Translations under genes and position numbers: made by a program | Shown: one piece after another, positions 1-64,000 of the stretch | Position numbering within the stretch: position 1 is the first letter of the stretch | How the letters are laid out: every line of letters begins with the position of its first letter | The notes under the pieces: model-generated | What the model saw: the letters and a program-made list of their open reading frames with translations, nothing else | Database searches by the model: none | What the model was told of the DNA's origin: nothing | NCBI GenBank assembly: GCA_044892505.1 | Contig: CM097884.1 | Location: 160,766,001 to 160,830,000, forward strand | Direction: 5' to 3' | DNA length: 64,000 bases | Origin: Schmidtea nova | Taxonomy: Eukaryota

Positions 1-173
1 CAAGCATACATTTGGCTACTGATATGACGCTCAAGATAAAAGTCAATGTCATCATCAGTGAACCAGGCCTTTGGATCACGCACGGAATTTAAATTATTTA
101 CAGTTTTATTACTTGTGCTGTCTGCATCAGTCTCTTTTGAGATTGGGGCAGATATTAACACTGATGCAGGCAC
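1..173 (-). CDS. ORF2 N-terminal fragment of E0 (start of Ulp1-like protease domain), continues off window
   Basis: Matches the first ~57 codons of ORF2 in the other copies (VPASVLISAP...WFTDDDIDFYL...QMYAC). Confidence 0.88.
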   Translation of the reverse strand, partial: MPASVLISAPISKETDADSTSNKTVNNLNSVRDPKAWFTDDDIDFYLERHISSQMYA

Positions 174-179
174 ACACCT

Positions 180-2939
180 TCATTTATTTTTTTGTGTTAC
201 GCGCTTCGGTCTTTTAATAGTTTTGCGATGAATATTAATTATTTCCTCATTTGACGTAGCTGGACCTAAATCAATGTCAGTGGGAAGCAAGCGCTTAAGA
301 CTTTCTCTGTCTTTGTCTGATGTCAATAGAATGTTATCATCTATGTTAGGGGAAGGAGATATTTCTACAGATTCTTCATTAGAATCAACGACATTCTCAA
401 CAGTTTTCACACTATCAATTGTTGTATCGACATTTTCAGCAATCGTCTCAGAATTTACATGTGGTAAAACATATTCAAGTAGTCTCGAGATGTGTACGCT
501 CATACTAGGTGAACAAATTTTCCTACAATATTGAGGAACACGGAAACGTCTGTTGCCATTTAAGAAATATCTCTTATCTCTTACTACAAAAAACACGAGT
601 CTCTTTGCTCTTAAAATCTCATCATCAGTTAGTTCAGATTCAAAATCATTGATCTTACTAGATATTATATTAAGCGCCTTGATTTGATCCGACTTATTTG
701 GAAGAGACTTATCTACAAACTCTAAGAAAGCATTTAACTCAGAAATAGTTTTGGGAGAGATTATGTTATGGATCTTGTCAATCTCTTGAGACAAATTAAC
801 CTGCTTTAGTTTCAGAAGTCTTTCCTGACAACTAGTTTTATAATAAGAACTACTGAGATTCTCGATCATTTCTGGGCCCCATATCTCAATCGTGTCAATG
901 TCCAATGAGTACGAGTTTTCAATATCTGTTATGGAATGCATTAAAAAGCAATTCCTAAGATAGTTTTGAACGTATATATCAAAACTCGGCTTAATAATTA
1001 ATTTTAGGGAATCCCTTAATTTTAAATAATTTAGGTAAAAAATTATGTCAACCAGTTTTTGAGATGAAGTTGGTTGATCAAGAAGAGAACTAAACACATT
1101 GTCATCCTCTGACATCTGAACAAAGTTCAGTAGCCCTAAATTAAATATGATATCGGAGGCACCATCTTCGTGCACAGCGACTGAATTTTCACTATAAATT
1201 TTAATAAATTTGCCCCCTGTAAATGAAATCTGTTCAGGGAATTTATTTTCAGATTTTAATTTTTCTATTAAATTATTTAATGCGTGAGGATTAGCATATG
1301 TGTTTTCAATAAAACACAATTCCTCAATTTCTGGGTGTGATTTAAATAAATTTTGTAATTGCAACCTTGACAATTCAGATGCAGTTTGAGTTGAGAAAAT
1401 TTCATCTGAATCGCAAGTGCTAAGAATATCGAGCATTACAAAATCTCCGTCTAGATATTTAATCTGTGATTTTATTAAAAAGTCAGGGAGCTCTTTTCGC
1501 TGTTTTAATTCGCGAAGAATATTATTAATTTGTATTTCCCTGGACTTTAAATTACTAATAGACACAGTGCCGGCCAGTTTCGACGAAAGGGAACAAAGAA
1601 AACGCTTAATAATTGAAGAAGCCGGGACAAATTTTGTATTTGTATTGTTGGCCTTCAAAATGTTTGATCCAATCAAAAACGTCTTTGTAGAGGATTTTAA
1701 AATATTATTATTTAAAGGGACAACTTTATCAGGCACCAAATTCTGAAAAACACAGATATTATGATTTCTATAAAAGAAACCTTCAAACCCAGCGATGCTT
1801 AGTGGATTTTCCTCTTTTATAATAATTAAAAGGTCATTGTTAATTAAATCAAATTTGTTGCTTGATTCTTTTAATTTCAAAAGTTTGTGAAATTTGGGAA
1901 ATAATCTAAGAAAAGAATTTTTCTCCTTTTTTGTTAATATACGCGGTAAAATATTTTCAAAAATTTCTTTTTTTAATTTAAGATGAGAATTTTTATTTTT
2001 ATTATTATTTCTGAAATTAGAATTTGATTTCATTTTCAAACTTTCCAATTTGAAATTTCGTTTATTTTGAAAGTTCTTATCAGTATTAAAATTATTTTTA
2101 GATTTAATTTCCTGATCATTTGATTTTAAATTAGAAATGTTATTTGCAGTTGAAATTTCGAAATTTTCAAAATTTCGATTGTTTAAATTATCCAATTTAA
2201 TCGCAGGTAAATTAATATTTTCAAAAACAGGTTTAATAATTTTCTTTTTATTTTCATTATTATTATTAATAGTTATATTATAATTTTCCAGCCAATTTCC
2301 ATCGATTGCATAGCTTTCAGGAGTAGATCCATCATCTAGTAGAAGGATCTTTTCAAAATTATTATTTTTATTAAAAAATAAATTTTTGTTATTTAGATTT
2401 TTGTTATTTAAAGTACTTTTTACATTATTATTATTATCTTTATAATCACTTAAATTTTGACTATTCGGCTTTTCTAGTTGAATTGTTCGTTCGTTTTTAG
2501 TCTGTGTAGAATTATTTCTGTAAATTGTCGACTTATTTAATAAAATTTTATGACATGAATAGCAAAGATTGCCTGCACTTTTGTCATTTTTATTTACATT
2601 CAAAGAGTTGTCATACAATTCGCTATTTTTATCTAAATTAGGAATTATTCTAAAATTTTCAATATTAGATTTACAATTAAAAGTAGATAAATTAGCATAT
2701 AAATTACCACGACCAAAACCGGACACACCATTGTCAGAATTACCATTGTGAAAATTACAATTATAATTTAAATTATCATTTAGATTTTTCGAACCAAAAT
2801 TAGATATAGGTTTATTTACAAAATCTTGGTTCGAAACTTCCAAAAATTTAACAATATAATCTAACTTACAGTTATTAGAATAAATCATCCTTTCAAGCTC
2901 TGACAAATTCGCCCCAAATGGCACAAAATTATCCTGCAT
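180..2939 (-). CDS. Retrotransposon ORF1 (919 aa; 15-bp NNKNL duplication allele)
   Basis: True ATG start, long open frame conserved in 7 copies, directly upstream of and in frame with the RT ORF. Confidence 0.9.
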   Translation of the reverse strand: MQDNFVPFGANLSELERMIYSNNCKLDYIVKFLEVSNQDFVNKPISNFGSKNLNDNLNYNCNFHNGNSDNGVSGFGRGNLYANLSTFNCKSNIENFRIIPNLDKNSELYDNSLNVNKNDKSAGNLCYSCHKILLNKSTIYRNNSTQTKNERTIQLEKPNSQNLSDYKDNNNNVKSTLNNKNLNNKNLFFNKNNNFEKILLLDDGSTPESYAIDGNWLENYNITINNNNENKKKIIKPVFENINLPAIKLDNLNNRNFENFEISTANNISNLKSNDQEIKSKNNFNTDKNFQNKRNFKLESLKMKSNSNFRNNNKNKNSHLKLKKEIFENILPRILTKKEKNSFLRLFPKFHKLLKLKESSNKFDLINNDLLIIIKEENPLSIAGFEGFFYRNHNICVFQNLVPDKVVPLNNNILKSSTKTFLIGSNILKANNTNTKFVPASSIIKRFLCSLSSKLAGTVSISNLKSREIQINNILRELKQRKELPDFLIKSQIKYLDGDFVMLDILSTCDSDEIFSTQTASELSRLQLQNLFKSHPEIEELCFIENTYANPHALNNLIEKLKSENKFPEQISFTGGKFIKIYSENSVAVHEDGASDIIFNLGLLNFVQMSEDDNVFSSLLDQPTSSQKLVDIIFYLNYLKLRDSLKLIIKPSFDIYVQNYLRNCFLMHSITDIENSYSLDIDTIEIWGPEMIENLSSSYYKTSCQERLLKLKQVNLSQEIDKIHNIISPKTISELNAFLEFVDKSLPNKSDQIKALNIISSKINDFESELTDDEILRAKRLVFFVVRDKRYFLNGNRRFRVPQYCRKICSPSMSVHISRLLEYVLPHVNSETIAENVDTTIDSVKTVENVVDSNEESVEISPSPNIDDNILLTSDKDRESLKRLLPTDIDLGPATSNEEIINIHRKTIKRPKRVTQKNK

Positions 2940-3294
2940 TAATATTTTAAAAAATTTATTAACCTTTTCAATATCTTTCTTATAAATTTATTATAATGAG
3001 TTATTTAAACAAATTTATATTAAAGGTTTTCAAATTTCGAAATTTACTTTTCCTCGACAAAATCAAACAACGCATGGCAAATGTTTGCCATTTTCAATCA
3101 AATGACAATCTCTTTCACAAATCTCATAGAATTTTGATTTTGTAAAATTATTAATAATTTTTTTTCAAATAATGGTAACGACCTTGGAACGTTTATATTA
3201 ATCCAATTTGTTGAATTTGATTTTGAGTAGAGCAAATTAGTTTCGACAAATTTACAACGTTTACAATCTTATCATGATGAAAGTGAAAAAAATA

Positions 3295-3365
3295 TTCCCT
3301 GACCGGGAGTCGAACCCGGGCCACCTGGGTGAGAGCCAGGAATCCTAACCGCTAGACCATCAGGA
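3295..3365 (-). tRNA. tRNA-Glu(CTC) variant with 1-bp deletion at the 5' acceptor stem (TCC vs TCCC)
   Basis: + strand reads accatcaggatcg instead of accatcagggatcg; real defect or homopolymer error. Confidence 0.7.
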
Positions 3366-3660
3366 TCGATATATGTTTCCAATCTCTAGTTAAAGGTTTT
3401 CGAATTTCGAAATTTACTTTTCCTCGACAAAATCAAACAACGCATGGCAAATGTTTGCCATTTTCAATCAAATGACAATCTCTTTCACAATTCTCATAGA
3501 ATTTTGATTTTGTAAAATTATTAATAATTTTTTTTCAAATAATGGTAACGACCTTGGAACGTTTATATTAATCCAATTTGTTGAATTTGATTTTGAGTAG
3601 AGCAAATTAGTTTCGACAAATTTACAACGTTTACAATCTTATCATGATGATAAGAAAGTG

Positions 3661-3667
3661 AAAAAAA
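3661..3667 (-). terminator. Pol III terminator (T7) 2 nt after the tRNA 3' end; a T7 or T9 run follows every tRNA copy (representative)
   Basis: Minus strand GGGAA-TA-TTTTTTT. Confidence 0.85.
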
Positions 3668-3669
3668 TA

Positions 3670-3741
3670 TTCCCTGACCGGGAGTCGAACCCGGGCCACC
3701 TGGGTGAGAGCCAGGAATCCTAACCGCTAGACCATCAGGGA
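3670..3741 (-). tRNA. tRNA-Glu (anticodon CTC)
   Basis: TCCCTGATGGTCTAGCGGTTAGGATTCCTGGCTCTCACCCAGGTGGCCCGGGTTCGACTCCCGGTCAGGGAA: 7-bp acceptor stem, anticodon stem CCTGG/CCAGG, GTTCGA T-loop, 72 nt, no intron, no encoded CCA. Confidence 0.97.
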
Positions 3742-4037
3742 TCGATATATGTTTCCAATCTCTAGTTAAAGGTTTTCGAATTTCGAAATTTACTTTTCCT
3801 CGACAAAATCAAACAACGCATGGCAAATGTTTGCCATTTTCAATCAAATGACAATCTCTTTCACAATTCTCATAGAATTTTGATTTTGTAAAATTATTAA
3901 TAATTTTTTTTCAAATAATGGTAACGACCTTGGAACGTTTATATTAATCCAATTTGTTGAATTTGATTTTGAGTAGAGCAAATTTGTTTCGACAAATTTA
4001 CAACGTTTACAATCTTATCATGAAAGTGAAAAAAATA

Positions 4038-4109
4038 TTCCCTGACCGGGAGTCGAACCCGGGCCACCTGGGTGAGAGCCAGGAATCCTAACCGCTAGAC
4101 CATCAGGGA
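4038..4109 (-). tRNA. tRNA-Glu(CTC)
   Basis: Same 72-nt sequence. Confidence 0.96.
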
Positions 4110-4413
4110 TCGATATATGTTTCCAATCTCTAGTTAAAGGTTTTCGAATTTCGAAATTTACTTTTCCTCGACAAAATCAAACAACGCATGGCAAATGTTT
4201 GCCATTTTCAATCAAATGACAATCTCTTTTACAAATCTCATAGAATTTTGATTTTGTAAAATTATTAATAATTTTTTTTCAAATATTGGTAACGACCTTG
4301 GAACGTTTATATTAATCCAATTTGTTGAATTTGATTTTGAGTAGAGCAAATTAGTTTCGACAAATTTACAACGTTTACAATCTTATCATGATGATAAGAA
4401 AGTGAAAAAAATA

Positions 4414-4466
4414 TTCCCTGACCGGGAGTCGAACCCGGGCCACCTGGGTGAGAGCCAGGAATCCTA
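4414..4466 (-). pseudogene. tRNA-Glu target remnant (nt 20-72) at the 3' junction of E1
   Basis: + strand ...ccaggaatccta|gtaaacg replaces ...ccaggaatccta|accgctagaccatcaggga. Confidence 0.95.
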
Positions 4467-4997
4467 GTAAACGTTTATTAATTATAATAAATTTTTCAAA
4501 TTTACAATGGGACAATGCTCTACATGGAGCATGCCTTTCATGAAAGATACAGCAAATAAAGAGACAGAATTTCAATGATAGTTAAAATCAAATGTGAGAA
4601 AATAAGGTCTCAATAAATGTTGCTTTTCATAAATGTTCCCTGGCGATGATTTGAAATATTTCATCGGACTGTTTTTCCGGCTTTGCGACATCCTTCAGCC
4701 TATCTTTTCATGTCATGATCACAGTCTTTTTGTTTTCTGAGGAATCCGCAGCAATAAAACTTCTTCACGAGTCAAGGTGTCTAGAGACATTGAGTTTACA
4801 GACGCTAGAATTGGTTCTACTAAATAAATATACAAATATACATATATACATATATAAATCCTCGGACTCGGGCGGAAATAAATCTAAAATAAATTTTATC
4901 TACAAATTAAAAAAAAAGGTTTATACTATATACATTAAAATGGCAATTCTCCGCACAACGAGTGTCTGCATTTTGATCGTGGCATTCATTACAAATC

Positions 4998-7900
4998 TCA
5001 CAAGTCTCTAAGATAACCAGTCGTATGAAAATGCCACCTATTGGCTGAGTGTTTGATATTACTTATCGCACACTGTTTCAAAAGAGGATCGATTTTCTTC
5101 AAAGGTATTCCAACCTTTAAAAGAACATCGAAAGTCAAAGGTGGAATTGATCCTAGAGAACCAATGATACAAGTGAGTAGTTCTACCTTGTAATCAGGTT
5201 TCGCGATTTGAATTGCCTTTCTTAACGATTCGTATTTTAACAGGTTTTCTTTATTTACCTGCTCAAAACTCGAAAGACAATCAATCGGACATTTCATGTC
5301 TACCATGAGAATTCTTTTCCTATTTACGTCGGTGATGATGAGGTCAACTCGCTCTTTAGAGTATGGAACCAACGAACAAGTTTGATCGATAACGACAATA
5401 AGATTCGGATCTGTCAGTTGATCTGTTATCAATTTCAAGCAATCATTGTGTCTTTTTGTTGCAAGTGTTTGATGAACTTTACATGATTGCAAAACATGTG
5501 CCATTGTTTCCTCCTCAGAGTGGCAGCGACGACAAAGTCTTTCTTTTACATTTCGATAAGGTTTAGCTAGAAATGACAATGTATTCGTGCGAGCACGATG
5601 GATGAAATTCCAAGAGAATTCTGACAGATCACTTCGAAAGATTGCTTTATTGATCTTAGGCGAAAGAGTGATTGCTGATGCGATCAAATTACTTTTATTA
5701 CTACTTTGCCATTTGGAAAGATAAGAATCAAAAAGCGTATCATGCAAGATCTTAGAAATAGAATTCCGAAAATCGGGAGTTGCGATCAATGTACCTCGCT
5801 CTTTTGTTGTAATATGAAGCACAGGTTCATTATTTAGGGTTTGAAAGGATATTCTAATGGCATGAATTTTATTCAGGAATTCTACAGATGTTCGCGCTCT
5901 CCGAAAACGTGTTTTCTTTCCATGATGGATGCGCTTGCATTCAATGCCATTTAACCAATCAAAGCTATCCTGAAGAGTTGGATGCTGAATTCCAAGTCGA
6001 GAACTAGTGACAAATTTCAAAGAGTCTGTATTGATCTTTTTTGCATAATTGCAAATGGAAGTAAAAAGTCGAAAAAAGTGCACTATGGTTTGGACATGAT
6101 ATTCGTCAAGCAGGTCAACACAAGAAGCTCCACCATTTTCCGTGGAGTTGTAAAAATATGAAATCTCTGAATTTTCAGGAAGATTCATCATTTTTCTCAA
6201 ATGACTTCTTAATTTACTTGTGTTGTTACCAGTGACATTGCTATTTCCATAAGGGATTGCCAAAGTACTTGTTTTTATTTCCCTCGTTCTAAAAGGAAAG
6301 ATGAGGCGTGAATGTAGAAAAATCTTGTAAGCTTTGAGTTTTTGCCAGCCTAACAAGTCAGAGTTTGCAAGTTTTTTGGCGTCAGATATTACCTTATTTA
6401 GGATATCATAAGGGCTTTGATCAATATCTTCTCCAACTGGGACACCAAGATACTGATAGAACTCGCGAGATAGCAATTTCTTGATTTTGATATTTTCAAT
6501 AGAAATTTCACTATCTATGTGGACCTTAGGAAGTTGAATGTATCCACATTTATCTGGTCGATATACAAAACCTATTTGTGCAGCAGTGTCAACAGCTATA
6601 TCAGTGATTCGTTGCAAGTCACTGACATTTTTTGATATTAAAGCAATGTCGTCTGCGTATGCAAGAATTTGTAACGGAGATGTGCCAATCATGAATGGTT
6701 CTACTGTCGATCGGCTGACAGCTTCAAGTACCGGATTAATCGCAATGGCGAATAAAATCATTGAAATTGGGCATCCTTGTTTCACCCCTTGTCTAATAGC
6801 TATGTTTGAAGTGAGAACTGGTCCGCAACTGTACATAGAAGATGTGTCGGAATAAAGTAGTTGCAATATCGTAGTGAACTCATCACATACGCCAATATAT
6901 CGAAGGACAGACCACATGTATTCATGAGGGACACTACCAAATGCGTCTTTAATGTCAAGCCATGCAATCGATATTGGACAATCTTTACTATATTTAGAGT
7001 GTTCCAAAGCAGCTGTCAGTATGGAATTGTGTTCAACACAACCATCGTGTTCTGAACCTCCCTTTTGTCCAATGTGTAGAATGTTGTTCAAATCTACCCA
7101 AGTAGTAAGACGTCTAGCCAGTATCGAAGCAAAAACCTTATAAATCACTGACAATAAGGCAATCGGCCTCCAAGATGACACATTGTCGTATTTGTCATTC
7201 TTGTCAGGTTTCGGAATCAAAAGAGTCCTGAAAGATTTCCAATCATTTGGAACGATTTTATCGGTTATTATTCGGTTAAAAAGAAATGCAAGGAGATCCC
7301 CATCGGGATCCAAAAGACGCAAATCTCTATATTGAATACCATCAGAACCAGGAGATGTGTTGTCAGCTTTTTTAAGCTCAAACAATACCTCGACTGGCAA
7401 TATTCGATCGAGTTTCAAAGGCTTTTGTGATTTTTTACAGAATTGAAGGACAGAATTCCAGCATTTGGATATAGGTAATGCGTGACTATAATATTTAATA
7501 ATGTCTTCAATTGAAGGCCTTACATTTATTTTAAAATTATCAATGATTTTACTGACGGCTCTTTTCATTTCCGTCATAAATAGAGAAATAATTTGAGTTT
7601 TATTTAATTTTGAGTTATCTCTCTTATTTTTCCCTAAATAAAGTTTAAAAGTTGATTTCTTACGATCAGGAAATTCTTTGATAATTATGTCAATGATCTC
7701 ATTGACAGTTGAAAATTTAATTGCTATTAAAAGGTCTTTGATTTTAATTTTGCGTTGAATTAAATTTAATTTAACTAGTTCCTTTTCATTCCCTTTTGGT
7801 ATTATTTTAGTGTTAATTTTATTTGTTTTATTGGCAACTGGAACTAAGGAACTAATAACATTTCCAATATCGCGCAGGTTGATGTTTTCAAGGGATATGT

Positions 7901-9578
7901 CACAAGCATAATGTTTGATAAATGCGCATATAAGTATTTTACAGAGAAGACCTGAACCTCGCACATCATGTGGACAAATACCGTTTGTCAATGCACGACC
8001 AGGGGTTTCTCGTAATTCATTAATTTTTTCAATGATGGTTTTACTCATTGAGAGATAATTAATACCGGATAAAAGAGTTGTTGGATTCAAAATATAATGT
8101 GCATCGGTATTGTAATCTATTATTAATAAGTTTTCCCTTGATTTTTGGGGGGTTATAACTGAAAAAATGACTTGTGCTTTAACAAGACATTCATAATTTA
8201 GAAATGTACTGATGTATTGGGTACAATCATCGAGGATCGCCGTTGACATTGTTGCGTTTAACAAGATAAAGGTCGGTGATAATTTTAGATTGTTAAAATA
8301 AGTTGTTAGAATTTGATCGTCAAGCTTCCCATTTATTGTGTCTAAGTTTAAACAGATTTCATTTACATGTTTTAGTTTCAATGATTTTAGTGATTTTGTA
8401 GTATCTTCAAGATTGGCAATGTTATTAAAAATTAACTTTTCTAATAAAGTAATGAAATATGATGCCATTATGATTGGTTCAACGGAAAATATTGGTGAGA
8501 AACTGATCTCGTGATCAATGATAAAGTTAATCTTTCTCTGAAGGAAAAATTGATTCAAATAATCGGTCATATTTTCTCCTATACCGATTAATCTTTCTTT
8601 TACAGTTTGAAAGCCTGTAGTAAAAATGTGACTTTTTCCGAGTTGAACAGAGAACAGAAATAAGCACCAAGAGTTGTTATTTGGAATAATACTTATTACA
8701 TGTTCAATGTATTGAAATTGTTTGAAAGTCACGTTTTCAATAATGAAAGCATTATTTTGCGCAACTATATTTGACGTTAATTCGGGAGAGAGAACCATTA
8801 TATTAGTGTAGGTTGAAAACCATTTATCAATCAATGTTGATATGCATGGGTTTTCGTTATATAGCATGATGTTATTTGCTTTGCTTTTATATCTAACTGC
8901 TTTCTTGAAGTTGATCAAGTTCATAAAGTTTGACTTTGGCGGACCACCTCCAATTGTTTTTGATGTAATAGTGGTACAGTTAGCATTATTATTGAAAACA
9001 TCTTCCCTTATACTATTTACAAAATTATCAGGAAAGTATTCCCAAACTTGACTAATTATCAATGCGTAAGCGCAGACAAAAGGCCCACAATCAAAGTCGT
9101 TATTTTGATATTCAAGTTTTATATGGGGATTATATGTTACCGCCGCTTTAAGTTTAAACAATTTGTTTAAAGCCATATTTATTTTAAGGGCGCTCGTTTT
9201 GTTGATAAATTTATTTTTATTTTCAAGAATTGGATCAATGTAGTACGAAAGTAAGGATGATTTACAGTACACGAACAAGATCCAATGTGCGTTTGATATA
9301 TTTAATGGGCAAAGTATTATTTGCGCGTTAAACACCGTTTCTGGAAAGGAAATTATATTTTCCTCAAGATTTGCAAGTAAAATGCTAACAATATAGCATT
9401 TAATGCAAGCATACATTTGGCTACTGATATGACGCTCAAGATAAAAGTCAATGTCATCATCAGTGAACCAGGCCTTTGGATCACGCACTGAACTTAAATT
9501 ATTTACAGTTTTATTACTTGTGCTGTCTGCATCAGTCTCTTTTGAGATTGGGGCAGATATTAAGACTGATGCAGGCAC
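4998..9578 (-). CDS. ORF2: Ulp1/C48-like protease + reverse transcriptase + CCHC finger + restriction-like endonuclease
   Basis: HW/D/Q/DCG protease motifs; SPGSDG, WRPIALL, WLDIKDAFGSV, GVKQGCPIS, YADD (6659-6648), YLGV; CRRC-x8-H-x4-C (5534-5481); RVD...VDMK. The called start is GTG, not ATG. Confidence 0.95.
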   Translation of the reverse strand: MPASVLISAPISKETDADSTSNKTVNNLSSVRDPKAWFTDDDIDFYLERHISSQMYACIKCYIVSILLANLEENIISFPETVFNAQIILCPLNISNAHWILFVYCKSSLLSYYIDPILENKNKFINKTSALKINMALNKLFKLKAAVTYNPHIKLEYQNNDFDCGPFVCAYALIISQVWEYFPDNFVNSIREDVFNNNANCTTITSKTIGGGPPKSNFMNLINFKKAVRYKSKANNIMLYNENPCISTLIDKWFSTYTNIMVLSPELTSNIVAQNNAFIIENVTFKQFQYIEHVISIIPNNNSWCLFLFSVQLGKSHIFTTGFQTVKERLIGIGENMTDYLNQFFLQRKINFIIDHEISFSPIFSVEPIIMASYFITLLEKLIFNNIANLEDTTKSLKSLKLKHVNEICLNLDTINGKLDDQILTTYFNNLKLSPTFILLNATMSTAILDDCTQYISTFLNYECLVKAQVIFSVITPQKSRENLLIIDYNTDAHYILNPTTLLSGINYLSMSKTIIEKINELRETPGRALTNGICPHDVRGSGLLCKILICAFIKHYACDISLENINLRDIGNVISSLVPVANKTNKINTKIIPKGNEKELVKLNLIQRKIKIKDLLIAIKFSTVNEIIDIIIKEFPDRKKSTFKLYLGKNKRDNSKLNKTQIISLFMTEMKRAVSKIIDNFKINVRPSIEDIIKYYSHALPISKCWNSVLQFCKKSQKPLKLDRILPVEVLFELKKADNTSPGSDGIQYRDLRLLDPDGDLLAFLFNRIITDKIVPNDWKSFRTLLIPKPDKNDKYDNVSSWRPIALLSVIYKVFASILARRLTTWVDLNNILHIGQKGGSEHDGCVEHNSILTAALEHSKYSKDCPISIAWLDIKDAFGSVPHEYMWSVLRYIGVCDEFTTILQLLYSDTSSMYSCGPVLTSNIAIRQGVKQGCPISMILFAIAINPVLEAVSRSTVEPFMIGTSPLQILAYADDIALISKNVSDLQRITDIAVDTAAQIGFVYRPDKCGYIQLPKVHIDSEISIENIKIKKLLSREFYQYLGVPVGEDIDQSPYDILNKVISDAKKLANSDLLGWQKLKAYKIFLHSRLIFPFRTREIKTSTLAIPYGNSNVTGNNTSKLRSHLRKMMNLPENSEISYFYNSTENGGASCVDLLDEYHVQTIVHFFRLFTSICNYAKKINTDSLKFVTSSRLGIQHPTLQDSFDWLNGIECKRIHHGKKTRFRRARTSVEFLNKIHAIRISFQTLNNEPVLHITTKERGTLIATPDFRNSISKILHDTLFDSYLSKWQSSNKSNLIASAITLSPKINKAIFRSDLSEFSWNFIHRARTNTLSFLAKPYRNVKERLCRRCHSEEETMAHVLQSCKVHQTLATKRHNDCLKLITDQLTDPNLIVVIDQTCSLVPYSKERVDLIITDVNRKRILMVDMKCPIDCLSSFEQVNKENLLKYESLRKAIQIAKPDYKVELLTCIIGSLGSIPPLTFDVLLKVGIPLKKIDPLLKQCAISNIKHSANRWHFHTTGYLRDL

Positions 9579-9584
9579 ACACCT

Positions 9585-12329
9585 TCATTTATTTTTTTGT
9601 GTTACGCGCTTCGGTCTTTTAATAGTTTTACGATGAATATTAATTATTTCCTCATTTGACGTAGCTGGACTTAAATCAATGTCAGTGGGAAGCAAGCGCT
9701 TAAGACTTTCTCTGTCTTTGTCTGATGTCAATAGAATGTTATCATCTATGTTAGGGGAAGGAGATATTTCTACAGATTCTTCATTAGAATCAACGACATT
9801 CTCAACAGTTTTCACACTATCAATTGTTGTACCGACATTTTCAGCAATAGTCTCAGAATTTACATGTGGTAAAACATATTCAAGTAGTCTCGAAATGTGT
9901 ACGCTCATACTAGGTGTACAAATTTTCCTACAATATTGAGGAACACGGAAACGTCTGTTGCCATTTAAGAAATATCTCTTATCTCTTATTACAAAAAACA
10001 CGAGTCTCTTTGCTCTTAAAATCTCATCATCGGTTAGTTCAGATTCAAAATCATTGATCTTACTAGATATTATATTAAGCGCCTTGATTTGATCCGACTT
10101 ATTTGGAAGAGACTTATCTACAAACTCTAAGAAAGCATTTAACTCAGAAATAGTTTTGGGAGAGATTATGTTATGGATCTTGTCAATCTCTTGAGACAAA
10201 TTAACCTGCTTTAGTTTCAGAAGTCTTTCCTGACAACTAGTTTTATAATAAGAACTACTGAGATTCTCGATCATTTCTGGGCCCCATATCTCAATCGTGT
10301 CAATGTCCAATGAGTACGAGTTTTCAATATCTGTTATGGAATGCATTAAAAAGCAATTCCTAAGATAGTTTTGAACGTATATATCAAAACTCGGCTTAAT
10401 AATTAATTTTAGGGAATCCCTTAATTTTAAATAATTTAGGTAAAAAATTATGTCAACCAGTTTTTGAGATGAAGTTGGTTGATCAAGAAGAGAACTAAAC
10501 ACATTGTCATCCTCTGACATCTGAACAAAGTTCAGTAGCCCTAAATTAAACATGATATCGGAGGCACCATCTTCGTGCACAGCGACTGAATTTTCACTAT
10601 AAATTTTAATAAATTTGCCCCCTGTAAATGAAATCTGTTCAGGGAATTTATTTTCAGATTTTAATTTTTCTATTAAATTATTTAATGCGTGAGGATTAGC
10701 ATATGTGTTTTCAATAAAACACAATTCCTCAATTTCTGGGTGTGATTTAAATAAATTTTGTAATTGCAACCTTGACAATTCAGATGCAGTTTGAGTTGAG
10801 AAAATTTCATCTGAATCGCAAGTGCTAAGAATATCGAGCATTACAAAATCTCCGTCTAGATATTTAATCTGTGATTTTATTAAAAAGTCAGGGAGCTCTT
10901 TTCGCTGTTTTAATTCGCGGAGAATATTATTAATTTGTATTTCCCTGGACTTTAAATTACTAATAGACACAGTGCCGGCCAGTTTCGACGAAAGGGAACA
11001 AAGAAAACGCTTAATAATTGAAGAAGCCGGGACAAATTTCGTATTTGTATTGTTGGCCTTCAAAATGTTTGATCCAATCAAAAACGTCTTTGTAGAGGAT
11101 TTTAAAATATTATTATTTAAAGGGACAACTTTATCAGGCACCAAATTCTGAAAAACACAGATATTATGATTTCTATAAAAGAAACCTTCAAACCCAGCGA
11201 TGCTTAGTGGATTTTCCTCTTTTATAATAATTAAAAGGTCATTGTTAATTAAATCAAATTTGTTGCTTGATTCTTTTAATTTCAAAAGTTTGTGAAATTT
11301 GGGAAATAATCTAAGAAAAGAATTTTTCTCCTTTTTTGTTAATATACGCGGTAAAATATTTTCAAAAATTTCTTTTTTTAATTTAAGATGAGAATTTTTA
11401 TTTTTATTATTATTTCTGAAATTAGAATTTGATTTCATTTTCAAACTTTCCAATTTGAAATTTCGTTTATTTTGAAAGTTCTTATCAGTATTAAAATTAT
11501 TTTTAGATTTAATTTCCTGATCATTTGATTTTAAATTAGAAATGTTATTTGCAGTTGAAATTTCGAAATTTTCAAAATTTCGATTGTTTAAATTATCCAA
11601 TTTAATCGCAGGTAAATTAATATTTTCAAAAACAGGTTTAATAATTTTCTTTTTATTTTCATTATTATTATTAATAGTTATATTATAATTTTCCAGCCAA
11701 TTTCCATCGATTGCATAGCTTTCAGGAGTAGATCCATCATCTAGTAGAAGGATCTTTTCAAAATTATTATTTTTATTAAAAAATAAATTTTTGTTATTTA
11801 AAGTACTTTTTACATTATTATTATTATCTTTATAATCACTTAAATTTTGACTATTCGGCTTTTCTAGTTGAATTGTTCGTTCGTTTTTAGTCTGTGTAGA
11901 ATTATTTCTGTAAATTGTCGACTTATTTAATAAAATTTTATGACATGAATAGCAAAGATTGCCTGCACTTTTGTCATTTTTATTTACATTCAAAGAGTTG
12001 TCATACAATTCGCTATTTTTATCTAAATTAGGAATTATTCTAAAATTTTCAATATTAGATTTACAATTAAAAGTAGATAAATTAGCATATAAATTACCAC
12101 GACCAAAACCGGACACACCATTGTCAGAATTACCATTGTGAAAATTACAATTATAATTTAAATTATCATTTAGATTTTTCGAACCAAAATTAGATATAGG
12201 TTTATTTACAAAATCTTGGTTCGAAACTTCCAAAAATTTAACAATATAATCTAACTTACAGTTATTAGAATAAATCATCCTTTCAAGCTCTGACAAATTC
12301 GCCCCAAATGGCACAAAATTATCCTGCAT
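9585..12329 (-). CDS. Retrotransposon ORF1 (914 aa)
   Basis: Intact ORF, same as other copies. Confidence 0.9.
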   Translation of the reverse strand: MQDNFVPFGANLSELERMIYSNNCKLDYIVKFLEVSNQDFVNKPISNFGSKNLNDNLNYNCNFHNGNSDNGVSGFGRGNLYANLSTFNCKSNIENFRIIPNLDKNSELYDNSLNVNKNDKSAGNLCYSCHKILLNKSTIYRNNSTQTKNERTIQLEKPNSQNLSDYKDNNNNVKSTLNNKNLFFNKNNNFEKILLLDDGSTPESYAIDGNWLENYNITINNNNENKKKIIKPVFENINLPAIKLDNLNNRNFENFEISTANNISNLKSNDQEIKSKNNFNTDKNFQNKRNFKLESLKMKSNSNFRNNNKNKNSHLKLKKEIFENILPRILTKKEKNSFLRLFPKFHKLLKLKESSNKFDLINNDLLIIIKEENPLSIAGFEGFFYRNHNICVFQNLVPDKVVPLNNNILKSSTKTFLIGSNILKANNTNTKFVPASSIIKRFLCSLSSKLAGTVSISNLKSREIQINNILRELKQRKELPDFLIKSQIKYLDGDFVMLDILSTCDSDEIFSTQTASELSRLQLQNLFKSHPEIEELCFIENTYANPHALNNLIEKLKSENKFPEQISFTGGKFIKIYSENSVAVHEDGASDIMFNLGLLNFVQMSEDDNVFSSLLDQPTSSQKLVDIIFYLNYLKLRDSLKLIIKPSFDIYVQNYLRNCFLMHSITDIENSYSLDIDTIEIWGPEMIENLSSSYYKTSCQERLLKLKQVNLSQEIDKIHNIISPKTISELNAFLEFVDKSLPNKSDQIKALNIISSKINDFESELTDDEILRAKRLVFFVIRDKRYFLNGNRRFRVPQYCRKICTPSMSVHISRLLEYVLPHVNSETIAENVGTTIDSVKTVENVVDSNEESVEISPSPNIDDNILLTSDKDRESLKRLLPTDIDLSPATSNEEIINIHRKTIKRPKRVTQKNK

Positions 12330-12690
12330 TAATATTTTAAAAAATTTATTAACCTTTTCAATATCTTTCTTATAAATTTATTATAATGAGTTATTTAAAC
12401 AAATTTATATTAAAGGTTTTCAAATTTCGAAATTTACTTTTCCTCGACAAAATCAAACAACGCATGGCAAATGTTTGCCATTTTCAATCAAATGACAATC
12501 TCTTTCACAAATCTCATAGAATTTTGATTTTGTAAAATTATTAATAATTTTTTTTCAAATAATGGTAACGACCTTGGAACGTTTATATTAATCCAATTTG
12601 TTGAATTTGATTTTGAGTAGAGCAAATTAGTTTCGACAAATTTACAACGTTTACAATCTTATCATGATGATAAGATTGTAAAAAAAAATA

Positions 12691-12762
12691 TTCCCTGACC
12701 GGGAGTCGAACCCGGGCCACCTGGGTGAGAGCCAGGAATCCTAACCGCTAGACCATCAGGGA
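12691..12762 (-). tRNA. tRNA-Glu(CTC)
   Basis: 72-nt consensus copy, T9 trailer variant. Confidence 0.96.
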
Positions 12763-13067
12763 TCGATATATGTTTCCAATCTCTAGTTAAAGGTTTTCGA
12801 ATTTCGAAATTTACTTTTCCTCGACAAAATCAAACAACGCATGGCAAATGTTTGCCATTTTCAATCAAATGACAATCTCTTTCACAATTCTCATAGAATT
12901 TTGATTTTGTAAAATTATTAATAATTTTTTTTCAAATAATGGTAACGACCTTGGAACGTTTATATTAATCCAATTTGTTGAATTTGATTTTGAGTAGAGC
13001 AAATTAGTTTCGACAAATTTACAACGTTTACAATCTTATCATGATGATAAGATTGTAAAAAAAAATA

Positions 13068-13120
13068 TTCCCTGACCGGGAGTCGAACCCGGGCCACCTG
13101 GGTGAGAGCCAGGAATCCTA
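13068..13120 (-). pseudogene. tRNA-Glu target remnant (nt 20-72) at the 3' junction of E2
   Basis: Same junction atccta|gtaaacg. Confidence 0.95.
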
Positions 13121-13651
13121 GTAAACGTTTATTATTTATAATAAATTTTCCAAATTTACAATGGGACAATGCTCTACATGGAGCATGCCTTTCATGAAAG
13201 ATACAGCAAATAAAGAGACAGAATTTCAATGATAGTTAAAATCAAATGTGAGAAAATAAGATCTCAATAAATGTTGCTTTTCATAAATGTTCCCTGGCGA
13301 TGATTTGAAATATTTCATCGGACTGTTTTTCCGGCTTTGCGACATCCTTCAGCCTATCTTTTTATGTCATGATCACAGTCTTTTTGTTTTCTGAGGAATC
13401 CGCAGCAATAAAACTTCTTCACGAGTCAAGGTGTCTAGAGACATTGAGTTTACAGACTCTAGAATTGGTTCTACTAAATAAATATACAAATATACATATA
13501 TACATATATAAATCCTCGGACTCGGGCGGAAAAAAATCTAAAATAAATTTTATCTACAAATTAAAAAAAAAGGTTTATACTATATACATTAAAATGGCAA
13601 TTCTCCGCACAACGAGTGTCTGCATTTTGATCGTGGCATTCATTACAAATC

Positions 13652-16600
13652 TCACAAGTCTCTAAGATAACCAGTCGTATGAAAATGCCACCTATTGGCT
13701 GAGTGTTTGATATTACTTATCGCACACTGTTTCAAAAGAGGATCGATTTTCTTCAAAGGTATTCCAACCTTTAAAAGAACATCGAAAGTCAAAGATGGAA
13801 TTGATCCTAGAGAACCAATGATACAAGTGAGTAGTTCTACCTTGTAATCAGGTTTCGCGATTTGAATTGCCTTTCTTAACGATTCGTATTTTAACAGGTT
13901 TTCTTTATTTACCTGCTCAAAACTCGAAAGACAATCAATCGGACATTTCATGTCTACCATGAGAATTCTTTTCCTATTTACGTCGGTGATGATGAGGTCA
14001 ACTCGCTCTTTAGAGTATGGAACCAACGAACAAGTTTGATCGATAACGACAATAAGATTCGGATCTGTCAGTTGATCTGTTATCAATTTCAAGCAATCAT
14101 TGTGTCTTTTTGTTGCAAGTGTTTGATGAACTTTACATGATTGCAAAACATGTGCCATTGTTTCCTCCTCAGAGTGGCAGCGACGACAAAGTCTTTCTTT
14201 TACATTTCGAAAAGGTTTAGCTAGAAATGACAATGTATTCGTGCGAGCACGATGGATGAAATTCCAAGAGAATTCTGACAGATCACTTCGAAAGATTGCT
14301 TTATTGATCTTAGGCGAAAGAGTGATTGCTGATGCGATCAAATTACTTTTATTACTACTTTGCCATTTGGAAAGATAAGAATCAAAAAGCGTATCATGCA
14401 AGATCTTAGAAATAGAATTCCGAAAATCGGGAGTTGCGATCAATGTACCTCGCTCTTTTGTTGTAATATGAAGCACAGGTTCATTATTTAGGGTTTGAAA
14501 CGATATCCTAATGGCATGAATTTTATTCAGGAATTCTACAGATGTTCGCGCTCTCCGAAAACGTGTTTTCTTTCCATGATGGATGCGCTTGCATTCAATG
14601 CCATTTAACCAATCAAAGCTATCCTGAAGAGTTGGATGCTGAATTCCAAGTCGAGAACTAGTGACAAATTTCAAAGAGTCTGTATTGATCTTTTTTGCAT
14701 AATTGCAAATGGAAGTAAAAAGTCGAAAAAAGTGCACTATGGTTTGGACATGATATTCGTCAAGCAGGTCAACACAAGAAGCTCCACCATTTTCCGTGGA
14801 GTTATAAAAATATGAAATCTCTGAATTTTCAGGAAGATTCATCATTTTTCTCAAATGACTTCTCAATTTACTTGTGTTGTTACCAGTGACATTGCTATTT
14901 CCATAAGGGATTGCCAAAGTACTTGTTTTTATTTCCCTCGTTCTAAAAGGAAAGATGAGGCGTGAATGTAGAAAAATCTTGTAAGCTTTGAGTTTTTGCC
15001 AGCCTAACAAGTCAGAGTTTGCAAGTTTTTTGGCGTCAGATATTACCTTATTTAGGATATCATAAGGGCTTTGATCAATATCTTCTCCAACTGGGACACC
15101 AAGATACTGATAGAACTCGCGAGATAGCAATTTCTTGATTTTGATATTTTCAATAGAAATTTCACTATCTATGTGGACCTTAGGAAGTTGAATGTATCCA
15201 CATTTTTCTGGTCGATATACAAAACCTATTTGTGCAGCAGTGTCAACAGCTATATCAGTGATTCGTTGCAAGTCACTGACATTTTTTGATATTAAAGCAA
15301 TGTCGTCTGCGTATGCAAGAATTTGTAACGGAGATGTGCCAATCATGAATGGTTCTACTGTCGATCGGCTGACAGCTTCAAGTACCGGATTAATCGCAAT
15401 GGCGAATAAAATCATTGAAATTGGGCATCCTTGTTTCACCCCTTGTCTAATAGCTATGTTTGAAGTGAGAACTGGTCCGCAACTGTACATAGAAGATGTG
15501 TCGGAATAAAGTAGTTGCAATATCGTAGTGAACTCATCACATACGCCAATATATCGAAGGACAGACCACATGTATTCATGAGGGACACTACCAAATGCGT
15601 CTTTAATGTCAAGCCATGCAATCGATATTGGACAATCTTTACTATATTTAGAGTGTTCCAAAGCAGCTGTCAGTATGGAATTGTGTTCAACACAGCCATC
15701 GTGTTCTGAACCTCCCTTTTGTCCAATGTGTAGAATGTTGTTCAAATCTACCCAAGTAGTAAGACGTCTAGCCAATATCGAAGCAAAAACCTTATAAATC
15801 ACTGACAATAAGGCAATCGGCCTCCAAGATGACACATTATCGTATTTGTCATTCTTGTCAGGTTTCGGAATCAAAAGAGTCCTGAAAGATTTCCAATCAT
15901 TTGGAACGATTTTATCGGTTATTATTCGGTTAAAAAGAAATGCAAGGAGATCCCCATCGGGATCCAAAAGACGCAAATCTCTATATTGAATACCATCAGA
16001 ACCAGGAGATGTGTTGTCAGCTTTTTTAAGCTCAAACAATACCTCGACTGGCAATATTCGATCGAGTTTCAAAGGCTTTTGTGATTTTTTACAGAATTGA
16101 AGGACAGAATTCCAGCATTTGGATATAGGTAATGCGTGACTATAATATTTAATAATGTCTTCAATTGAAGGCCTTACATTTATTTTAAAATTATCAATGA
16201 TTTTACTGACGGCTCTTTTCATTTCCGTCATAAATAGAGAAATAATTTGAGTTTTATTTAATTTTGAGTTATCTCTCTTATTTTTCCCTAAATAAAGTTT
16301 AAAAGTTGATTTCTTACGATCAGGAAATTCTTTGATAATTATGTCAATGATCTCATTGACAGTTGAAAATTTAATTGCTATTAAAAGGTCTTTGATTTTA
16401 ATTTTGCGTTGAATTAAATTTAATTTAACTAGTTCCTTTTCATTCCCTTTTGGTATTATTTTAGTGTTAATTTTATTTGTTTTATTGGCAACTGGAACTA
16501 AGGAACTAATAACATTTCCAATATCGCGCAGGTTGATGTTTTCAAGGGATATGTCACAAGCATAATGTTTGATAAATGCGCATATAAGTATTTTACAGAG

Positions 16601-18232
16601 AAGACCTGAACCTCGCACATCATGTGGACAAATACCGTTTGTCAATGCACGACCAGGGGTTTCTCGTAATTCATTAATTTTTTCAATGATGGTTTTACTC
16701 ATTGAGAGATAATTAATACCGGATAAAAGAGTTGTTGGATTCAAAATATAATGTGCATCGGTATTGTAATCTATTATTAATAAGTTTTCCCTTGATTTTT
16801 GGGGGGTTATAACTGAAAAAATGACTTGTGCTTTAACAAGACATTCATAATTTAGAAATGTACTGATGTATTGGGTACAATCATCGAGGATCGCCGTTGA
16901 CATTGTTGCGTTTAACAAGATAAAGGTCGGTGATAATTTTAGATTGTTAAAATAAGTTGTTAGAATTTGATCGTCAAGCTTCCCATTTATTGTGTCTAAG
17001 TTTAAACAGATTTCATTTACATGTTTTAGTTTCAATGATTTTAGTGATTTTGTAGTATCTTCAAGATTGGCAATGTTATTAAAAATTAACTTTTCTAATA
17101 AAGTAATGAAATATGATGCCATTATGATTGGTTCAACGGAAAATATTGGTGAGAAACTGATCTCGTGATCAATGATAAAGTTAATCTTTCTCTGAAGGAA
17201 AAATTGATTCAAATAATCGGTCATATTTTCTCCTATACCGATTAATCTTTCTTTTACAGTTTGAAAGCCTGTAGTAAAAATGTGACTTTTTCCGAGTTGA
17301 ACAGAGAACAGAAATAAGCACCAAGAGTTGTTATTTGGAATAATACTTATTACATGTTCAATGTATTGAAATTGTTTGAAAGTCACGTTTTCAATAATGA
17401 AAGCATTATTTTGCGCAACTATATTTGACGTTAATTCGGGAGAGAGAACCATTATATTAGTGTAGGTTGAAAACCATTTATCAATCAATGTTGATATGCA
17501 TGGGTTTTCGTTATATAGCATGATGTTATTTGCTTTGCTTTTATATCTAACTGCTTTCTTGAAGTTGATCAAGTTCATAAAGTTTGACTTTGGCGGACCA
17601 CCTCCAATTGTTTTTGATGTAATAGTGGTACAGTTAGCATTATTATTGAAAACATCTTCCCTTATACTATTTACAAAATTATCAGGAAAGTATTCCCAAA
17701 CTTGACTAATTATCAATGCGTAAGCGCAGACAAAAGGCCCACAATCAAAGTCGTTATTTTGATATTCAAGTTTTATATGGGGATTATATGTTACCGCCGC
17801 TTTAAGTTTAAACAATTTGTTTAAAGCCATATTTATTTTAAGGGCGCTCGTTTTGTTGATAAATTTATTTTTATTTTCAAGAATTGGATCAATGTAGTAC
17901 GAAAGTAAGGATGATTTACAGTACACGAACAAGATCCAATGTGCGTTTGATATATTTAATGGGCAAAGTATTATTTGCGCGTTAAACACCGTTTCTGGAA
18001 AGGAAATTATATTTTCCTCAAGATTTGCAAGTAAAATGCTAACAATATAGCATTTAATGCAAGCATACATTTGGCTACTGATATGACGCTCAAGATAAAA
18101 GTCAATGTCATCATCAGTGAACCAGGCCTTTGGATCACGCACTGAACTTAAATTATTTACAGTTTTATTACTTGTGCTGTCTGCATCAGTCTCTTTTGAG
18201 ATTGGGGCAGATATTAAGACTGATGCAGGCAC
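13652..18232 (-). CDS. ORF2 (protease-RT-CCHC-RLE), intact
   Basis: 1526 aa, same motifs. Confidence 0.95.
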   Translation of the reverse strand: MPASVLISAPISKETDADSTSNKTVNNLSSVRDPKAWFTDDDIDFYLERHISSQMYACIKCYIVSILLANLEENIISFPETVFNAQIILCPLNISNAHWILFVYCKSSLLSYYIDPILENKNKFINKTSALKINMALNKLFKLKAAVTYNPHIKLEYQNNDFDCGPFVCAYALIISQVWEYFPDNFVNSIREDVFNNNANCTTITSKTIGGGPPKSNFMNLINFKKAVRYKSKANNIMLYNENPCISTLIDKWFSTYTNIMVLSPELTSNIVAQNNAFIIENVTFKQFQYIEHVISIIPNNNSWCLFLFSVQLGKSHIFTTGFQTVKERLIGIGENMTDYLNQFFLQRKINFIIDHEISFSPIFSVEPIIMASYFITLLEKLIFNNIANLEDTTKSLKSLKLKHVNEICLNLDTINGKLDDQILTTYFNNLKLSPTFILLNATMSTAILDDCTQYISTFLNYECLVKAQVIFSVITPQKSRENLLIIDYNTDAHYILNPTTLLSGINYLSMSKTIIEKINELRETPGRALTNGICPHDVRGSGLLCKILICAFIKHYACDISLENINLRDIGNVISSLVPVANKTNKINTKIIPKGNEKELVKLNLIQRKIKIKDLLIAIKFSTVNEIIDIIIKEFPDRKKSTFKLYLGKNKRDNSKLNKTQIISLFMTEMKRAVSKIIDNFKINVRPSIEDIIKYYSHALPISKCWNSVLQFCKKSQKPLKLDRILPVEVLFELKKADNTSPGSDGIQYRDLRLLDPDGDLLAFLFNRIITDKIVPNDWKSFRTLLIPKPDKNDKYDNVSSWRPIALLSVIYKVFASILARRLTTWVDLNNILHIGQKGGSEHDGCVEHNSILTAALEHSKYSKDCPISIAWLDIKDAFGSVPHEYMWSVLRYIGVCDEFTTILQLLYSDTSSMYSCGPVLTSNIAIRQGVKQGCPISMILFAIAINPVLEAVSRSTVEPFMIGTSPLQILAYADDIALISKNVSDLQRITDIAVDTAAQIGFVYRPEKCGYIQLPKVHIDSEISIENIKIKKLLSREFYQYLGVPVGEDIDQSPYDILNKVISDAKKLANSDLLGWQKLKAYKIFLHSRLIFPFRTREIKTSTLAIPYGNSNVTGNNTSKLRSHLRKMMNLPENSEISYFYNSTENGGASCVDLLDEYHVQTIVHFFRLFTSICNYAKKINTDSLKFVTSSRLGIQHPTLQDSFDWLNGIECKRIHHGKKTRFRRARTSVEFLNKIHAIRISFQTLNNEPVLHITTKERGTLIATPDFRNSISKILHDTLFDSYLSKWQSSNKSNLIASAITLSPKINKAIFRSDLSEFSWNFIHRARTNTLSFLAKPFRNVKERLCRRCHSEEETMAHVLQSCKVHQTLATKRHNDCLKLITDQLTDPNLIVVIDQTCSLVPYSKERVDLIITDVNRKRILMVDMKCPIDCLSSFEQVNKENLLKYESLRKAIQIAKPDYKVELLTCIIGSLGSIPSLTFDVLLKVGIPLKKIDPLLKQCAISNIKHSANRWHFHTTGYLRDL

Positions 18233-18238
18233 ACACCT

Positions 18239-20983
18239 TCATTTATTTTTTTGTGTTACGCGCTTCGGTCTTTTAATAGTTTTACGATGAATATTAATTA
18301 TTTCCTCATTTGACGTAGCTGGACTTAAATCAATGTCAGTGGGAAGCAAGCGCTTAAGACTTTCTCTGTCTTTGTCTGATGTCAATAGAATGTTATCATC
18401 TATGTTAGGGGAAGGAGATATTTCTACAGATTCTTCATTAGAATCAACGACATTCTCAACAGTTTTCACACTATCAATTGTTGTACCGACATTTTCAGCA
18501 ATAGTCTCAGAATTTACATGTGGTAAAACATATTCAAGTAGTCTCGAAATGTGTACGCTCATACTAGGTGTACAAATTTTCCTACAATATTGAGGAACAC
18601 GGAAACGTCTGTTGCCATTTAAGAAATATCTCTTATCTCTTATTACAAAAAACACGAGTCTCTTTGCTCTTAAAATCTCATCATCGGTTAGTTCAGATTC
18701 AAAATCATTGATCTTACTAGATATTATATTAAGCGCCTTGATTTGATCCGACTTATTTGGAAGAGACTTATCTACAAACTCTAAGAAAGCATTTAACTCA
18801 GAAATAGTTTTGGGAGAGATTATGTTATGGATCTTGTCAATCTCTTGAGACAAATTAACCTGCTTTAGTTTCAGAAGTCTTTCCTGACAACTAGTTTTAT
18901 AATAAGAACTACTGAGATTCTCGATCATTTCTGGGCCCCATATCTCAATCGTGTCAATGTCCAATGAGTACGAGTTTTCAATATCTGTTATGGAATGCAT
19001 TAAAAAGCAATTCCTAAGATAGTTTTGAACGTATATATCAAAACTCGGCTTAATAATTAATTTTAGGGAATCCCTTAATTTTAAATAATTTAGGTAAAAA
19101 ATTATGTCAACCAGTTTTTGAGATGAAGTTGGTTGATCAAGAAGAGAACTAAACACATTGTCATCCTCTGACATCTGAACAAAGTTCAGTAGCCCTAAAT
19201 TAAACATGATATCGGAGGCACCATCTTCGTGCACAGCGACTGAATTTTCACTATAAATTTTAATAAATTTGCCCCCTGTAAATGAAATCTGTTCAGGGAA
19301 TTTATTTTCAGATTTTAATTTTTCTATTAAATTATTTAATGCGTGAGGATTAGCATATGTGTTTTCAATAAAACACAATTCCTCAATTTCTGGGTGTGAT
19401 TTAAATAAATTTTGTAATTGCAACCTTGACAATTCAGATGCAGTTTGAGTTGAGAAAATTTCATCTGAATCGCAAGTGCTAAGAATATCGAGCATTACAA
19501 AATCTCCGTCTAGATATTTAATCTGTGATTTTATTAAAAAGTCAGGGAGCTCTTTTCGCTGTTTTAATTCGCGGAGAATATTATTAATTTGTATTTCCCT
19601 GGACTTTAAATTACTAATAGACACAGTGCCGGCCAGTTTCGACGAAAGGGAACAAAGAAAACGCTTAATAATTGAAGAAGCCGGGACAAATTTCGTATTT
19701 GTATTGTTGGCCTTCAAAATGTTTGATCCAATCAAAAACGTCTTTGTAGAGGATTTTAAAATATTATTATTTAAAGGGACAACTTTATCAGGCACCAAAT
19801 TCTGAAAAACACAGATATTATGATTTCTATAAAAGAAACCTTCAAACCCAGCGATGCTTAGTGGATTTTCCTCTTTTATAATAATTAAAAGGTCATTGTT
19901 AATTAAATCAAATTTGTTGCTTGATTCTTTTAATTTCAAAAGTTTGTGAAATTTGGGAAATAATCTAAGAAAAGAATTTTTCTCCTTTTTTGTTAATATA
20001 CGCGGTAAAATATTTTCAAAAATTTCTTTTTTTAATTTAAGATGAGAATTTTTATTTTTATTATTATTTCTGAAATTAGAATTTGATTTCATTTTCAAAC
20101 TTTCCAATTTGAAATTTCGTTTATTTTGAAAGTTCTTATCAGTATTAAAATTATTTTTAGATTTAATTTCCTGATCATTTGATTTTAAATTAGAAATGTT
20201 ATTTGCAGTTGAAATTTCGAAATTTTCAAAATTTCGATTGTTTAAATTATCCAATTTAATCGCAGGTAAATTAATATTTTCAAAAACAGGTTTAATAATT
20301 TTCTTTTTATTTTCATTATTATTATTAATAGTTATATTATAATTTTCCAGCCAATTTCCATCGATTGCATAGCTTTCAGGAGTAGATCCATCATCTAGTA
20401 GAAGGATCTTTTCAAAATTATTATTTTTATTAAAAAATAAATTTTTGTTATTTAAAGTACTTTTTACATTATTATTATTATCTTTATAATCACTTAAATT
20501 TTGACTATTCGGCTTTTCTAGTTGAATTGTTCGTTCGTTTTTAGTCTGTGTAGAATTATTTCTGTAAATTGTCGACTTATTTAATAAAATTTTATGACAT
20601 GAATAGCAAAGATTGCCTGCACTTTTGTCATTTTTATTTACATTCAAAGAGTTGTCATACAATTCGCTATTTTTATCTAAATTAGGAATTATTCTAAAAT
20701 TTTCAATATTAGATTTACAATTAAAAGTAGATAAATTAGCATATAAATTACCACGACCAAAACCGGACACACCATTGTCAGAATTACCATTGTGAAAATT
20801 ACAATTATAATTTAAATTATCATTTAGATTTTTCGAACCAAAATTAGATATAGGTTTATTTACAAAATCTTGGTTCGAAACTTCCAAAAATTTAACAATA
20901 TAATCTAACTTACAGTTATTAGAATAAATCATCCTTTCAAGCTCTGACAAATTCGCCCCAAATGGCACAAAATTATCCTGCAT
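18239..20983 (-). CDS. Retrotransposon ORF1 (914 aa)
   Basis: Protein appears identical to 9585..12329. Confidence 0.9.
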   Translation of the reverse strand: MQDNFVPFGANLSELERMIYSNNCKLDYIVKFLEVSNQDFVNKPISNFGSKNLNDNLNYNCNFHNGNSDNGVSGFGRGNLYANLSTFNCKSNIENFRIIPNLDKNSELYDNSLNVNKNDKSAGNLCYSCHKILLNKSTIYRNNSTQTKNERTIQLEKPNSQNLSDYKDNNNNVKSTLNNKNLFFNKNNNFEKILLLDDGSTPESYAIDGNWLENYNITINNNNENKKKIIKPVFENINLPAIKLDNLNNRNFENFEISTANNISNLKSNDQEIKSKNNFNTDKNFQNKRNFKLESLKMKSNSNFRNNNKNKNSHLKLKKEIFENILPRILTKKEKNSFLRLFPKFHKLLKLKESSNKFDLINNDLLIIIKEENPLSIAGFEGFFYRNHNICVFQNLVPDKVVPLNNNILKSSTKTFLIGSNILKANNTNTKFVPASSIIKRFLCSLSSKLAGTVSISNLKSREIQINNILRELKQRKELPDFLIKSQIKYLDGDFVMLDILSTCDSDEIFSTQTASELSRLQLQNLFKSHPEIEELCFIENTYANPHALNNLIEKLKSENKFPEQISFTGGKFIKIYSENSVAVHEDGASDIMFNLGLLNFVQMSEDDNVFSSLLDQPTSSQKLVDIIFYLNYLKLRDSLKLIIKPSFDIYVQNYLRNCFLMHSITDIENSYSLDIDTIEIWGPEMIENLSSSYYKTSCQERLLKLKQVNLSQEIDKIHNIISPKTISELNAFLEFVDKSLPNKSDQIKALNIISSKINDFESELTDDEILRAKRLVFFVIRDKRYFLNGNRRFRVPQYCRKICTPSMSVHISRLLEYVLPHVNSETIAENVGTTIDSVKTVENVVDSNEESVEISPSPNIDDNILLTSDKDRESLKRLLPTDIDLSPATSNEEIINIHRKTIKRPKRVTQKNK

Positions 20984-21344
20984 TAATATTTTAAAAAATT
21001 TATTAACCTTTTCAATATCTTTCTTATAAATTTATTATAATGAGTTATTTAAACAAATTTATATTAAAGGTTTTCAAATTTCGAAATTTACTTTTCCTCG
21101 ACAAAATCAAACAACGCATGGCAAATGTTTGCCATTTTCAATCAAATGACAATCTCTTTCACAAATCTCATAGAATTTTGATTTTGTAAAATTATTAATA
21201 ATTTTTTTTCAAATAATGGTAACGACCTTGGAACGTTTATATTAATCCAATTTGTTGAATTTGATTTTGAGTAGAGCAAATTAGTTTCGACAAATTTACA
21301 ACGTTTACAATCTTATCATGATGATAAGATTGTAAAAAAAAATA

Positions 21345-21416
21345 TTCCCTGACCGGGAGTCGAACCCGGGCCACCTGGGTGAGAGCCAGGAATCCTAACC
21401 GCTAGACCATCAGGGA
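21345..21416 (-). tRNA. tRNA-Glu(CTC)
   Basis: 72-nt consensus copy. Confidence 0.96.
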
Positions 21417-21721
21417 TCGATATATGTTTCCAATCTCTAGTTAAAGGTTTTCGAATTTCGAAATTTACTTTTCCTCGACAAAATCAAACAACGCATGGCA
21501 AATGTTTGCCATTTTCAATCAAATGACAATCTCTTTCACAATTCTCATAGAATTTTGATTTTGTAAAATTATTAATAATTTTTTTTCAAATAATGGTAAC
21601 GACCTTGGAACGTTTATATTAATCCAATTTGTTGAATTTGATTTTGAGTAGAGCAAATTAGTTTCGACAAATTTACAACGTTTACAATCTTATCATGATG
21701 ATAAGATTGTAAAAAAAAATA

Positions 21722-21774
21722 TTCCCTGACCGGGAGTCGAACCCGGGCCACCTGGGTGAGAGCCAGGAATCCTA
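21722..21774 (-). pseudogene. tRNA-Glu target remnant (nt 20-72) at the 3' junction of E3
   Basis: Same junction. Confidence 0.95.
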
Positions 21775-22305
21775 GTAAACGTTTATTATTTATAATAAAT
21801 TTTCCAAATTTACAATGGGACAATGCTCTACATGGAGCATGCCTTTCATGAAAGATACAGCAAATAAAGAGACAGAATTTCAATGATAGTTAAAATCAAA
21901 TGTGAGAAAATAAGATCTCAATAAATGTTGCTTTTCATAAATGTTCCCTGGCGATGATTTGAAATATTTCATCGGACTGTTTTTCCGGCTTTGCGACATC
22001 CTTCAGCCTATCTTTTTATGTCATGATCACAGTCTTTTTGTTTTCTGAGGAATCCGCAGCAATAAAACTTCTTCACGAGTCAAGGTGTCTAGAGACATTG
22101 AGTTTACAGACTCTAGAATTGGTTCTACTAAATAAATATACAAATATACATATATACATATATAAATCCTCGGACTCGGGCGGAAAAAAATCTAAAATAA
22201 ATTTTATCTACAAATTAAAAAAAAAGGTTTATACTATATACATTAAAATGGCAATTCTCCGCACAACGAGTGTCTGCATTTTGATCGTGGCATTCATTAC
22301 AAATC

Positions 22306-25300
22306 TCACAAGTCTCTAAGATAACCAGTCGTATGAAAATGCCACCTATTGGCTGAGTGTTTGATATTACTTATCGCACACTGTTTCAAAAGAGGATCGA
22401 TTTTCTTCAAAGGTATTCCAACCTTTAAAAGAACATCGAAAGTCAAAGATGGAATTGATCCTAGAGAACCAATGATACAAGTGAGTAGTTCTACCTTGTA
22501 ATCAGGTTTCGCGATTTGAATTGCCTTTCTTAACGATTCGTATTTTAACAGGTTTTCTTTATTTACCTGCTCAAAACTCGAAAGACAATCAATCGGACAT
22601 TTCATGTCTACCATGAGAATTCTTTTCCTATTTACGTCGGTGATGATGAGGTCAACTCGCTCTTTAGAGTATGGAACCAACGAACAAGTTTGATCGATAA
22701 CGACAATAAGATTCGGATCTGTCAGTTGATCTGTTATCAATTTCAAGCAATCATTGTGTCTTTTTGTTGCAAGTGTTTGATGAACTTTACATGATTGCAA
22801 AACATGTGCCATTGTTTCCTCCTCAGAGTGGCAGCGACGACAAAGTCTTTCTTTTACATTTCGAAAAGGTTTAGCTAGAAATGACAATGTATTCGTGCGA
22901 GCACGATGGATGAAATTCCAAGAGAATTCTGACAGATCACTTCGAAAGATTGCTTTATTGATCTTAGGCGAAAGAGTGATTGCTGATGCGATCAAATTAC
23001 TTTTATTACTACTTTGCCATTTGGAAAGATAAGAATCAAAAAGCGTATCATGCAAGATCTTAGAAATAGAATTCCGAAAATCGGGAGTTGCGATCAATGT
23101 ACCTCGCTCTTTTGTTGTAATATGAAGCACAGGTTCATTATTTAGGGTTTGAAACGATATCCTAATGGCATGAATTTTATTCAGGAATTCTACAGATGTT
23201 CGCGCTCTCCGAAAACGTGTTTTCTTTCCATGATGGATGCGCTTGCATTCAATGCCATTTAACCAATCAAAGCTATCCTGAAGAGTTGGATGCTGAATTC
23301 CAAGTCGAGAACTAGTGACAAATTTCAAAGAGTCTGTATTGATCTTTTTTGCATAATTGCAAATGGAAGTAAAAAGTCGAAAAAAGTGCACTATGGTTTG
23401 GACATGATATTCGTCAAGCAGGTCAACACAAGAAGCTCCACCATTTTCCGTGGAGTTATAAAAATATGAAATCTCTGAATTTTCAGGAAGATTCATCATT
23501 TTTCTCAAATGACTTCTCAATTTACTTGTGTTGTTACCAGTGACATTGCTATTTCCATAAGGGATTGCCAAAGTACTTGTTTTTATTTCCCTCGTTCTAA
23601 AAGGAAAGATGAGGCGTGAATGTAGAAAAATCTTGTAAGCTTTGAGTTTTTGCCAGCCTAACAAGTCAGAGTTTGCAAGTTTTTTGGCGTCAGATATTAC
23701 CTTATTTAGGATATCATAAGGGCTTTGATCAATATCTTCTCCAACTGGGACACCAAGATACTGATAGAACTCGCGAGATAGCAATTTCTTGATTTTGATA
23801 TTTTCAATAGAAATTTCACTATCTATGTGGACCTTAGGAAGTTGAATGTATCCACATTTTTCTGGTCGATATACAAAACCTATTTGTGCAGCAGTGTCAA
23901 CAGCTATATCAGTGATTCGTTGCAAGTCACTGACATTTTTTGATATTAAAGCAATGTCGTCTGCGTATGCAAGAATTTGTAACGGAGATGTGCCAATCAT
24001 GAATGGTTCTACTGTCGATCGGCTGACAGCTTCAAGTACCGGATTAATCGCAATGGCGAATAAAATCATTGAAATTGGGCATCCTTGTTTCACCCCTTGT
24101 CTAATAGCTATGTTTGAAGTGAGAACTGGTCCGCAACTGTACATAGAAGATGTGTCGGAATAAAGTAGTTGCAATATCGTAGTGAACTCATCACATACGC
24201 CAATATATCGAAGGACAGACCACATGTATTCATGAGGGACACTACCAAATGCGTCTTTAATGTCAAGCCATGCAATCGATATTGGACAATCTTTACTATA
24301 TTTAGAGTGTTCCAAAGCAGCTGTCAGTATGGAATTGTGTTCAACACAGCCATCGTGTTCTGAACCTCCCTTTTGTCCAATGTGTAGAATGTTGTTCAAA
24401 TCTACCCAAGTAGTAAGACGTCTAGCCAATATCGAAGCAAAAACCTTATAAATCACTGACAATAAGGCAATCGGCCTCCAAGATGACACATTATCGTATT
24501 TGTCATTCTTGTCAGGTTTCGGAATCAAAAGAGTCCTGAAAGATTTCCAATCATTTGGAACGATTTTATCGGTTATTATTCGGTTAAAAAGAAATGCAAG
24601 GAGATCCCCATCGGGATCCAAAAGACGCAAATCTCTATATTGAATACCATCAGAACCAGGAGATGTGTTGTCAGCTTTTTTAAGCTCAAACAATACCTCG
24701 ACTGGCAATATTCGATCGAGTTTCAAAGGCTTTTGTGATTTTTTACAGAATTGAAGGACAGAATTCCAGCATTTGGATATAGGTAATGCGTGACTATAAT
24801 ATTTAATAATGTCTTCAATTGAAGGCCTTACATTTATTTTAAAATTATCAATGATTTTACTGACGGCTCTTTTCATTTCCGTCATAAATAGAGAAATAAT
24901 TTGAGTTTTATTTAATTTTGAGTTATCTCTCTTATTTTTCCCTAAATAAAGTTTAAAAGTTGATTTCTTACGATCAGGAAATTCTTTGATAATTATGTCA
25001 ATGATCTCATTGACAGTTGAAAATTTAATTGCTATTAAAAGGTCTTTGATTTTAATTTTGCGTTGAATTAAATTTAATTTAACTAGTTCCTTTTCATTCC
25101 CTTTTGGTATTATTTTAGTGTTAATTTTATTTGTTTTATTGGCAACTGGAACTAAGGAACTAATAACATTTCCAATATCGCGCAGGTTGATGTTTTCAAG
25201 GGATATGTCACAAGCATAATGTTTGATAAATGCGCATATAAGTATTTTACAGAGAAGACCTGAACCTCGCACATCATGTGGACAAATACCGTTTGTCAAT

Positions 25301-26886
25301 GCACGACCAGGGGTTTCTCGTAATTCATTAATTTTTTCAATGATGGTTTTACTCATTGAGAGATAATTAATACCTGATAAAAGAGTTGTTGGATTCAAAA
25401 TATAATGTGCATCGGTATTATAATCTATTATTAATAAGTTTTCCCTTGATTTTTGGGGGGTTATAACTGAAAAAATGACTTGTGCTTTAACAAGACATTC
25501 ATAATTTAGAAATGTACTGATGTATTGGGTACAATCATCGAGGATCGCCGTTGACATTGTTGCGTTTAACAAGATAAAGGTCGGTGATAATTTTAGATTG
25601 TTAAAATAAGTTGTTAGAATTTGATCGTCAAGCTTCCCATTTATTGTGTCTAAGTTTAAACAGATTTCATTTACATGTTTTAGTTTCAATGATTTTAGTG
25701 ATTTTGTAGTATCTTCAAGATTGGCAATGTTATTAAAAATTAACTTTTCTAATAAAGTAATGAAATATGATGCCATTATGATTGGTTCAACGGAAAATAT
25801 TGGTGAGAAACTGATCTCGTGATCAATGATAAAGTTAATCTTTCTCTGAAGGAAAAATTGATTCAAATAATCGGTCATATTTTCTCCTATACCGATTAAT
25901 CTTTCTTTTACAGTTTGAAAGCCTGTAGTAAAAATGTGACTTTTTCCGAGTTGAACAGAGAACAGAAATAAGCACCAAGAGTTGTTATTTGGAATAATAC
26001 TTATTACATGTTCAATGTATTGAAATTGTTTGAAAGTCACGTTTTCAATAATGAAAGCATTATTTTGCGCAACTATATTTGACGTTAATTCGGGAGAGAG
26101 AACCATTATATTAGTGTAGGTTGAAAACCATTTATCAATCAATGTTGATATGCATGGGTTTTCGTTATATAGCATGATGTTATTTGCTTTGCTTTTATAT
26201 CTAACTGCTTTCTTGAAGTTGATCAAGTTCATAAAGTTTGACTTTGGCGGACCACCTCCAATTGTTTTTGATGTAATAGTGGTACAGTTAGCATTATTAT
26301 TGAAAACATCTTCCCTTATACTATTTACAAAATTATCAGGAAAGTATTCCCAAACTTGACTAATTATCAATGCGTAAGCGCAGACAAAAGGCCCACAATC
26401 AAAGTCGTTATTTTGATATTCAAGTTTAATATGGGGATTATATGTTACCGCCGCTTTAAGTTTAAACAATTTATTTAAAGCCATATTTATTTTAAGGGCG
26501 CTTGTTTTGTTGATAAATTTATTTTTATTTTCAAGAATTGGATCAATGTAGTACGAAAGTAAGGATGATTTACAGTACACGAACAAGATCCAATGTGCGT
26601 TTGATATATTTAATGGGCAAAGTATTATTTGCGCGTTAAACACTGTTTCTGGCAAGGAAATTATATTTTCCTCAAGATTTGCAAGTAAAATGCTAACAAT
26701 ATAACATTTAATGCAAGCATACATTTGGCTACTGATATGACGCTCAAGATAAAAGTCAATGTCATCATCAGTGAACCAGGCCTTTGGATCACGCACGGAA
26801 TTTAAATTATTTACAGTTTTATTACTTGTGCTGTCTGCATCAGTCTCTTTTGAGATTGGGGCAGATATTAAGACTGATGCAGGCAC
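22306..26886 (-). CDS. ORF2 (protease-RT-CCHC-RLE), intact
   Basis: 1526 aa, same motifs. Confidence 0.95.
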   Translation of the reverse strand: MPASVLISAPISKETDADSTSNKTVNNLNSVRDPKAWFTDDDIDFYLERHISSQMYACIKCYIVSILLANLEENIISLPETVFNAQIILCPLNISNAHWILFVYCKSSLLSYYIDPILENKNKFINKTSALKINMALNKLFKLKAAVTYNPHIKLEYQNNDFDCGPFVCAYALIISQVWEYFPDNFVNSIREDVFNNNANCTTITSKTIGGGPPKSNFMNLINFKKAVRYKSKANNIMLYNENPCISTLIDKWFSTYTNIMVLSPELTSNIVAQNNAFIIENVTFKQFQYIEHVISIIPNNNSWCLFLFSVQLGKSHIFTTGFQTVKERLIGIGENMTDYLNQFFLQRKINFIIDHEISFSPIFSVEPIIMASYFITLLEKLIFNNIANLEDTTKSLKSLKLKHVNEICLNLDTINGKLDDQILTTYFNNLKLSPTFILLNATMSTAILDDCTQYISTFLNYECLVKAQVIFSVITPQKSRENLLIIDYNTDAHYILNPTTLLSGINYLSMSKTIIEKINELRETPGRALTNGICPHDVRGSGLLCKILICAFIKHYACDISLENINLRDIGNVISSLVPVANKTNKINTKIIPKGNEKELVKLNLIQRKIKIKDLLIAIKFSTVNEIIDIIIKEFPDRKKSTFKLYLGKNKRDNSKLNKTQIISLFMTEMKRAVSKIIDNFKINVRPSIEDIIKYYSHALPISKCWNSVLQFCKKSQKPLKLDRILPVEVLFELKKADNTSPGSDGIQYRDLRLLDPDGDLLAFLFNRIITDKIVPNDWKSFRTLLIPKPDKNDKYDNVSSWRPIALLSVIYKVFASILARRLTTWVDLNNILHIGQKGGSEHDGCVEHNSILTAALEHSKYSKDCPISIAWLDIKDAFGSVPHEYMWSVLRYIGVCDEFTTILQLLYSDTSSMYSCGPVLTSNIAIRQGVKQGCPISMILFAIAINPVLEAVSRSTVEPFMIGTSPLQILAYADDIALISKNVSDLQRITDIAVDTAAQIGFVYRPEKCGYIQLPKVHIDSEISIENIKIKKLLSREFYQYLGVPVGEDIDQSPYDILNKVISDAKKLANSDLLGWQKLKAYKIFLHSRLIFPFRTREIKTSTLAIPYGNSNVTGNNTSKLRSHLRKMMNLPENSEISYFYNSTENGGASCVDLLDEYHVQTIVHFFRLFTSICNYAKKINTDSLKFVTSSRLGIQHPTLQDSFDWLNGIECKRIHHGKKTRFRRARTSVEFLNKIHAIRISFQTLNNEPVLHITTKERGTLIATPDFRNSISKILHDTLFDSYLSKWQSSNKSNLIASAITLSPKINKAIFRSDLSEFSWNFIHRARTNTLSFLAKPFRNVKERLCRRCHSEEETMAHVLQSCKVHQTLATKRHNDCLKLITDQLTDPNLIVVIDQTCSLVPYSKERVDLIITDVNRKRILMVDMKCPIDCLSSFEQVNKENLLKYESLRKAIQIAKPDYKVELLTCIIGSLGSIPSLTFDVLLKVGIPLKKIDPLLKQCAISNIKHSANRWHFHTTGYLRDL

Positions 26887-26892
26887 ACACCT

Positions 26893-29637
26893 TCATTTAT
26901 TTTTTTGTGTTACGCGCTTCGGTCTTTTAATAGTTTTGCGATGAATATTAATTATTTCCTCATTTGACGTAGCTGGACCTAAATCAATGTCAGTGGGAAG
27001 CAAGCGCTTAAGACTTTCTCTGTCTTTGTCTGATGTCAATAGAATGTTATCATCTATGTTAGGGGAAGGAGATATTTCTACAGATTCTTCATTAGAATCA
27101 ACGACATTCTCAACAGTTTTCACACTATCAATTGTTGTATCGACATTTTCAGCAATCGTCTCAGAATTTACATGTGGTAAAACATATTCAAGTAGTCTCG
27201 AGATGTGTACGCTCATACTAGGTGAACAAATTTTCCTACAATATTGAGGAACACGGAAACGTCTGTTGCCATTTAAGAAATATCTCTTATCTCTTACTAC
27301 AAAAAACACGAGTCTCTTTGCTCTTAAAATCTCATCATCAGTTAGTTCAGATTCAAAATCATTGATCTTACTAGATATTATATTAAGCGCCTTGATTTGA
27401 TCCGACTTATTTGGAAGAGACTTATCTACAAACTCTAAGAAAGCATTTAACTCAGAAATAGTTTTGGGAGAGATTATGTTATGGATCTTGTCAATCTCTT
27501 GAGACAAATTAACCTGCTTTAGTTTCAGAAGTCTTTCCTGACAACTAGTTTTATAATAAGAACTACTGAGATTCTCGATCATTTCTGGGCCCCATATCTC
27601 AATCGTGTCAATGTCCAATGAGTACGAGTTTTCAATATCTGTTATGGAATGCATTAAAAAGCAATTCCTAAGATAGTTTTGAACGTATATATCAAAACTC
27701 GGCTTAATAATTAATTTTAGGGAATCCCTTAATTTTAAATAATTTAGGTAAAAAATTATGTCAACCAGTTTTTGAGATGAAGTTGGTTGATCAAGAAGAG
27801 AACTAAACACATTGTCATCCTCTGACATCTGAACAAAGTTCAGTAGCCCTAAATTAAACATGATATCGGAGGCACCATCTTCGTGCACAGCGACTGAATT
27901 TTCACTATAAATTTTAATAAATTTGCCCCCTGTAAATGAAATCTGTTCAGGGAATTTATTTTCAGATTTTAATTTTTCTATTAAATTATTTAATGCGTGA
28001 GGATTAGCATATGTGTTTTCAATAAAACACAATTCCTCAATTTCTGGGTGTGATTTAAATAAATTTTGTAATTGCAACCTTGACAATTCAGATGCAGTTT
28101 GAGTTGAGAAAATTTCATCTGAATCGCAAGTGCTAAGAATATCGAGCATTACAAAATCTCCGTCTAGATATTTAATCTGTGATTTTATTAAAAAGTCAGG
28201 GAGCTCTTTTCGCTGTTTTAATTCGCGAAGAATATTATTAATTTGTATTTCCCTGGACTTTAAATTACTAATAGACACAGTGCCGGCCAGTTTCGACGAA
28301 AGGGAACAAAGAAAACGCTTAATAATTGAAGAAGCCGGGACAAATTTCGTATTTGTATTGTTGGCCTTCAAAATGTTTGATCCAATCAAAAACGTCTTTG
28401 TAGAGGATTTTAAAATATTATTATTTAAAGGGACAACTTTATCAGGCACCAAATTCTGAAAAACACAGATATTATGATTTCTATAAAAGAAACCTTCAAA
28501 CCCAGCGATGCTTAGTGGATTTTCCTCTTTTATAATAATTAAAAGGTCATTGTTAATTAAATCAAATTTGTTGCTTGATTCTTTTAATTTCAAAAGTTTG
28601 TGAAATTTGGGAAATAATCTAAGAAAAGAATTTTTCTCCTTTTTTGTTAATATACGCGGTAAAATATTTTCAAAAATTTCTTTTTTTAATTTAAGATGAG
28701 AATTTTTATTTTTATTATTATTTCTGAAATTAGAATTTGATTTCATTTTCAAACTTTCCAATTTGAAATTTCGTTGATTTTGAAAGTTCTTATCAGTATT
28801 AAAATTATTTTTAGATTTAATTTCCTGATCATTTGATTTTAAATTAGAAATGTTATTTGCAGTTGAAATTTCGAAATTTTCAAAATTTCGATTGTTTAAA
28901 TTATCCAATTTAATCGCAGGTAAATTAATATTTTCAAAAACAGGTTTAATAATTTTCTTTTTATTTTCATTATTATTATTAATAGTTATATTATAATTTT
29001 CCAGCCAATTTCCATCGATTGCATAGCTTTCAGGAGTAGATCCATCATCTAGTAGAAGGATCTTTTCAAAATTATTATTTTTATTAAAAAATAAATTTTT
29101 GTTATTTAAAGTACTTTTTACATTATTATTATTATCTTTATAATCACTTAAATTTTGACTATTCGGCTTTTCTAGTTGAATTGTTCGTTCGTTTTTAGTC
29201 TGTGTAGAATTATTTCTGTAAATTGTCGACTTATTTAATAAAATTTTATGACATGAATAGCAAAGATTGCCTGCACTTTTGTCATTTTTATTTACATTCA
29301 AAGAGTTGTCATACAATTCGCTATTTTTATCTAAATTAGGAATTATTCTAAAATTTTCAATATTAGATTTACAATTAAAAGTAGATAAATTAGCATATAA
29401 ATTACCACGACCAAAACCGGACACACCATTGTCAGAATTACCATTGTGAAAATTACAATTATAATTTAAATTATCATTTAGATTTTTCGAACCAAAATTA
29501 GATATAGGTTTATTTACAAAATCTTGGTTCGAAACTTCCAAAAATTTAACAATATAATCTAACTTACAGTTATTAGAATAAATCATCCTTTCAAGCTCTG
29601 ACAAATTCGCCCCAAATGGCACAAAATTATCCTGCAT
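26893..29637 (-). CDS. Retrotransposon ORF1 (914 aa)
   Basis: Intact ORF. Confidence 0.9.
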   Translation of the reverse strand: MQDNFVPFGANLSELERMIYSNNCKLDYIVKFLEVSNQDFVNKPISNFGSKNLNDNLNYNCNFHNGNSDNGVSGFGRGNLYANLSTFNCKSNIENFRIIPNLDKNSELYDNSLNVNKNDKSAGNLCYSCHKILLNKSTIYRNNSTQTKNERTIQLEKPNSQNLSDYKDNNNNVKSTLNNKNLFFNKNNNFEKILLLDDGSTPESYAIDGNWLENYNITINNNNENKKKIIKPVFENINLPAIKLDNLNNRNFENFEISTANNISNLKSNDQEIKSKNNFNTDKNFQNQRNFKLESLKMKSNSNFRNNNKNKNSHLKLKKEIFENILPRILTKKEKNSFLRLFPKFHKLLKLKESSNKFDLINNDLLIIIKEENPLSIAGFEGFFYRNHNICVFQNLVPDKVVPLNNNILKSSTKTFLIGSNILKANNTNTKFVPASSIIKRFLCSLSSKLAGTVSISNLKSREIQINNILRELKQRKELPDFLIKSQIKYLDGDFVMLDILSTCDSDEIFSTQTASELSRLQLQNLFKSHPEIEELCFIENTYANPHALNNLIEKLKSENKFPEQISFTGGKFIKIYSENSVAVHEDGASDIMFNLGLLNFVQMSEDDNVFSSLLDQPTSSQKLVDIIFYLNYLKLRDSLKLIIKPSFDIYVQNYLRNCFLMHSITDIENSYSLDIDTIEIWGPEMIENLSSSYYKTSCQERLLKLKQVNLSQEIDKIHNIISPKTISELNAFLEFVDKSLPNKSDQIKALNIISSKINDFESELTDDEILRAKRLVFFVVRDKRYFLNGNRRFRVPQYCRKICSPSMSVHISRLLEYVLPHVNSETIAENVDTTIDSVKTVENVVDSNEESVEISPSPNIDDNILLTSDKDRESLKRLLPTDIDLGPATSNEEIINIHRKTIKRPKRVTQKNK

Positions 29638-29998
29638 TAATATTTTAAAAAATTTATTAACCTTTTCAATATCTTTCTTATAAATTTATTATAATGAGTT
29701 ATTTAAACAAATTTATATTAAAGGTTTTCAAATTTCGAAATTTACTTTTCCTCGACAAAATCAAACAACGCATGGCAAATGTTTGCCATTTTCAATCAAA
29801 TGACAATCTCTTTCACAAATCTCATAGAATTTTGATTTTGTAAAATTATTAATAATTTTTTTTCAAATAATGGTAACGACCTTGGAACGTTTATATTAAT
29901 CCAATTTGTTGAATTTGATTTTGAGTAGAGCAAATTAGTTTCGACAAATTTACAACGTTTACAATCTTATCATGATGATAAGATTGTAAAAAAAAATA

Positions 29999-30070
29999 TT
30001 CCCTGACCGGGAGTCGAACCCGGGCCACCTGGGTGAGAGCCAGGAATCCTAACCGCTAGACCATCAGGGA
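29999..30070 (-). tRNA. tRNA-Glu(CTC)
   Basis: 72-nt consensus copy. Confidence 0.96.
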
Positions 30071-30375
30071 TCGATATATGTTTCCAATCTCTAGTTAAAG
30101 GTTTTCGAATTTCGAAATTTACTTTTCCTCGACAAAATCAAACAACGCATGGCAAATGTTTGCCATTTTCAATCAAATGACAATCTCTTTCACAATTCTC
30201 ATAGAATTTTGATTTTGTAAAATTATTAATAATTTTTTTTCAAATAATGGTAACGACCTTGGAACGTTTATATTAATCCAATTTGTTGAATTTGATTTTG
30301 AGTAGAGCAAATTAGTTTCGACAAATTTACAACGTTTACAATCTTATCATGATGATAAGATTGTAAAAAAAAATA

Positions 30376-30447
30376 TTCCCTGACCGGGAGTCGAACCCGG
30401 GCCACCTGGGTGAGAGCCAGGAATCCTAACCGCTAGACCATCAGGGA
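30376..30447 (-). tRNA. tRNA-Glu(CTC)
   Basis: 72-nt consensus copy. Confidence 0.96.
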
Positions 30448-30746
30448 TCGATATATGTTTCCAATCTCTAGTTAAAGGTTTTCGAATTTCGAAATTTACT
30501 TTTCCTCGACAAAATCAAACAACGCATGGCAAATGTTTGCCATTTTCAATCAAATGACAATCTCTTTCACAAATCTCATAGAATTTTGATTTTGTAAAAT
30601 TATTAATAATTTTTTTTCAAATAATGGTAACGACCTTGGAACGTTTATATTAATCCAATTTGTTGAATTTGATTTTGAGTAGAGCAAATTAGTTTCGACA
30701 AATTTACAACGTTTACAATCTTATCATGATGAAAGTGAAAAAAATA

Positions 30747-30818
30747 TTCCCTGACCGGGAGTCGAACCCGGGCCACCTGGGTGAGAGCCAGGAATCCTAA
30801 CCGCTAGACCATCAGGGA
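30747..30818 (-). tRNA. tRNA-Glu(CTC)
   Basis: 72-nt consensus copy. Confidence 0.96.
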
Positions 30819-31122
30819 TCGATATATGTTTCCAATCTCTAGTTAAAGGTTTTCGAATTTCGAAATTTACTTTTCCTCGACAAAATCAAACAACGCATGG
30901 CAAATGTTTGCCATTTTCAATCAAATGACAATCTCTTTCACAATTCTCATAGAATTTTGATTTTGTAAAATTATTAATAATTTTTTTTCAAATAATGGTA
31001 ACGACCTTGGAACGTTTATATTAATCCAATTTGTTGAATTTGATTTTGAGTAGAGCAAATTAGTTTCGACAAATTTACAACGTTTACAATCTTATCATGA
31101 TGATAAGAAAGTGAAAAAAATA

Positions 31123-31175
31123 TTCCCTGACCGGGAGTCGAACCCGGGCCACCTGGGTGAGAGCCAGGAATCCTA
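31123..31175 (-). pseudogene. tRNA-Glu target remnant (nt 20-72) at the 3' junction of E4
   Basis: Same junction. Confidence 0.95.
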
Positions 31176-31706
31176 GTAAACGTTTATTAATTATAATAAA
31201 TTTTCCAAATTTACAATGGGACAATGCTCTACATGGAGCATGCCTTTCATGAAAGATACAGCAAATAAAGAGACAGAATTTCAATGATAGTTAAAATCAA
31301 ATGTGAGAAAATAAGGTCTCAATAAATGTTGCTTTTCATAAATGTTCCCTGGCGATGATTTGAAATATTTCATCGGACTGTTTTTCCGGCTTTGCGGCAT
31401 CCTTCAGCCTATCTTTTCATGTCATGATCACAGTCTTTTTGTTTTCTGAGGAATCCGCAGCAATAAAACTTCTTCACGAGTCAAGGTGTCTAGAGACATT
31501 GAGTTTACAGACGCTAGAATTGGTTCTACTAAATAAATATACAAATATACATATATACATATATAAATCCTCGGACTCGGGCGGAAATAAATCTAAAATA
31601 AATTTTATCTACAAATTAAAAAAAAAGGTTTATACTATATACATTAAAATGGCAATTCTCCGCACAACGAGTGTCTGCATTTTGATCGTGGCATTCATTA
31701 CAAATC

Positions 31707-34700
31707 TCACAAGTCTCTAAGATAACCAGTCGTATGAAAATGCCACCTATTGGCTGAGTGTTTGATATTACTTATCGCACACTGTTTCAAAAGAGGATCG
31801 ATTTTCTTCAAAGGTATTCCAACCTTTAAAAGAACATCGAAAGTCAAAGGTGGAATTGATCCTAGAGAACCAATGATACAAGTGAGTAGTTCTACCTTGT
31901 AATCAGGTTTCGCGATTTGAATTGCCTTTCTTAACGATTCGTATTTTAACAGGTTTTCTTTATTTACCTGCTCAAAACTCGAAAGACAATCAATCGGACA
32001 TTTCATGTCTACCATGAGAATTCTTTTCCTATTTACGTCGGTTATGATGAGGTCAACTCGCTCTTTAGAGTATGGAACCAACGAACAAGTTTGATCGATA
32101 ACGACAATAAGATTCGGATCTGTCAGTTGATCTGTTATCAATTTCAAACAATCATTGTGTCTTTTTGTTGCAAGTGTTTGATGAACTTTACATGATTGCA
32201 AAACATGTGCCATTGTTTCCTCCTCAGAGTGGCAGCGACGACAAAGTCTTTCTTTTACATTTCGATAAGGTTTAGCTAGAAATGACAATGTATTCGTGCG
32301 AGCACGATGGATGAAATTCCAAGAGAATTCTGACAGATCACTTCGAAAGATTGCTTTATTGATCTTAGGCGAAAGAGTGATTGCTGATGCGATCAAATTA
32401 CTTTTATTACTACTTTGCCATTTGGAAAGATAAGAATCAAAAAGCGTATCATGCAAGATCTTAGAAATAGAATTCCGAAAATCGGGAGTTGCGATCAATG
32501 TACCTCGCTCTTTTGTTGTAATATGAAGCACAGGTTCATTATTTAGGGTTTGAAAGGATATCCTAATGGCATGAATTTTATTCAGGAATTCTACAGATGT
32601 TCGCGCTCTCCGAAAACGTGTTTTCTTTCCATGATGGATGCGCTTGCATTCAATGCCATTTAACCAATCAAAGCTATCCTGAAGAGTTGGATGCTGAATT
32701 CCAAGTCGAGAACTAGTGACAAATTTCAAAGAGTCTGTATTGATCTTTTTTGCATAATTGCAAATGGAAGTAAAAAGTCGAAAAAAGTGCACTATGGTTT
32801 GGACATGATATTCGTCAAGCAGGTCAACACAAGAAGCTCCACCATTTTCCGTGGAGTTGTAAAAATATGAAATCTCTGAATTTTCAGGAAGATTCATCAT
32901 TTTTCTCAAATGACTTCTCAATTTACTTGTGTTGTTACCAGTGACATTGCTATTTCCATAAGGGATTGCCAAAGTACTTGTTTTTATTTCCCTCGTTCTA
33001 AAAGGAAAGATGAGGCGTGAATGTAGAAAAATCTTGTAAGCTTTGAGTTTTTGCCAGCCTAACAAGTCAGAGTTTGCAAGTTTTTTGGCGTCAGATATTA
33101 CCTTATTTAGGATATCATAAGGGCTTTGATCAATATCTTCTCCAACTGGGACACCAAGATACTGATAGAACTCGCGAGATAGCAATTTCTTGATTTTGAT
33201 ATTTTCAATAGAAATTTCACTATCTATGTGGACCTTAGGAAGTTGAATGTATCCACATTTTTCTGGTCGATATACAAAACCTATTTGTGCAGCAGTGTCA
33301 ACAGCTATATCAGTGATTCGTTGCAAGTCACTGACATTTTTTGATATTAAAGCAATGTCGTCTGCGTATGCAAGAATTTGTAACGGAGATGTGCCAATCA
33401 TGAATGGTTCTACTGTCGATCGGCTGACAGCTTCAAGTACCGGATTAATCGCAATGGCGAATAAAATCATTGAAATTGGGCATCCTTGTTTCACCCCTTG
33501 TCTAATAGCTATGTTTGAAGTGAGAACTGGTCCGCAACTGTACATAGAAGATGTGTCGGAATAAAGTAGTTGCAATATCGTAGTGAACTCATCACATACG
33601 CCAATATATCGAAGGACAGACCACATGTATTCATGAGGGACACTACCAAATGCGTCTTTAATGTCAAGCCATGCAATCGATATTGGACAATCTTTACTAT
33701 ATTTAGAGTGTTCCAAAGCAGCTGTCAGTATGGAATTGTGTTCAACACAGCCATCGTGTTCTGAACCTCCCTTTTGTCCAATGTGTAGAATGTTGTTCAA
33801 ATCTACCCAAGTAGTAAGACGTCTAGCCAATATCGAAGCAAAAACCTTATAAATCACTGACAATAAGGCAATCGGCCTCCAAGATGACACATTATCGTAT
33901 TTGTCATTCTTGTCAGGTTTCGGAATCAAAAGAGTCCTGAAAGATTTCCAATCATTTGGAACGATTTTATCGGTTATTATTCGGTTAAAAAGAAATGCAA
34001 GGAGATCCCCATCGGGATCCAAAAGACGCAAATCTCTATATTGAATACCATCAGAACCAGGAGATGTGTTGTCAGCTTTTTTAAGCTCAAACAATACCTC
34101 GACTGGCAATATTCGATCGAGTTTCAAAGGCTTTTGTGATTTTTTACAGAATTGAAGGACAGAATTCCAGCATTTGGATATAGGTAATGCGTGACTATAA
34201 TATTTAATAATGTCTTCAATTGAAGGCCTTACATTTATTTTAAAATTATCAATGATTTTACTGACGGCTCTTTTCATTTCCGTCATAAATAGAGAAATAA
34301 TTTGAGTTTTATTTAAATTTGAGTTATCTCTCTTATTTTTCCCTAAATAAAGTTTAAAAGTTGATTTCTTACGATCAGGAAATTCTTTGATAATTATGTC
34401 AATGATCTCATTGACAGTTGAAAATTTAATTGCTATTAAAAGGTCTTTGATTTTAATTTTGCGTTGAATTAAATTTAATTTAACTAGTTCCTTTTCATTC
34501 CCTTTTGGTATTATTTTAGTGTTAATTTTATTTGTTTTATTGGCAACTGGAACTAAGGAACTAATAACATTTCCAATATCGCGCAGGTTGATGTTTTCAA
34601 GGGATATGTCACAAGCATAATGTTTGATAAATGCGCATATAAGTATTTTACAGAGAAGACCTGAACCTCGCACATCATGTGGACAAATACCGTTTGTCAA

Positions 34701-36287
34701 TGCACGACCAGGGGTTTCTCGTAATTCATTAATTTTTTCAATGATGGTTTTACTCATTGAGAGATAATTAATACCGGATAAAAGAGTTGTTGGATTCAAA
34801 ATATAATGTGCATCGGTATTGTAATCTATTATTAATAAGTTTTCCCTTGATTTTTGGGGGGTTATAACTGAAAAAATGACTTGTGCTTTAACAAGACATT
34901 CATAATTTAGAAATGTACTGATGTATTGGGTACAATCATCGAGGATCGCCGTTGACATTGTTGCGTTTAACAAGATAAAGGTCGGTGATAATTTTAGATT
35001 GTTAAAATAAGTTGTTAGAATTTGATCGTCAAGCTTCCCATTTATTGTGTCTAAGTTTAAACAGATTTCATTTACATGTTTTAGTTTCAATGATTTTAGT
35101 GATTTTGTAGTATCTTCAAGATTGGCAATGTTATTAAAAATTAACTTTTCTAATAAAGTAATGAAATATGATGCCATTATGATTGGTTCAACGGAAAATA
35201 TTGGTGAGAAACTGATCTCGTGATCAATGGTAAAGTTAATCTTTCTCTGAAGGAAAAATTGATTCAAATAATCGGTCATATTTTCTCCTATACCGATTAA
35301 TCTTTCTTTTACAGTTTGAAAGCCTGTAGTAAAAATGTGACTTTTTCCGAGTTGAACAGAGAACAGAAATAAGCACCAAGAGTTGTTATTTGGAATAATA
35401 CTTATTACATGTTCAATGTATTGAAATTGTTTGAAAGTCACGTTTTCAATAATGAAAGCATTATTTTGCGCAACTATATTTGACGTTAATTCGGGAGAGA
35501 GAACCATTATATTAGTGTAGGTTGAAAACCATTTATCAATCAATGTTGATATGCATGGGTTTTCGTTATATAGCATGATGTTATTTGCTTTGCTTTTATA
35601 TCTAACTGCTTTCTTGAAGTTGATCAAGTTCATAAAGTTTGACTTTGGCGGACCACCTCCAATTGTTTTTGATGTAATAGTGGTACAGTTAGCATTATTA
35701 TTGAAAACATCTTCCCTTATACTATTTACAAAATTATCAGGAAAGTATTCCCAAACTTGACTAATTATCAATGCGTAAGCGCAGACAAAAGGCCCACAAT
35801 CAAAGTCGTTATTTTGATATTCAAGTTTAATATGGGGATTATATGTTACCGCCGCTTTAAGTTTAAACAATTTATTTAAAGCCATATTTATTTTAAGGGC
35901 GCTTGTTTTGTTGATAAATTTATTTTTATTTTCAAGAATTGGATCAATGTAGTACGAAAGTAAGGATGATTTACAGTACACGAACAAGATCCAATGTGCG
36001 TTTGATATATTTAATGGGCAAAGTATTATTTGTGCGTTAAACACTGTTTCTGGCAAGGAAATTATATTTTCCTCAAGATTTGCAAGTAAAATGCTAACAA
36101 TATAACATTTAATGCAAGCATACATTTGGCTACTGATATGACGCTCAAGATAAAAGTCAATGTCATCATCAGTGAACCAGGCCTTTGGATCACGCACGGA
36201 ATTTAAATTATTTACAGTTTTATTACTTGTGCTGTCTGCATCAGTCTCTTTTGAGATTGGGGCAGATATTAGGACTGATGCAGGCAC
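31707..36287 (-). CDS. ORF2 (protease-RT-CCHC-RLE), intact
   Basis: 1526 aa, same motifs. Confidence 0.95.
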   Translation of the reverse strand: MPASVLISAPISKETDADSTSNKTVNNLNSVRDPKAWFTDDDIDFYLERHISSQMYACIKCYIVSILLANLEENIISLPETVFNAQIILCPLNISNAHWILFVYCKSSLLSYYIDPILENKNKFINKTSALKINMALNKLFKLKAAVTYNPHIKLEYQNNDFDCGPFVCAYALIISQVWEYFPDNFVNSIREDVFNNNANCTTITSKTIGGGPPKSNFMNLINFKKAVRYKSKANNIMLYNENPCISTLIDKWFSTYTNIMVLSPELTSNIVAQNNAFIIENVTFKQFQYIEHVISIIPNNNSWCLFLFSVQLGKSHIFTTGFQTVKERLIGIGENMTDYLNQFFLQRKINFTIDHEISFSPIFSVEPIIMASYFITLLEKLIFNNIANLEDTTKSLKSLKLKHVNEICLNLDTINGKLDDQILTTYFNNLKLSPTFILLNATMSTAILDDCTQYISTFLNYECLVKAQVIFSVITPQKSRENLLIIDYNTDAHYILNPTTLLSGINYLSMSKTIIEKINELRETPGRALTNGICPHDVRGSGLLCKILICAFIKHYACDISLENINLRDIGNVISSLVPVANKTNKINTKIIPKGNEKELVKLNLIQRKIKIKDLLIAIKFSTVNEIIDIIIKEFPDRKKSTFKLYLGKNKRDNSNLNKTQIISLFMTEMKRAVSKIIDNFKINVRPSIEDIIKYYSHALPISKCWNSVLQFCKKSQKPLKLDRILPVEVLFELKKADNTSPGSDGIQYRDLRLLDPDGDLLAFLFNRIITDKIVPNDWKSFRTLLIPKPDKNDKYDNVSSWRPIALLSVIYKVFASILARRLTTWVDLNNILHIGQKGGSEHDGCVEHNSILTAALEHSKYSKDCPISIAWLDIKDAFGSVPHEYMWSVLRYIGVCDEFTTILQLLYSDTSSMYSCGPVLTSNIAIRQGVKQGCPISMILFAIAINPVLEAVSRSTVEPFMIGTSPLQILAYADDIALISKNVSDLQRITDIAVDTAAQIGFVYRPEKCGYIQLPKVHIDSEISIENIKIKKLLSREFYQYLGVPVGEDIDQSPYDILNKVISDAKKLANSDLLGWQKLKAYKIFLHSRLIFPFRTREIKTSTLAIPYGNSNVTGNNTSKLRSHLRKMMNLPENSEISYFYNSTENGGASCVDLLDEYHVQTIVHFFRLFTSICNYAKKINTDSLKFVTSSRLGIQHPTLQDSFDWLNGIECKRIHHGKKTRFRRARTSVEFLNKIHAIRISFQTLNNEPVLHITTKERGTLIATPDFRNSISKILHDTLFDSYLSKWQSSNKSNLIASAITLSPKINKAIFRSDLSEFSWNFIHRARTNTLSFLAKPYRNVKERLCRRCHSEEETMAHVLQSCKVHQTLATKRHNDCLKLITDQLTDPNLIVVIDQTCSLVPYSKERVDLIITDVNRKRILMVDMKCPIDCLSSFEQVNKENLLKYESLRKAIQIAKPDYKVELLTCIIGSLGSIPPLTFDVLLKVGIPLKKIDPLLKQCAISNIKHSANRWHFHTTGYLRDL

Positions 36288-36293
36288 ACACCT

Positions 36294-39038
36294 TCATTTA
36301 TTTTTTTGTGTTACGCGCTTCGGTCTTTTAATAGTTTTGCGATGAATATTAATTATTTCCTCATTTGACGTAGCTGGACCTAAATCAATGTCAGTGGGAA
36401 GCAAGCGCTTAAGACTTTCTCTGTCTTTGTCTGATGTCAATAGAATGTTATCATCTATGTTAGGGGAAGGAGATATTTCTACAGATTCTTCATTAGAATC
36501 AACGACATTCTCAACAGTTTTCACACTATCAATTGTTGTATCGACATTTTCAGCAATCGTCTCAGAATTTACATGTGGTAAAACATATTCAAGTAGTCTC
36601 GAAATGTGTACGCTCATACTAGGTGTACAAATTTTCCTACAATATTGAGGAACACGGAAACGTCTGTTGCCATTTAAGAAATATCTCTTATCTCTTATTA
36701 CAAAAAACACGAGTCTCTTTGCTCTTAAAATCTCATCATCGGTTAGTTCAGATTCAAAATCATTGATCTTACTAGATATTATATTAAGCGCCTTGATTTG
36801 ATCCGACTTATTTGGAAGAGACTTATCTACAAACTCTAAGAAAGCATTTAACTCAGAAATAGTTTTGGGAGAGATTATGTTATGGATCTTGTCAATCTCT
36901 TGAGACAAATTAACCTGCTTTAGTTTCAGAAGTCTTTCCTGACAACTAGTTTTATAATAAGAACTACTGAGATTCTCGATCATTTCTGGGCCCCATATCT
37001 CAATCGTGTCAATGTCCAATGAGTACGAGTTTTCAATATCTGTTATGGAATGCATTAAAAAGCAATTCCTAAGATAGTTTTGAACGTATATATCAAAACT
37101 CGGCTTAATAATTAATTTTAGGGAATCCCTTAATTTTAAATAATTTAGGTAAAAAATTATGTCAACCAGTTTTTGAGATGAAGTTGGTTGATCAAGAAGA
37201 GAACTAAACACATTGTCATCCTCTGACATCTGAACAAAGTTCAGTAGCCCTAAATTAAACATGATATCGGAGGCACCATCTTCGTGCACAGCGACTGAAT
37301 TTTCACTATAAATTTTAATAAATTTGCCCCCTGTAAATGAAATCTGTTCAGGGAATTTATTTTCAGATTTTAATTTTTCTATTAAATTATTTAATGCGTG
37401 AGGATTAGCATATGTGTTTTCAATAAAACACAATTCCTCAATTTCTGGGTGTGATTTAAATAAATTTTGTAATTGCAACCTTGACAATTCAGATGCAGTT
37501 TGAGTTGAGAAAATTTCATCTGAATCGCAAGTGCTAAGAATATCGAGCATTACAAAATCTCCGTCTAGATATTTAATCTGTGATTTTATTAAAAAGTCAG
37601 GGAGCTCTTTTCGCTGTTTTAATTCGCGAAGAATATTATTAATTTGTATTTCCCTGGACTTTAAATTACTAATAGACACAGTGCCGGCCAGTTTCGACGA
37701 AAGGGAACAAAGAAAACGCTTAATAATTGAAGAAGCCGGGACAAATTTCGTATTTGTATTGTTGGCCTTCAAAATGTTTGATCCAATCAAAAACGTCTTT
37801 GTAGAGGATTTTAAAATATTATTATTTAAAGGGACAACTTTATCAGGCACCAAATTCTGAAAAACACAGATATTATGATTTCTATAAAAGAAACCTTCAA
37901 ACCCAGCGATGCTTAGTGGATTTTCCTCTTTTATAATAATTAAAAGGTCATTGTTAATTAAATCAAATTTGTTGCTTGATTCTTTTAATTTCAAAAGTTT
38001 GTGAAATTTGGGAAATAATCTAAGAAAAGAATTTTTCTCCTTTTTTGTTAATATACGCGGTAAAATATTTTCAAAAATTTCTTTTTTTAATTTAAGATGA
38101 GAATTTTTATTTTTATTATTATTTCTGAAATTAGAATTTGATTTCATTTTCAAACTTTCCAATTTGAAATTTCGTTTATTTTGAAAGTTCTTATCAGTAT
38201 TAAAATTATTTTTAGATTTAATTTCCTGATCATTTGATTTTAAATTAGAAATGTTATTTGCAGTTGAAATTTCGAAATTTTCAAAATTTCGATTGTTTAA
38301 ATTATCCAATTTAATCGCAGGTAAATTAATATTTTCAAAAACAGGTTTAATAATTTTCTTTTTATTTTCATTATTATTATTAATAGTTATATTATAATTT
38401 TCCAGCCAATTTCCATCGATTGCATAGCTTTCAGGAGTAGATCCATCATCTAGTAGAAGGATCTTTTCAAAATTATTATTTTTATTAAAAAATAAATTTT
38501 TGTTATTTAAAGTACTTTTTACATTATTATTATTATCTTTATAATCACTTAAATTTTGACTATTCGGCTTTTCTAGTTGAATTGTTCGTTCGTTTTTAGT
38601 CTGTGTAGAATTATTTCTGTAAATTGTCGACTTATTTAATAAAATTTTATGACATGAATAGCAAAGATTGCCTGCACTTTTGTCATTTTTATTTACATTC
38701 AAAGAGTTGTCATACAATTCGCTATTTTTATCTAAATTAGGAATTATTCTAAAATTTTCAATATTAGATTTACAATTAAAAGTAGATAAATTAGCATATA
38801 AATTACCACGACCAAAACCGGACACACCATTGTCAGAATTACCATTGTGAAAATTACAATTATAATTTAAATTATCATTTAGATTTTTCGAACCAAAATT
38901 AGATATAGGTTTATTTACAAAATCTTGGTTCGAAACTTCCAAAAATTTAACAATATAATCTAACTTACAGTTATTAGAATAAATCATCCTTTCAAGCTCT
39001 GACAAATTCGCCCCAAATGGCACAAAATTATCCTGCAT
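36294..39038 (-). CDS. Retrotransposon ORF1 (914 aa)
   Basis: Intact ORF. Confidence 0.9.
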   Translation of the reverse strand: MQDNFVPFGANLSELERMIYSNNCKLDYIVKFLEVSNQDFVNKPISNFGSKNLNDNLNYNCNFHNGNSDNGVSGFGRGNLYANLSTFNCKSNIENFRIIPNLDKNSELYDNSLNVNKNDKSAGNLCYSCHKILLNKSTIYRNNSTQTKNERTIQLEKPNSQNLSDYKDNNNNVKSTLNNKNLFFNKNNNFEKILLLDDGSTPESYAIDGNWLENYNITINNNNENKKKIIKPVFENINLPAIKLDNLNNRNFENFEISTANNISNLKSNDQEIKSKNNFNTDKNFQNKRNFKLESLKMKSNSNFRNNNKNKNSHLKLKKEIFENILPRILTKKEKNSFLRLFPKFHKLLKLKESSNKFDLINNDLLIIIKEENPLSIAGFEGFFYRNHNICVFQNLVPDKVVPLNNNILKSSTKTFLIGSNILKANNTNTKFVPASSIIKRFLCSLSSKLAGTVSISNLKSREIQINNILRELKQRKELPDFLIKSQIKYLDGDFVMLDILSTCDSDEIFSTQTASELSRLQLQNLFKSHPEIEELCFIENTYANPHALNNLIEKLKSENKFPEQISFTGGKFIKIYSENSVAVHEDGASDIMFNLGLLNFVQMSEDDNVFSSLLDQPTSSQKLVDIIFYLNYLKLRDSLKLIIKPSFDIYVQNYLRNCFLMHSITDIENSYSLDIDTIEIWGPEMIENLSSSYYKTSCQERLLKLKQVNLSQEIDKIHNIISPKTISELNAFLEFVDKSLPNKSDQIKALNIISSKINDFESELTDDEILRAKRLVFFVIRDKRYFLNGNRRFRVPQYCRKICTPSMSVHISRLLEYVLPHVNSETIAENVDTTIDSVKTVENVVDSNEESVEISPSPNIDDNILLTSDKDRESLKRLLPTDIDLGPATSNEEIINIHRKTIKRPKRVTQKNK

Positions 39039-39398
39039 TAATATTTTAAAAAATTTATTTACCTTTTCAATATCTTTCTTATAAATTTATTATAATGAGT
39101 TATTTAAACAAATTTATATTAAAGGTTTTCAAATTTCGAAATTTACTTTTCCTCGACAAAATCAAACAACGCATGGCAAATGTTTGCCATTTTCAATCAA
39201 ATGACAATCTCTTTCACAAATCTCATAGAATTTTGATTTTGTAAAATTATTAATAATTTTTTTTCAAATAATGGTAACGACCTTGGAACGTTTATATTAA
39301 TCCAATTTGTTGAATTTGATTTTGAGTAGAGCAAATTAGTTTCGACAAATTTACAACGTTTACAATCTTATCATGATGATAAGAAAGTGAAAAAAATA

Positions 39399-39451
39399 TT
39401 CCCTGACCGGGAGTCGAACCCGGGCCACCTGGGTGAGAGCCAGGAATCCTA
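39399..39451 (-). pseudogene. tRNA-Glu target remnant (nt 20-72) at the 3' junction of E5
   Basis: Same junction; the only tRNA sequence between E4 and E5. Confidence 0.95.
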
Positions 39452-39984
39452 GTAAACGTTTATTAATTATAATAAATTTTTCAAATTTACAATGGGACAA
39501 TGCTCTACATGGAGCATGCCTTTCATGAAAGATACAGCAAATAAAGAGACAGAATTTCAATGATAGTTAAAATCAAATGTGAGAAAATAAGGTCTCAATA
39601 AATGTTGCTTTTCATAAATGTTCCCTGGCGATGATTTGAAATATTTCATCGGACTGTTTTTCCGGCTTTGCGACATCCTTCAGCCTATCTTTTCATGTCA
39701 TGATCACAGTCTTTTTGTTTTCTGAGGAATCCGCAGCAATAAAACTTCTTCACGAGTCAAGGTGTCTAGAGACATTGAGTTTACAGACGCTAGAATTGGT
39801 TCTACTAAATAAATATACAAATATACATATATACATATATAAATCCTCGGACTCGGGCGGAAAAAAATCTAAAATAAATTTTATCTACAAATTAAAAAAA
39901 AAAAGGTTTATACTATATACATTAAAATGGCAATTCTCCGCACAACGAGTGTCTGCATTTTGATCGTGGCATTCATTACAAATC

Positions 39985-42900
39985 TCACAAGTCTCTAAGA
40001 TAACCAGTCGTATGAAAATGCCACCTATTGGCTGAGTGTTTGATATTACTTATCGCACACTGTTTCAAAAGAGGATCGATTTTCTTCAAAGGTATTCCAA
40101 CCTTTAAAAGAACATCGAAAGTCAAAGGTGGAATTGATCCTAGAGAACCAATGATACAAGTGAGTAGTTCTACCTTGTAATCAGGTTTCGCGATTTGAAT
40201 TGCCTTTCTTAACGATTCGTATTTTAACAGGTTTTCTTTATTTACCTGCTCAAAACTCGAAAGACAATCAATCGGACATTTCATGTCTACCATGAGAATT
40301 CTTTTCCTATTTACGTCGGTGATGATGAGGTCAACTCGCTCTTTAGAGTATGGAACCAACGAACAAGTTTGATCGATAACGACAATAAGATTCGGATCTG
40401 TCAGTTGATCTGTTATCAATTTCAAACAATCATTGTGTCTTTTTGTTGCAAGTGTTTGATGAACTTTACATGATTGCAAAACATGTGCCATTGTTTCCTC
40501 CTCAGAGTGGCAGCGACGACAAAGTCTTTCTTTTACATTTCGATAAGGTTTAGCTAGAAATGACAATGTATTCGTGCGAGCACGATGGATGAAATTCCAA
40601 GAGAATTCTGACAGATCACTTCGAAAGATTGCTTTATTGATCTTAGGCGAAAGTGTGATTGCTGATGCGATCAAATTACTTTTATTACTACTTTGCCATT
40701 TGGAAAGATAAGAATCAAAAAGCGTATCATGCAAGATCTTAGAAATAGAATTCCGAAAATCGGGAGTTGCGATCAATGTACCTCGCTCTTTTGTTGTAAT
40801 ATGAAGCACAGGTTCATTATTTAGGGTTTGAAAGGATATTCTAATGGCATGAATTTTATTCAGGAATTCTACAGATGTTCGCGCTCTCCGAAAACGTGTT
40901 TTCTTTCCATGATGGATGCGCTTGCATTCAATGCCATTTAACCAATCAAAGCTATCCTGAAGAGTTGGATGCTGAATTCCAAGTCGAGAACTAGTGACAA
41001 ATTTCAAAGAGTCTGTATTGATCTTTTTTGCATAATTGCAAATGGAAGTAAAAAGTCGAAAAAAGTGCACTATGGTTTGGACATGATATTCGTCAAGCAG
41101 GTCAACACAAGAAGCTCCACCATTTTCCGTGGAGTTGTAAAAATATGAAATCTCTGAATTTTCAGGAAGATTCATCATTTTTCTCAAATGACTTCTTAAT
41201 TTACTTGTGTTGTTACCAGTGACATTGCTATTTCCATAAGGGATTGCCAAAGTACTTGTTTTTATTTCCCTCGTTCTAAAAGGAAAGATGAGGCGTGAAT
41301 GTAGAAAAATCTTGTAAGCTTTGAGTTTTTGCCAGCCTAACAAGTCAGAGTTTGCAAGTTTTTTGGCGTCAGATATTACCTTATTTAGGATATCATAAGG
41401 GCTTTGATCAATATCTTCTCCAACTGGGACACCAAGATACTGATAGAACTCGCGAGATAGCAATTTCTTGATTTTGATATTTTCAATAGAAATTTCACTA
41501 TCTATGTGGACCTTAGGAAGTTGAATGTATCCACATTTTTCTGGTCGATATACAAAACCTATTTGTGCAGCAGTGTCAACAGCTATATCAGTGATTCGTT
41601 GCAAGTCACTGACATTTTTTGATATTAAAGCAATGTCGTCTGCGTATGCAAGAATTTGTAACGGAGATGTGCCAATCATGAATGGTTCTACTGTCGATCG
41701 GCTGACAGCTTCAAGTACCGGATTAATCGCAATGGCGAATAAAATCATTGAAATTGGGCATCCTTGTTTCACCCCTTGTCTAATAGCTATGTTTGAAGTG
41801 AGAACTGGTCCGCAACTGTACATAGAAGATGTGTCGGAATAAAGTAGTTGCAATATCGTAGTGAACTCATCACATACGCCAATATATCGAAGGACAGACC
41901 ACATGTATTCATGAGGGACACTACCAAATGCGTCTTTAATGTCAAGCCATGCAATCGATATTGGACAATCTTTACTATATTTAGAGTGTTCCAAAGCAGC
42001 TGTCAGTATGGAATTGTGTTCAACACAACCATCGTGTTCTGAACCTCCCTTTTGTCCAATGTGTAGAATGTTGTTCAAATCTACCCAAGTAGTAAGACGT
42101 CTAGCCAGTATCGAAGCAAAAACCTTATAAATCACTGACAATAAGGCAATCGGCCTCCAAGATGACACATTGTCGTATTTGTCATTCTTGTCAGGTTTCG
42201 GAATCAAAAGAGTCCTGAAAGATTTCCAATCATTTGGAACGATTTTATCGGTTATTATTCGGTTAAAAAGAAATGCAAGGAGATCCCCATCGGGATCCAA
42301 AAGACGCAAATCTCTATATTGAATACCATCAGAACCAGGAGATGTGTTGTCAGCTTTTTTAAGCTCAAACAATACCTCGACTGGCAATATTCGATCGAGT
42401 TTCAAAGGCTTTTGTGATTTTTTACAGAATTGAAGGACAGAATTCCAGCATTTGGATATAGGTAATGCGTGACTATAATATTTAATAATGTCTTCAATTG
42501 AAGGCCTTACATTTATTTTAAAATTATCAATGATTTTACTGACGGCTCTTTTCATTTCCGTCATAAATAGAGAAATAATTTGAGTTTTATTTAATTTTGA
42601 GTTATCTCTCTTATTTTTCCCTAAATAAAGTTTAAAAGTTGATTTCTTACGATCAGGAAATTCTTTGATAATTATGTCAATGATCTCATTGACAGTTGAA
42701 AATTTAATTGCTATTAAAAGGTCTTTGATTTTAATTTTGCGTTGAATTAAATTTAATTTAACTAGTTCCTTTTCATTCCCTTTTGGTATTATTTTAGTGT
42801 TAATTTTATTTGTTTTATTGGCAACTGGAACTAAGGAACTAATAACATTTCCAATATCGCGCAGGTTGATGTTTTCAAGGGATATGTCACAAGCATAATG

Positions 42901-44565
42901 TTTGATAAATGCGCATATAAGTATTTTACAGAGAAGACCTGAACCTCGCACATCATGTGGACAAATACCGTTTGTCAATGCACGACCAGGGGTTTCTCGT
43001 AATTCATTAATTTTTTCAATGATGGTTTTACTCATTGAGAGATAATTAATACCGGATAAAAGAGTTGTTGGATTCAAAATATAATGTGCATCGGTATTGT
43101 AATCTATTATTAATAAGTTTTCCCTTGATTTTTGGGGGGTTATAACTGAAAAAATGACTTGTGCTTTAACAAGACATTCATAATTTAGAAATGTACTGAT
43201 GTATTGGGTACAATCATCGAGGATCGCCGTTGACATTGTTGCGTTTAACAAGATAAAGGTCGGTGATAATTTTAGATTGTTAAAATAAGTTGTTAGAATT
43301 TGATCGTCAAGCTTCCCATTTATTGTGTCTAAGTTTAAACAGATTTCATTTACATGTTTTAGTTTCAATGATTTTAGTGATTTTGTAGTATCTTCAAGAT
43401 TGGCAATGTTATTAAAAATTAACTTTTCTAATAAAGTAATGAAATATGATGCCATTATGATTGGTTCAACGGAAAATATTGGTGAGAAACTGATCTCGTG
43501 ATCAATGATAAAGTTAATCTTTCTCTGAAGGAAAAATTGATTCAAATAATCGGTCATATTTTCTCCTATACCGATTAATCTTTCTTTTACAGTTTGAAAG
43601 CCTGTAGTAAAAATGTGACTTTTTCCGAGTTGAACAGAGAACAGAAATAAGCACCAAGAGTTGTTATTTGGAATAATACTTATTACATGTTCAATGTATT
43701 GAAATTGTTTGAAAGTCACGTTTTCAATAATGAAAGCATTATTTTGCGCAACTATATTTGACGTTAATTCGGGAGAGAGAACCATTATATTAGTGTAGGT
43801 TGAAAACCATTTATCAATCAATGTTGATATGCATGGGTTTTCGTTATATAGCATGATGTTATTTGCTTTGCTTTTATATCTAACTGCTTTCTTGAAGTTG
43901 ATCAAGTTCATAAAGTTTGACTTTGGCGGACCACCTCCAATTGTTTTTGATGTAATAGTGGTACAGTTAGCATTATTATTGAAAACATCTTCCCTTATAC
44001 TATTTACAAAATTATCAGGAAAGTATTCCCAAACTTGACTAATTATCAATGCGTAAGCGCAGACAAAAGGCCCACAATCAAAGTCGTTATTTTGATATTC
44101 AAGTTTAATATGGGGATTATATGTTACCGCCGCTTTAAGTTTAAACAATTTATTTAAAGCCATATTTATTTTAAGGGCGCTTGTTTTGTTGATAAATTTA
44201 TTTTTATTTTCAAGAATTGGATCAATGTAGTACGAAAGTAAGGATGATTTACAGTACACGAACAAGATCCAATGTGCGTTTGATATATTTAATGGGCAAA
44301 GTATTATTTGTGCGTTAAACACTGTTTCTGGCAAGGAAATTATATTTTCCTCAAGATTTGCAAGTAAAATGCTAACAATATAACATTTAATGCAAGCATA
44401 CATTTGGCTACTGATATGACGCTCAAGATAAAAGTCAATGTCATCATCAGTGAACCAGGCCTTTGGATCACGCACTGAATTTAAATTATTTACAGTTTTA
44501 TTACTTGTGCTGTCTGCATCAGTCTCTTTTGAGATTGGGGCAGATATTAAGACTGATGCAGGCAC
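39985..44565 (-). CDS. ORF2 (protease-RT-CCHC-RLE), intact
   Basis: 1526 aa, same motifs. Confidence 0.95.
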   Translation of the reverse strand: MPASVLISAPISKETDADSTSNKTVNNLNSVRDPKAWFTDDDIDFYLERHISSQMYACIKCYIVSILLANLEENIISLPETVFNAQIILCPLNISNAHWILFVYCKSSLLSYYIDPILENKNKFINKTSALKINMALNKLFKLKAAVTYNPHIKLEYQNNDFDCGPFVCAYALIISQVWEYFPDNFVNSIREDVFNNNANCTTITSKTIGGGPPKSNFMNLINFKKAVRYKSKANNIMLYNENPCISTLIDKWFSTYTNIMVLSPELTSNIVAQNNAFIIENVTFKQFQYIEHVISIIPNNNSWCLFLFSVQLGKSHIFTTGFQTVKERLIGIGENMTDYLNQFFLQRKINFIIDHEISFSPIFSVEPIIMASYFITLLEKLIFNNIANLEDTTKSLKSLKLKHVNEICLNLDTINGKLDDQILTTYFNNLKLSPTFILLNATMSTAILDDCTQYISTFLNYECLVKAQVIFSVITPQKSRENLLIIDYNTDAHYILNPTTLLSGINYLSMSKTIIEKINELRETPGRALTNGICPHDVRGSGLLCKILICAFIKHYACDISLENINLRDIGNVISSLVPVANKTNKINTKIIPKGNEKELVKLNLIQRKIKIKDLLIAIKFSTVNEIIDIIIKEFPDRKKSTFKLYLGKNKRDNSKLNKTQIISLFMTEMKRAVSKIIDNFKINVRPSIEDIIKYYSHALPISKCWNSVLQFCKKSQKPLKLDRILPVEVLFELKKADNTSPGSDGIQYRDLRLLDPDGDLLAFLFNRIITDKIVPNDWKSFRTLLIPKPDKNDKYDNVSSWRPIALLSVIYKVFASILARRLTTWVDLNNILHIGQKGGSEHDGCVEHNSILTAALEHSKYSKDCPISIAWLDIKDAFGSVPHEYMWSVLRYIGVCDEFTTILQLLYSDTSSMYSCGPVLTSNIAIRQGVKQGCPISMILFAIAINPVLEAVSRSTVEPFMIGTSPLQILAYADDIALISKNVSDLQRITDIAVDTAAQIGFVYRPEKCGYIQLPKVHIDSEISIENIKIKKLLSREFYQYLGVPVGEDIDQSPYDILNKVISDAKKLANSDLLGWQKLKAYKIFLHSRLIFPFRTREIKTSTLAIPYGNSNVTGNNTSKLRSHLRKMMNLPENSEISYFYNSTENGGASCVDLLDEYHVQTIVHFFRLFTSICNYAKKINTDSLKFVTSSRLGIQHPTLQDSFDWLNGIECKRIHHGKKTRFRRARTSVEFLNKIHAIRISFQTLNNEPVLHITTKERGTLIATPDFRNSISKILHDTLFDSYLSKWQSSNKSNLIASAITLSPKINKAIFRSDLSEFSWNFIHRARTNTLSFLAKPYRNVKERLCRRCHSEEETMAHVLQSCKVHQTLATKRHNDCLKLITDQLTDPNLIVVIDQTCSLVPYSKERVDLIITDVNRKRILMVDMKCPIDCLSSFEQVNKENLLKYESLRKAIQIAKPDYKVELLTCIIGSLGSIPPLTFDVLLKVGIPLKKIDPLLKQCAISNIKHSANRWHFHTTGYLRDL

Positions 44566-44571
44566 ACACCT

Positions 44572-47331
44572 TCATTTATTTTTTTGTGTTACGCGCTTCG
44601 GTCTTTTAATAGTTTTGCGATGAATATTAATTATTTCCTCATTTGACGTAGCTGGACCTAAATCAATGTCAGTGGGAAGCAAGCGCTTAAGACTTTCTCT
44701 GTCTTTGTCTGATGTCAATAGAATGTTATCATCTATGTTAGGGGAAGGAGATATTTCTACAGATTCTTCATTAGAATCAACGACATTCTCAACAGTTTTC
44801 ACACTATCAATTGTTGTATCGACATTTTCAGCAATCGTCTCAGAATTTACATGTGGTAAAACATATTCAAGTAGTCTCGAGATGTGTACGCTCATACTAG
44901 GTGAACAAATTTTCCTACAATATTGAGGAACACGGAAACGTCTGTTGCCATTTAAGAAATATCTCTTATCTCTTACTACAAAAAACACGAGTCTCTTTGC
45001 TCTTAAAATCTCATCATCAGTTAGTTCAGATTCAAAATCATTGATCTTACTAGATATTATATTAAGCGCCTTGATTTGATCCGACTTATTTGGAAGAGAC
45101 TTATCTACAAACTCTAAGAAAGCATTTAACTCAGAAATAGTTTTGGGAGAGATTATGTTATGGATCTTGTCAATCTCTTGAGACAAATTAACCTGCTTTA
45201 GTTTCAGAAGTCTTTCCTGACAACTAGTTTTATAATAAGAACTACTGAGATTCTCGATCATTTCTGGGCCCCATATCTCAATCGTGTCAATGTCCAATGA
45301 GTACGAGTTTTCAATATCTGTTATGGAATGCATTAAAAAGCAATTCCTAAGATAGTTTTGAACGTATATATCAAAACTCGGCTTAATAATTAATTTTAGG
45401 GAATCCCTTAATTTTAAATAATTTAGGTAAAAAATTATGTCAACCAGTTTTTGAGATGAAGTTGGTTGATCAAGAAGAGAACTAAACACATTGTCATCCT
45501 CTGACATCTGAACAAAGTTCAGTAGCCCTAAATTAAACATGATATCGGAGGCACCATCTTCGTGCACAGCGACTGAATTTTCACTATAAATTTTAATAAA
45601 TTTGCCCCCTGTAAATGAAATCTGTTCAGGGAATTTATTTTCAGATTTTAATTTTTCTATTAAATTATTTAATGCGTGAGGATTAGCATATGTGTTTTCA
45701 ATAAAACACAATTCCTCAATTTCTGGGTGTGATTTAAATAAATTTTGTAATTGCAACCTTGACAATTCAGATGCAGTTTGAGTTGAGAAAATTTCATCTG
45801 AATCGCAAGTGCTAAGAATATCGAGCATTACAAAATCTCCGTCTAGATATTTAATCTGTGATTTTATTAAAAAGTCAGGGAGCTCTTTTCGCTGTTTTAA
45901 TTCGCGAAGAATATTATTAATTTGTATTTCCCTGGACTTTAAATTACTAATAGACACAGTGCCGGCCAGTTTCGACGAAAGGGAACAAAGAAAACGCTTA
46001 ATAATTGAAGAAGCCGGGACAAATTTCGTATTTGTATTGTTGGCCTTCAAAATGTTTGATCCAATCAAAAATGTCTTTGTAGAGGATTTTAAAATATTAT
46101 TATTTAAAGGGACAACTTTATCAGGCACCAAATTCTGAAAAACACAGATATTATGATTTCTATAAAAGAAACCTTCAAACCCAGCGATGCTTAGTGGATT
46201 TTCCTCTTTTATAATAATTAAAAGGTCATTGTTAATTAAATCAAATTTGTTGCTTGATTCTTTTAATTTCAAAAGTTTGTGAAATTTGGGAAATAATCTA
46301 AGAAAAGAATTTTTCTCCTTTTTTGTTAATATACGCGGTAAAATATTTTCAAAAATTTCTTTTTTTAATTTAAGATGAGAATTTTTATTTTTATTATTAT
46401 TTCTGAAATTAGAATTTGATTTCATTTTCAAACTTTCCAATTTGAAATTTCGTTTATTTTGAAAGTTCTTATCAGTATTAAAATTATTTTTAGATTTAAT
46501 TTCCTGATCATTTGATTTTAAATTAGAAATGTTATTTGCAGTTGAAATTTCGAAATTTTCAAAATTTCGATTGTTTAAATTATCCAATTTAATCGCAGGT
46601 AAATTAATATTTTCAAAAACAGGTTTAATAATTTTCTTTTTATTTTCATTATTATTATTAATAGTTATATTATAATTTTCCAGCCAATTTCCATCGATTG
46701 CATAGCTTTCAGGAGTAGATCCATCATCTAGTAGAAGGATCTTTTCAAAATTATTATTTTTATTAAAAAATAAATTTTTGTTATTTAGATTTTTGTTATT
46801 TAAAGTACTTTTTACATTATTATTATTATCCTTATAATCACTTAAATTTTGACTATTCGGCTTTTCTAGTTGAATTGTTCGTTCGTTTTTAGTCTGTGTA
46901 GAATTATTTCTGTAAATTGTCGACTTATTTAATAAAATTTTATGACATGAATAGCAAAGATTGCCTGCACTTTTGTCATTTTTATTTACATTCAAAGAGT
47001 TATCATACAATTCGCTATTTTTATCTAAATTAGGAATTATTCTAAAATTTTCAATATTAGATTTACAATTAAAAGTAGATAAATTAGCATATAAATTACC
47101 ACGACCAAAACCGGACACACCATTGTCAGAATAACCATTGTGAAAATTACAATTATAATTTAAATTATCATTTAGATTTTTCGAACCAAAATTAGATATA
47201 GGTTTATTTACAAAATCTTGGTTCGAAACTTCCAAAAATTTAACAATATAATCTAACTTACAGTTATTAGAATAAATCATCCTTTCAAGCTCTGACAAAT
47301 TCGCCCCAAATGGCACAAAATTATCCTGCAT
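44572..47331 (-). CDS. Retrotransposon ORF1 (919 aa)
   Basis: Intact ORF with NNKNL duplication. Confidence 0.9.
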   Translation of the reverse strand: MQDNFVPFGANLSELERMIYSNNCKLDYIVKFLEVSNQDFVNKPISNFGSKNLNDNLNYNCNFHNGYSDNGVSGFGRGNLYANLSTFNCKSNIENFRIIPNLDKNSELYDNSLNVNKNDKSAGNLCYSCHKILLNKSTIYRNNSTQTKNERTIQLEKPNSQNLSDYKDNNNNVKSTLNNKNLNNKNLFFNKNNNFEKILLLDDGSTPESYAIDGNWLENYNITINNNNENKKKIIKPVFENINLPAIKLDNLNNRNFENFEISTANNISNLKSNDQEIKSKNNFNTDKNFQNKRNFKLESLKMKSNSNFRNNNKNKNSHLKLKKEIFENILPRILTKKEKNSFLRLFPKFHKLLKLKESSNKFDLINNDLLIIIKEENPLSIAGFEGFFYRNHNICVFQNLVPDKVVPLNNNILKSSTKTFLIGSNILKANNTNTKFVPASSIIKRFLCSLSSKLAGTVSISNLKSREIQINNILRELKQRKELPDFLIKSQIKYLDGDFVMLDILSTCDSDEIFSTQTASELSRLQLQNLFKSHPEIEELCFIENTYANPHALNNLIEKLKSENKFPEQISFTGGKFIKIYSENSVAVHEDGASDIMFNLGLLNFVQMSEDDNVFSSLLDQPTSSQKLVDIIFYLNYLKLRDSLKLIIKPSFDIYVQNYLRNCFLMHSITDIENSYSLDIDTIEIWGPEMIENLSSSYYKTSCQERLLKLKQVNLSQEIDKIHNIISPKTISELNAFLEFVDKSLPNKSDQIKALNIISSKINDFESELTDDEILRAKRLVFFVVRDKRYFLNGNRRFRVPQYCRKICSPSMSVHISRLLEYVLPHVNSETIAENVDTTIDSVKTVENVVDSNEESVEISPSPNIDDNILLTSDKDRESLKRLLPTDIDLGPATSNEEIINIHRKTIKRPKRVTQKNK

Positions 47332-47691
47332 TAATATTTTAAAAAATTTATTTACCTTTTCAATATCTTTCTTATAAATTTATTATAATGAGTTATTTAA
47401 ACAAATTTATATTAAAGGTTTTCAAATTTCGAAATTTACTTTTCCTCGACAAAATCAAACAACGCATGGCAAATGTTTGCCATTTTCAATCAAATGACAA
47501 TCTCTTTCACAATTCTCATAGAATTTTGATTTTGTAAAATTATTAATAATTTTTTTTCAAATAATGGTAACGACCTTGGAACGTTTATATTAATCCAATT
47601 TGTTGAATTTGATTTTGAGTAGAGCAAATTAGTTTCGACAAATTTACAACGTTTACAATCTTATCATGATGATAAGAAAGTGAAAAAAATA

Positions 47692-47763
47692 TTCCCTGAC
47701 CGGGAGTCGAACCCGGGCCACTTGGGTGAGAGCCAGGAATCCTAACCGCTACACCATCAGGGA
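47692..47763 (-). tRNA. tRNA-Glu(CTC) variant with anticodon-stem and D-arm substitutions (possible pseudogene)
   Basis: CCAAG replaces CCAGG (47722); GGTGTAG replaces GGTCTAG (47752). Confidence 0.75.
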
Positions 47764-48067
47764 TCGATATATATTTCCAATCTCTAGTTAAAGGTTTTCG
47801 AATTTCGAAATTTACTTTTCCTCGACAAAATCAAACAACGCATGGCAAATGTTTGCCATTTTCAATCAAATGACAATCTCTTTCACAATTCTCATAGAAT
47901 TTTGATTTTGTAAAATTATTAATAATTTTTTTTCAAATAATGGTAACGACCTTGGAACGTTTATATTAATCCAATTTGTTGAATTTGATTTTGAGTAGAG
48001 CAAATTAGTTTCGACAAATTTACAACGTTTACAATCTTATCATGATGATAAGAAAGTGAAAAAAATA

Positions 48068-48139
48068 TTCCCTGACCGGGAGTCGAACCCGGGCCACCTG
48101 GGTGAGAGCCAGGAATCCTAACCGCTAGACCATCAGGGA
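48068..48139 (-). tRNA. tRNA-Glu(CTC)
   Basis: 72-nt consensus copy. Confidence 0.96.
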
Positions 48140-48443
48140 TCGATATATGTTTCCAATCTCTAGTTAAAGGTTTTCGAATTTCGAAATTTACTTTTCCTCG
48201 ACAAAATCAAACAACGCATGGCAAATGTTTGCCATTTTCAATCAAATGACAATCTCTTTCACAATTCTCATAGAATTTTGATTTTGTAAAATTATTAATA
48301 ATTTTTTTTCAAATAATGGTAACGACCTTGGAACGTTTATATTAATCCAATTTGTTGAATTTGATTTTGAGTAGAGCAAATTTGTTTCGACAAATTTACA
48401 ACGTTTACAATCTTATCATGATGATAAGAAAGTGAAAAAAATA

Positions 48444-48515
48444 TTCCCTGACCGGGAGTCGAACCCGGGCCACCTGGGTGAGAGCCAGGAATCCTAACCG
48501 CTAGACCATCAGGGA
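48444..48515 (-). tRNA. tRNA-Glu(CTC)
   Basis: 72-nt consensus copy. Confidence 0.96.
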
Positions 48516-48819
48516 TCGATATATGTTTCCAATCTCTAGTTAAAGGTTTTCGAATTTCGAAATTTACTTTTCCTCGACAAAATCAAACAACGCATGGCAA
48601 ATGTTTGCTATTTTCAATAAAATGACAATCTCTTTTACAAATCTCATAGAATTTTGATTTTGTAAAATTATTAATAATTTTTTTTCAAATATTGGTAACG
48701 ACCTTGGAACGTTTATATTAATCCAATTTGTTGAATTTGATTTTGAGTAGAGCAAATTAGTTTCGACAAATTTACAACGTTTACAATCTTATCATGATGA
48801 TAAGAAAGTGAAAAAAATA

Positions 48820-48891
48820 TTCCCTGACCGGGAGTCGAACCCGGGCCACCTGGGTGAGAGCCAGGAATCCTAACCGCTAGACCATCAGGGA
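48820..48891 (-). tRNA. tRNA-Glu(CTC)
   Basis: 72-nt consensus copy. Confidence 0.96.
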
Positions 48892-49195
48892 TCGATATAT
48901 GTTTCCAATCTCTAGTTAAAGGTTTTCGAATTTCGAAATTTACTTTTCCTCGACAAAATCAAACAACGCATGGCAAATGTTTGCCATTTTCAATCAAATG
49001 ACAATCTCTTTCACAAATCTCATAGAATTTTGATTTTGTAAAATTATTAATAATTTTTTTTCAAATAATGGTAACGACCTTGGAACGTTTATATTAATCC
49101 AATTTGTTGAATTTGATTTTGAGTAGAGCAAATTAGTTTCGACAAATTTACAACGTTTACAATCTTATCATGATGATAAGAAAGTGAAAAAAATA

Positions 49196-49248
49196 TTCCC
49201 TGACCGGGAGTCGAACCCGGGCCACCTGGGTGAGAGCCAGGAATCCTA
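49196..49248 (-). pseudogene. tRNA-Glu target remnant (nt 20-72) at the 3' junction of E6
   Basis: Same junction. Confidence 0.95.
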
Positions 49249-49779
49249 GTAAACGTTTATTAATTATAATAAATTTTCCAAATTTACAATGGGACAATGC
49301 TCTACATGGAGCATGCCTTTCATGAAAGATACAGCAAATAAAGAGACAGAATTTCAATGATAGTTAAAATCAAATGTGAGAAAATAAGGTCTCAATAAAT
49401 GTTGCTTTTCATAAATGTTCCCTGGCGATGATTTGAAATATTTCATCGGACTGTTTTTCCGGCTTTGCGGCATCCTTCAGCCTATCTTTTCATGTCATGA
49501 TAACAGTCTTTTTGTTTTCTGAGGAATCCGCAGCAATAAAACTTCTTCACGAGTCAAGGTGTCTAGAGACATTGAGTTTACAGACGCTAGAATTGGTTCT
49601 ACTAAATAAATATACAAATATACATATATACATATATAAATCCTCGGACTCGGGCGGAAATAAATCTAAAATAAATTTTATCTACAAATTAAAAAAAAAG
49701 GTTTATACTATATACATTAAAATGGCAATTCTCCGCACAACGAGTGTCTGCATTTTGATCGTGGCATTCATTACAAATC

Positions 49780-52700
49780 TCACAAGTCTCTAAGATAACC
49801 AGTCGTATGAAAATGCCACCTATTGGCTGAGTGTTTGATATTACTTATCGCACACTGTTTCAAAAGAGGATCGATTTTCTTCAAAGGTATTCCAACCTTT
49901 AAAAGAACATCGAAAGTCAAAGGTGGAATTGATCCTAGAGAACCAATGATACAAGTGAGTAGTTCTACCTTGTAATCAGGTTTCGCGATTTGAATTGCCT
50001 TTCTTAACGATTCGTATTTTAACAGGTTTTCTTTATTTACCTGCTCAAAACTCGAAAGACAATCAATCGGACATTTCATGTCTACCATGAGAATTCTTTT
50101 CCTATTTACGTCGGTGATGATGAAGTCAACTCGCTCTTTAGAGTATGGAACCAACGAACAAGTTTGATCGATAACGACAATAAGATTCGGATCTGTCAGT
50201 TGATCTGTTATCAATTTCAAACAATCATTGTGTCTTTTTGTTGCAAGTGTTTGATGAACTTTACATGATTGCAAAACATGTGCCATTGTTTCCTCCTCAG
50301 AGTGGCAGCGACGACAAAGTCTTTCTTTTACATTTCGATAAGGTTTAGCTAGAAATGACAATGTATTCGTGCGAGCACGATGGATGAAATTCCAAGAGAA
50401 TTCTGACAGATCACTTCGAAAGATTGCTTTATTGATCTTAGGCGAAAGAGTGATTGCTGATGCGATCAAATTACTTTTATTACTACTTTGCCATTTGGAA
50501 AGATAAGAATCAAAAAGCGTATCATGCAAGATCTTAGAAATAGAATTCCGAAAATCGGGAGTTGCGATCAATGTACCTCGCTCTTTTGTTGTAATATGAA
50601 GCACAGGTTCATTATTTAGGGTTTGAAAGGATATCCTAATGGCATGAATTTTATTCAGGAATTCTACAGATGTTCGCGCTCTCCGAAAACGTGTTTTCTT
50701 TCCATGATGGATGCGCTTGCATTCAATGCCATTTAACCAATCAAAGCTATCCTGAAGAGTTGGATGCTGAATTCCAAGTCGAGAACTAGTGACAAATTTC
50801 AAAGAGTCTGTATTGATCTTTTTTGCATAATTGCAAATGGAAGTAAAAAGTCGAAAAAAGTGCACTATGGTTTGGACATGATATTCGTCAAGCAGGTCAA
50901 CACAAGAAGCTCCACCATTTTCCGTGGAGTTGTAAAAATATGAAATCTCTGAATTTTCAGGAAGATTCATCATTTTTCTCAAATGACTTCTCAATTTACT
51001 TGTGTTGTTACCAGTGACATTGCTATTTCCATAAGGGATTGCCAAAGTACTTGTTTTTATTTCCCTCGTTCTAAAAGGAAAGATGAGGCGTGAATGTAGA
51101 AAAATCTTGTAAGCTTTGAGTTTTTGCCAGCCTAACAAGTCAGAGTTTGCAAGTTTTTTGGCGTCAGATATTACCTTATTTAGGATATCATAAGGGCTTT
51201 GATCAATATCTTCTCCAACTGGGACACCAAGATACTGATAGAACTCGCGAGATAGCAATTTCTTGATTTTGATATTTTCAATAGAAATTTCACTATCTAT
51301 GTGGACCTTAGGAAGTTGAATGTATCCACATTTTTCTGGTCGATATACAAAACCTATTTGTGCAGCAGTGTCAACAGCTATATCAGTGATTCGTTGCAAG
51401 TCACTGACATTTTTTGATATTAAAGCAATGTCGTCTGCGTATGCAAGAATTTGTAACGGAGATGTGCCAATCATGAATGGTTCTACTGTCGATCGGCTGA
51501 CAGCTTCAAGTACCGGATTAATCGCAATGGCGAATAAAATCATTGAAATTGGGCATCCTTGTTTCACCCCTTGTCTAATAGCTATGTTTGAAGTGAGAAC
51601 TGGTCCGCAACTGTACATAGAAGATGTGTCGGAATAAAGTAGTTGCAATATCGTAGTAAACTCATCACATACGCCAATATATCGAAGGACAGACCACATG
51701 TATTCATGAGGGACACTACCAAATGCGTCTTTAATGTCAAGCCATGCAATCGATATTGGACAATCTTTACTATATTTAGAGTGTTCCAAAGCAGCTGTCA
51801 GTATGGAATTGTGTTCAACACAGCCATCGTGTTCTGAACCTCCCTTTTGTCCAATGTGTAGAATGTTGTTCAAATCTACCCAAGTAGTAAGACGTCTAGC
51901 CAATATCGAAGCAAAAACCTTATAAATCACTGACAATAAGGCAATCGGCCTCCAAGATGACACATTATCGTATTTGTCATTCTTGTCAGGTTTCGGAATC
52001 AAAAGAGTCCTGAAAGATTTCCAATCATTTGGAACGATTTTATCGGTTATTATTCGGTTAAAAAGAAATGCAAGGAGATCCCCATCGGGATCCAAAAGAC
52101 GCAAATCTCTATATTGAATACCATCAGAACCAGGAGATGTGTTGTCAGCTTTTTTTAAGCTCAAACAATACCTCGACTGGCAATATTCGATCGAGTTTCA
52201 AAGGCTTTTGTGATTTTTTACAGAATTGAAGGACAGAATTCCAGCATTTGGATATAGGTAATGCGTGACTATAATATTTAATAATGTCTTCAATTGAAGG
52301 CCTTACATTTATTTTAAAATTATCAATGATTTTACTGACGGCTCTTTTCATTTCCGTCATAAATAGAGAAATAATTTGAGTTTTATTTAATTTTGAGTTA
52401 TCTCTCTTATTTTTCCCTAAATAAAGTTTAAAAGTTGATTTCTTACGATCAGGAAATTCTTTGATAATTATGTCAATGATCTCATTGACAGTTGAAAATT
52501 TAATTGCTATTAAAAGGTCTTTGATTTTAATTTTGCGTTGAATTAAATTTAATTTAACTAGTTCCTTTTCATTCCCTTTTGGTATTATTTTAGTGTTAAT
52601 TTTATTTGTTTTATTGGCAACTGGAACTAAGGAACTAATAACATTTCCAATATCGCGCAGGTTGATGTTTTCAAGGGATATGTCACAAGCATAATGTTTG

Positions 52701-54361
52701 ATAAATGCGCATATAAGTATTTTACAGAGAAGACCTGAACCTCGCACATCATGTGGACAAATACCGTTTGTCAATGCACGACCAGGGGTTTCTCGTAATT
52801 CATTAATTTTTTCAATGATGGTTTTACTCATTGAGAGATAATTAATACCGGATAAAAGAGTTGTTGGATTCAAAATATAATGTGCATCGGTATTGTAATC
52901 TATTATTAATAAGTTTTCCCTTGATTTTTGGGGGGTTATAACTGAAAAAATGACTTGTGCTTTAACAAGACATTCATAATTTAGAAATGTACTGATGTAT
53001 TGGGTACAATCATCGAGGATCGCCGTTGACATTGTTGCGTTTAACAAGATAAAGGTCGGTGATAATTTTAGATTGTTAAAATAAGTTGTTAGAATTTGAT
53101 CGTCAAGCTTCCCATTTATTGTGTCTAAGTTTAAACAGATTTCATTTACATGTTTTAGTTTCAATGATTTTAGTGATTTTGTAGTATCTTCAAGATTGGC
53201 AATGTTATTAAAAATTAACTTTTCTAATAAAGTAATGAAATATGATGCCATTATGATTGGTTCAACGGAAAATATTGGTGAGAAACTGATCTCGTGATCA
53301 ATGGTAAAGTTAATCTTTCTCTGAAGGAAAAATTGATTCAAATAATCGGTCATATTTTCTCCTATACCGATTAATCTTTCTTTTACAGTTTGAAAGCCTG
53401 TAGTAAAAATGTGACTTTTTCCGAGTTGAACAGAGAACAGAAATAAGCACCAAGAGTTGTTATTTGGAATAATACTTATTACATGTTCAATGTATTGAAA
53501 TTGTTTGAAAGTCACGTTTTCAATAATGAAAGCATTATTTTGCGCAACTATATTTGACGTTAATTCGGGAGAGAGAACCATTATATTAGTGTAGGTTGAA
53601 AACCATTTATCAATCAATGTTGATATGCATGGGTTTTCGTTATATAGCATGATGTTATTTGCTTTGCTTTTATATCTAACTGCTTTCTTGAAGTTGATCA
53701 AGTTCATAAAGTTTGACTTTGGCGGACCACCTCCAATTGTTTTTGATGTAATAGTGGTACAGTTAGCATTATTATTGAAAACATCTTCCCTTATACTATT
53801 TACAAAATTATCAGGAAAGTATTCCCAAACTTGACTAATTATCAATGCGTAAGCGCAGACAAAAGGCCCACAATCAAAGTCGTTATTTTGATATTCAAGT
53901 TTAATATGGGGATTATATGTTACCGCCGCTTTAAGTTTAAACAATTTATTTAAAGCCATATTTATTTTAAGGGCGCTTGTTTTGTTGATAAATTTATTTT
54001 TATTTTCAAGAATTGGATCAATGTAGTACGAAAGTAAGGATGATTTACAGTACACGAACAAGATCCAATGTGCGTTTGATATATTTAATGGGCAAAGTAT
54101 TATTTGTGCGTTAAACACTGTTTCTGGCAAGGAAATTATATTTTCCTCAAGATTTGCAAGTAAAATGCTAACAATATAACATTTAATGCAAGCATACATT
54201 TGGCTACTGATATGACGCTCAAGATAAAAGTCAATGTCATCATCAGTGAACCAGGCCTTTGGATCACGCACGGAATTTAAATTATTTACAGTTTTATTAC
54301 TTGTGCTGTCTGCATCAGTCTCTTTTGAGATTGGGGCAGATATTAGGACTGATGCAGGCAC
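49780..54361 (-). pseudogene. ORF2, frameshifted (738-aa protease part + 794-aa RT/RLE part)
   Basis: T7 vs T6 homopolymer at 52150-52156 splits the ORF; real mutation or sequencing error. Confidence 0.75.
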
Positions 54362-54367
54362 ACACCT

Positions 54368-57112
54368 TCATTTATTTTTTTGTGTTACGCGCTTCGGTCT
54401 TTTAATAGTTTTGCGATGAATATTAATTATTTCCTCATTTGACGTAGCTGGACCTAAATCAATGTCAGTGGGAAGCAAGCGCTTAAGACTTTCTCTGTCT
54501 TTGTCTGATGTCAATAGAATGTTATCATCTATGTTAGGGGAAGGAGATATTTCTACAGATTCTTCATTAGAATCAACGACATTCTCAACAGTTTTCACAC
54601 TATCAATTGTTGTATCGACATTTTCAGCAATCGTCTCAGAATTTACATGTGGTAAAACATATTCAAGTAGTCTCGAAATGTGTACGCTCATACTAGGTGT
54701 ACAAATTTTCCTACAATATTGAGGAACACGGAAACGTCTGTTGCCATTTAAGAAATATCTCTTATCTCTTATTACAAAAAACACGAGTCTCTTTGCTCTT
54801 AAAATCTCATCATCGGTTAGTTCAGATTCAAAATCATTGATCTTACTAGATATTATATTAAGCGCCTTGATTTGATCCGACTTATTTGGAAGAGACTTAT
54901 CTACAAACTCTAAGAAAGCATTTAACTCAGAAATAGTTTTGGGAGAGATTATGTTATGGATCTTGTCAATCTCTTGAGACAAATTAACCTGCTTTAGTTT
55001 CAGAAGTCTTTCCTGACAACTAGTTTTATAATAAGAACTACTGAGATTCTCGATCATTTCTGGGCCCCATATCTCAATCGTGTCAATGTCCAATGAGTAC
55101 GAGTTTTCAATATCTGTTATGGAATGCATTAAAAAGCAATTCCTAAGATAGTTTTGAACGTATATATCAAAACTCGGCTTAATAATTAATTTTAGGGAAT
55201 CCCTTAATTTTAAATAATTTAGGTAAAAAATTATGTCAACCAGTTTTTGAGATGAAGTTGGTTGATCAAGAAGAGAACTAAACACATTGTCATCCTCTGA
55301 CATCTGAACAAAGTTCAGTAGCCCTAAATTAAACATGATATCGGAGGCACCATCTTCGTGCACAGCGACTGAATTTTCACTATAAATTTTAATAAATTTG
55401 CCCCCTGTAAATGAAATCTGTTCAGGGAATTTATTTTCAGATTTTAATTTTTCTATTAAATTATTTAATGCGTGAGGATTAGCATATGTGTTTTCAATAA
55501 AACACAATTCCTCAATTTCTGGGTGTGATTTAAATAAATTTTGTAATTGCAACCTTGACAATTCAGATGCAGTTTGAGTTGAGAAAATTTCATCTGAATC
55601 GCAAGTGCTAAGAATATCGAGCATTACAAAATCTCCGTCTAGATATTTAATCTGTGATTTTATTAAAAAGTCAGGGAGCTCTTTTCGCTGTTTTAATTCG
55701 CGAAGAATATTATTAATTTGTATTTCCCTGGACTTTAAATTACTAATAGACACAGTGCCGGCCAGTTTCGACGAAAGGGAACAAAGAAAACGCTTAATAA
55801 TTGAAGAAGCCGGGACAAATTTCGTATTTGTATTGTTGGCCTTCAAAATGTTTGATCCAATCAAAAACGTCTTTGTAGAGGATTTTAAAATATTATTATT
55901 TAAAGGGACAACTTTATCAGGCACCAAATTCTGAAAAACACAGATATTATGATTTCTATAAAAGAAACCTTCAAACCCAGCGATGCTTAGTGGATTTTCC
56001 TCTTTTATAATAATTAAAAGGTCATTGTTAATTAAATCAAATTTGTTGCTTGATTCTTTTAATTTCAAAAGTTTGTGAAATTTGGGAAATAATCTAAGAA
56101 AAGAATTTTTCTCCTTTTTTGTTAATATACGCGGTAAAATATTTTCAAAAATTTCTTTTTTTAATTTAAGATGAGAATTTTTATTTTTATTATTATTTCT
56201 GAAATTAGAATTTGATTTCATTTTCAAACTTTCCAATTTGAAATTTCGTTTATTTTGAAAGTTCTTATCAGTATTAAAATTATTTTTAGATTTAATTTCC
56301 TGATCATTTGATTTTAAATTAGAAATGTTATTTGCAGTTGAAATTTCGAAATTTTCAAAATTTCGATTGTTTAAATTATCCAATTTAATCGCAGGTAAAT
56401 TAATATTTTCAAAAACAGGTTTAATAATTTTCTTTTTATTTTCATTATTATTATTAATAGTTATATTATAATTTTCCAGCCAATTTCCATCGATTGCATA
56501 GCTTTCAGGAGTAGATCCATCATCTAGTAGAAGGATCTTTTCAAAATTATTATTTTTATTAAAAAATAAATTTTTGTTATTTAAAGTACTTTTTACATTA
56601 TTATTATTATCTTTATAATCACTTAAATTTTGACTATTCGGCTTTTCTAGTTGAATTGTTCGTTCGTTTTTAGTCTGTGTAGAATTATTTCTGTAAATTG
56701 TCGACTTATTTAATAAAATTTTATGACATGAATAGCAAAGATTGCCTGCACTTTTGTCATTTTTATTTACATTCAAAGAGTTGTCATACAATTCGCTATT
56801 TTTATCTAAATTAGGAATTATTCTAAAATTTTCAATATTAGATTTACAATTAAAAGTAGATAAATTAGCATATAAATTACCACGACCAAAACCGGACACA
56901 CCATTGTCAGAATTACCATTGTGAAAATTACAATTATAATTTAAATTATCATTTAGATTTTTCGAACCAAAATTAGATATAGGTTTATTTACAAAATCTT
57001 GGTTCGAAACTTCCAAAAATTTAACAATATAATCTAACTTACAGTTATTAGAATAAATCATCCTTTCAAGCTCTGACAAATTCGCCCCAAATGGCACAAA
57101 ATTATCCTGCAT
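54368..57112 (-). CDS. Retrotransposon ORF1 (914 aa)
   Basis: Intact ORF. Confidence 0.9.
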   Translation of the reverse strand: MQDNFVPFGANLSELERMIYSNNCKLDYIVKFLEVSNQDFVNKPISNFGSKNLNDNLNYNCNFHNGNSDNGVSGFGRGNLYANLSTFNCKSNIENFRIIPNLDKNSELYDNSLNVNKNDKSAGNLCYSCHKILLNKSTIYRNNSTQTKNERTIQLEKPNSQNLSDYKDNNNNVKSTLNNKNLFFNKNNNFEKILLLDDGSTPESYAIDGNWLENYNITINNNNENKKKIIKPVFENINLPAIKLDNLNNRNFENFEISTANNISNLKSNDQEIKSKNNFNTDKNFQNKRNFKLESLKMKSNSNFRNNNKNKNSHLKLKKEIFENILPRILTKKEKNSFLRLFPKFHKLLKLKESSNKFDLINNDLLIIIKEENPLSIAGFEGFFYRNHNICVFQNLVPDKVVPLNNNILKSSTKTFLIGSNILKANNTNTKFVPASSIIKRFLCSLSSKLAGTVSISNLKSREIQINNILRELKQRKELPDFLIKSQIKYLDGDFVMLDILSTCDSDEIFSTQTASELSRLQLQNLFKSHPEIEELCFIENTYANPHALNNLIEKLKSENKFPEQISFTGGKFIKIYSENSVAVHEDGASDIMFNLGLLNFVQMSEDDNVFSSLLDQPTSSQKLVDIIFYLNYLKLRDSLKLIIKPSFDIYVQNYLRNCFLMHSITDIENSYSLDIDTIEIWGPEMIENLSSSYYKTSCQERLLKLKQVNLSQEIDKIHNIISPKTISELNAFLEFVDKSLPNKSDQIKALNIISSKINDFESELTDDEILRAKRLVFFVIRDKRYFLNGNRRFRVPQYCRKICTPSMSVHISRLLEYVLPHVNSETIAENVDTTIDSVKTVENVVDSNEESVEISPSPNIDDNILLTSDKDRESLKRLLPTDIDLGPATSNEEIINIHRKTIKRPKRVTQKNK

Positions 57113-57473
57113 TAATATTTTAAAAAATTTATTAACCTTTTCAATATCTTTCTTATAAATTTATTATAATGAGTTATTTAAACAAATTTATATTAAAGGT
57201 TTTCAAATTTCGAAATTTACTTTTCCTCGACAAAATCAAACAACGCATGGCAAATGTTTGCCATTTTCAATCAAATGACAATCTCTTTCACAAATCTCAT
57301 AGAATTTTGATTTTGTAAAATTATTAATAATTTTTTTTCAAATAATGGTAACGACCTTGGAACGTTTATATTAATCCAATTTGTTGAATTTGATTTTGAG
57401 TAGAGCAAATTAGTTTCGACAAATTTACAACGTTTACAATCTTATCATGATGATAAGATTGTAAAAAAAAATA

Positions 57474-57545
57474 TTCCCTGACCGGGAGTCGAACCCGGGC
57501 CACCTGGGTGAGAGCCAGGAATCCTAACCGCTAGACCATCAGGGA
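57474..57545 (-). tRNA. tRNA-Glu(CTC)
   Basis: Consensus copy, T9 trailer variant. Confidence 0.96.
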
Positions 57546-57849
57546 TCGATATATGTTTCCAATCTCTAGTTAAAGGTTTTCGAATTTCGAAATTTACTTT
57601 TCCTCGACAAAATCAAACAACGCATGGCAAATGTTTGCCATTTTCAATCAAATGACAATCTCTTTCACAAATCTCATAGAATTTTGATTTTGTAAAATTA
57701 TTAATAATTTTTTTTCAAATAATGGTAACGACCTTGGAACGTTTATATTAATCCAATTTGTTGAATTTGATTTTGAGTAGAGCAAATTAGTTTCGACAAA
57801 TTTACAACGTTTACAATCTTATCATGATGATAAGAAAGTGAAAAAAATA

Positions 57850-57921
57850 TTCCCTGACCGGGAGACAAACCCGGGCCACCTGGGTGAGAGCCAGGAATCC
57901 TAACCGCTAGACCATCAGGGA
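57850..57921 (-). pseudogene. tRNA-Glu(CTC) with mutated T-loop/B box
   Basis: GGTTTGTCTCC replaces GGTTCGACTCC (57865, 57867); conserved C56 and A58 lost. Confidence 0.75.
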
Positions 57922-58225
57922 TCGATATATGTTTCCAATCTCTAGTTAAAGGTTTTCGAATTTCGAAATTTACTTTTCCTCGACAAAATCAAACAACGCA
58001 TGGCAAATGTTTGCCATTTTCAATCAAATGACAATCTCTTTCACAAATCTCATAGAATTTTGATTTTGTAAAATTATTAATAATTTTTTTTCAAATAATG
58101 GTAACGACCTTGGAACGTTTATATTAATCCAATTTGTTGAATTTGATTTTGAGTAGAGCAAATTAGTTTCGACAAATTTACAACGTTTACAATCTTATCA
58201 TGATGATAAGAAAGTGAAAAAAATA

Positions 58226-58297
58226 TTCCCTGACCGGGAGTCGAACCCGGGCCACCTGGGTGAGAGCCAGGAATCCTAACCGCTAGACCATCAGGGA
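58226..58297 (-). tRNA. tRNA-Glu(CTC)
   Basis: Consensus copy. Confidence 0.96.
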
Positions 58298-58601
58298 TCG
58301 ATATATGTTTCCAATCTCTAGTTAAAGGTTTTCGAATTTCGAAATTTACTTTTCCTCGACAAAATCAAACAACGCATGGCAAATGTTTGCCATTTTCAAT
58401 CAAATGACAATCTCTTTCACAAATCTCATAGAATTTTGATTTTGTAAAATTATTAATAATTTTTTTTCAAATAATGGTAACGACCTTGGAACGTTTATAT
58501 TAATCCAATTTGTTGAATTTGATTTTGAGTAGAGCAAATTAGTTTCGACAAATTTACAACGTTTACAATCTTATCATGATGATAAGAAAGTGAAAAAAAT
58601 A

Positions 58602-58673
58602 TTCCCTGACCGGGAGTCGAACCCGGGCCACCTGGGTGAGAGCCAGGAATCCTAACCGCTAGACCATCAGGGA
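58602..58673 (-). tRNA. tRNA-Glu(CTC)
   Basis: Consensus copy. Confidence 0.96.
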
Positions 58674-58977
58674 TCGATATATGTTTCCAATCTCTAGTTA
58701 AAGGTTTTCGAATTTCGAAATTTACTTTTCCTCGACAAAATCAAACAACGCATGGCAAATGTTTGCCATTTTCAATCAAATGACAATCTCTTTCACAATT
58801 CTCATAGAATTTTGATTTTGTAAAATTATTAATAATTTTTTTTCAAATAATGGTAACGACCTTGGAACGTTTATATTAATCCAATTTGTTGAATTTGATT
58901 TTGAGTAGAGCAAATTAGTTTCGACAAATTTACAACGTTTACAATCTTATCATGATGATAAGAAAGTGAAAAAAATA

Positions 58978-59049
58978 TTCCCTGACCGGGAGTCGAACCC
59001 GGGCCACCTGGGTGAGAGCCAGGAATCCTAACCGCTAGACCATCAGGGA
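58978..59049 (-). tRNA. tRNA-Glu(CTC)
   Basis: Consensus copy. Confidence 0.96.
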
Positions 59050-59353
59050 TCGATATATGTTTCCAATCTCTAGTTAAAGGTTTTCGAATTTCGAAATTTA
59101 CTTTTCCTCGACAAAATCAAACAACGCATGGCAAATGTTTGCCATTTTCAATCAAATGACAATCTCTTTCACAAATCTCATAGAATTTTGATTTTGTAAA
59201 ATTTTTAATAATTTTTTTTCAAATAATGGTAACGACCTTGGAACGTTTATATTAATCCAATTTGTTGAATTTGATTTTGAGTAGAGCAAATTAGTTTCGA
59301 CAAATTTACAACGTTTACAATCTTATCATGATGATAAGAAAGTGAAAAAAATA

Positions 59354-59425
59354 TTCCCTGACCGGGAGTCGAACCCGGGCCACTTGGGTGAGAGCCAGGA
59401 ATCCTAACCGCTAGACCATCAGGGA
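59354..59425 (-). tRNA. tRNA-Glu(CTC) variant (anticodon-stem mismatch)
   Basis: CCAAG for CCAGG at 59384, same change as 47722. Confidence 0.85.
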
Positions 59426-59729
59426 TCGATATATATTTCCAATCTCTAGTTAAAGGTTTTCGAATTTCGAAATTTACTTTTCCTCGACAAAATCAAACAA
59501 CGCATGGCAAATGTTTGCCATTTTCAATCAAATGACAATCTCTTTCACAATTCTCATAGAATTTTGATTTTGTAAAATTATTAATAATTTTTTTTCAAAT
59601 AATGGTAACGACCTTGGAACGTTTATATTAATCCAATTTGTTGAATTTGATTTTGAGTAGAGCAAATTAGTTTCGACAAATTTACAACGTTTACAATCTT
59701 ATCATGATGATAAGAAAGTGAAAAAAATA

Positions 59730-59801
59730 TTCCCTGACCGGGAGTCGAACCCGGGCCACCTGGGTGAGAGCCAGGAATCCTAACCGCTAGACCATCAGGG
59801 A
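59730..59801 (-). tRNA. tRNA-Glu(CTC)
   Basis: Consensus copy. Confidence 0.96.
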
Positions 59802-60105
59802 TCGATATATATTTCCAATCTCTAGTTAAAGGTTTTCGAATTTCGAAATTTACTTTTCCTCGACAAAATCAAACAACGCATGGCAAATGTTTGCCATTTT
59901 CAATCAAATGACAATCTCTTTCACAATTCTCATAGAATTTTGATTTTGTAAAATTATTAATAATTTTTTTTCAAATAATGGTAACGACCTTGGAACGTTT
60001 ATATTAATCCAATTTGTTGAATTTGATTTTGAGTAGAGCAAATTAGTTTCGACAAATTTACAACGTTTACAATCTTATCATGATGATAAGAAAGTGAAAA
60101 AAATA

Positions 60106-60177
60106 TTCCCTGACCGGGAGTCGAACCCGGGCCACCTGGGTGAGAGCCAGGAATCCTAACCGCTAGACCATCAGGGA
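60106..60177 (-). tRNA. tRNA-Glu(CTC)
   Basis: Consensus copy. Confidence 0.96.
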
Positions 60178-60481
60178 TCGATATATGTTTCCAATCTCTA
60201 GTTAAAGGTTTTCGAATTTCGAAATTTACTTTTCCTCGACAAAATCAAACAACGCATGGCAAATGTTTGCCATTTTCAATCAAATGACAATCTCTTTCAC
60301 AATTCTCATAGAATTTTGATTTTGTAAAATTATTAATAATTTTTTTTCAAATATTGGTAACGACCTTGGAACGTTTATATTAATCCAATTTGTTGAATTT
60401 GATTTTGAGTAGAGCAAATTAGTTTCGACAAATTTACAACGTTTACAATCTTATCATGATGATAAGAAAGTGAAAAAAATA

Positions 60482-60553
60482 TTCCCTGACCGGGAGTCGA
60501 ACCCGGGCCACCTGGGTGAGAGCCAGGAATCCTAACCGCTAGACCATCAGGGA
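60482..60553 (-). tRNA. tRNA-Glu(CTC)
   Basis: Consensus copy. Confidence 0.96.
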
Positions 60554-60857
60554 TCGATATATGTTTCCAATCTCTAGTTAAAGGTTTTCGAATTTCGAAA
60601 TTTACTTTTCCTCGACAAAATCAAACAACGCATGGCAAATGTTTGCCATTTTCAATCAAATGACAATCTCTTTCACAAATCTCATAGAATTTTGATTTTG
60701 TAAAATTATTAATAATTTTTTTTCAAATATTGGTAACGACCTTGGAACGTTTATATTAATCCAATTTGTTGAATTTGATTTTGAGTAGAGCAAATTAGTT
60801 TCGACAAATTTACAACGTTTACAATCTTATCATGATGATAAGAAAGTGAAAAAAATA

Positions 60858-60929
60858 TTCCCTGACCGGGAGTCGAACCCGGGCCACCTGGGTGAGAGCC
60901 AGGAATCCTAACCGCTAGACCATCAGGGA
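60858..60929 (-). tRNA. tRNA-Glu(CTC)
   Basis: Consensus copy. Confidence 0.96.
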
Positions 60930-61233
60930 TCGATATATGTTTCCAATCTCTAGTTAAAGGTTTTCGAATTTCGAAATTTACTTTTCCTCGACAAAATCAA
61001 ACAACGCATGGCAAATGTTTGCCATTTTCAATCAAATGACAATCTCTTTCACAATTCTCATAGAATTTTGATTTTGTAAAATTATTAATAATTTTTTTTC
61101 AAATAATGGTAACGACCTTGGAACGTTTATATTAATCCAATTTGTTGAATTTGATTTTGAGTAGAGCAAATTAGTTTCGACAAATTTACAACGTTTACAA
61201 TCTTATCATGATGATAAGAAAGTGAAAAAAATA

Positions 61234-61305
61234 TTCCCTGACCGGGAGTCGAACCCGGGCCACCTGGGTGAGAGCCAGGAATCCTAACCGCTAGACCATC
61301 AGGGA
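61234..61305 (-). tRNA. tRNA-Glu(CTC)
   Basis: Consensus copy. Confidence 0.96.
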
Positions 61306-61609
61306 TCGATATATATTTCCAATCTCTAGTTAAAGGTTTTCGAATTTCGAAATTTACTTTTCCTCGACAAAATCAAACAACGCATGGCAAATGTTTGCCA
61401 TTTTCAATCAAATGACAATCTCTTTCACAATTCTCATAGAATTTTGATTTTGTAAAATTATTAATAATTTTTTTTCAAATAATGGTAACGACCTTGGAAC
61501 GTTTATATTAATCCAATTTGTTGAATTTGATTTTGAGTAGAGCAAATTAGTTTCGACAAATTTACAACGTTTACAATCTTATCATGATGATAAGAAAGTG
61601 AAAAAAATA

Positions 61610-61681
61610 TTCCCTGACCGGGAGTCGAACCCGGGCCACCTGGGTGAGAGCCAGGAATCCTAACCGCTAGACCATCAGGGA
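61610..61681 (-). tRNA. tRNA-Glu(CTC)
   Basis: Consensus copy. Confidence 0.96.
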
Positions 61682-61985
61682 TCGATATATGTTTCCAATC
61701 TCTAGTTAAAGGTTTTCGAATTTCGAAATTTACTTTTCCTCGACAAAATCAAACAACGCATGGCAAATGTTTGCCATTTTCAATCAAATGACAATCTCTT
61801 TCACAATTCTCATAGAATTTTGATTTTGTAAAATTATTAATAATTTTTTTTCAAATATTGGTAACGACCTTGGAACGTTTATATTAATCCAATTTGTTGA
61901 ATTTGATTTTGAGTAGAGCAAATTAGTTTCGACAAATTTACAACGTTTACAATCTTATCATGATGATAAGAAAGTGAAAAAAATA

Positions 61986-62057
61986 TTCCCTGACCGGGAG
62001 TCGAACCCGGGCCACCTGGGTGAGAGCCAGGAATCCTAACCGCTAGACCATCAGGGA
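61986..62057 (-). tRNA. tRNA-Glu(CTC)
   Basis: Consensus copy; leader variant immediately upstream. Confidence 0.95.
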
Positions 62058-62361
62058 ATGATATATGTTTCCAATCTCTAGTTAAAGGTTTTCGAATTTC
62101 GAAATTTACTTTTCCTCGACAAAATCAAACAACGCATGGCAAATGTTTGCCATTTTCAATCAAATGACAATCTCTTTCACAAATCTCATAGAATTTTGAT
62201 TTTGTAAAATTATTAATAATTTTTTTTCAAATATTGGTAACGACCTTGGAACGTTTATATTAATCCAATTTGTTGAATTTGATTTTGAGTAGAGCAAATT
62301 AGTTTCGACAAATTTACAACGTTTACAATCTTATCATGATGATAAGAAAGTGAAAAAAATA

Positions 62362-62433
62362 TTCCCTGACCGGGAGTCGAACCCGGGCCACCTGGGTGAG
62401 AGCCAGGAATCCTAACCGCTAGACCATCAGGGA
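62362..62433 (-). tRNA. tRNA-Glu(CTC)
   Basis: Consensus copy. Confidence 0.96.
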
Positions 62434-62737
62434 TCGATATATGTTTCCAATCTCTAGTTAAAGGTTTTCGAATTTCGAAATTTACTTTTCCTCGACAAAA
62501 TCAAACAACGCATGGCAAATGTTTGCCATTTTCAATCAAATGACAATCTCTTTCACAAATCTCATAGAATTTTGATTTTGTAAAATTATTAATAATTTTT
62601 TTTCAAATAATGGTAACGACCTTGGAACGTTTATATTAATCCAATTTGTTGAATTTGATTTTGAGTAGAGCAAATTAGTTTCGACAAATTTACAACGTTT
62701 ACAATCTTATCATGATGATAAGAAAGTGAAAAAAATA

Positions 62738-62809
62738 TTCCCTGACCGGGAGTCGAACCCGGGCCACCTGGGTGAGAGCCAGGAATCCTAACCGCTAGAC
62801 CATCAGGGA
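62738..62809 (-). tRNA. tRNA-Glu(CTC)
   Basis: Consensus copy. Confidence 0.96.
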
Positions 62810-63113
62810 TCGATATATGTTTCCAATCTCTAGTTAAAGGTTTTCGAATTTCGAAATTTACTTTTCCTCGACAAAATCAAACAACGCATGGCAAATGTTT
62901 GCCATTTTCAATCAAATGACAATCTCTTTCACAAATCTCATAGAATTTTGATTTTGTAAAATTATTAATAATTTTTTTTCAAATATTGGTAACGACCTTG
63001 GAACGTTTATATTAATCCAATTTGTTGAATTTGATTTTGAGTAGAGCAAATTAGTTTCGACAAATTTACAACGTTTACAATCTTATCATGATGATAAGAA
63101 AGTGAAAAAAATA

Positions 63114-63185
63114 TTCCCTGACCGGGAGTCGAACCCGGGCCACCTGGGTGAGAGCCAGGAATCCTAACCGCTAGACCATCAGGGA
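63114..63185 (-). tRNA. tRNA-Glu(CTC)
   Basis: Consensus copy. Confidence 0.96.
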
Positions 63186-63489
63186 TCGATATATGTTTCC
63201 AATCTCTAGTTAAAGGTTTTCGAATTTCGAAATTTACTTTTCCTCGACAAAATCAAACAACGCATGGCAAATGTTTGCCATTTTCAATCAAATGACAATC
63301 TCTTTCACAAATCTCATAGAATTTTGATTTTGTAAAATTATTAATAATTTTTTTTCAAATAATGGTAACGACCTTGGAACGTTTATATTAATCCAATTTG
63401 TTGAATTTGATTTTGAGTAGAGCAAATTAGTTTCGACAAATTTACAACGTTTACAATCTTATCATGATGATAAGAAAGTGAAAAAAATA

Positions 63490-63561
63490 TTCCCTGACCG
63501 GGAGTCGAACCCGGGCCACCTGGGTGAGAGCCAGGAATCCTAACCGCTAGACCATCAGGGA
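63490..63561 (-). tRNA. tRNA-Glu(CTC)
   Basis: Consensus copy. Confidence 0.96.
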
Positions 63562-63865
63562 TCGATATATGTTTCCAATCTCTAGTTAAAGGTTTTCGAA
63601 TTTCGAAATTTACTTTTCCTCGACAAAATCAAACAACGCATGGCAAATGTTTGCCATTTTCAATCAAATGACAATCTATTTCACAAATCTCATAGAATTT
63701 TGATTTTGTAAAATTATTAATAATTTTTTTTCAAATAATGGTAACGACCTTGGAACGTTTATATTAATCCAATTTGTTGAATTTGATTTTGAGTAGAGCA
63801 AATTAGTTTCGACAAATTTACAACGTTTACAATCTTATCATGATGATAAGAAAGTGAAAAAAATA

Positions 63866-63937
63866 TTCCCTGACCGGGAGTCGAACCCGGGCCACCTGGG
63901 TGAGAGCCAGGAATCCTAACCGCTAGACCATCAGGGA
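63866..63937 (-). tRNA. tRNA-Glu(CTC)
   Basis: Consensus copy. Confidence 0.96.
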
Positions 63938-64000
63938 TCGATATATGTTTCCAATCTCTAGTTAAAGGTTTTCGAATTTCGAAATTTACTTTTCCTCGAC

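What the first reader, a model, noticed from the sequence alone, without database searches (positions are those of the whole stretch)
4414..12409. Site-specific RLE retrotransposon that inserts inside tRNA-Glu(CTC) genes of a tandem array
Seen: all six visible 3' junctions fall between nt 19 and 20 of the tRNA gene (GCGGT|TAGGATT), in the same orientation as the gene, and each insertion destroys that gene. ORF2 has RT, CCHC and an R-x-D...D-x-K nuclease. Established: RLE-clade elements target multicopy genes (R2/R4/R5 rRNA, NeSL spliced leader, Utopia U2 snRNA). A Ulp1 protease N-terminal to RT is typical of NeSL/Utopia, and planarian R5 has two ORFs. Most tRNA-associated retroelements (Ty1, Ty3, Dictyostelium TRE) insert beside, not inside, the gene. 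Inference: a NeSL/R5-related family using a tRNA array as its niche. I recall, unverified, that some planarian NeSL-clade families in Repbase have tRNA targets, so novelty must be checked.
Basis: partly seen in the sequence, partly recalled or inferred. Interest (0 to 1): 0.85.

Follow-up and report, generated by a model that had tools for sequence, protein, structure and literature searches.

The report
tRNA-Glu-targeting RLE retrotransposon in tRNA array
A young, apparently intact jumping gene of the R2/NeSL type sits six times at the same base inside tRNA-Glu genes of a tandem array; this kind of tRNA-gene-specific element was already reported from planarians in 2015, so it is a clean new example and not a new kind.

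Summary
A 376-bp tandem array of tRNA-Glu(CTC) genes on the minus strand holds six full elements of 7.9 kb, plus the 5' part of a seventh. All lie in the gene's orientation. Every 3' junction is at tRNA nt 19|20.

ORF2 has a Ulp1-type protease, RT, a CCHC knuckle and a PD-(D/E)xK nuclease, all with invariant catalytic residues, and it matches solved R2 proteins.

- **5' junction.** It lies 24 nt upstream of the gene, so 43 bp of target are missing. All seven 5' flanks share one SNP, which suggests a target-derived leader copied with the element.
- **Copy history.** At least one copy (E2) is an unequal-crossover product. Differences between copies are strongly biased to synonymous changes (omega about 0.09), which argues for several real retrotransposition events.
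- **Novelty.** It is limited. Kojima & Jurka 2015 reported planarian NeSL-clade LIN families specific for tRNA-Glu (LIN25_SM) and tRNA-Arg (LIN15_SM). A 25-nt stretch of the LIN25_SM tail matches our tails with 1-2 mismatches.
- **Relatives.** Relatives at 42-44% ORF2 identity sit in the D-loop of tRNA-Val and tRNA-Phe.
- **Extra.** ORF1 and ORF2 are in one frame, split by a UGA that is followed by a covarying stem-loop. This points to programmed readthrough.

The parts
3295..63937 (-). Tandem array of tRNA-Glu(CTC) genes, 376-bp unit; 30 intact genes and 6 interrupted units in the window
4467..12409 (-). Element copy E1 (7943 bp), full length, both ORFs open
4414..4466 (-). Remnant of the target tRNA-Glu gene (nt 20-72) at the 3' junction of E1; A box lost
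12410..12431 (-). Upstream spacer flank carrying the C-to-T difference (at 12422) that is shared by all seven 5' flanks and absent from all 29 uninterrupted units; candidate target-derived leader of the element
9585..12329 (-). ORF1 (914 aa from the first ATG, TGA stop included); lineage-specific protein with no Pfam, PDB or fold match
9585..9587 (-). Single in-frame TGA between ORF1 and ORF2
9519..9581 (-). Conserved stem-loop just 3' of the TGA (12-13 bp main stem plus outer GUGC/GCAC helix); candidate readthrough stimulator
4998..9584 (-). ORF2 (1528 codons open after the TGA): protease, RT, CCHC and RLE
9051..9344 (-). Ulp1/C48 protease domain (ORF2 residues 79-176); H98, D115, Q158 and C164 invariant
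6441..7217 (-). Reverse transcriptase domain (ORF2 residues 788-1046; YADD at 974-977)
5481..5534 (-). CCHC zinc knuckle (C1349, C1352, H1361, C1366)
5292..5453 (-). Restriction-like endonuclease core (R1376-H1377, R1410-x-D1412, D1427-x-K1429)
4467..4997 (-). 3' UTR with no poly(A) tail. It ends ...AATAAACGTTTAC. The stretch 4469-4493, which stops 2 nt before the element's end, matches a 25-nt stretch of the published LIN25_SM tail with 2 mismatches.
4515..4532 (-). Small 3' UTR hairpin (6-bp stem, loop CATGTA) with compensatory changes in relatives
13121..21063 (-). Copy E2, both ORFs open; mosaic of E1 (5' half) and E3 (3' half)
21775..29717 (-). Copy E3, both ORFs open
31176..39118 (-). 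Copy E4, both ORFs open; directly downstream of E5 with only a partial unit between them
39452..47411 (-). Copy E5 (7960 bp), both ORFs open; ORF1 five codons longer
49249..57192 (-). Copy E6 (7944 bp); ORF1 open, ORF2 broken by one frameshift
1..3019 (-). Copy E7, 5' part only (runs off the window); ORF1 open; same 5' junction

Best explanation
This is a young, probably still active, site-specific non-LTR retrotransposon with a restriction-like endonuclease. It belongs to the NeSL clade in the broad sense, most likely the platyhelminth R5/LIN lineage, and is close to LIN25_SM.

**Insertion (inferred by analogy with R2).** The ORF2 protein binds the element's 3' UTR and nicks the tRNA-Glu gene in the D-loop at nt 19|20. 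It then copies the RNA from that nick by target-primed reverse transcription.

**5' end (inferred).** The RNA carries a short leader derived from the spacer upstream of the target, at least 13 nt and at most about 100 nt. The cDNA end anneals to the spacer of the target unit. Every insertion therefore gets the same 5' junction, loses the same 43 bp, and inherits the leader's SNP.

**Expression (inferred from sequence).** ORF1 is translated to the UGA. A fraction of ribosomes read through, helped by the conserved stem-loop, and make an ORF1-ORF2 fusion. The Ulp1-type protease at the start of ORF2 probably cuts this fusion.

**After insertion (shown).** Unequal crossing-over in the array reshuffles and multiplies copies.
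For: **Shown**
- Six identical 3' junctions at nt 19|20 and seven identical 5' junctions.
- RT, CCHC and RLE with invariant catalytic residues and no APE domain. ORF2 matches solved R2 proteins in the RT region (E 7e-45) and in the CCHC/RLE region.
- Both ORFs are open in 5 of 6 full copies, which are 99.5-99.9% identical.
- Differences between copies are biased to synonymous changes. In ORF2 there are 20 synonymous and 7 nonsynonymous variable codons (omega about 0.09, p 7e-9). In ORF1 there are 6 and 5 (p 0.011).
- One SNP is shared by all seven upstream flanks, while the rest of those spacers falls into at least 4 haplotypes.
- Relatives sit in the D-loop of tRNA-Val (nt 14|15) and tRNA-Phe.
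- A 25-nt stretch of the LIN25_SM tail matches all six tails (0 expected by chance).
- An in-frame UGA is present in 11 of 11 elements. The stem-loop is 90.7% paired, 6 of 12 pairs carry compensatory changes, slid controls give 21-36%, and the fold z-score is -4.2.
- The first ATG of ORF2 lies at codon 3 to 283. In 10 of the 11 elements it is downstream of invariant residues.

**Precedent**
- R2 RNAs that keep upstream target sequence give uniform 5' junctions and propagate junction variants (PMC3774820).
- The UGA-CGG / UGA-CUA context with a stem-loop starting about +12 is a known readthrough signal (PMC13517186).
Against: - No copy outside this window could be examined, because the family is absent from the protein collections (best hit 60%). 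Genome-wide specificity is therefore untested.
- The uniform 5' junction, the linked SNP and the lack of 5'-truncated copies would also fit amplification of a single insertion by recombination. E2 is such a product.
- No ribozyme or significant structure was found at the 5' junction, so how a leader-bearing RNA would be made is unknown.
- No recognisable DNA-binding domain was found.
- RT phylogeny against named NeSL, R5, LIN and Utopia references could not be run.
Confidence: 0.8

Rival explanations
1. A single ancient insertion into one tRNA-Glu unit was multiplied purely by unequal crossing-over or segmental duplication within the array. On this view there is no repeated site-specific retrotransposition here.
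For: - All seven 5' junctions and the SNP 12 nt upstream are identical.
- E1-E3 form an 8654-bp higher-order repeat with identical flanks.
- E2 is exactly the E1/E3 mosaic that a crossover predicts.
- There are no 5'-truncated copies.
Against: - Differences between copies are strongly synonymous-biased (omega about 0.09, p 7e-9). Neutral post-duplication decay would not produce this.
- Upstream and downstream flanks fall into several haplotypes within about 55-100 nt of the junctions.
- E1 and E3 share flanks yet are the most divergent pair.
- Relatives in other samples show the same D-loop habit in other tRNAs.
Confidence: 0.12
2. The element includes the whole upstream partial unit (tRNA nt 20-72 plus spacer) as its own 5' segment. 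Insertion at nt 19|20 would then rebuild an intact tRNA gene at its 5' side and delete nothing.
For: - In a tandem array a 43-bp deletion cannot be told from a 333-bp duplication by geometry alone.
- Every element is preceded by an intact tRNA or, for E4, by a partial unit.
- In relative L003 the flanks overlap by about 68 bp of the repeat unit.
Against: The upstream units differ by three indel haplotypes that match the local array variants, although the element bodies are 99.5-99.9% identical. Only the site 12 nt from the junction is linked to the element.
Confidence: 0.05
3. Assembly artefact: one or two real copies were expanded by mis-assembly of a repetitive region.
For: The copies are nearly identical, with very regular spacing of 8654 bp.
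Against: There are 53 substitution columns with structured, shared, synonymous-biased patterns, plus two length variants. Flank haplotypes differ. The window contains no Ns.
Confidence: 0.03

Closest known systems
LIN25_SM (Schmidtea mediterranea; NeSL clade, R5/LIN lineage; Kojima & Jurka 2015, PMC4640811)
   Same: - It is reported as specific for tRNA-Glu genes.
- It inserts in the gene's orientation.
- Its A/T-rich tail has no poly(A).
- A 25-nt stretch of that tail, taken from S6 Fig, matches all six tails here with 1-2 mismatches.
   Different: - The published junction, read from a machine-read figure, is in tRNA-Glu(TTC) near nt 4|5, and only 1 of 4 copies shown is in a tRNA. Here the target is tRNA-Glu(CTC) at nt 19|20 in 6 of 6 copies.
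- The host species of the window is unknown.
LIN15_SM (tRNA-Arg) and NeSL-1_TV (tRNA-Pro), same paper
   Same: They are RLE elements inserted inside tRNA genes, which shows that the habit is established in this clade.
   Different: They target other tRNAs. No sequence comparison was possible.
NeSL-1 of nematodes and Utopia-1_TSP
   Same: Both have a Ulp1-like cysteine protease N-terminal to RT, with CCHC and RLE C-terminal to it, and both target multicopy small-RNA genes.
   Different: - The Utopia paper describes Utopia families as generally encoding one protein, with N-terminal zinc fingers. Here there are two ORFs split by an in-frame UGA and no N-terminal zinc finger.
- Their targets are spliced-leader and U2 genes.
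R2 (28S rDNA)
   Same: - ORF2 matches solved R2 proteins in the RT and CCHC/RLE regions.
- Both live in a tandem-array niche.
- Uniform 5' junctions explained by upstream target sequence on the RNA have an R2 precedent.
   Different: - R2 has one ORF, N-terminal ZF/Myb domains, an HDV-like ribozyme and no protease.
- Here no ribozyme was found, and there is a protease, an ORF1 and a 43-bp target loss.
Dada DNA transposons; Ty1/Ty3 and Dictyostelium TRE
   Same: All are associated with tRNA genes as a safe niche.
   Different: - Dada is a DNA transposon.
- Ty and TRE insert beside tRNA genes by way of Pol III factors, not inside the gene by a sequence-specific nuclease. This last point is from established knowledge and was not tested here.

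Membership tests
RLE-bearing non-LTR retrotransposons (R2 group in the broad sense) | Reverse transcriptase of non-LTR type | tested here: met
   RVT_1 E 3.8e-26. R2 structures 9nl2, 9nl3, 9dou and 8gh6 are matched at E 7e-45 to 5e-23. YADD is invariant.
RLE-bearing non-LTR retrotransposons (R2 group in the broad sense) | CCHC motif followed by a PD-(D/E)xK restriction-like endonuclease C-terminal to RT; no APE domain | tested here: met
   C1349, C1352, H1361 and C1366 are invariant, as are R1410-x-D1412 and D1427-x-K1429. This region aligns to the R2 CCHC/RLE region. There is no Exo_endo_phos hit.
RLE-bearing non-LTR retrotransposons (R2 group in the broad sense) | Sequence-specific insertion into a repeated target | tested here: met
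   Six of six 3' junctions are at tRNA-Glu nt 19|20. This covers the window only; the genome-wide pattern is untested.
NeSL clade, R5/LIN lineage | RT domain clusters with R5/LIN, NeSL and Utopia in a phylogeny | not testable with these tools
   Repbase and GenBank reference sequences cannot be fetched.
NeSL clade, R5/LIN lineage | Ulp1-like cysteine protease N-terminal to RT (described for NeSL and Utopia-1_TSP) | tested here: met
   Peptidase_C48 E 1.8e-6. H98, D115, Q158 and C164 are invariant in 12 sequences.
NeSL clade, R5/LIN lineage | Platyhelminth host | not testable with these tools
   The window holds only the array and the elements. The relatives come from unlabelled Logan and ENA assemblies. 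A planarian host is only inferred, from the match to the LIN25_SM tail.
LIN25_SM (same family) | High nucleotide identity over most of the element length | not testable with these tools
   Only a tail of about 43 nt is printed in S6 Fig. A 25-nt stretch of it matches with 1-2 mismatches.
LIN25_SM (same family) | Same target and same insertion position | tested here: inconclusive
   Both target tRNA-Glu. The published copy is in the TTC isoacceptor with the flank starting near nt 5, while here it is CTC at nt 19|20. The published figure was read by machine and shows a single tRNA-flanked copy.

The most novel reading that the evidence does not exclude
A whole clade of two-ORF RLE retrotransposons expresses its RT protein as an ORF1-ORF2 fusion. 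It does so by programmed UGA readthrough, using a type-II-like context and a covarying 3' stem-loop. It then processes the fusion with its own Ulp1-type protease. This would be a Gag-Pol-like strategy in a LINE-like element. The clade has also switched repeatedly between Pol III-transcribed targets: the D-loops of tRNA-Glu, Val and Phe, and perhaps 7SL-linked or other small-RNA arrays. The switching would occur through the poorly conserved region between protease and RT. I found no report of such a readthrough signal in non-LTR elements in the papers searched, but that search was shallow.
Probability: 0.45. Interest if true: 0.6.

Novelty: new member of a known kind. Interest (0 to 1): 0.4.

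Why it matters
tRNA-gene-specific RLE elements have so far been documented by one sentence and a supplementary figure. This window gives complete, nearly identical, open copies in their native array. That fixes the insertion site to the base and shows the fate of the target: 43 bp and the A box are lost.

The window also shows how retrotransposition and unequal crossing-over together shape a tRNA array. It exposes features that can be studied by sequence alone:
- a conserved readthrough signal;
- an intact protease;
- a conserved 3' UTR hairpin;
- a variable putative targeting region.

Site-specific RLE proteins are of current interest as models for targeted insertion, so a family with different, short, well-defined DNA targets is a useful comparative set.

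Tried and rejected
**Searches that found nothing**
- Rfam scan of the element, and of ten related loci, for ribozymes found nothing beyond tRNA and one 7SL hit.
- Folding the 5' junction region gave no significant structure (z -0.44).
- Zinc-finger patterns and Pfam at lenient thresholds on ORF2 residues 170-740 and on ORF1 gave nothing.
- For ORF1, the word-index search was empty and the PDB sequence search was empty. The full HMMER scan found only 12 relatives. The AF2 model (pLDDT 71.6) had no PDB fold match (best E 0.23).
- A search for close copies or fragments of ORF2 in the protein collections, meant to test specificity elsewhere, found nothing closer than 60%.
- A paper search for the sample accessions of the relatives, meant to learn their hosts, gave no hits.
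- The R5 paper (PubMed 12777502) is not held.
- MAFFT plus RNAalifold on 110-nt tails put the 3' hairpin out of register. I redid this on exact 24-nt segments.

**Rejected explanations**
- Dada-like DNA transposon: rejected because RT and RLE are present.
- An element that rebuilds the tRNA gene: rejected because the upstream units have differing haplotypes.

**Not done**
- I did not scan the metagenome or prokaryote-genome DNA collections. The protein results made a hit to this family very unlikely.

- The script printed open-stretch lengths for copy E6, from which the place of its frameshift could be bounded.
Full report
**1. What is in the sequence.** The window (64 kb, no Ns, about 32% G+C) is a tandem array of tRNA-Glu(CTC) genes on the minus strand with a 376-bp unit. 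ARAGORN intact genes. Searching for tRNA nt 20 onward finds 36 units. In six of them the sequence before nt 20 is ...AAACGTTTAC instead of tRNA nt 1-19.

The six bodies are 7943, 7943, 7943, 7943, 7960 and 7944 bp long, all on the minus strand. These are E1 4467-12409, E2 13121-21063, E3 21775-29717, E4 31176-39118, E5 39452-47411 and E6 49249-57192. The 5' part of a seventh copy (E7) fills 1-3019.

Chance is no issue here.

**2. The 5' side.** In all seven copies it is CCTTTAA|TATAAATTTG, 24 nt upstream of the tRNA start. Each insertion is thus accompanied by the loss of 43 bp: 24 nt of flank plus tRNA nt 1-19, which includes the A box.

All seven upstream flanks also carry a T where all 29 uninterrupted units have a C, 12 nt from the junction. 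The rest of those same spacers belongs to at least four haplotypes that match the local array variants. The next informative site, about 100 nt upstream, is not linked to the element.

The simplest reading is that the element's RNA carries 13 to about 100 nt of spacer-derived leader that is copied at each round. This has a documented precedent. R2 RNAs that retain upstream 28S sequence give uniform 5' junctions, and junction deletions or substitutions are then propagated (Eickbush et al. 2013, PMC3774820).

I found no ribozyme (Rfam) and no significant fold at the junction (z -0.44). How such an RNA would be made is therefore open.

**3. Coding capacity.** ORF2 carries the following features:
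- Peptidase_C48 at residues 79-176, RVT_1 at 788-1046 and a weak zf-RVT hit.
- It matches the solved R2 proteins 9nl2, 9nl3, 9dou and 8gh6 in the RT region (E 7e-45 for the best). It also matches in the CCHC/RLE region.
- In an alignment with eleven relatives of 34-51% identity (A4), several residue sets are invariant. They are the protease residues H98, D115, Q158 and C164; YADD at 974-977; C1349, C1352, H1361 and C1366; and R1410-x-D1412 with D1427-x-K1429.
- There is no APE domain and no N-terminal C2H2 finger.
- The stretch between protease and RT is the least conserved part and has no Pfam match. This is where R2-type proteins hold their DNA-binding modules (established knowledge), so it is a plausible seat of target choice. 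That is an inference.

ORF1 (914 aa) has no Pfam or PDB match. It has only 12 relatives among 1.84 billion representatives. It is homologous to the ORF1 of the related elements. An AF2 model (pLDDT 71.6) shows three repeated alpha/beta modules and a helical domain, but has no fold match.

**4. State of the copies.** The copies are 99.5-99.9% identical. E1-E5 have both ORFs open. In E6, ORF2 is broken by one frameshift and nothing else. E7's ORF1 is open.

**5. Independent insertions or array dynamics?** Both processes are visible.

Evidence for recombination:
- E1, E2 and E3 share identical flanks and form an 8654-bp higher-order repeat.
- E2 shares 12 variants with E1 in its 5' half and 8 with E3 in its 3' half. 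An unequal crossover between E3 and E1 predicts exactly this pattern for the middle copy.

Evidence for repeated retrotransposition:
- The differences between copies are not neutral. In ORF2 there are 20 synonymous and 7 nonsynonymous variable codons (omega about 0.09, binomial p 7e-9). In ORF1 there are 6 and 5 (p 0.011).
- Decay after duplication of a single insertion would give omega near 1. The copies therefore descend from lineages that diverged while under selection for function, that is, from several retrotransposition events.
- E1 and E3 have the same flanks but are the most divergent pair (36 differences).

I cannot give the exact number of independent events.

**6. Relatives.** The nearest ORF2 proteins are at most 60% identical. 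They come from unlabelled Logan and ENA assemblies, and nearly all have C48 plus RT. Ten encoding contigs were read. Their flanks show:
- **L005 (P0008).** The tail is followed by tRNA-Val from nt 15, and then by three intact tRNA-Val genes.
- **L006 (P0010).** The tail is followed by a tRNA-Phe(GAA) remnant that starts in the D-loop.
- **L001 (P0001).** The contig ends 10 nt after the tail, in a D-arm-like string.
- **L003 (P0006).** The element is flanked on both sides by an unknown 211-bp tandem repeat, with the ORF1 ATG directly at the 5' junction.
- **L004 (P0007).** The 3' part of a 7SL RNA gene lies upstream.

Insertion into the D-loop region of a tRNA gene, in the gene's orientation, is therefore a habit of the clade, with different tRNAs in different lineages.

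**7. Expression signals noticed.** In the window and in all ten relatives, ORF1 and ORF2 are in the same frame and separated by a single TGA.
- The next codon is CGN in 7 elements, CTA in 1, AGR in 2 (the window has AGG) and TGT in 1.
- A 12-bp stem starts 10 nt after the stop. It is 90.7% paired over 11 sequences, 6 of 12 pairs carry compensatory changes, and slid controls give 21-36%.
- In the window this stem folds at -25.6 kcal/mol with z -4.2.
- The first in-frame ATG of ORF2 lies at codon 3 to 283. In 10 of the 11 elements it is downstream of invariant residues.
- UGA-CGG or UGA-CUA with a stem-loop starting near +12 is the known type II readthrough signal (review PMC13517186).

I infer programmed readthrough that gives an ORF1-ORF2 fusion. 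The adjacent protease, whose catalytic residues are invariant, probably cleaves it.

A small 3' UTR hairpin (4515-4532) has a 6-bp stem that is 83% paired. Four of its 6 pairs carry compensatory changes, against slid controls of at most 47%. It rests on only six sequences. It may be part of what the RT recognises. This is weak evidence.

**8. Comparison with what is known.** Kojima & Jurka 2015 (PMC4640811) state that planarian LIN families related to NeSL are specific for 28S rDNA (LIN9/24/26_SM), tRNA-Arg (LIN15_SM) and tRNA-Glu (LIN25_SM). They also state that NeSL-1_TV is specific for tRNA-Pro, and that target specificity has diversified in the R5/LIN lineage of platyhelminths.

Their S6 Fig, held as machine-read text, shows LIN25_SM tails. 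A 25-nt stretch of one tail matches all six tails here with 1-2 mismatches, where none is expected by chance.

There are also differences. The one tRNA-flanked LIN25_SM copy shown is in tRNA-Glu(TTC) with the flank starting near nt 5. Here the gene is tRNA-Glu(CTC) and the junction is at nt 19|20.

The full LIN25_SM sequence, R5 and NeSL references could not be fetched. Family identity and RT phylogeny are therefore untested, and the host species is unknown. The match to the LIN25_SM tail is the only pointer to a planarian host, and that is only an inference.

**9. Verdict.** The kind is already known, so I file this as a new, or newly well-resolved, member of the tRNA-targeting R5/LIN group.

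The points that go beyond the literature I could read are:
- the base-exact D-loop site, seen in several lineages;
- the uniform 43-bp target loss with a propagated flank SNP;
- the interplay of insertion and crossover in the array;
- the conserved UGA readthrough signal next to an intact protease.

**10. Limits and slips.** Two slips:
- I recalled some tRNA and spliced-leader strings from memory in my reasoning. They were unused.
- One search printed open-stretch lengths for E6 that bound the place of its frameshift. They are not repeated here.

Noticed in passing
window 9519-9587 (-); L001-L010 at the ORF1/ORF2 boundary: ORF1 and ORF2 are in one frame, split by a single TGA, in 11 of 11 elements. 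The TGA is followed by a covarying 12-bp stem-loop, and 8 of 11 have a type-II-like context (TGA-CGN or TGA-CTA). This is a candidate for programmed readthrough that would give an ORF1-ORF2 fusion next to a Ulp1-type protease.
   Followed up: yes
window 12422 and the equivalent site in the six other 5' flanks: A C-to-T difference 12 nt upstream of every 5' junction is absent from all 29 uninterrupted units. The rest of the upstream spacers has at least 4 haplotypes.
   Followed up: partly
window 13121-21063 (E2) with E1 and E3: E2 is a mosaic, E1-like in its 5' half and E3-like in its 3' half, and all three copies have identical flanks. This is the product expected from unequal crossing-over. 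The 8654-bp spacing is a higher-order repeat.
   Followed up: yes
window 4515-4532 (-); L001, L004, L005, L006, L010 3' UTRs: A small hairpin about 50-70 nt from the 3' end has the loop CATGNN (CAGGCT in L005) and compensatory stem changes. The evidence rests on only six sequences.
   Followed up: partly
window 39452-47411 (E5) and 1-3019 (E7): E5 and E7 share an in-frame length variant that makes ORF1 five codons longer. This is a subfamily marker shared by two copies that are far apart in the array.
   Followed up: no
L003:1-140 and L003:7515-8223: A related element (P0006, 45% ORF2 identity) is flanked on both sides by an unknown ~211-bp tandem repeat with no Rfam match. Its ORF1 ATG sits directly at the 5' junction, as if the repeat supplied the 5' UTR.
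   Followed up: partly
L004:1-115: The 3' part of a metazoan 7SL (SRP) RNA gene (60.5 bits) lies about 200 nt upstream of another related element (P0007). Its 3' junction is not on the contig, so its target is unknown.
   Followed up: no
L005:7043-8315: A related element (P0008) is inserted at nt 14|15 of a tRNA-Val gene. It is followed by three intact tRNA-Val genes with different anticodons (AAC, CAC, TAC), which form a mixed isoacceptor cluster.
   Followed up: partly
window 3295-3366 and 61985-62058 (-): Two array members are variant tRNA genes. One has a 1-nt deletion at the start of the acceptor stem, just upstream of E7. The other is called at 74 nt with the anticodon at position 35.
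   Followed up: no
window spacer units at 12743, 13120, 21397, 21774, 30051, 30428, 57526: A spacer variant just after the tRNA terminator (the TTAAT type) occurs only in units next to or near elements. It is absent from the 17 units of the uninterrupted stretch 57902-63918, so the array has local haplotype blocks.
   Followed up: partly

Follow-up and report, generated by a model that had tools for sequence, protein, structure and literature searches.

Introduction

Non-LTR retrotransposons with two open reading frames (ORFs) are described as expressing the second frame by reinitiation, by overlaps between the frames, or by 2A skipping. Readthrough of a stop codon is an established strategy in RNA viruses, retroviruses, and some LTR elements; in gammaretroviruses and LTR elements, it operates between a structural ORF and a protease-RT ORF. 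The R5 retrotransposon has two ORFs. LIN25_SM is a planarian family specific for tRNA-Glu, and is assigned to the R5/LIN lineage within the NeSL clade (PMC4640811). Utopia elements are presented in the same article as generally encoding one protein, and its main text contains neither the term 'stop codon' nor 'readthrough' (PMC4640811). The tested readthrough signals described in two reports have spacers of 6–9 nt, stems of 12 or more bp, and synonymous conservation (PMC3159437, PMC13517186). UGA and an upstream AA are described as permissive for readthrough (10.1101/2022.12.06.519325).

Here, we describe the ORF1–ORF2 junction of a tRNA-targeting element of the planarian Schmidtea nova, in which the two frames are separated by a single in-frame UGA, and compare it with the junctions of related families and with known recoding systems.

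Results and discussion

Seven copies of a LIN25-like element in a tRNA-Glu array

The window is a stretch of 64,000 nucleotides of the S. nova genome (assembly GCA_044892505.1, contig CM097884.1, positions 160,766,001 to 160,830,000). It contains seven near-identical copies (about 99%) of an element roughly 8 kb in length, which are located on the minus strand and interspersed through a tandem array of tRNA-Glu(CTC). There are 30 tRNA genes in the window. ORF2 is frameshifted in the copy with the junction stop at 54368, and the copy with the stop at 180 is interrupted by the window edge. The description below follows the copy with the stop at 9585, and the main features are:

165..54376, minus strand: the junction in its seven identical copies (stops at 180, 9585, 18239, 26893, 36294, 44572, and 54368)
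4467..12409, minus strand: approximate extent of the copy with the stop at 9585
3020..4466, minus strand: tandem array of tRNA-Glu(CTC) (unit of 376 bp), into which the element inserts
9588..12329, minus strand: ORF1, 914 aa from the first ATG
4998..9584, minus strand: ORF2, 1528 codons, with protease, reverse transcriptase (RT), CCHC finger, and restriction-like endonuclease region
9051..9470, minus strand: protease domain of the Ulp1-like (Peptidase_C48) type, which starts at the WFTDDDID motif and covers His100, Asp, and Cys166
8943..8951, minus strand: Gly-Gly-Gly directly after the protease, a candidate self-cleavage site
6441..7217, minus strand: RT domain, ORF2 residues 790–1048

The 3' end of this copy adjoins a tRNA-Glu gene interrupted in its D-loop, between GGT and TAGGATT. 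All six element 3' ends within the window join one identical D-loop position of tRNA-Glu. Sister families target many other tRNA arrays.

ORF2 matches the Pfam families RVT_1 (E 3.8e-26) and, weakly, zf-RVT, and its match to Peptidase_C48 exceeds the cut-off of that family. The best PDB matches of ORF2 are R2 retrotransposon proteins, with a second matching stretch across the C-terminal region, and ULP1/SENP proteases are matched as well. Based on sequence, we classify the element as an RLE-type non-LTR retrotransposon, probably of the R5/LIN lineage and LIN25-like. The element family itself is of an already known kind. The combination of RT and restriction-like endonuclease is shared with the R5/LIN lineage, the Ulp1-like protease is likewise present in NeSL and Utopia-1_TSP, and the tRNA-Glu target is common to the window element and LIN25_SM, as these are described in PMC4640811. 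The 3' terminus of the element (aatttattataaataataaacgttta) is near-identical to that of LIN25_SM, as judged by eye against S6 Fig of the same article. LIN25_SM, however, inserts near the 5' end of tRNA-Glu(TTC), whereas the window element is located in the D-loop of tRNA-Glu(CTC) (PMC4640811).

ORF1 has no significant Pfam family above the cut-off, no clear Atlas family, and no database relative, and a fold search with its model (pLDDT 51) returned no match. The element was also searched among viral contigs and phage records, where no relatives were found.

The junction of ORF1 and ORF2

The junction is composed of the following elements:

9585..9587, minus strand: single in-frame TGA separating ORF1 and ORF2, with AAA (Lys) before it
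9579..9584, minus strand: 6-nt spacer AGG TGT, two sense codons in 11 of the 11 families compared below
9414..9416, minus strand: earliest ATG in the ORF2 frame, codon 57 counting from the stop (55 from the GTG), not conserved among families

The first-pass annotation placed the 24-mer AAT AAA TGA AGG TGT GTG CCT GCA in all seven copies and described ORF1 and ORF2 as one frame of 2443 aa with one UGA. Both statements agree with our results. The 24-mer occurs seven times on the minus strand without a mismatch, and in none of 100 shuffles. From stop to stop, 930 codons (12377–9588), the TGA (9587–9585), and 1528 codons (9584–5001) are all in one phase, an arrangement shared by the copies. Counted from the first ATG of ORF1 (12329), the two frames and the stop comprise 914+1+1528 = 2443 codons. 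The last ~85 residues of ORF1 are predicted to be disordered. The third codon after the stop is a GTG, which the ORF caller reads as Met. The A-TGA of the junction overlaps an out-of-frame AUG that opens a dead-end ORF of 18 codons in the window family. A -1 frameshift on A AAA AAT was considered and rejected, because the -1 frame stops immediately and the run is missing from other families.

The annotation was also right that ORF2 has no AUG near the stop. Its claim that a start at the first ATG would truncate the protease stands in part: the ATG lies past the sequence WFTDDDIDFYL, which occupies codons 39–49 counted from the stop, but the catalytic His100 and Cys166 are still downstream of it in the window family. 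The first ATG falls behind catalytic residues only in families other than that of the window. Variants upstream of the ATG had been read as mostly synonymous. Three of them are synonymous and one is non-synonymous, which proves little alone, because the ratio is the same as for the whole ORF2 (22:8); it is the cross-family data that carry the case.

We inspected the junction in contigs of four sequencing runs. There was no other letter at positions 9585–9587 and no local stop-skipping joint among the matches listed, and at least two of the contigs listed bridge the junction. The kind of run is unrecorded, and the contigs are uninformative on splicing and expression.

Conservation of the junction among element families

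A protein search with the protease region (150 scored matches) identified three other families with 63–66% identity. An RT search added three families and a motif search four, and one intact copy per family was used, which resulted in a set of 11 families. Seven of the 11 were identified from protein similarity, without reference to the junction motif; the motif search is blind to families with a different junction. The identity among the compared families, with subfamily pairs excluded, is 28–67% in ORF1 and 51–80% in ORF2. In each of the 11 families, ORF1-AAA-TGA, six bases, and GTG CCT GC follow one another in one frame. The layout that the first-pass annotation had read from the window thus recurs in relatives, with one frame, one TGA, and no conserved ATG in 11/11 genome families, and the same layout in one distant metagenomic relative. 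The check on relatives that had been proposed with the annotation therefore did not refute its reading. Because the families share ancestry, counts over the 11 are not independent events.

The genome-wide search for the junction motif identified 861 places, 851 of which have TGA. The ten places without TGA at the expected position contain AGA (three), CGA (two), TTA (one), TAA (two), or a shortened spacer (two). The GTG is kept in 859 of the 861 matches and replaced by ATG in the other two. The strict form AAA-TGA-N6-GTGCCTGC...GCAGANAGCAC occurs 843 times in the genome. Of six stop-to-sense variants, five were examined, and one of these (L090, AGA) is otherwise intact. Fused copies therefore arise, but are rare.

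The junction stop is TGA in 11/11 families, and the stop codon of ORF2 itself is TAA in ten of the 11. As a neutral yardstick, we used 42 invariant Lys/Glu/Gln columns, none of which keeps a third-position G in all 11 families. The pattern of conservation indicates that the junction stop is selected as UGA; plain termination would not require UGA. The overlapping AUG of the A-UGA, which is kept in 11/11 families and opens only a 15–24-codon ORF in the -1 frame, could be a partial cause of this conservation.

The position of the first in-frame ATG of ORF2 differs among the families (codon 37, 37, 37, 57, 83, 87, 108, 109, 126, 171, and 258), and in five of the 11 it is behind the catalytic His of the protease. 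The His-Asp-Cys triad is retained in 15/15 aligned proteins. The linker between the stem described below and the protease has an identity of 22%, and each observed distance from the stop to the WF of the protease motif (102, 111, 114, 123, or 135 nt) is divisible by three. Since the ATG is variable yet the triad is kept, and the linker lengths are all in frame, the sequences indicate that ribosomes enter ORF2 upstream of any AUG.

Predicted stem-loop downstream of the UGA

The short AGGU-GUGU-GCCU hairpin that had been proposed as a cis-element folds at only -2.1 kcal/mol and was rejected in that role. A much stronger stem-loop is predicted at 9578–9520:

9520..9578, minus strand: candidate stimulator of readthrough, a predicted stem-loop in which a 22-nt loop separates the 5' arm, GUGC + CUGCAUCAGUCUU, from the 3' arm, AGAGACUGAUGCAG + GCAC

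The stem-loop begins with the GTG, 6 nt past the UGA, and its stem is formed by 4+13 bp, 17 bp in all. The fold of the window family has an energy of -25.6 kcal/mol (z -4.4), and none of 200 shuffles is as low. A stem-loop is predicted in 11/11 families, with z from -2.9 to -4.7, and in seven of the 11 no other 78-nt window of the coding region folds at a lower energy. The arms of the stem are frozen at the nucleotide level. Among the seven families identified from protein similarity, one codon is used at 6/9 highly degenerate (4/6-fold) invariant residues in codons 1–22, versus 8/271 elsewhere (Fisher p 4e-7, relatedness uncorrected). There are no compensatory changes in the stem among 12 sequences of the same genome, and the arms could be conserved instead as sequence or as protein.

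Distant database proteins keep the motif, and three of them are 31–42% identical over ORF2 residues 1–700. As deduced from protein sequence alone, the amino acids of the distant relatives permit 11–14 of 14 stem pairs in the same register. For three of these relatives, random stretches of the same proteins permit about 7–8 pairs, and at most 2 of 400 stretches reach the observed value. At three positions of the stem, the amino acids force compensatory swaps: of G-C for C/U-G in P0004, P0005, and P0015, of C-G for U-A in P0010, and of A-U for G-C in P0021. They also force mismatches in the stem: at position 6.1 in three of nine distant relatives, and three mismatches in P0009.

Across the 11 families, the base at +4 varies among A, G, and U and is never C, which is found only in the distant locus L065. 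By comparison with the tested readthrough signals, the geometry of the junction matches theirs, except that the base at +4 is never C.

Distant relatives of the element

L065 is a metagenome locus with 30% identity, and forms a long branch outside the group in a tree without named references. Its frame consists of 734 codons, TGA CAA, and 1148 codons, all in frame, and the stop is positioned just before a decayed Ulp1-like domain. A partial tRNA, with a score slightly below the gathering score, is present in the 3' flank of L065. After the stop of L065, neither a stable stem (z about 0) nor a GTG was found. The frame uses TGG 15 times; therefore, TGA is not the Trp codon of L065. An alternative genetic code was rejected on the same grounds, and because TGA also terminates ORF2 in the window family. 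Given the single contig, the decayed protease, and the absent stem, the stop of L065 may be a chance nonsense change.

Eight database relatives (P0003, P0004, P0005, P0009, P0010, P0015, P0021, and P0039), which are protein records, are called with Met exactly at the GTG position. In P0031, a decayed fragment of 362 aa, no stop interrupts the frame at the junction, and the residue at this position is Val rather than Met. The upstream part of P0031 resembles the Cys-rich tail of ORF1 only at E 2.2. The Val of P0031 suggests that the Met starts of the other eight are gene-caller readings of GTG. P0031 is the only one of 140 profile matches that crosses the junction. No full-length fused relative was found among three protein matches, nor in a search limited to 2691–5000 aa.

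Proposed readthrough mechanism and alternative explanations

We consider it probable that the junction directs programmed UGA readthrough, stimulated by the predicted stem-loop, to a 2443-aa ORF1-protease-RT-endonuclease polyprotein. This interpretation, which the first-pass annotation had put forward, is supported by the cross-family layout, and it is the mechanism itself that we infer. The majority of ribosomes would terminate after ORF1, so that ORF1 protein would be produced in excess over the RT. A minority would insert an amino acid at the UGA, aided by the upstream AA and by the stem positioned at the mRNA entry channel. The junction of the polyprotein would fall in the predicted disordered linker. 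Because Ulp1 enzymes cut after Gly-Gly, and a GG occupies one column in 13/15 aligned proteins, we speculate that the Ulp1-like protease cuts the polyprotein after the conserved Gly-Gly and frees the RT-endonuclease part.

Alternatively, ribosomes might terminate at the UGA and then reinitiate, or initiate internally, at the GUG two codons on, producing a separate ORF2 protein that begins with Met-Pro-Ala-Ser; the stem-loop would then retain the 40S subunit. The retention of the GTG in nearly all motif matches, the beginning of protein conservation exactly at codon 3, and the intact copy L084 (894+1538 codons), which has ATG at the GTG position, agree with such a start. SART1 provides a precedent for coupling that requires a downstream structure, and L1 for unconventional reinitiation, as summarized in PMC5972666. 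The GUG is, however, paired inside the stem, which accounts for its conservation without a role as a start codon, and a ribosome would first meet the AUG of the A-UGA, which leads only into the 15–24-codon out-of-frame ORF. With U at -3 and C at +4, the start context of the GUG is poor. Reinitiation also leaves the preference for UGA over UAA, the fixed frame, and the fixed 6-nt spacer unaccounted for, and L065 has the in-frame stop with neither GTG nor stem. We regard a start at the GUG as unlikely.

We find it very unlikely that ORF2 is translated from a separate mRNA, produced from an internal promoter, by spliced-leader trans-splicing at the in-frame GAG of codon 16 with the AUG provided by the leader, or by splicing out the stop. 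Such routes are known, since a flatworm leader that ends in AUG can provide the start codon (PMC9851317), and the Tca2 junction contains a minor promoter (PMC2194720). Codon 16 is an in-frame NAG in 12/12 copies checked and encodes Gln (CAR) in four distant relatives, but several other distant relatives have Ile, Val, or Ser at this position, which cannot be NAG. GAG is a rare splice acceptor, and no pyrimidine tract precedes that of codon 16. A G-to-C change at the codon-16 base is matched by its pairing partner, as the stem explains, and a separate mRNA leaves the 5' arm of the stem, the UGA, and the frame unaccounted for. Two further routes deserve almost no weight. Restart at the AUG of the A-UGA, in the -1 frame, followed by a +1 frameshift into ORF2 is in line with the presence of A-UGA in 11/11 families; the -1 ORF, however, ends variably (codons 15–24), with no common shift site by inspection. 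Decoding of the UGA as selenocysteine has a parallel in SEPN1, where a stem sits 6 nt after the Sec UGA (PMC3159437). Nevertheless, an Rfam SECIS search of the element, with E up to 5, found none, and a loose SECIS pattern has no match in three of the 11 3' regions, and its matches in the other families are not at shared positions.

UGA readthrough, if true, would add R2-like elements, a group with relatives under study as genome-writing tools, to the systems with programmed readthrough. It would be directed by a compact signal of about 70 nt, without the usual UGA-C context. Gene callers and repeat libraries would then place the start of ORF2 wrongly in hundreds of copies, and a role would be offered for the Ulp1 domain that NeSL-clade elements carry. 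We found no report of readthrough in RLE non-LTR or planarian elements in the literature covered, and a prior remark on this stop may exist.

Comparison with known recoding systems

SART1 and mammalian L1 are, like the window element, two-ORF non-LTR retrotransposons with a structure downstream of the ORF1 stop (PMC5972666). Both have an AUG for ORF2, whereas the overlapping AUG of the window element opens the -1 frame, and in-frame AUGs are not conserved, the first falling between codons 37 and 258 across the families.

In the LTR elements Tca2, Tj1, and Tosmo1-3, too, a conserved xAA-TGA separates the structural ORF from the protease-RT ORF (PMC2194720, 10.1101/2022.12.06.519325). They differ from the window element in class, and the Tj1 group has TGA-CT. 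In the reporter described for Tca2, a similar junction of UGA plus structure alone gave no readthrough (PMC2194720). By analogy, Tca2 is a warning that a junction may look convincing and still fail in a reporter.

The gammaretroviral gag-pol (MoMLV) and alphavirus-type signals resemble the junction of the window element in having a single in-frame stop, a short spacer followed by a structure, and frozen synonymous sites (PMC3159437, PMC13517186). In both MoMLV gag-pol and the window element, the protease is located directly after the stop. The stop context of the window element is UGA-A/G/U, in contrast to the UAG-G or UGA-C of the MoMLV and alphavirus-type signals. Its spacer of 6 nt and simple predicted stem-loop, with no pseudoknot shown, also differ from these signals as described in the two reports. 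The gammaretroviral protease is aspartic, unlike the Ulp1 cysteine protease of this non-LTR element. We tentatively suggest, at somewhat less than even confidence, that a whole lineage of tRNA-targeting RLE non-LTR elements has converged on the plan of retroviral gag-pol, in which UGA readthrough stimulated by the stem-loop would set the ratio of ORF1 to RT, a SUMO-type protease encoded immediately after the stop would cut the polyprotein at Gly-Gly, and a distant branch would use a structure-free UGA-CAA signal in the equivalent position.

Natural variants of the ORF1–ORF2 junction

Two sampled copies from elsewhere in the genome differ at the junction, where a single in-frame TGA separates ORF1 from ORF2. 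The copy L090 (G000:C3:140693864 region, minus strand) carries AGA at the position expected for the stop and is otherwise intact, which leaves a naturally uninterrupted reading frame, 2505 codons long from stop to stop. In the intact copy L084 (G000:C1:312615574), which adjoins a tRNA-Val array, the GTG at codon 3 of ORF2 is replaced by ATG.

The Ulp1-like protease domain near the start of ORF2 is directly followed by a pair of glycines, retained in 13 of the 15 aligned proteins:

Window 8951-8943, minus strand: Gly-Gly directly C-terminal of the Ulp1 domain

The Gly-Gly is a candidate site for self-cleavage of the polyprotein.

ORF1 and the 5′ end of the element

Window 9588-12329, minus strand: ORF1, with a conserved core of ~500 residues
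Window 12410-12400 and 13120, minus strand: 5′ junction, ~40 bp of target unit missing

The ORF1 core contains 85 invariant columns among 11 sequences, and database and fold searches with ORF1 returned neither a known relative nor a fold match. A cysteine-rich motif near the ORF1 C-terminus is an addition present in some families. The 5′ UTR is AT-rich and only ~80 nt long. The segment missing from the target unit includes 19 nt from the tRNA 5′ end, and no target-site duplication is visible at the 5′ junction.

A damaged copy and a possible deletion derivative

Window 52145-52197, minus strand: one-base frameshift splitting ORF2 in the copy with its junction stop at 54368

The frameshift divides ORF2 into pieces of 740 and 805 codons, and the 740-codon frame recurs at one other place in the genome. 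A contig skipping ~4.8 kb of the element (window 7134-11900) is present in all four public runs and suggests an internally deleted, non-autonomous derivative.

tRNA arrays as targets and a distant relative

The lineage has diversified across many tRNA arrays (sampled copies L031, L034, L040, L042, L062, L075, L078, L084, and L090). Among sampled genomic copies, the window's family resides in Glu, His, and Met arrays, and sister families in Gly, Gly/Asp, Leu, Pro, Val, and Met arrays; some copies have no tRNA close by.

L065:81-5732: distant metagenomic RLE element, zinc-finger-like motifs followed by in-frame TGA-CAA

The protease domain of L065 is catalytically decayed, and its 3′ flank holds a partial tRNA with anticodon GAA, matched just under the gathering score.
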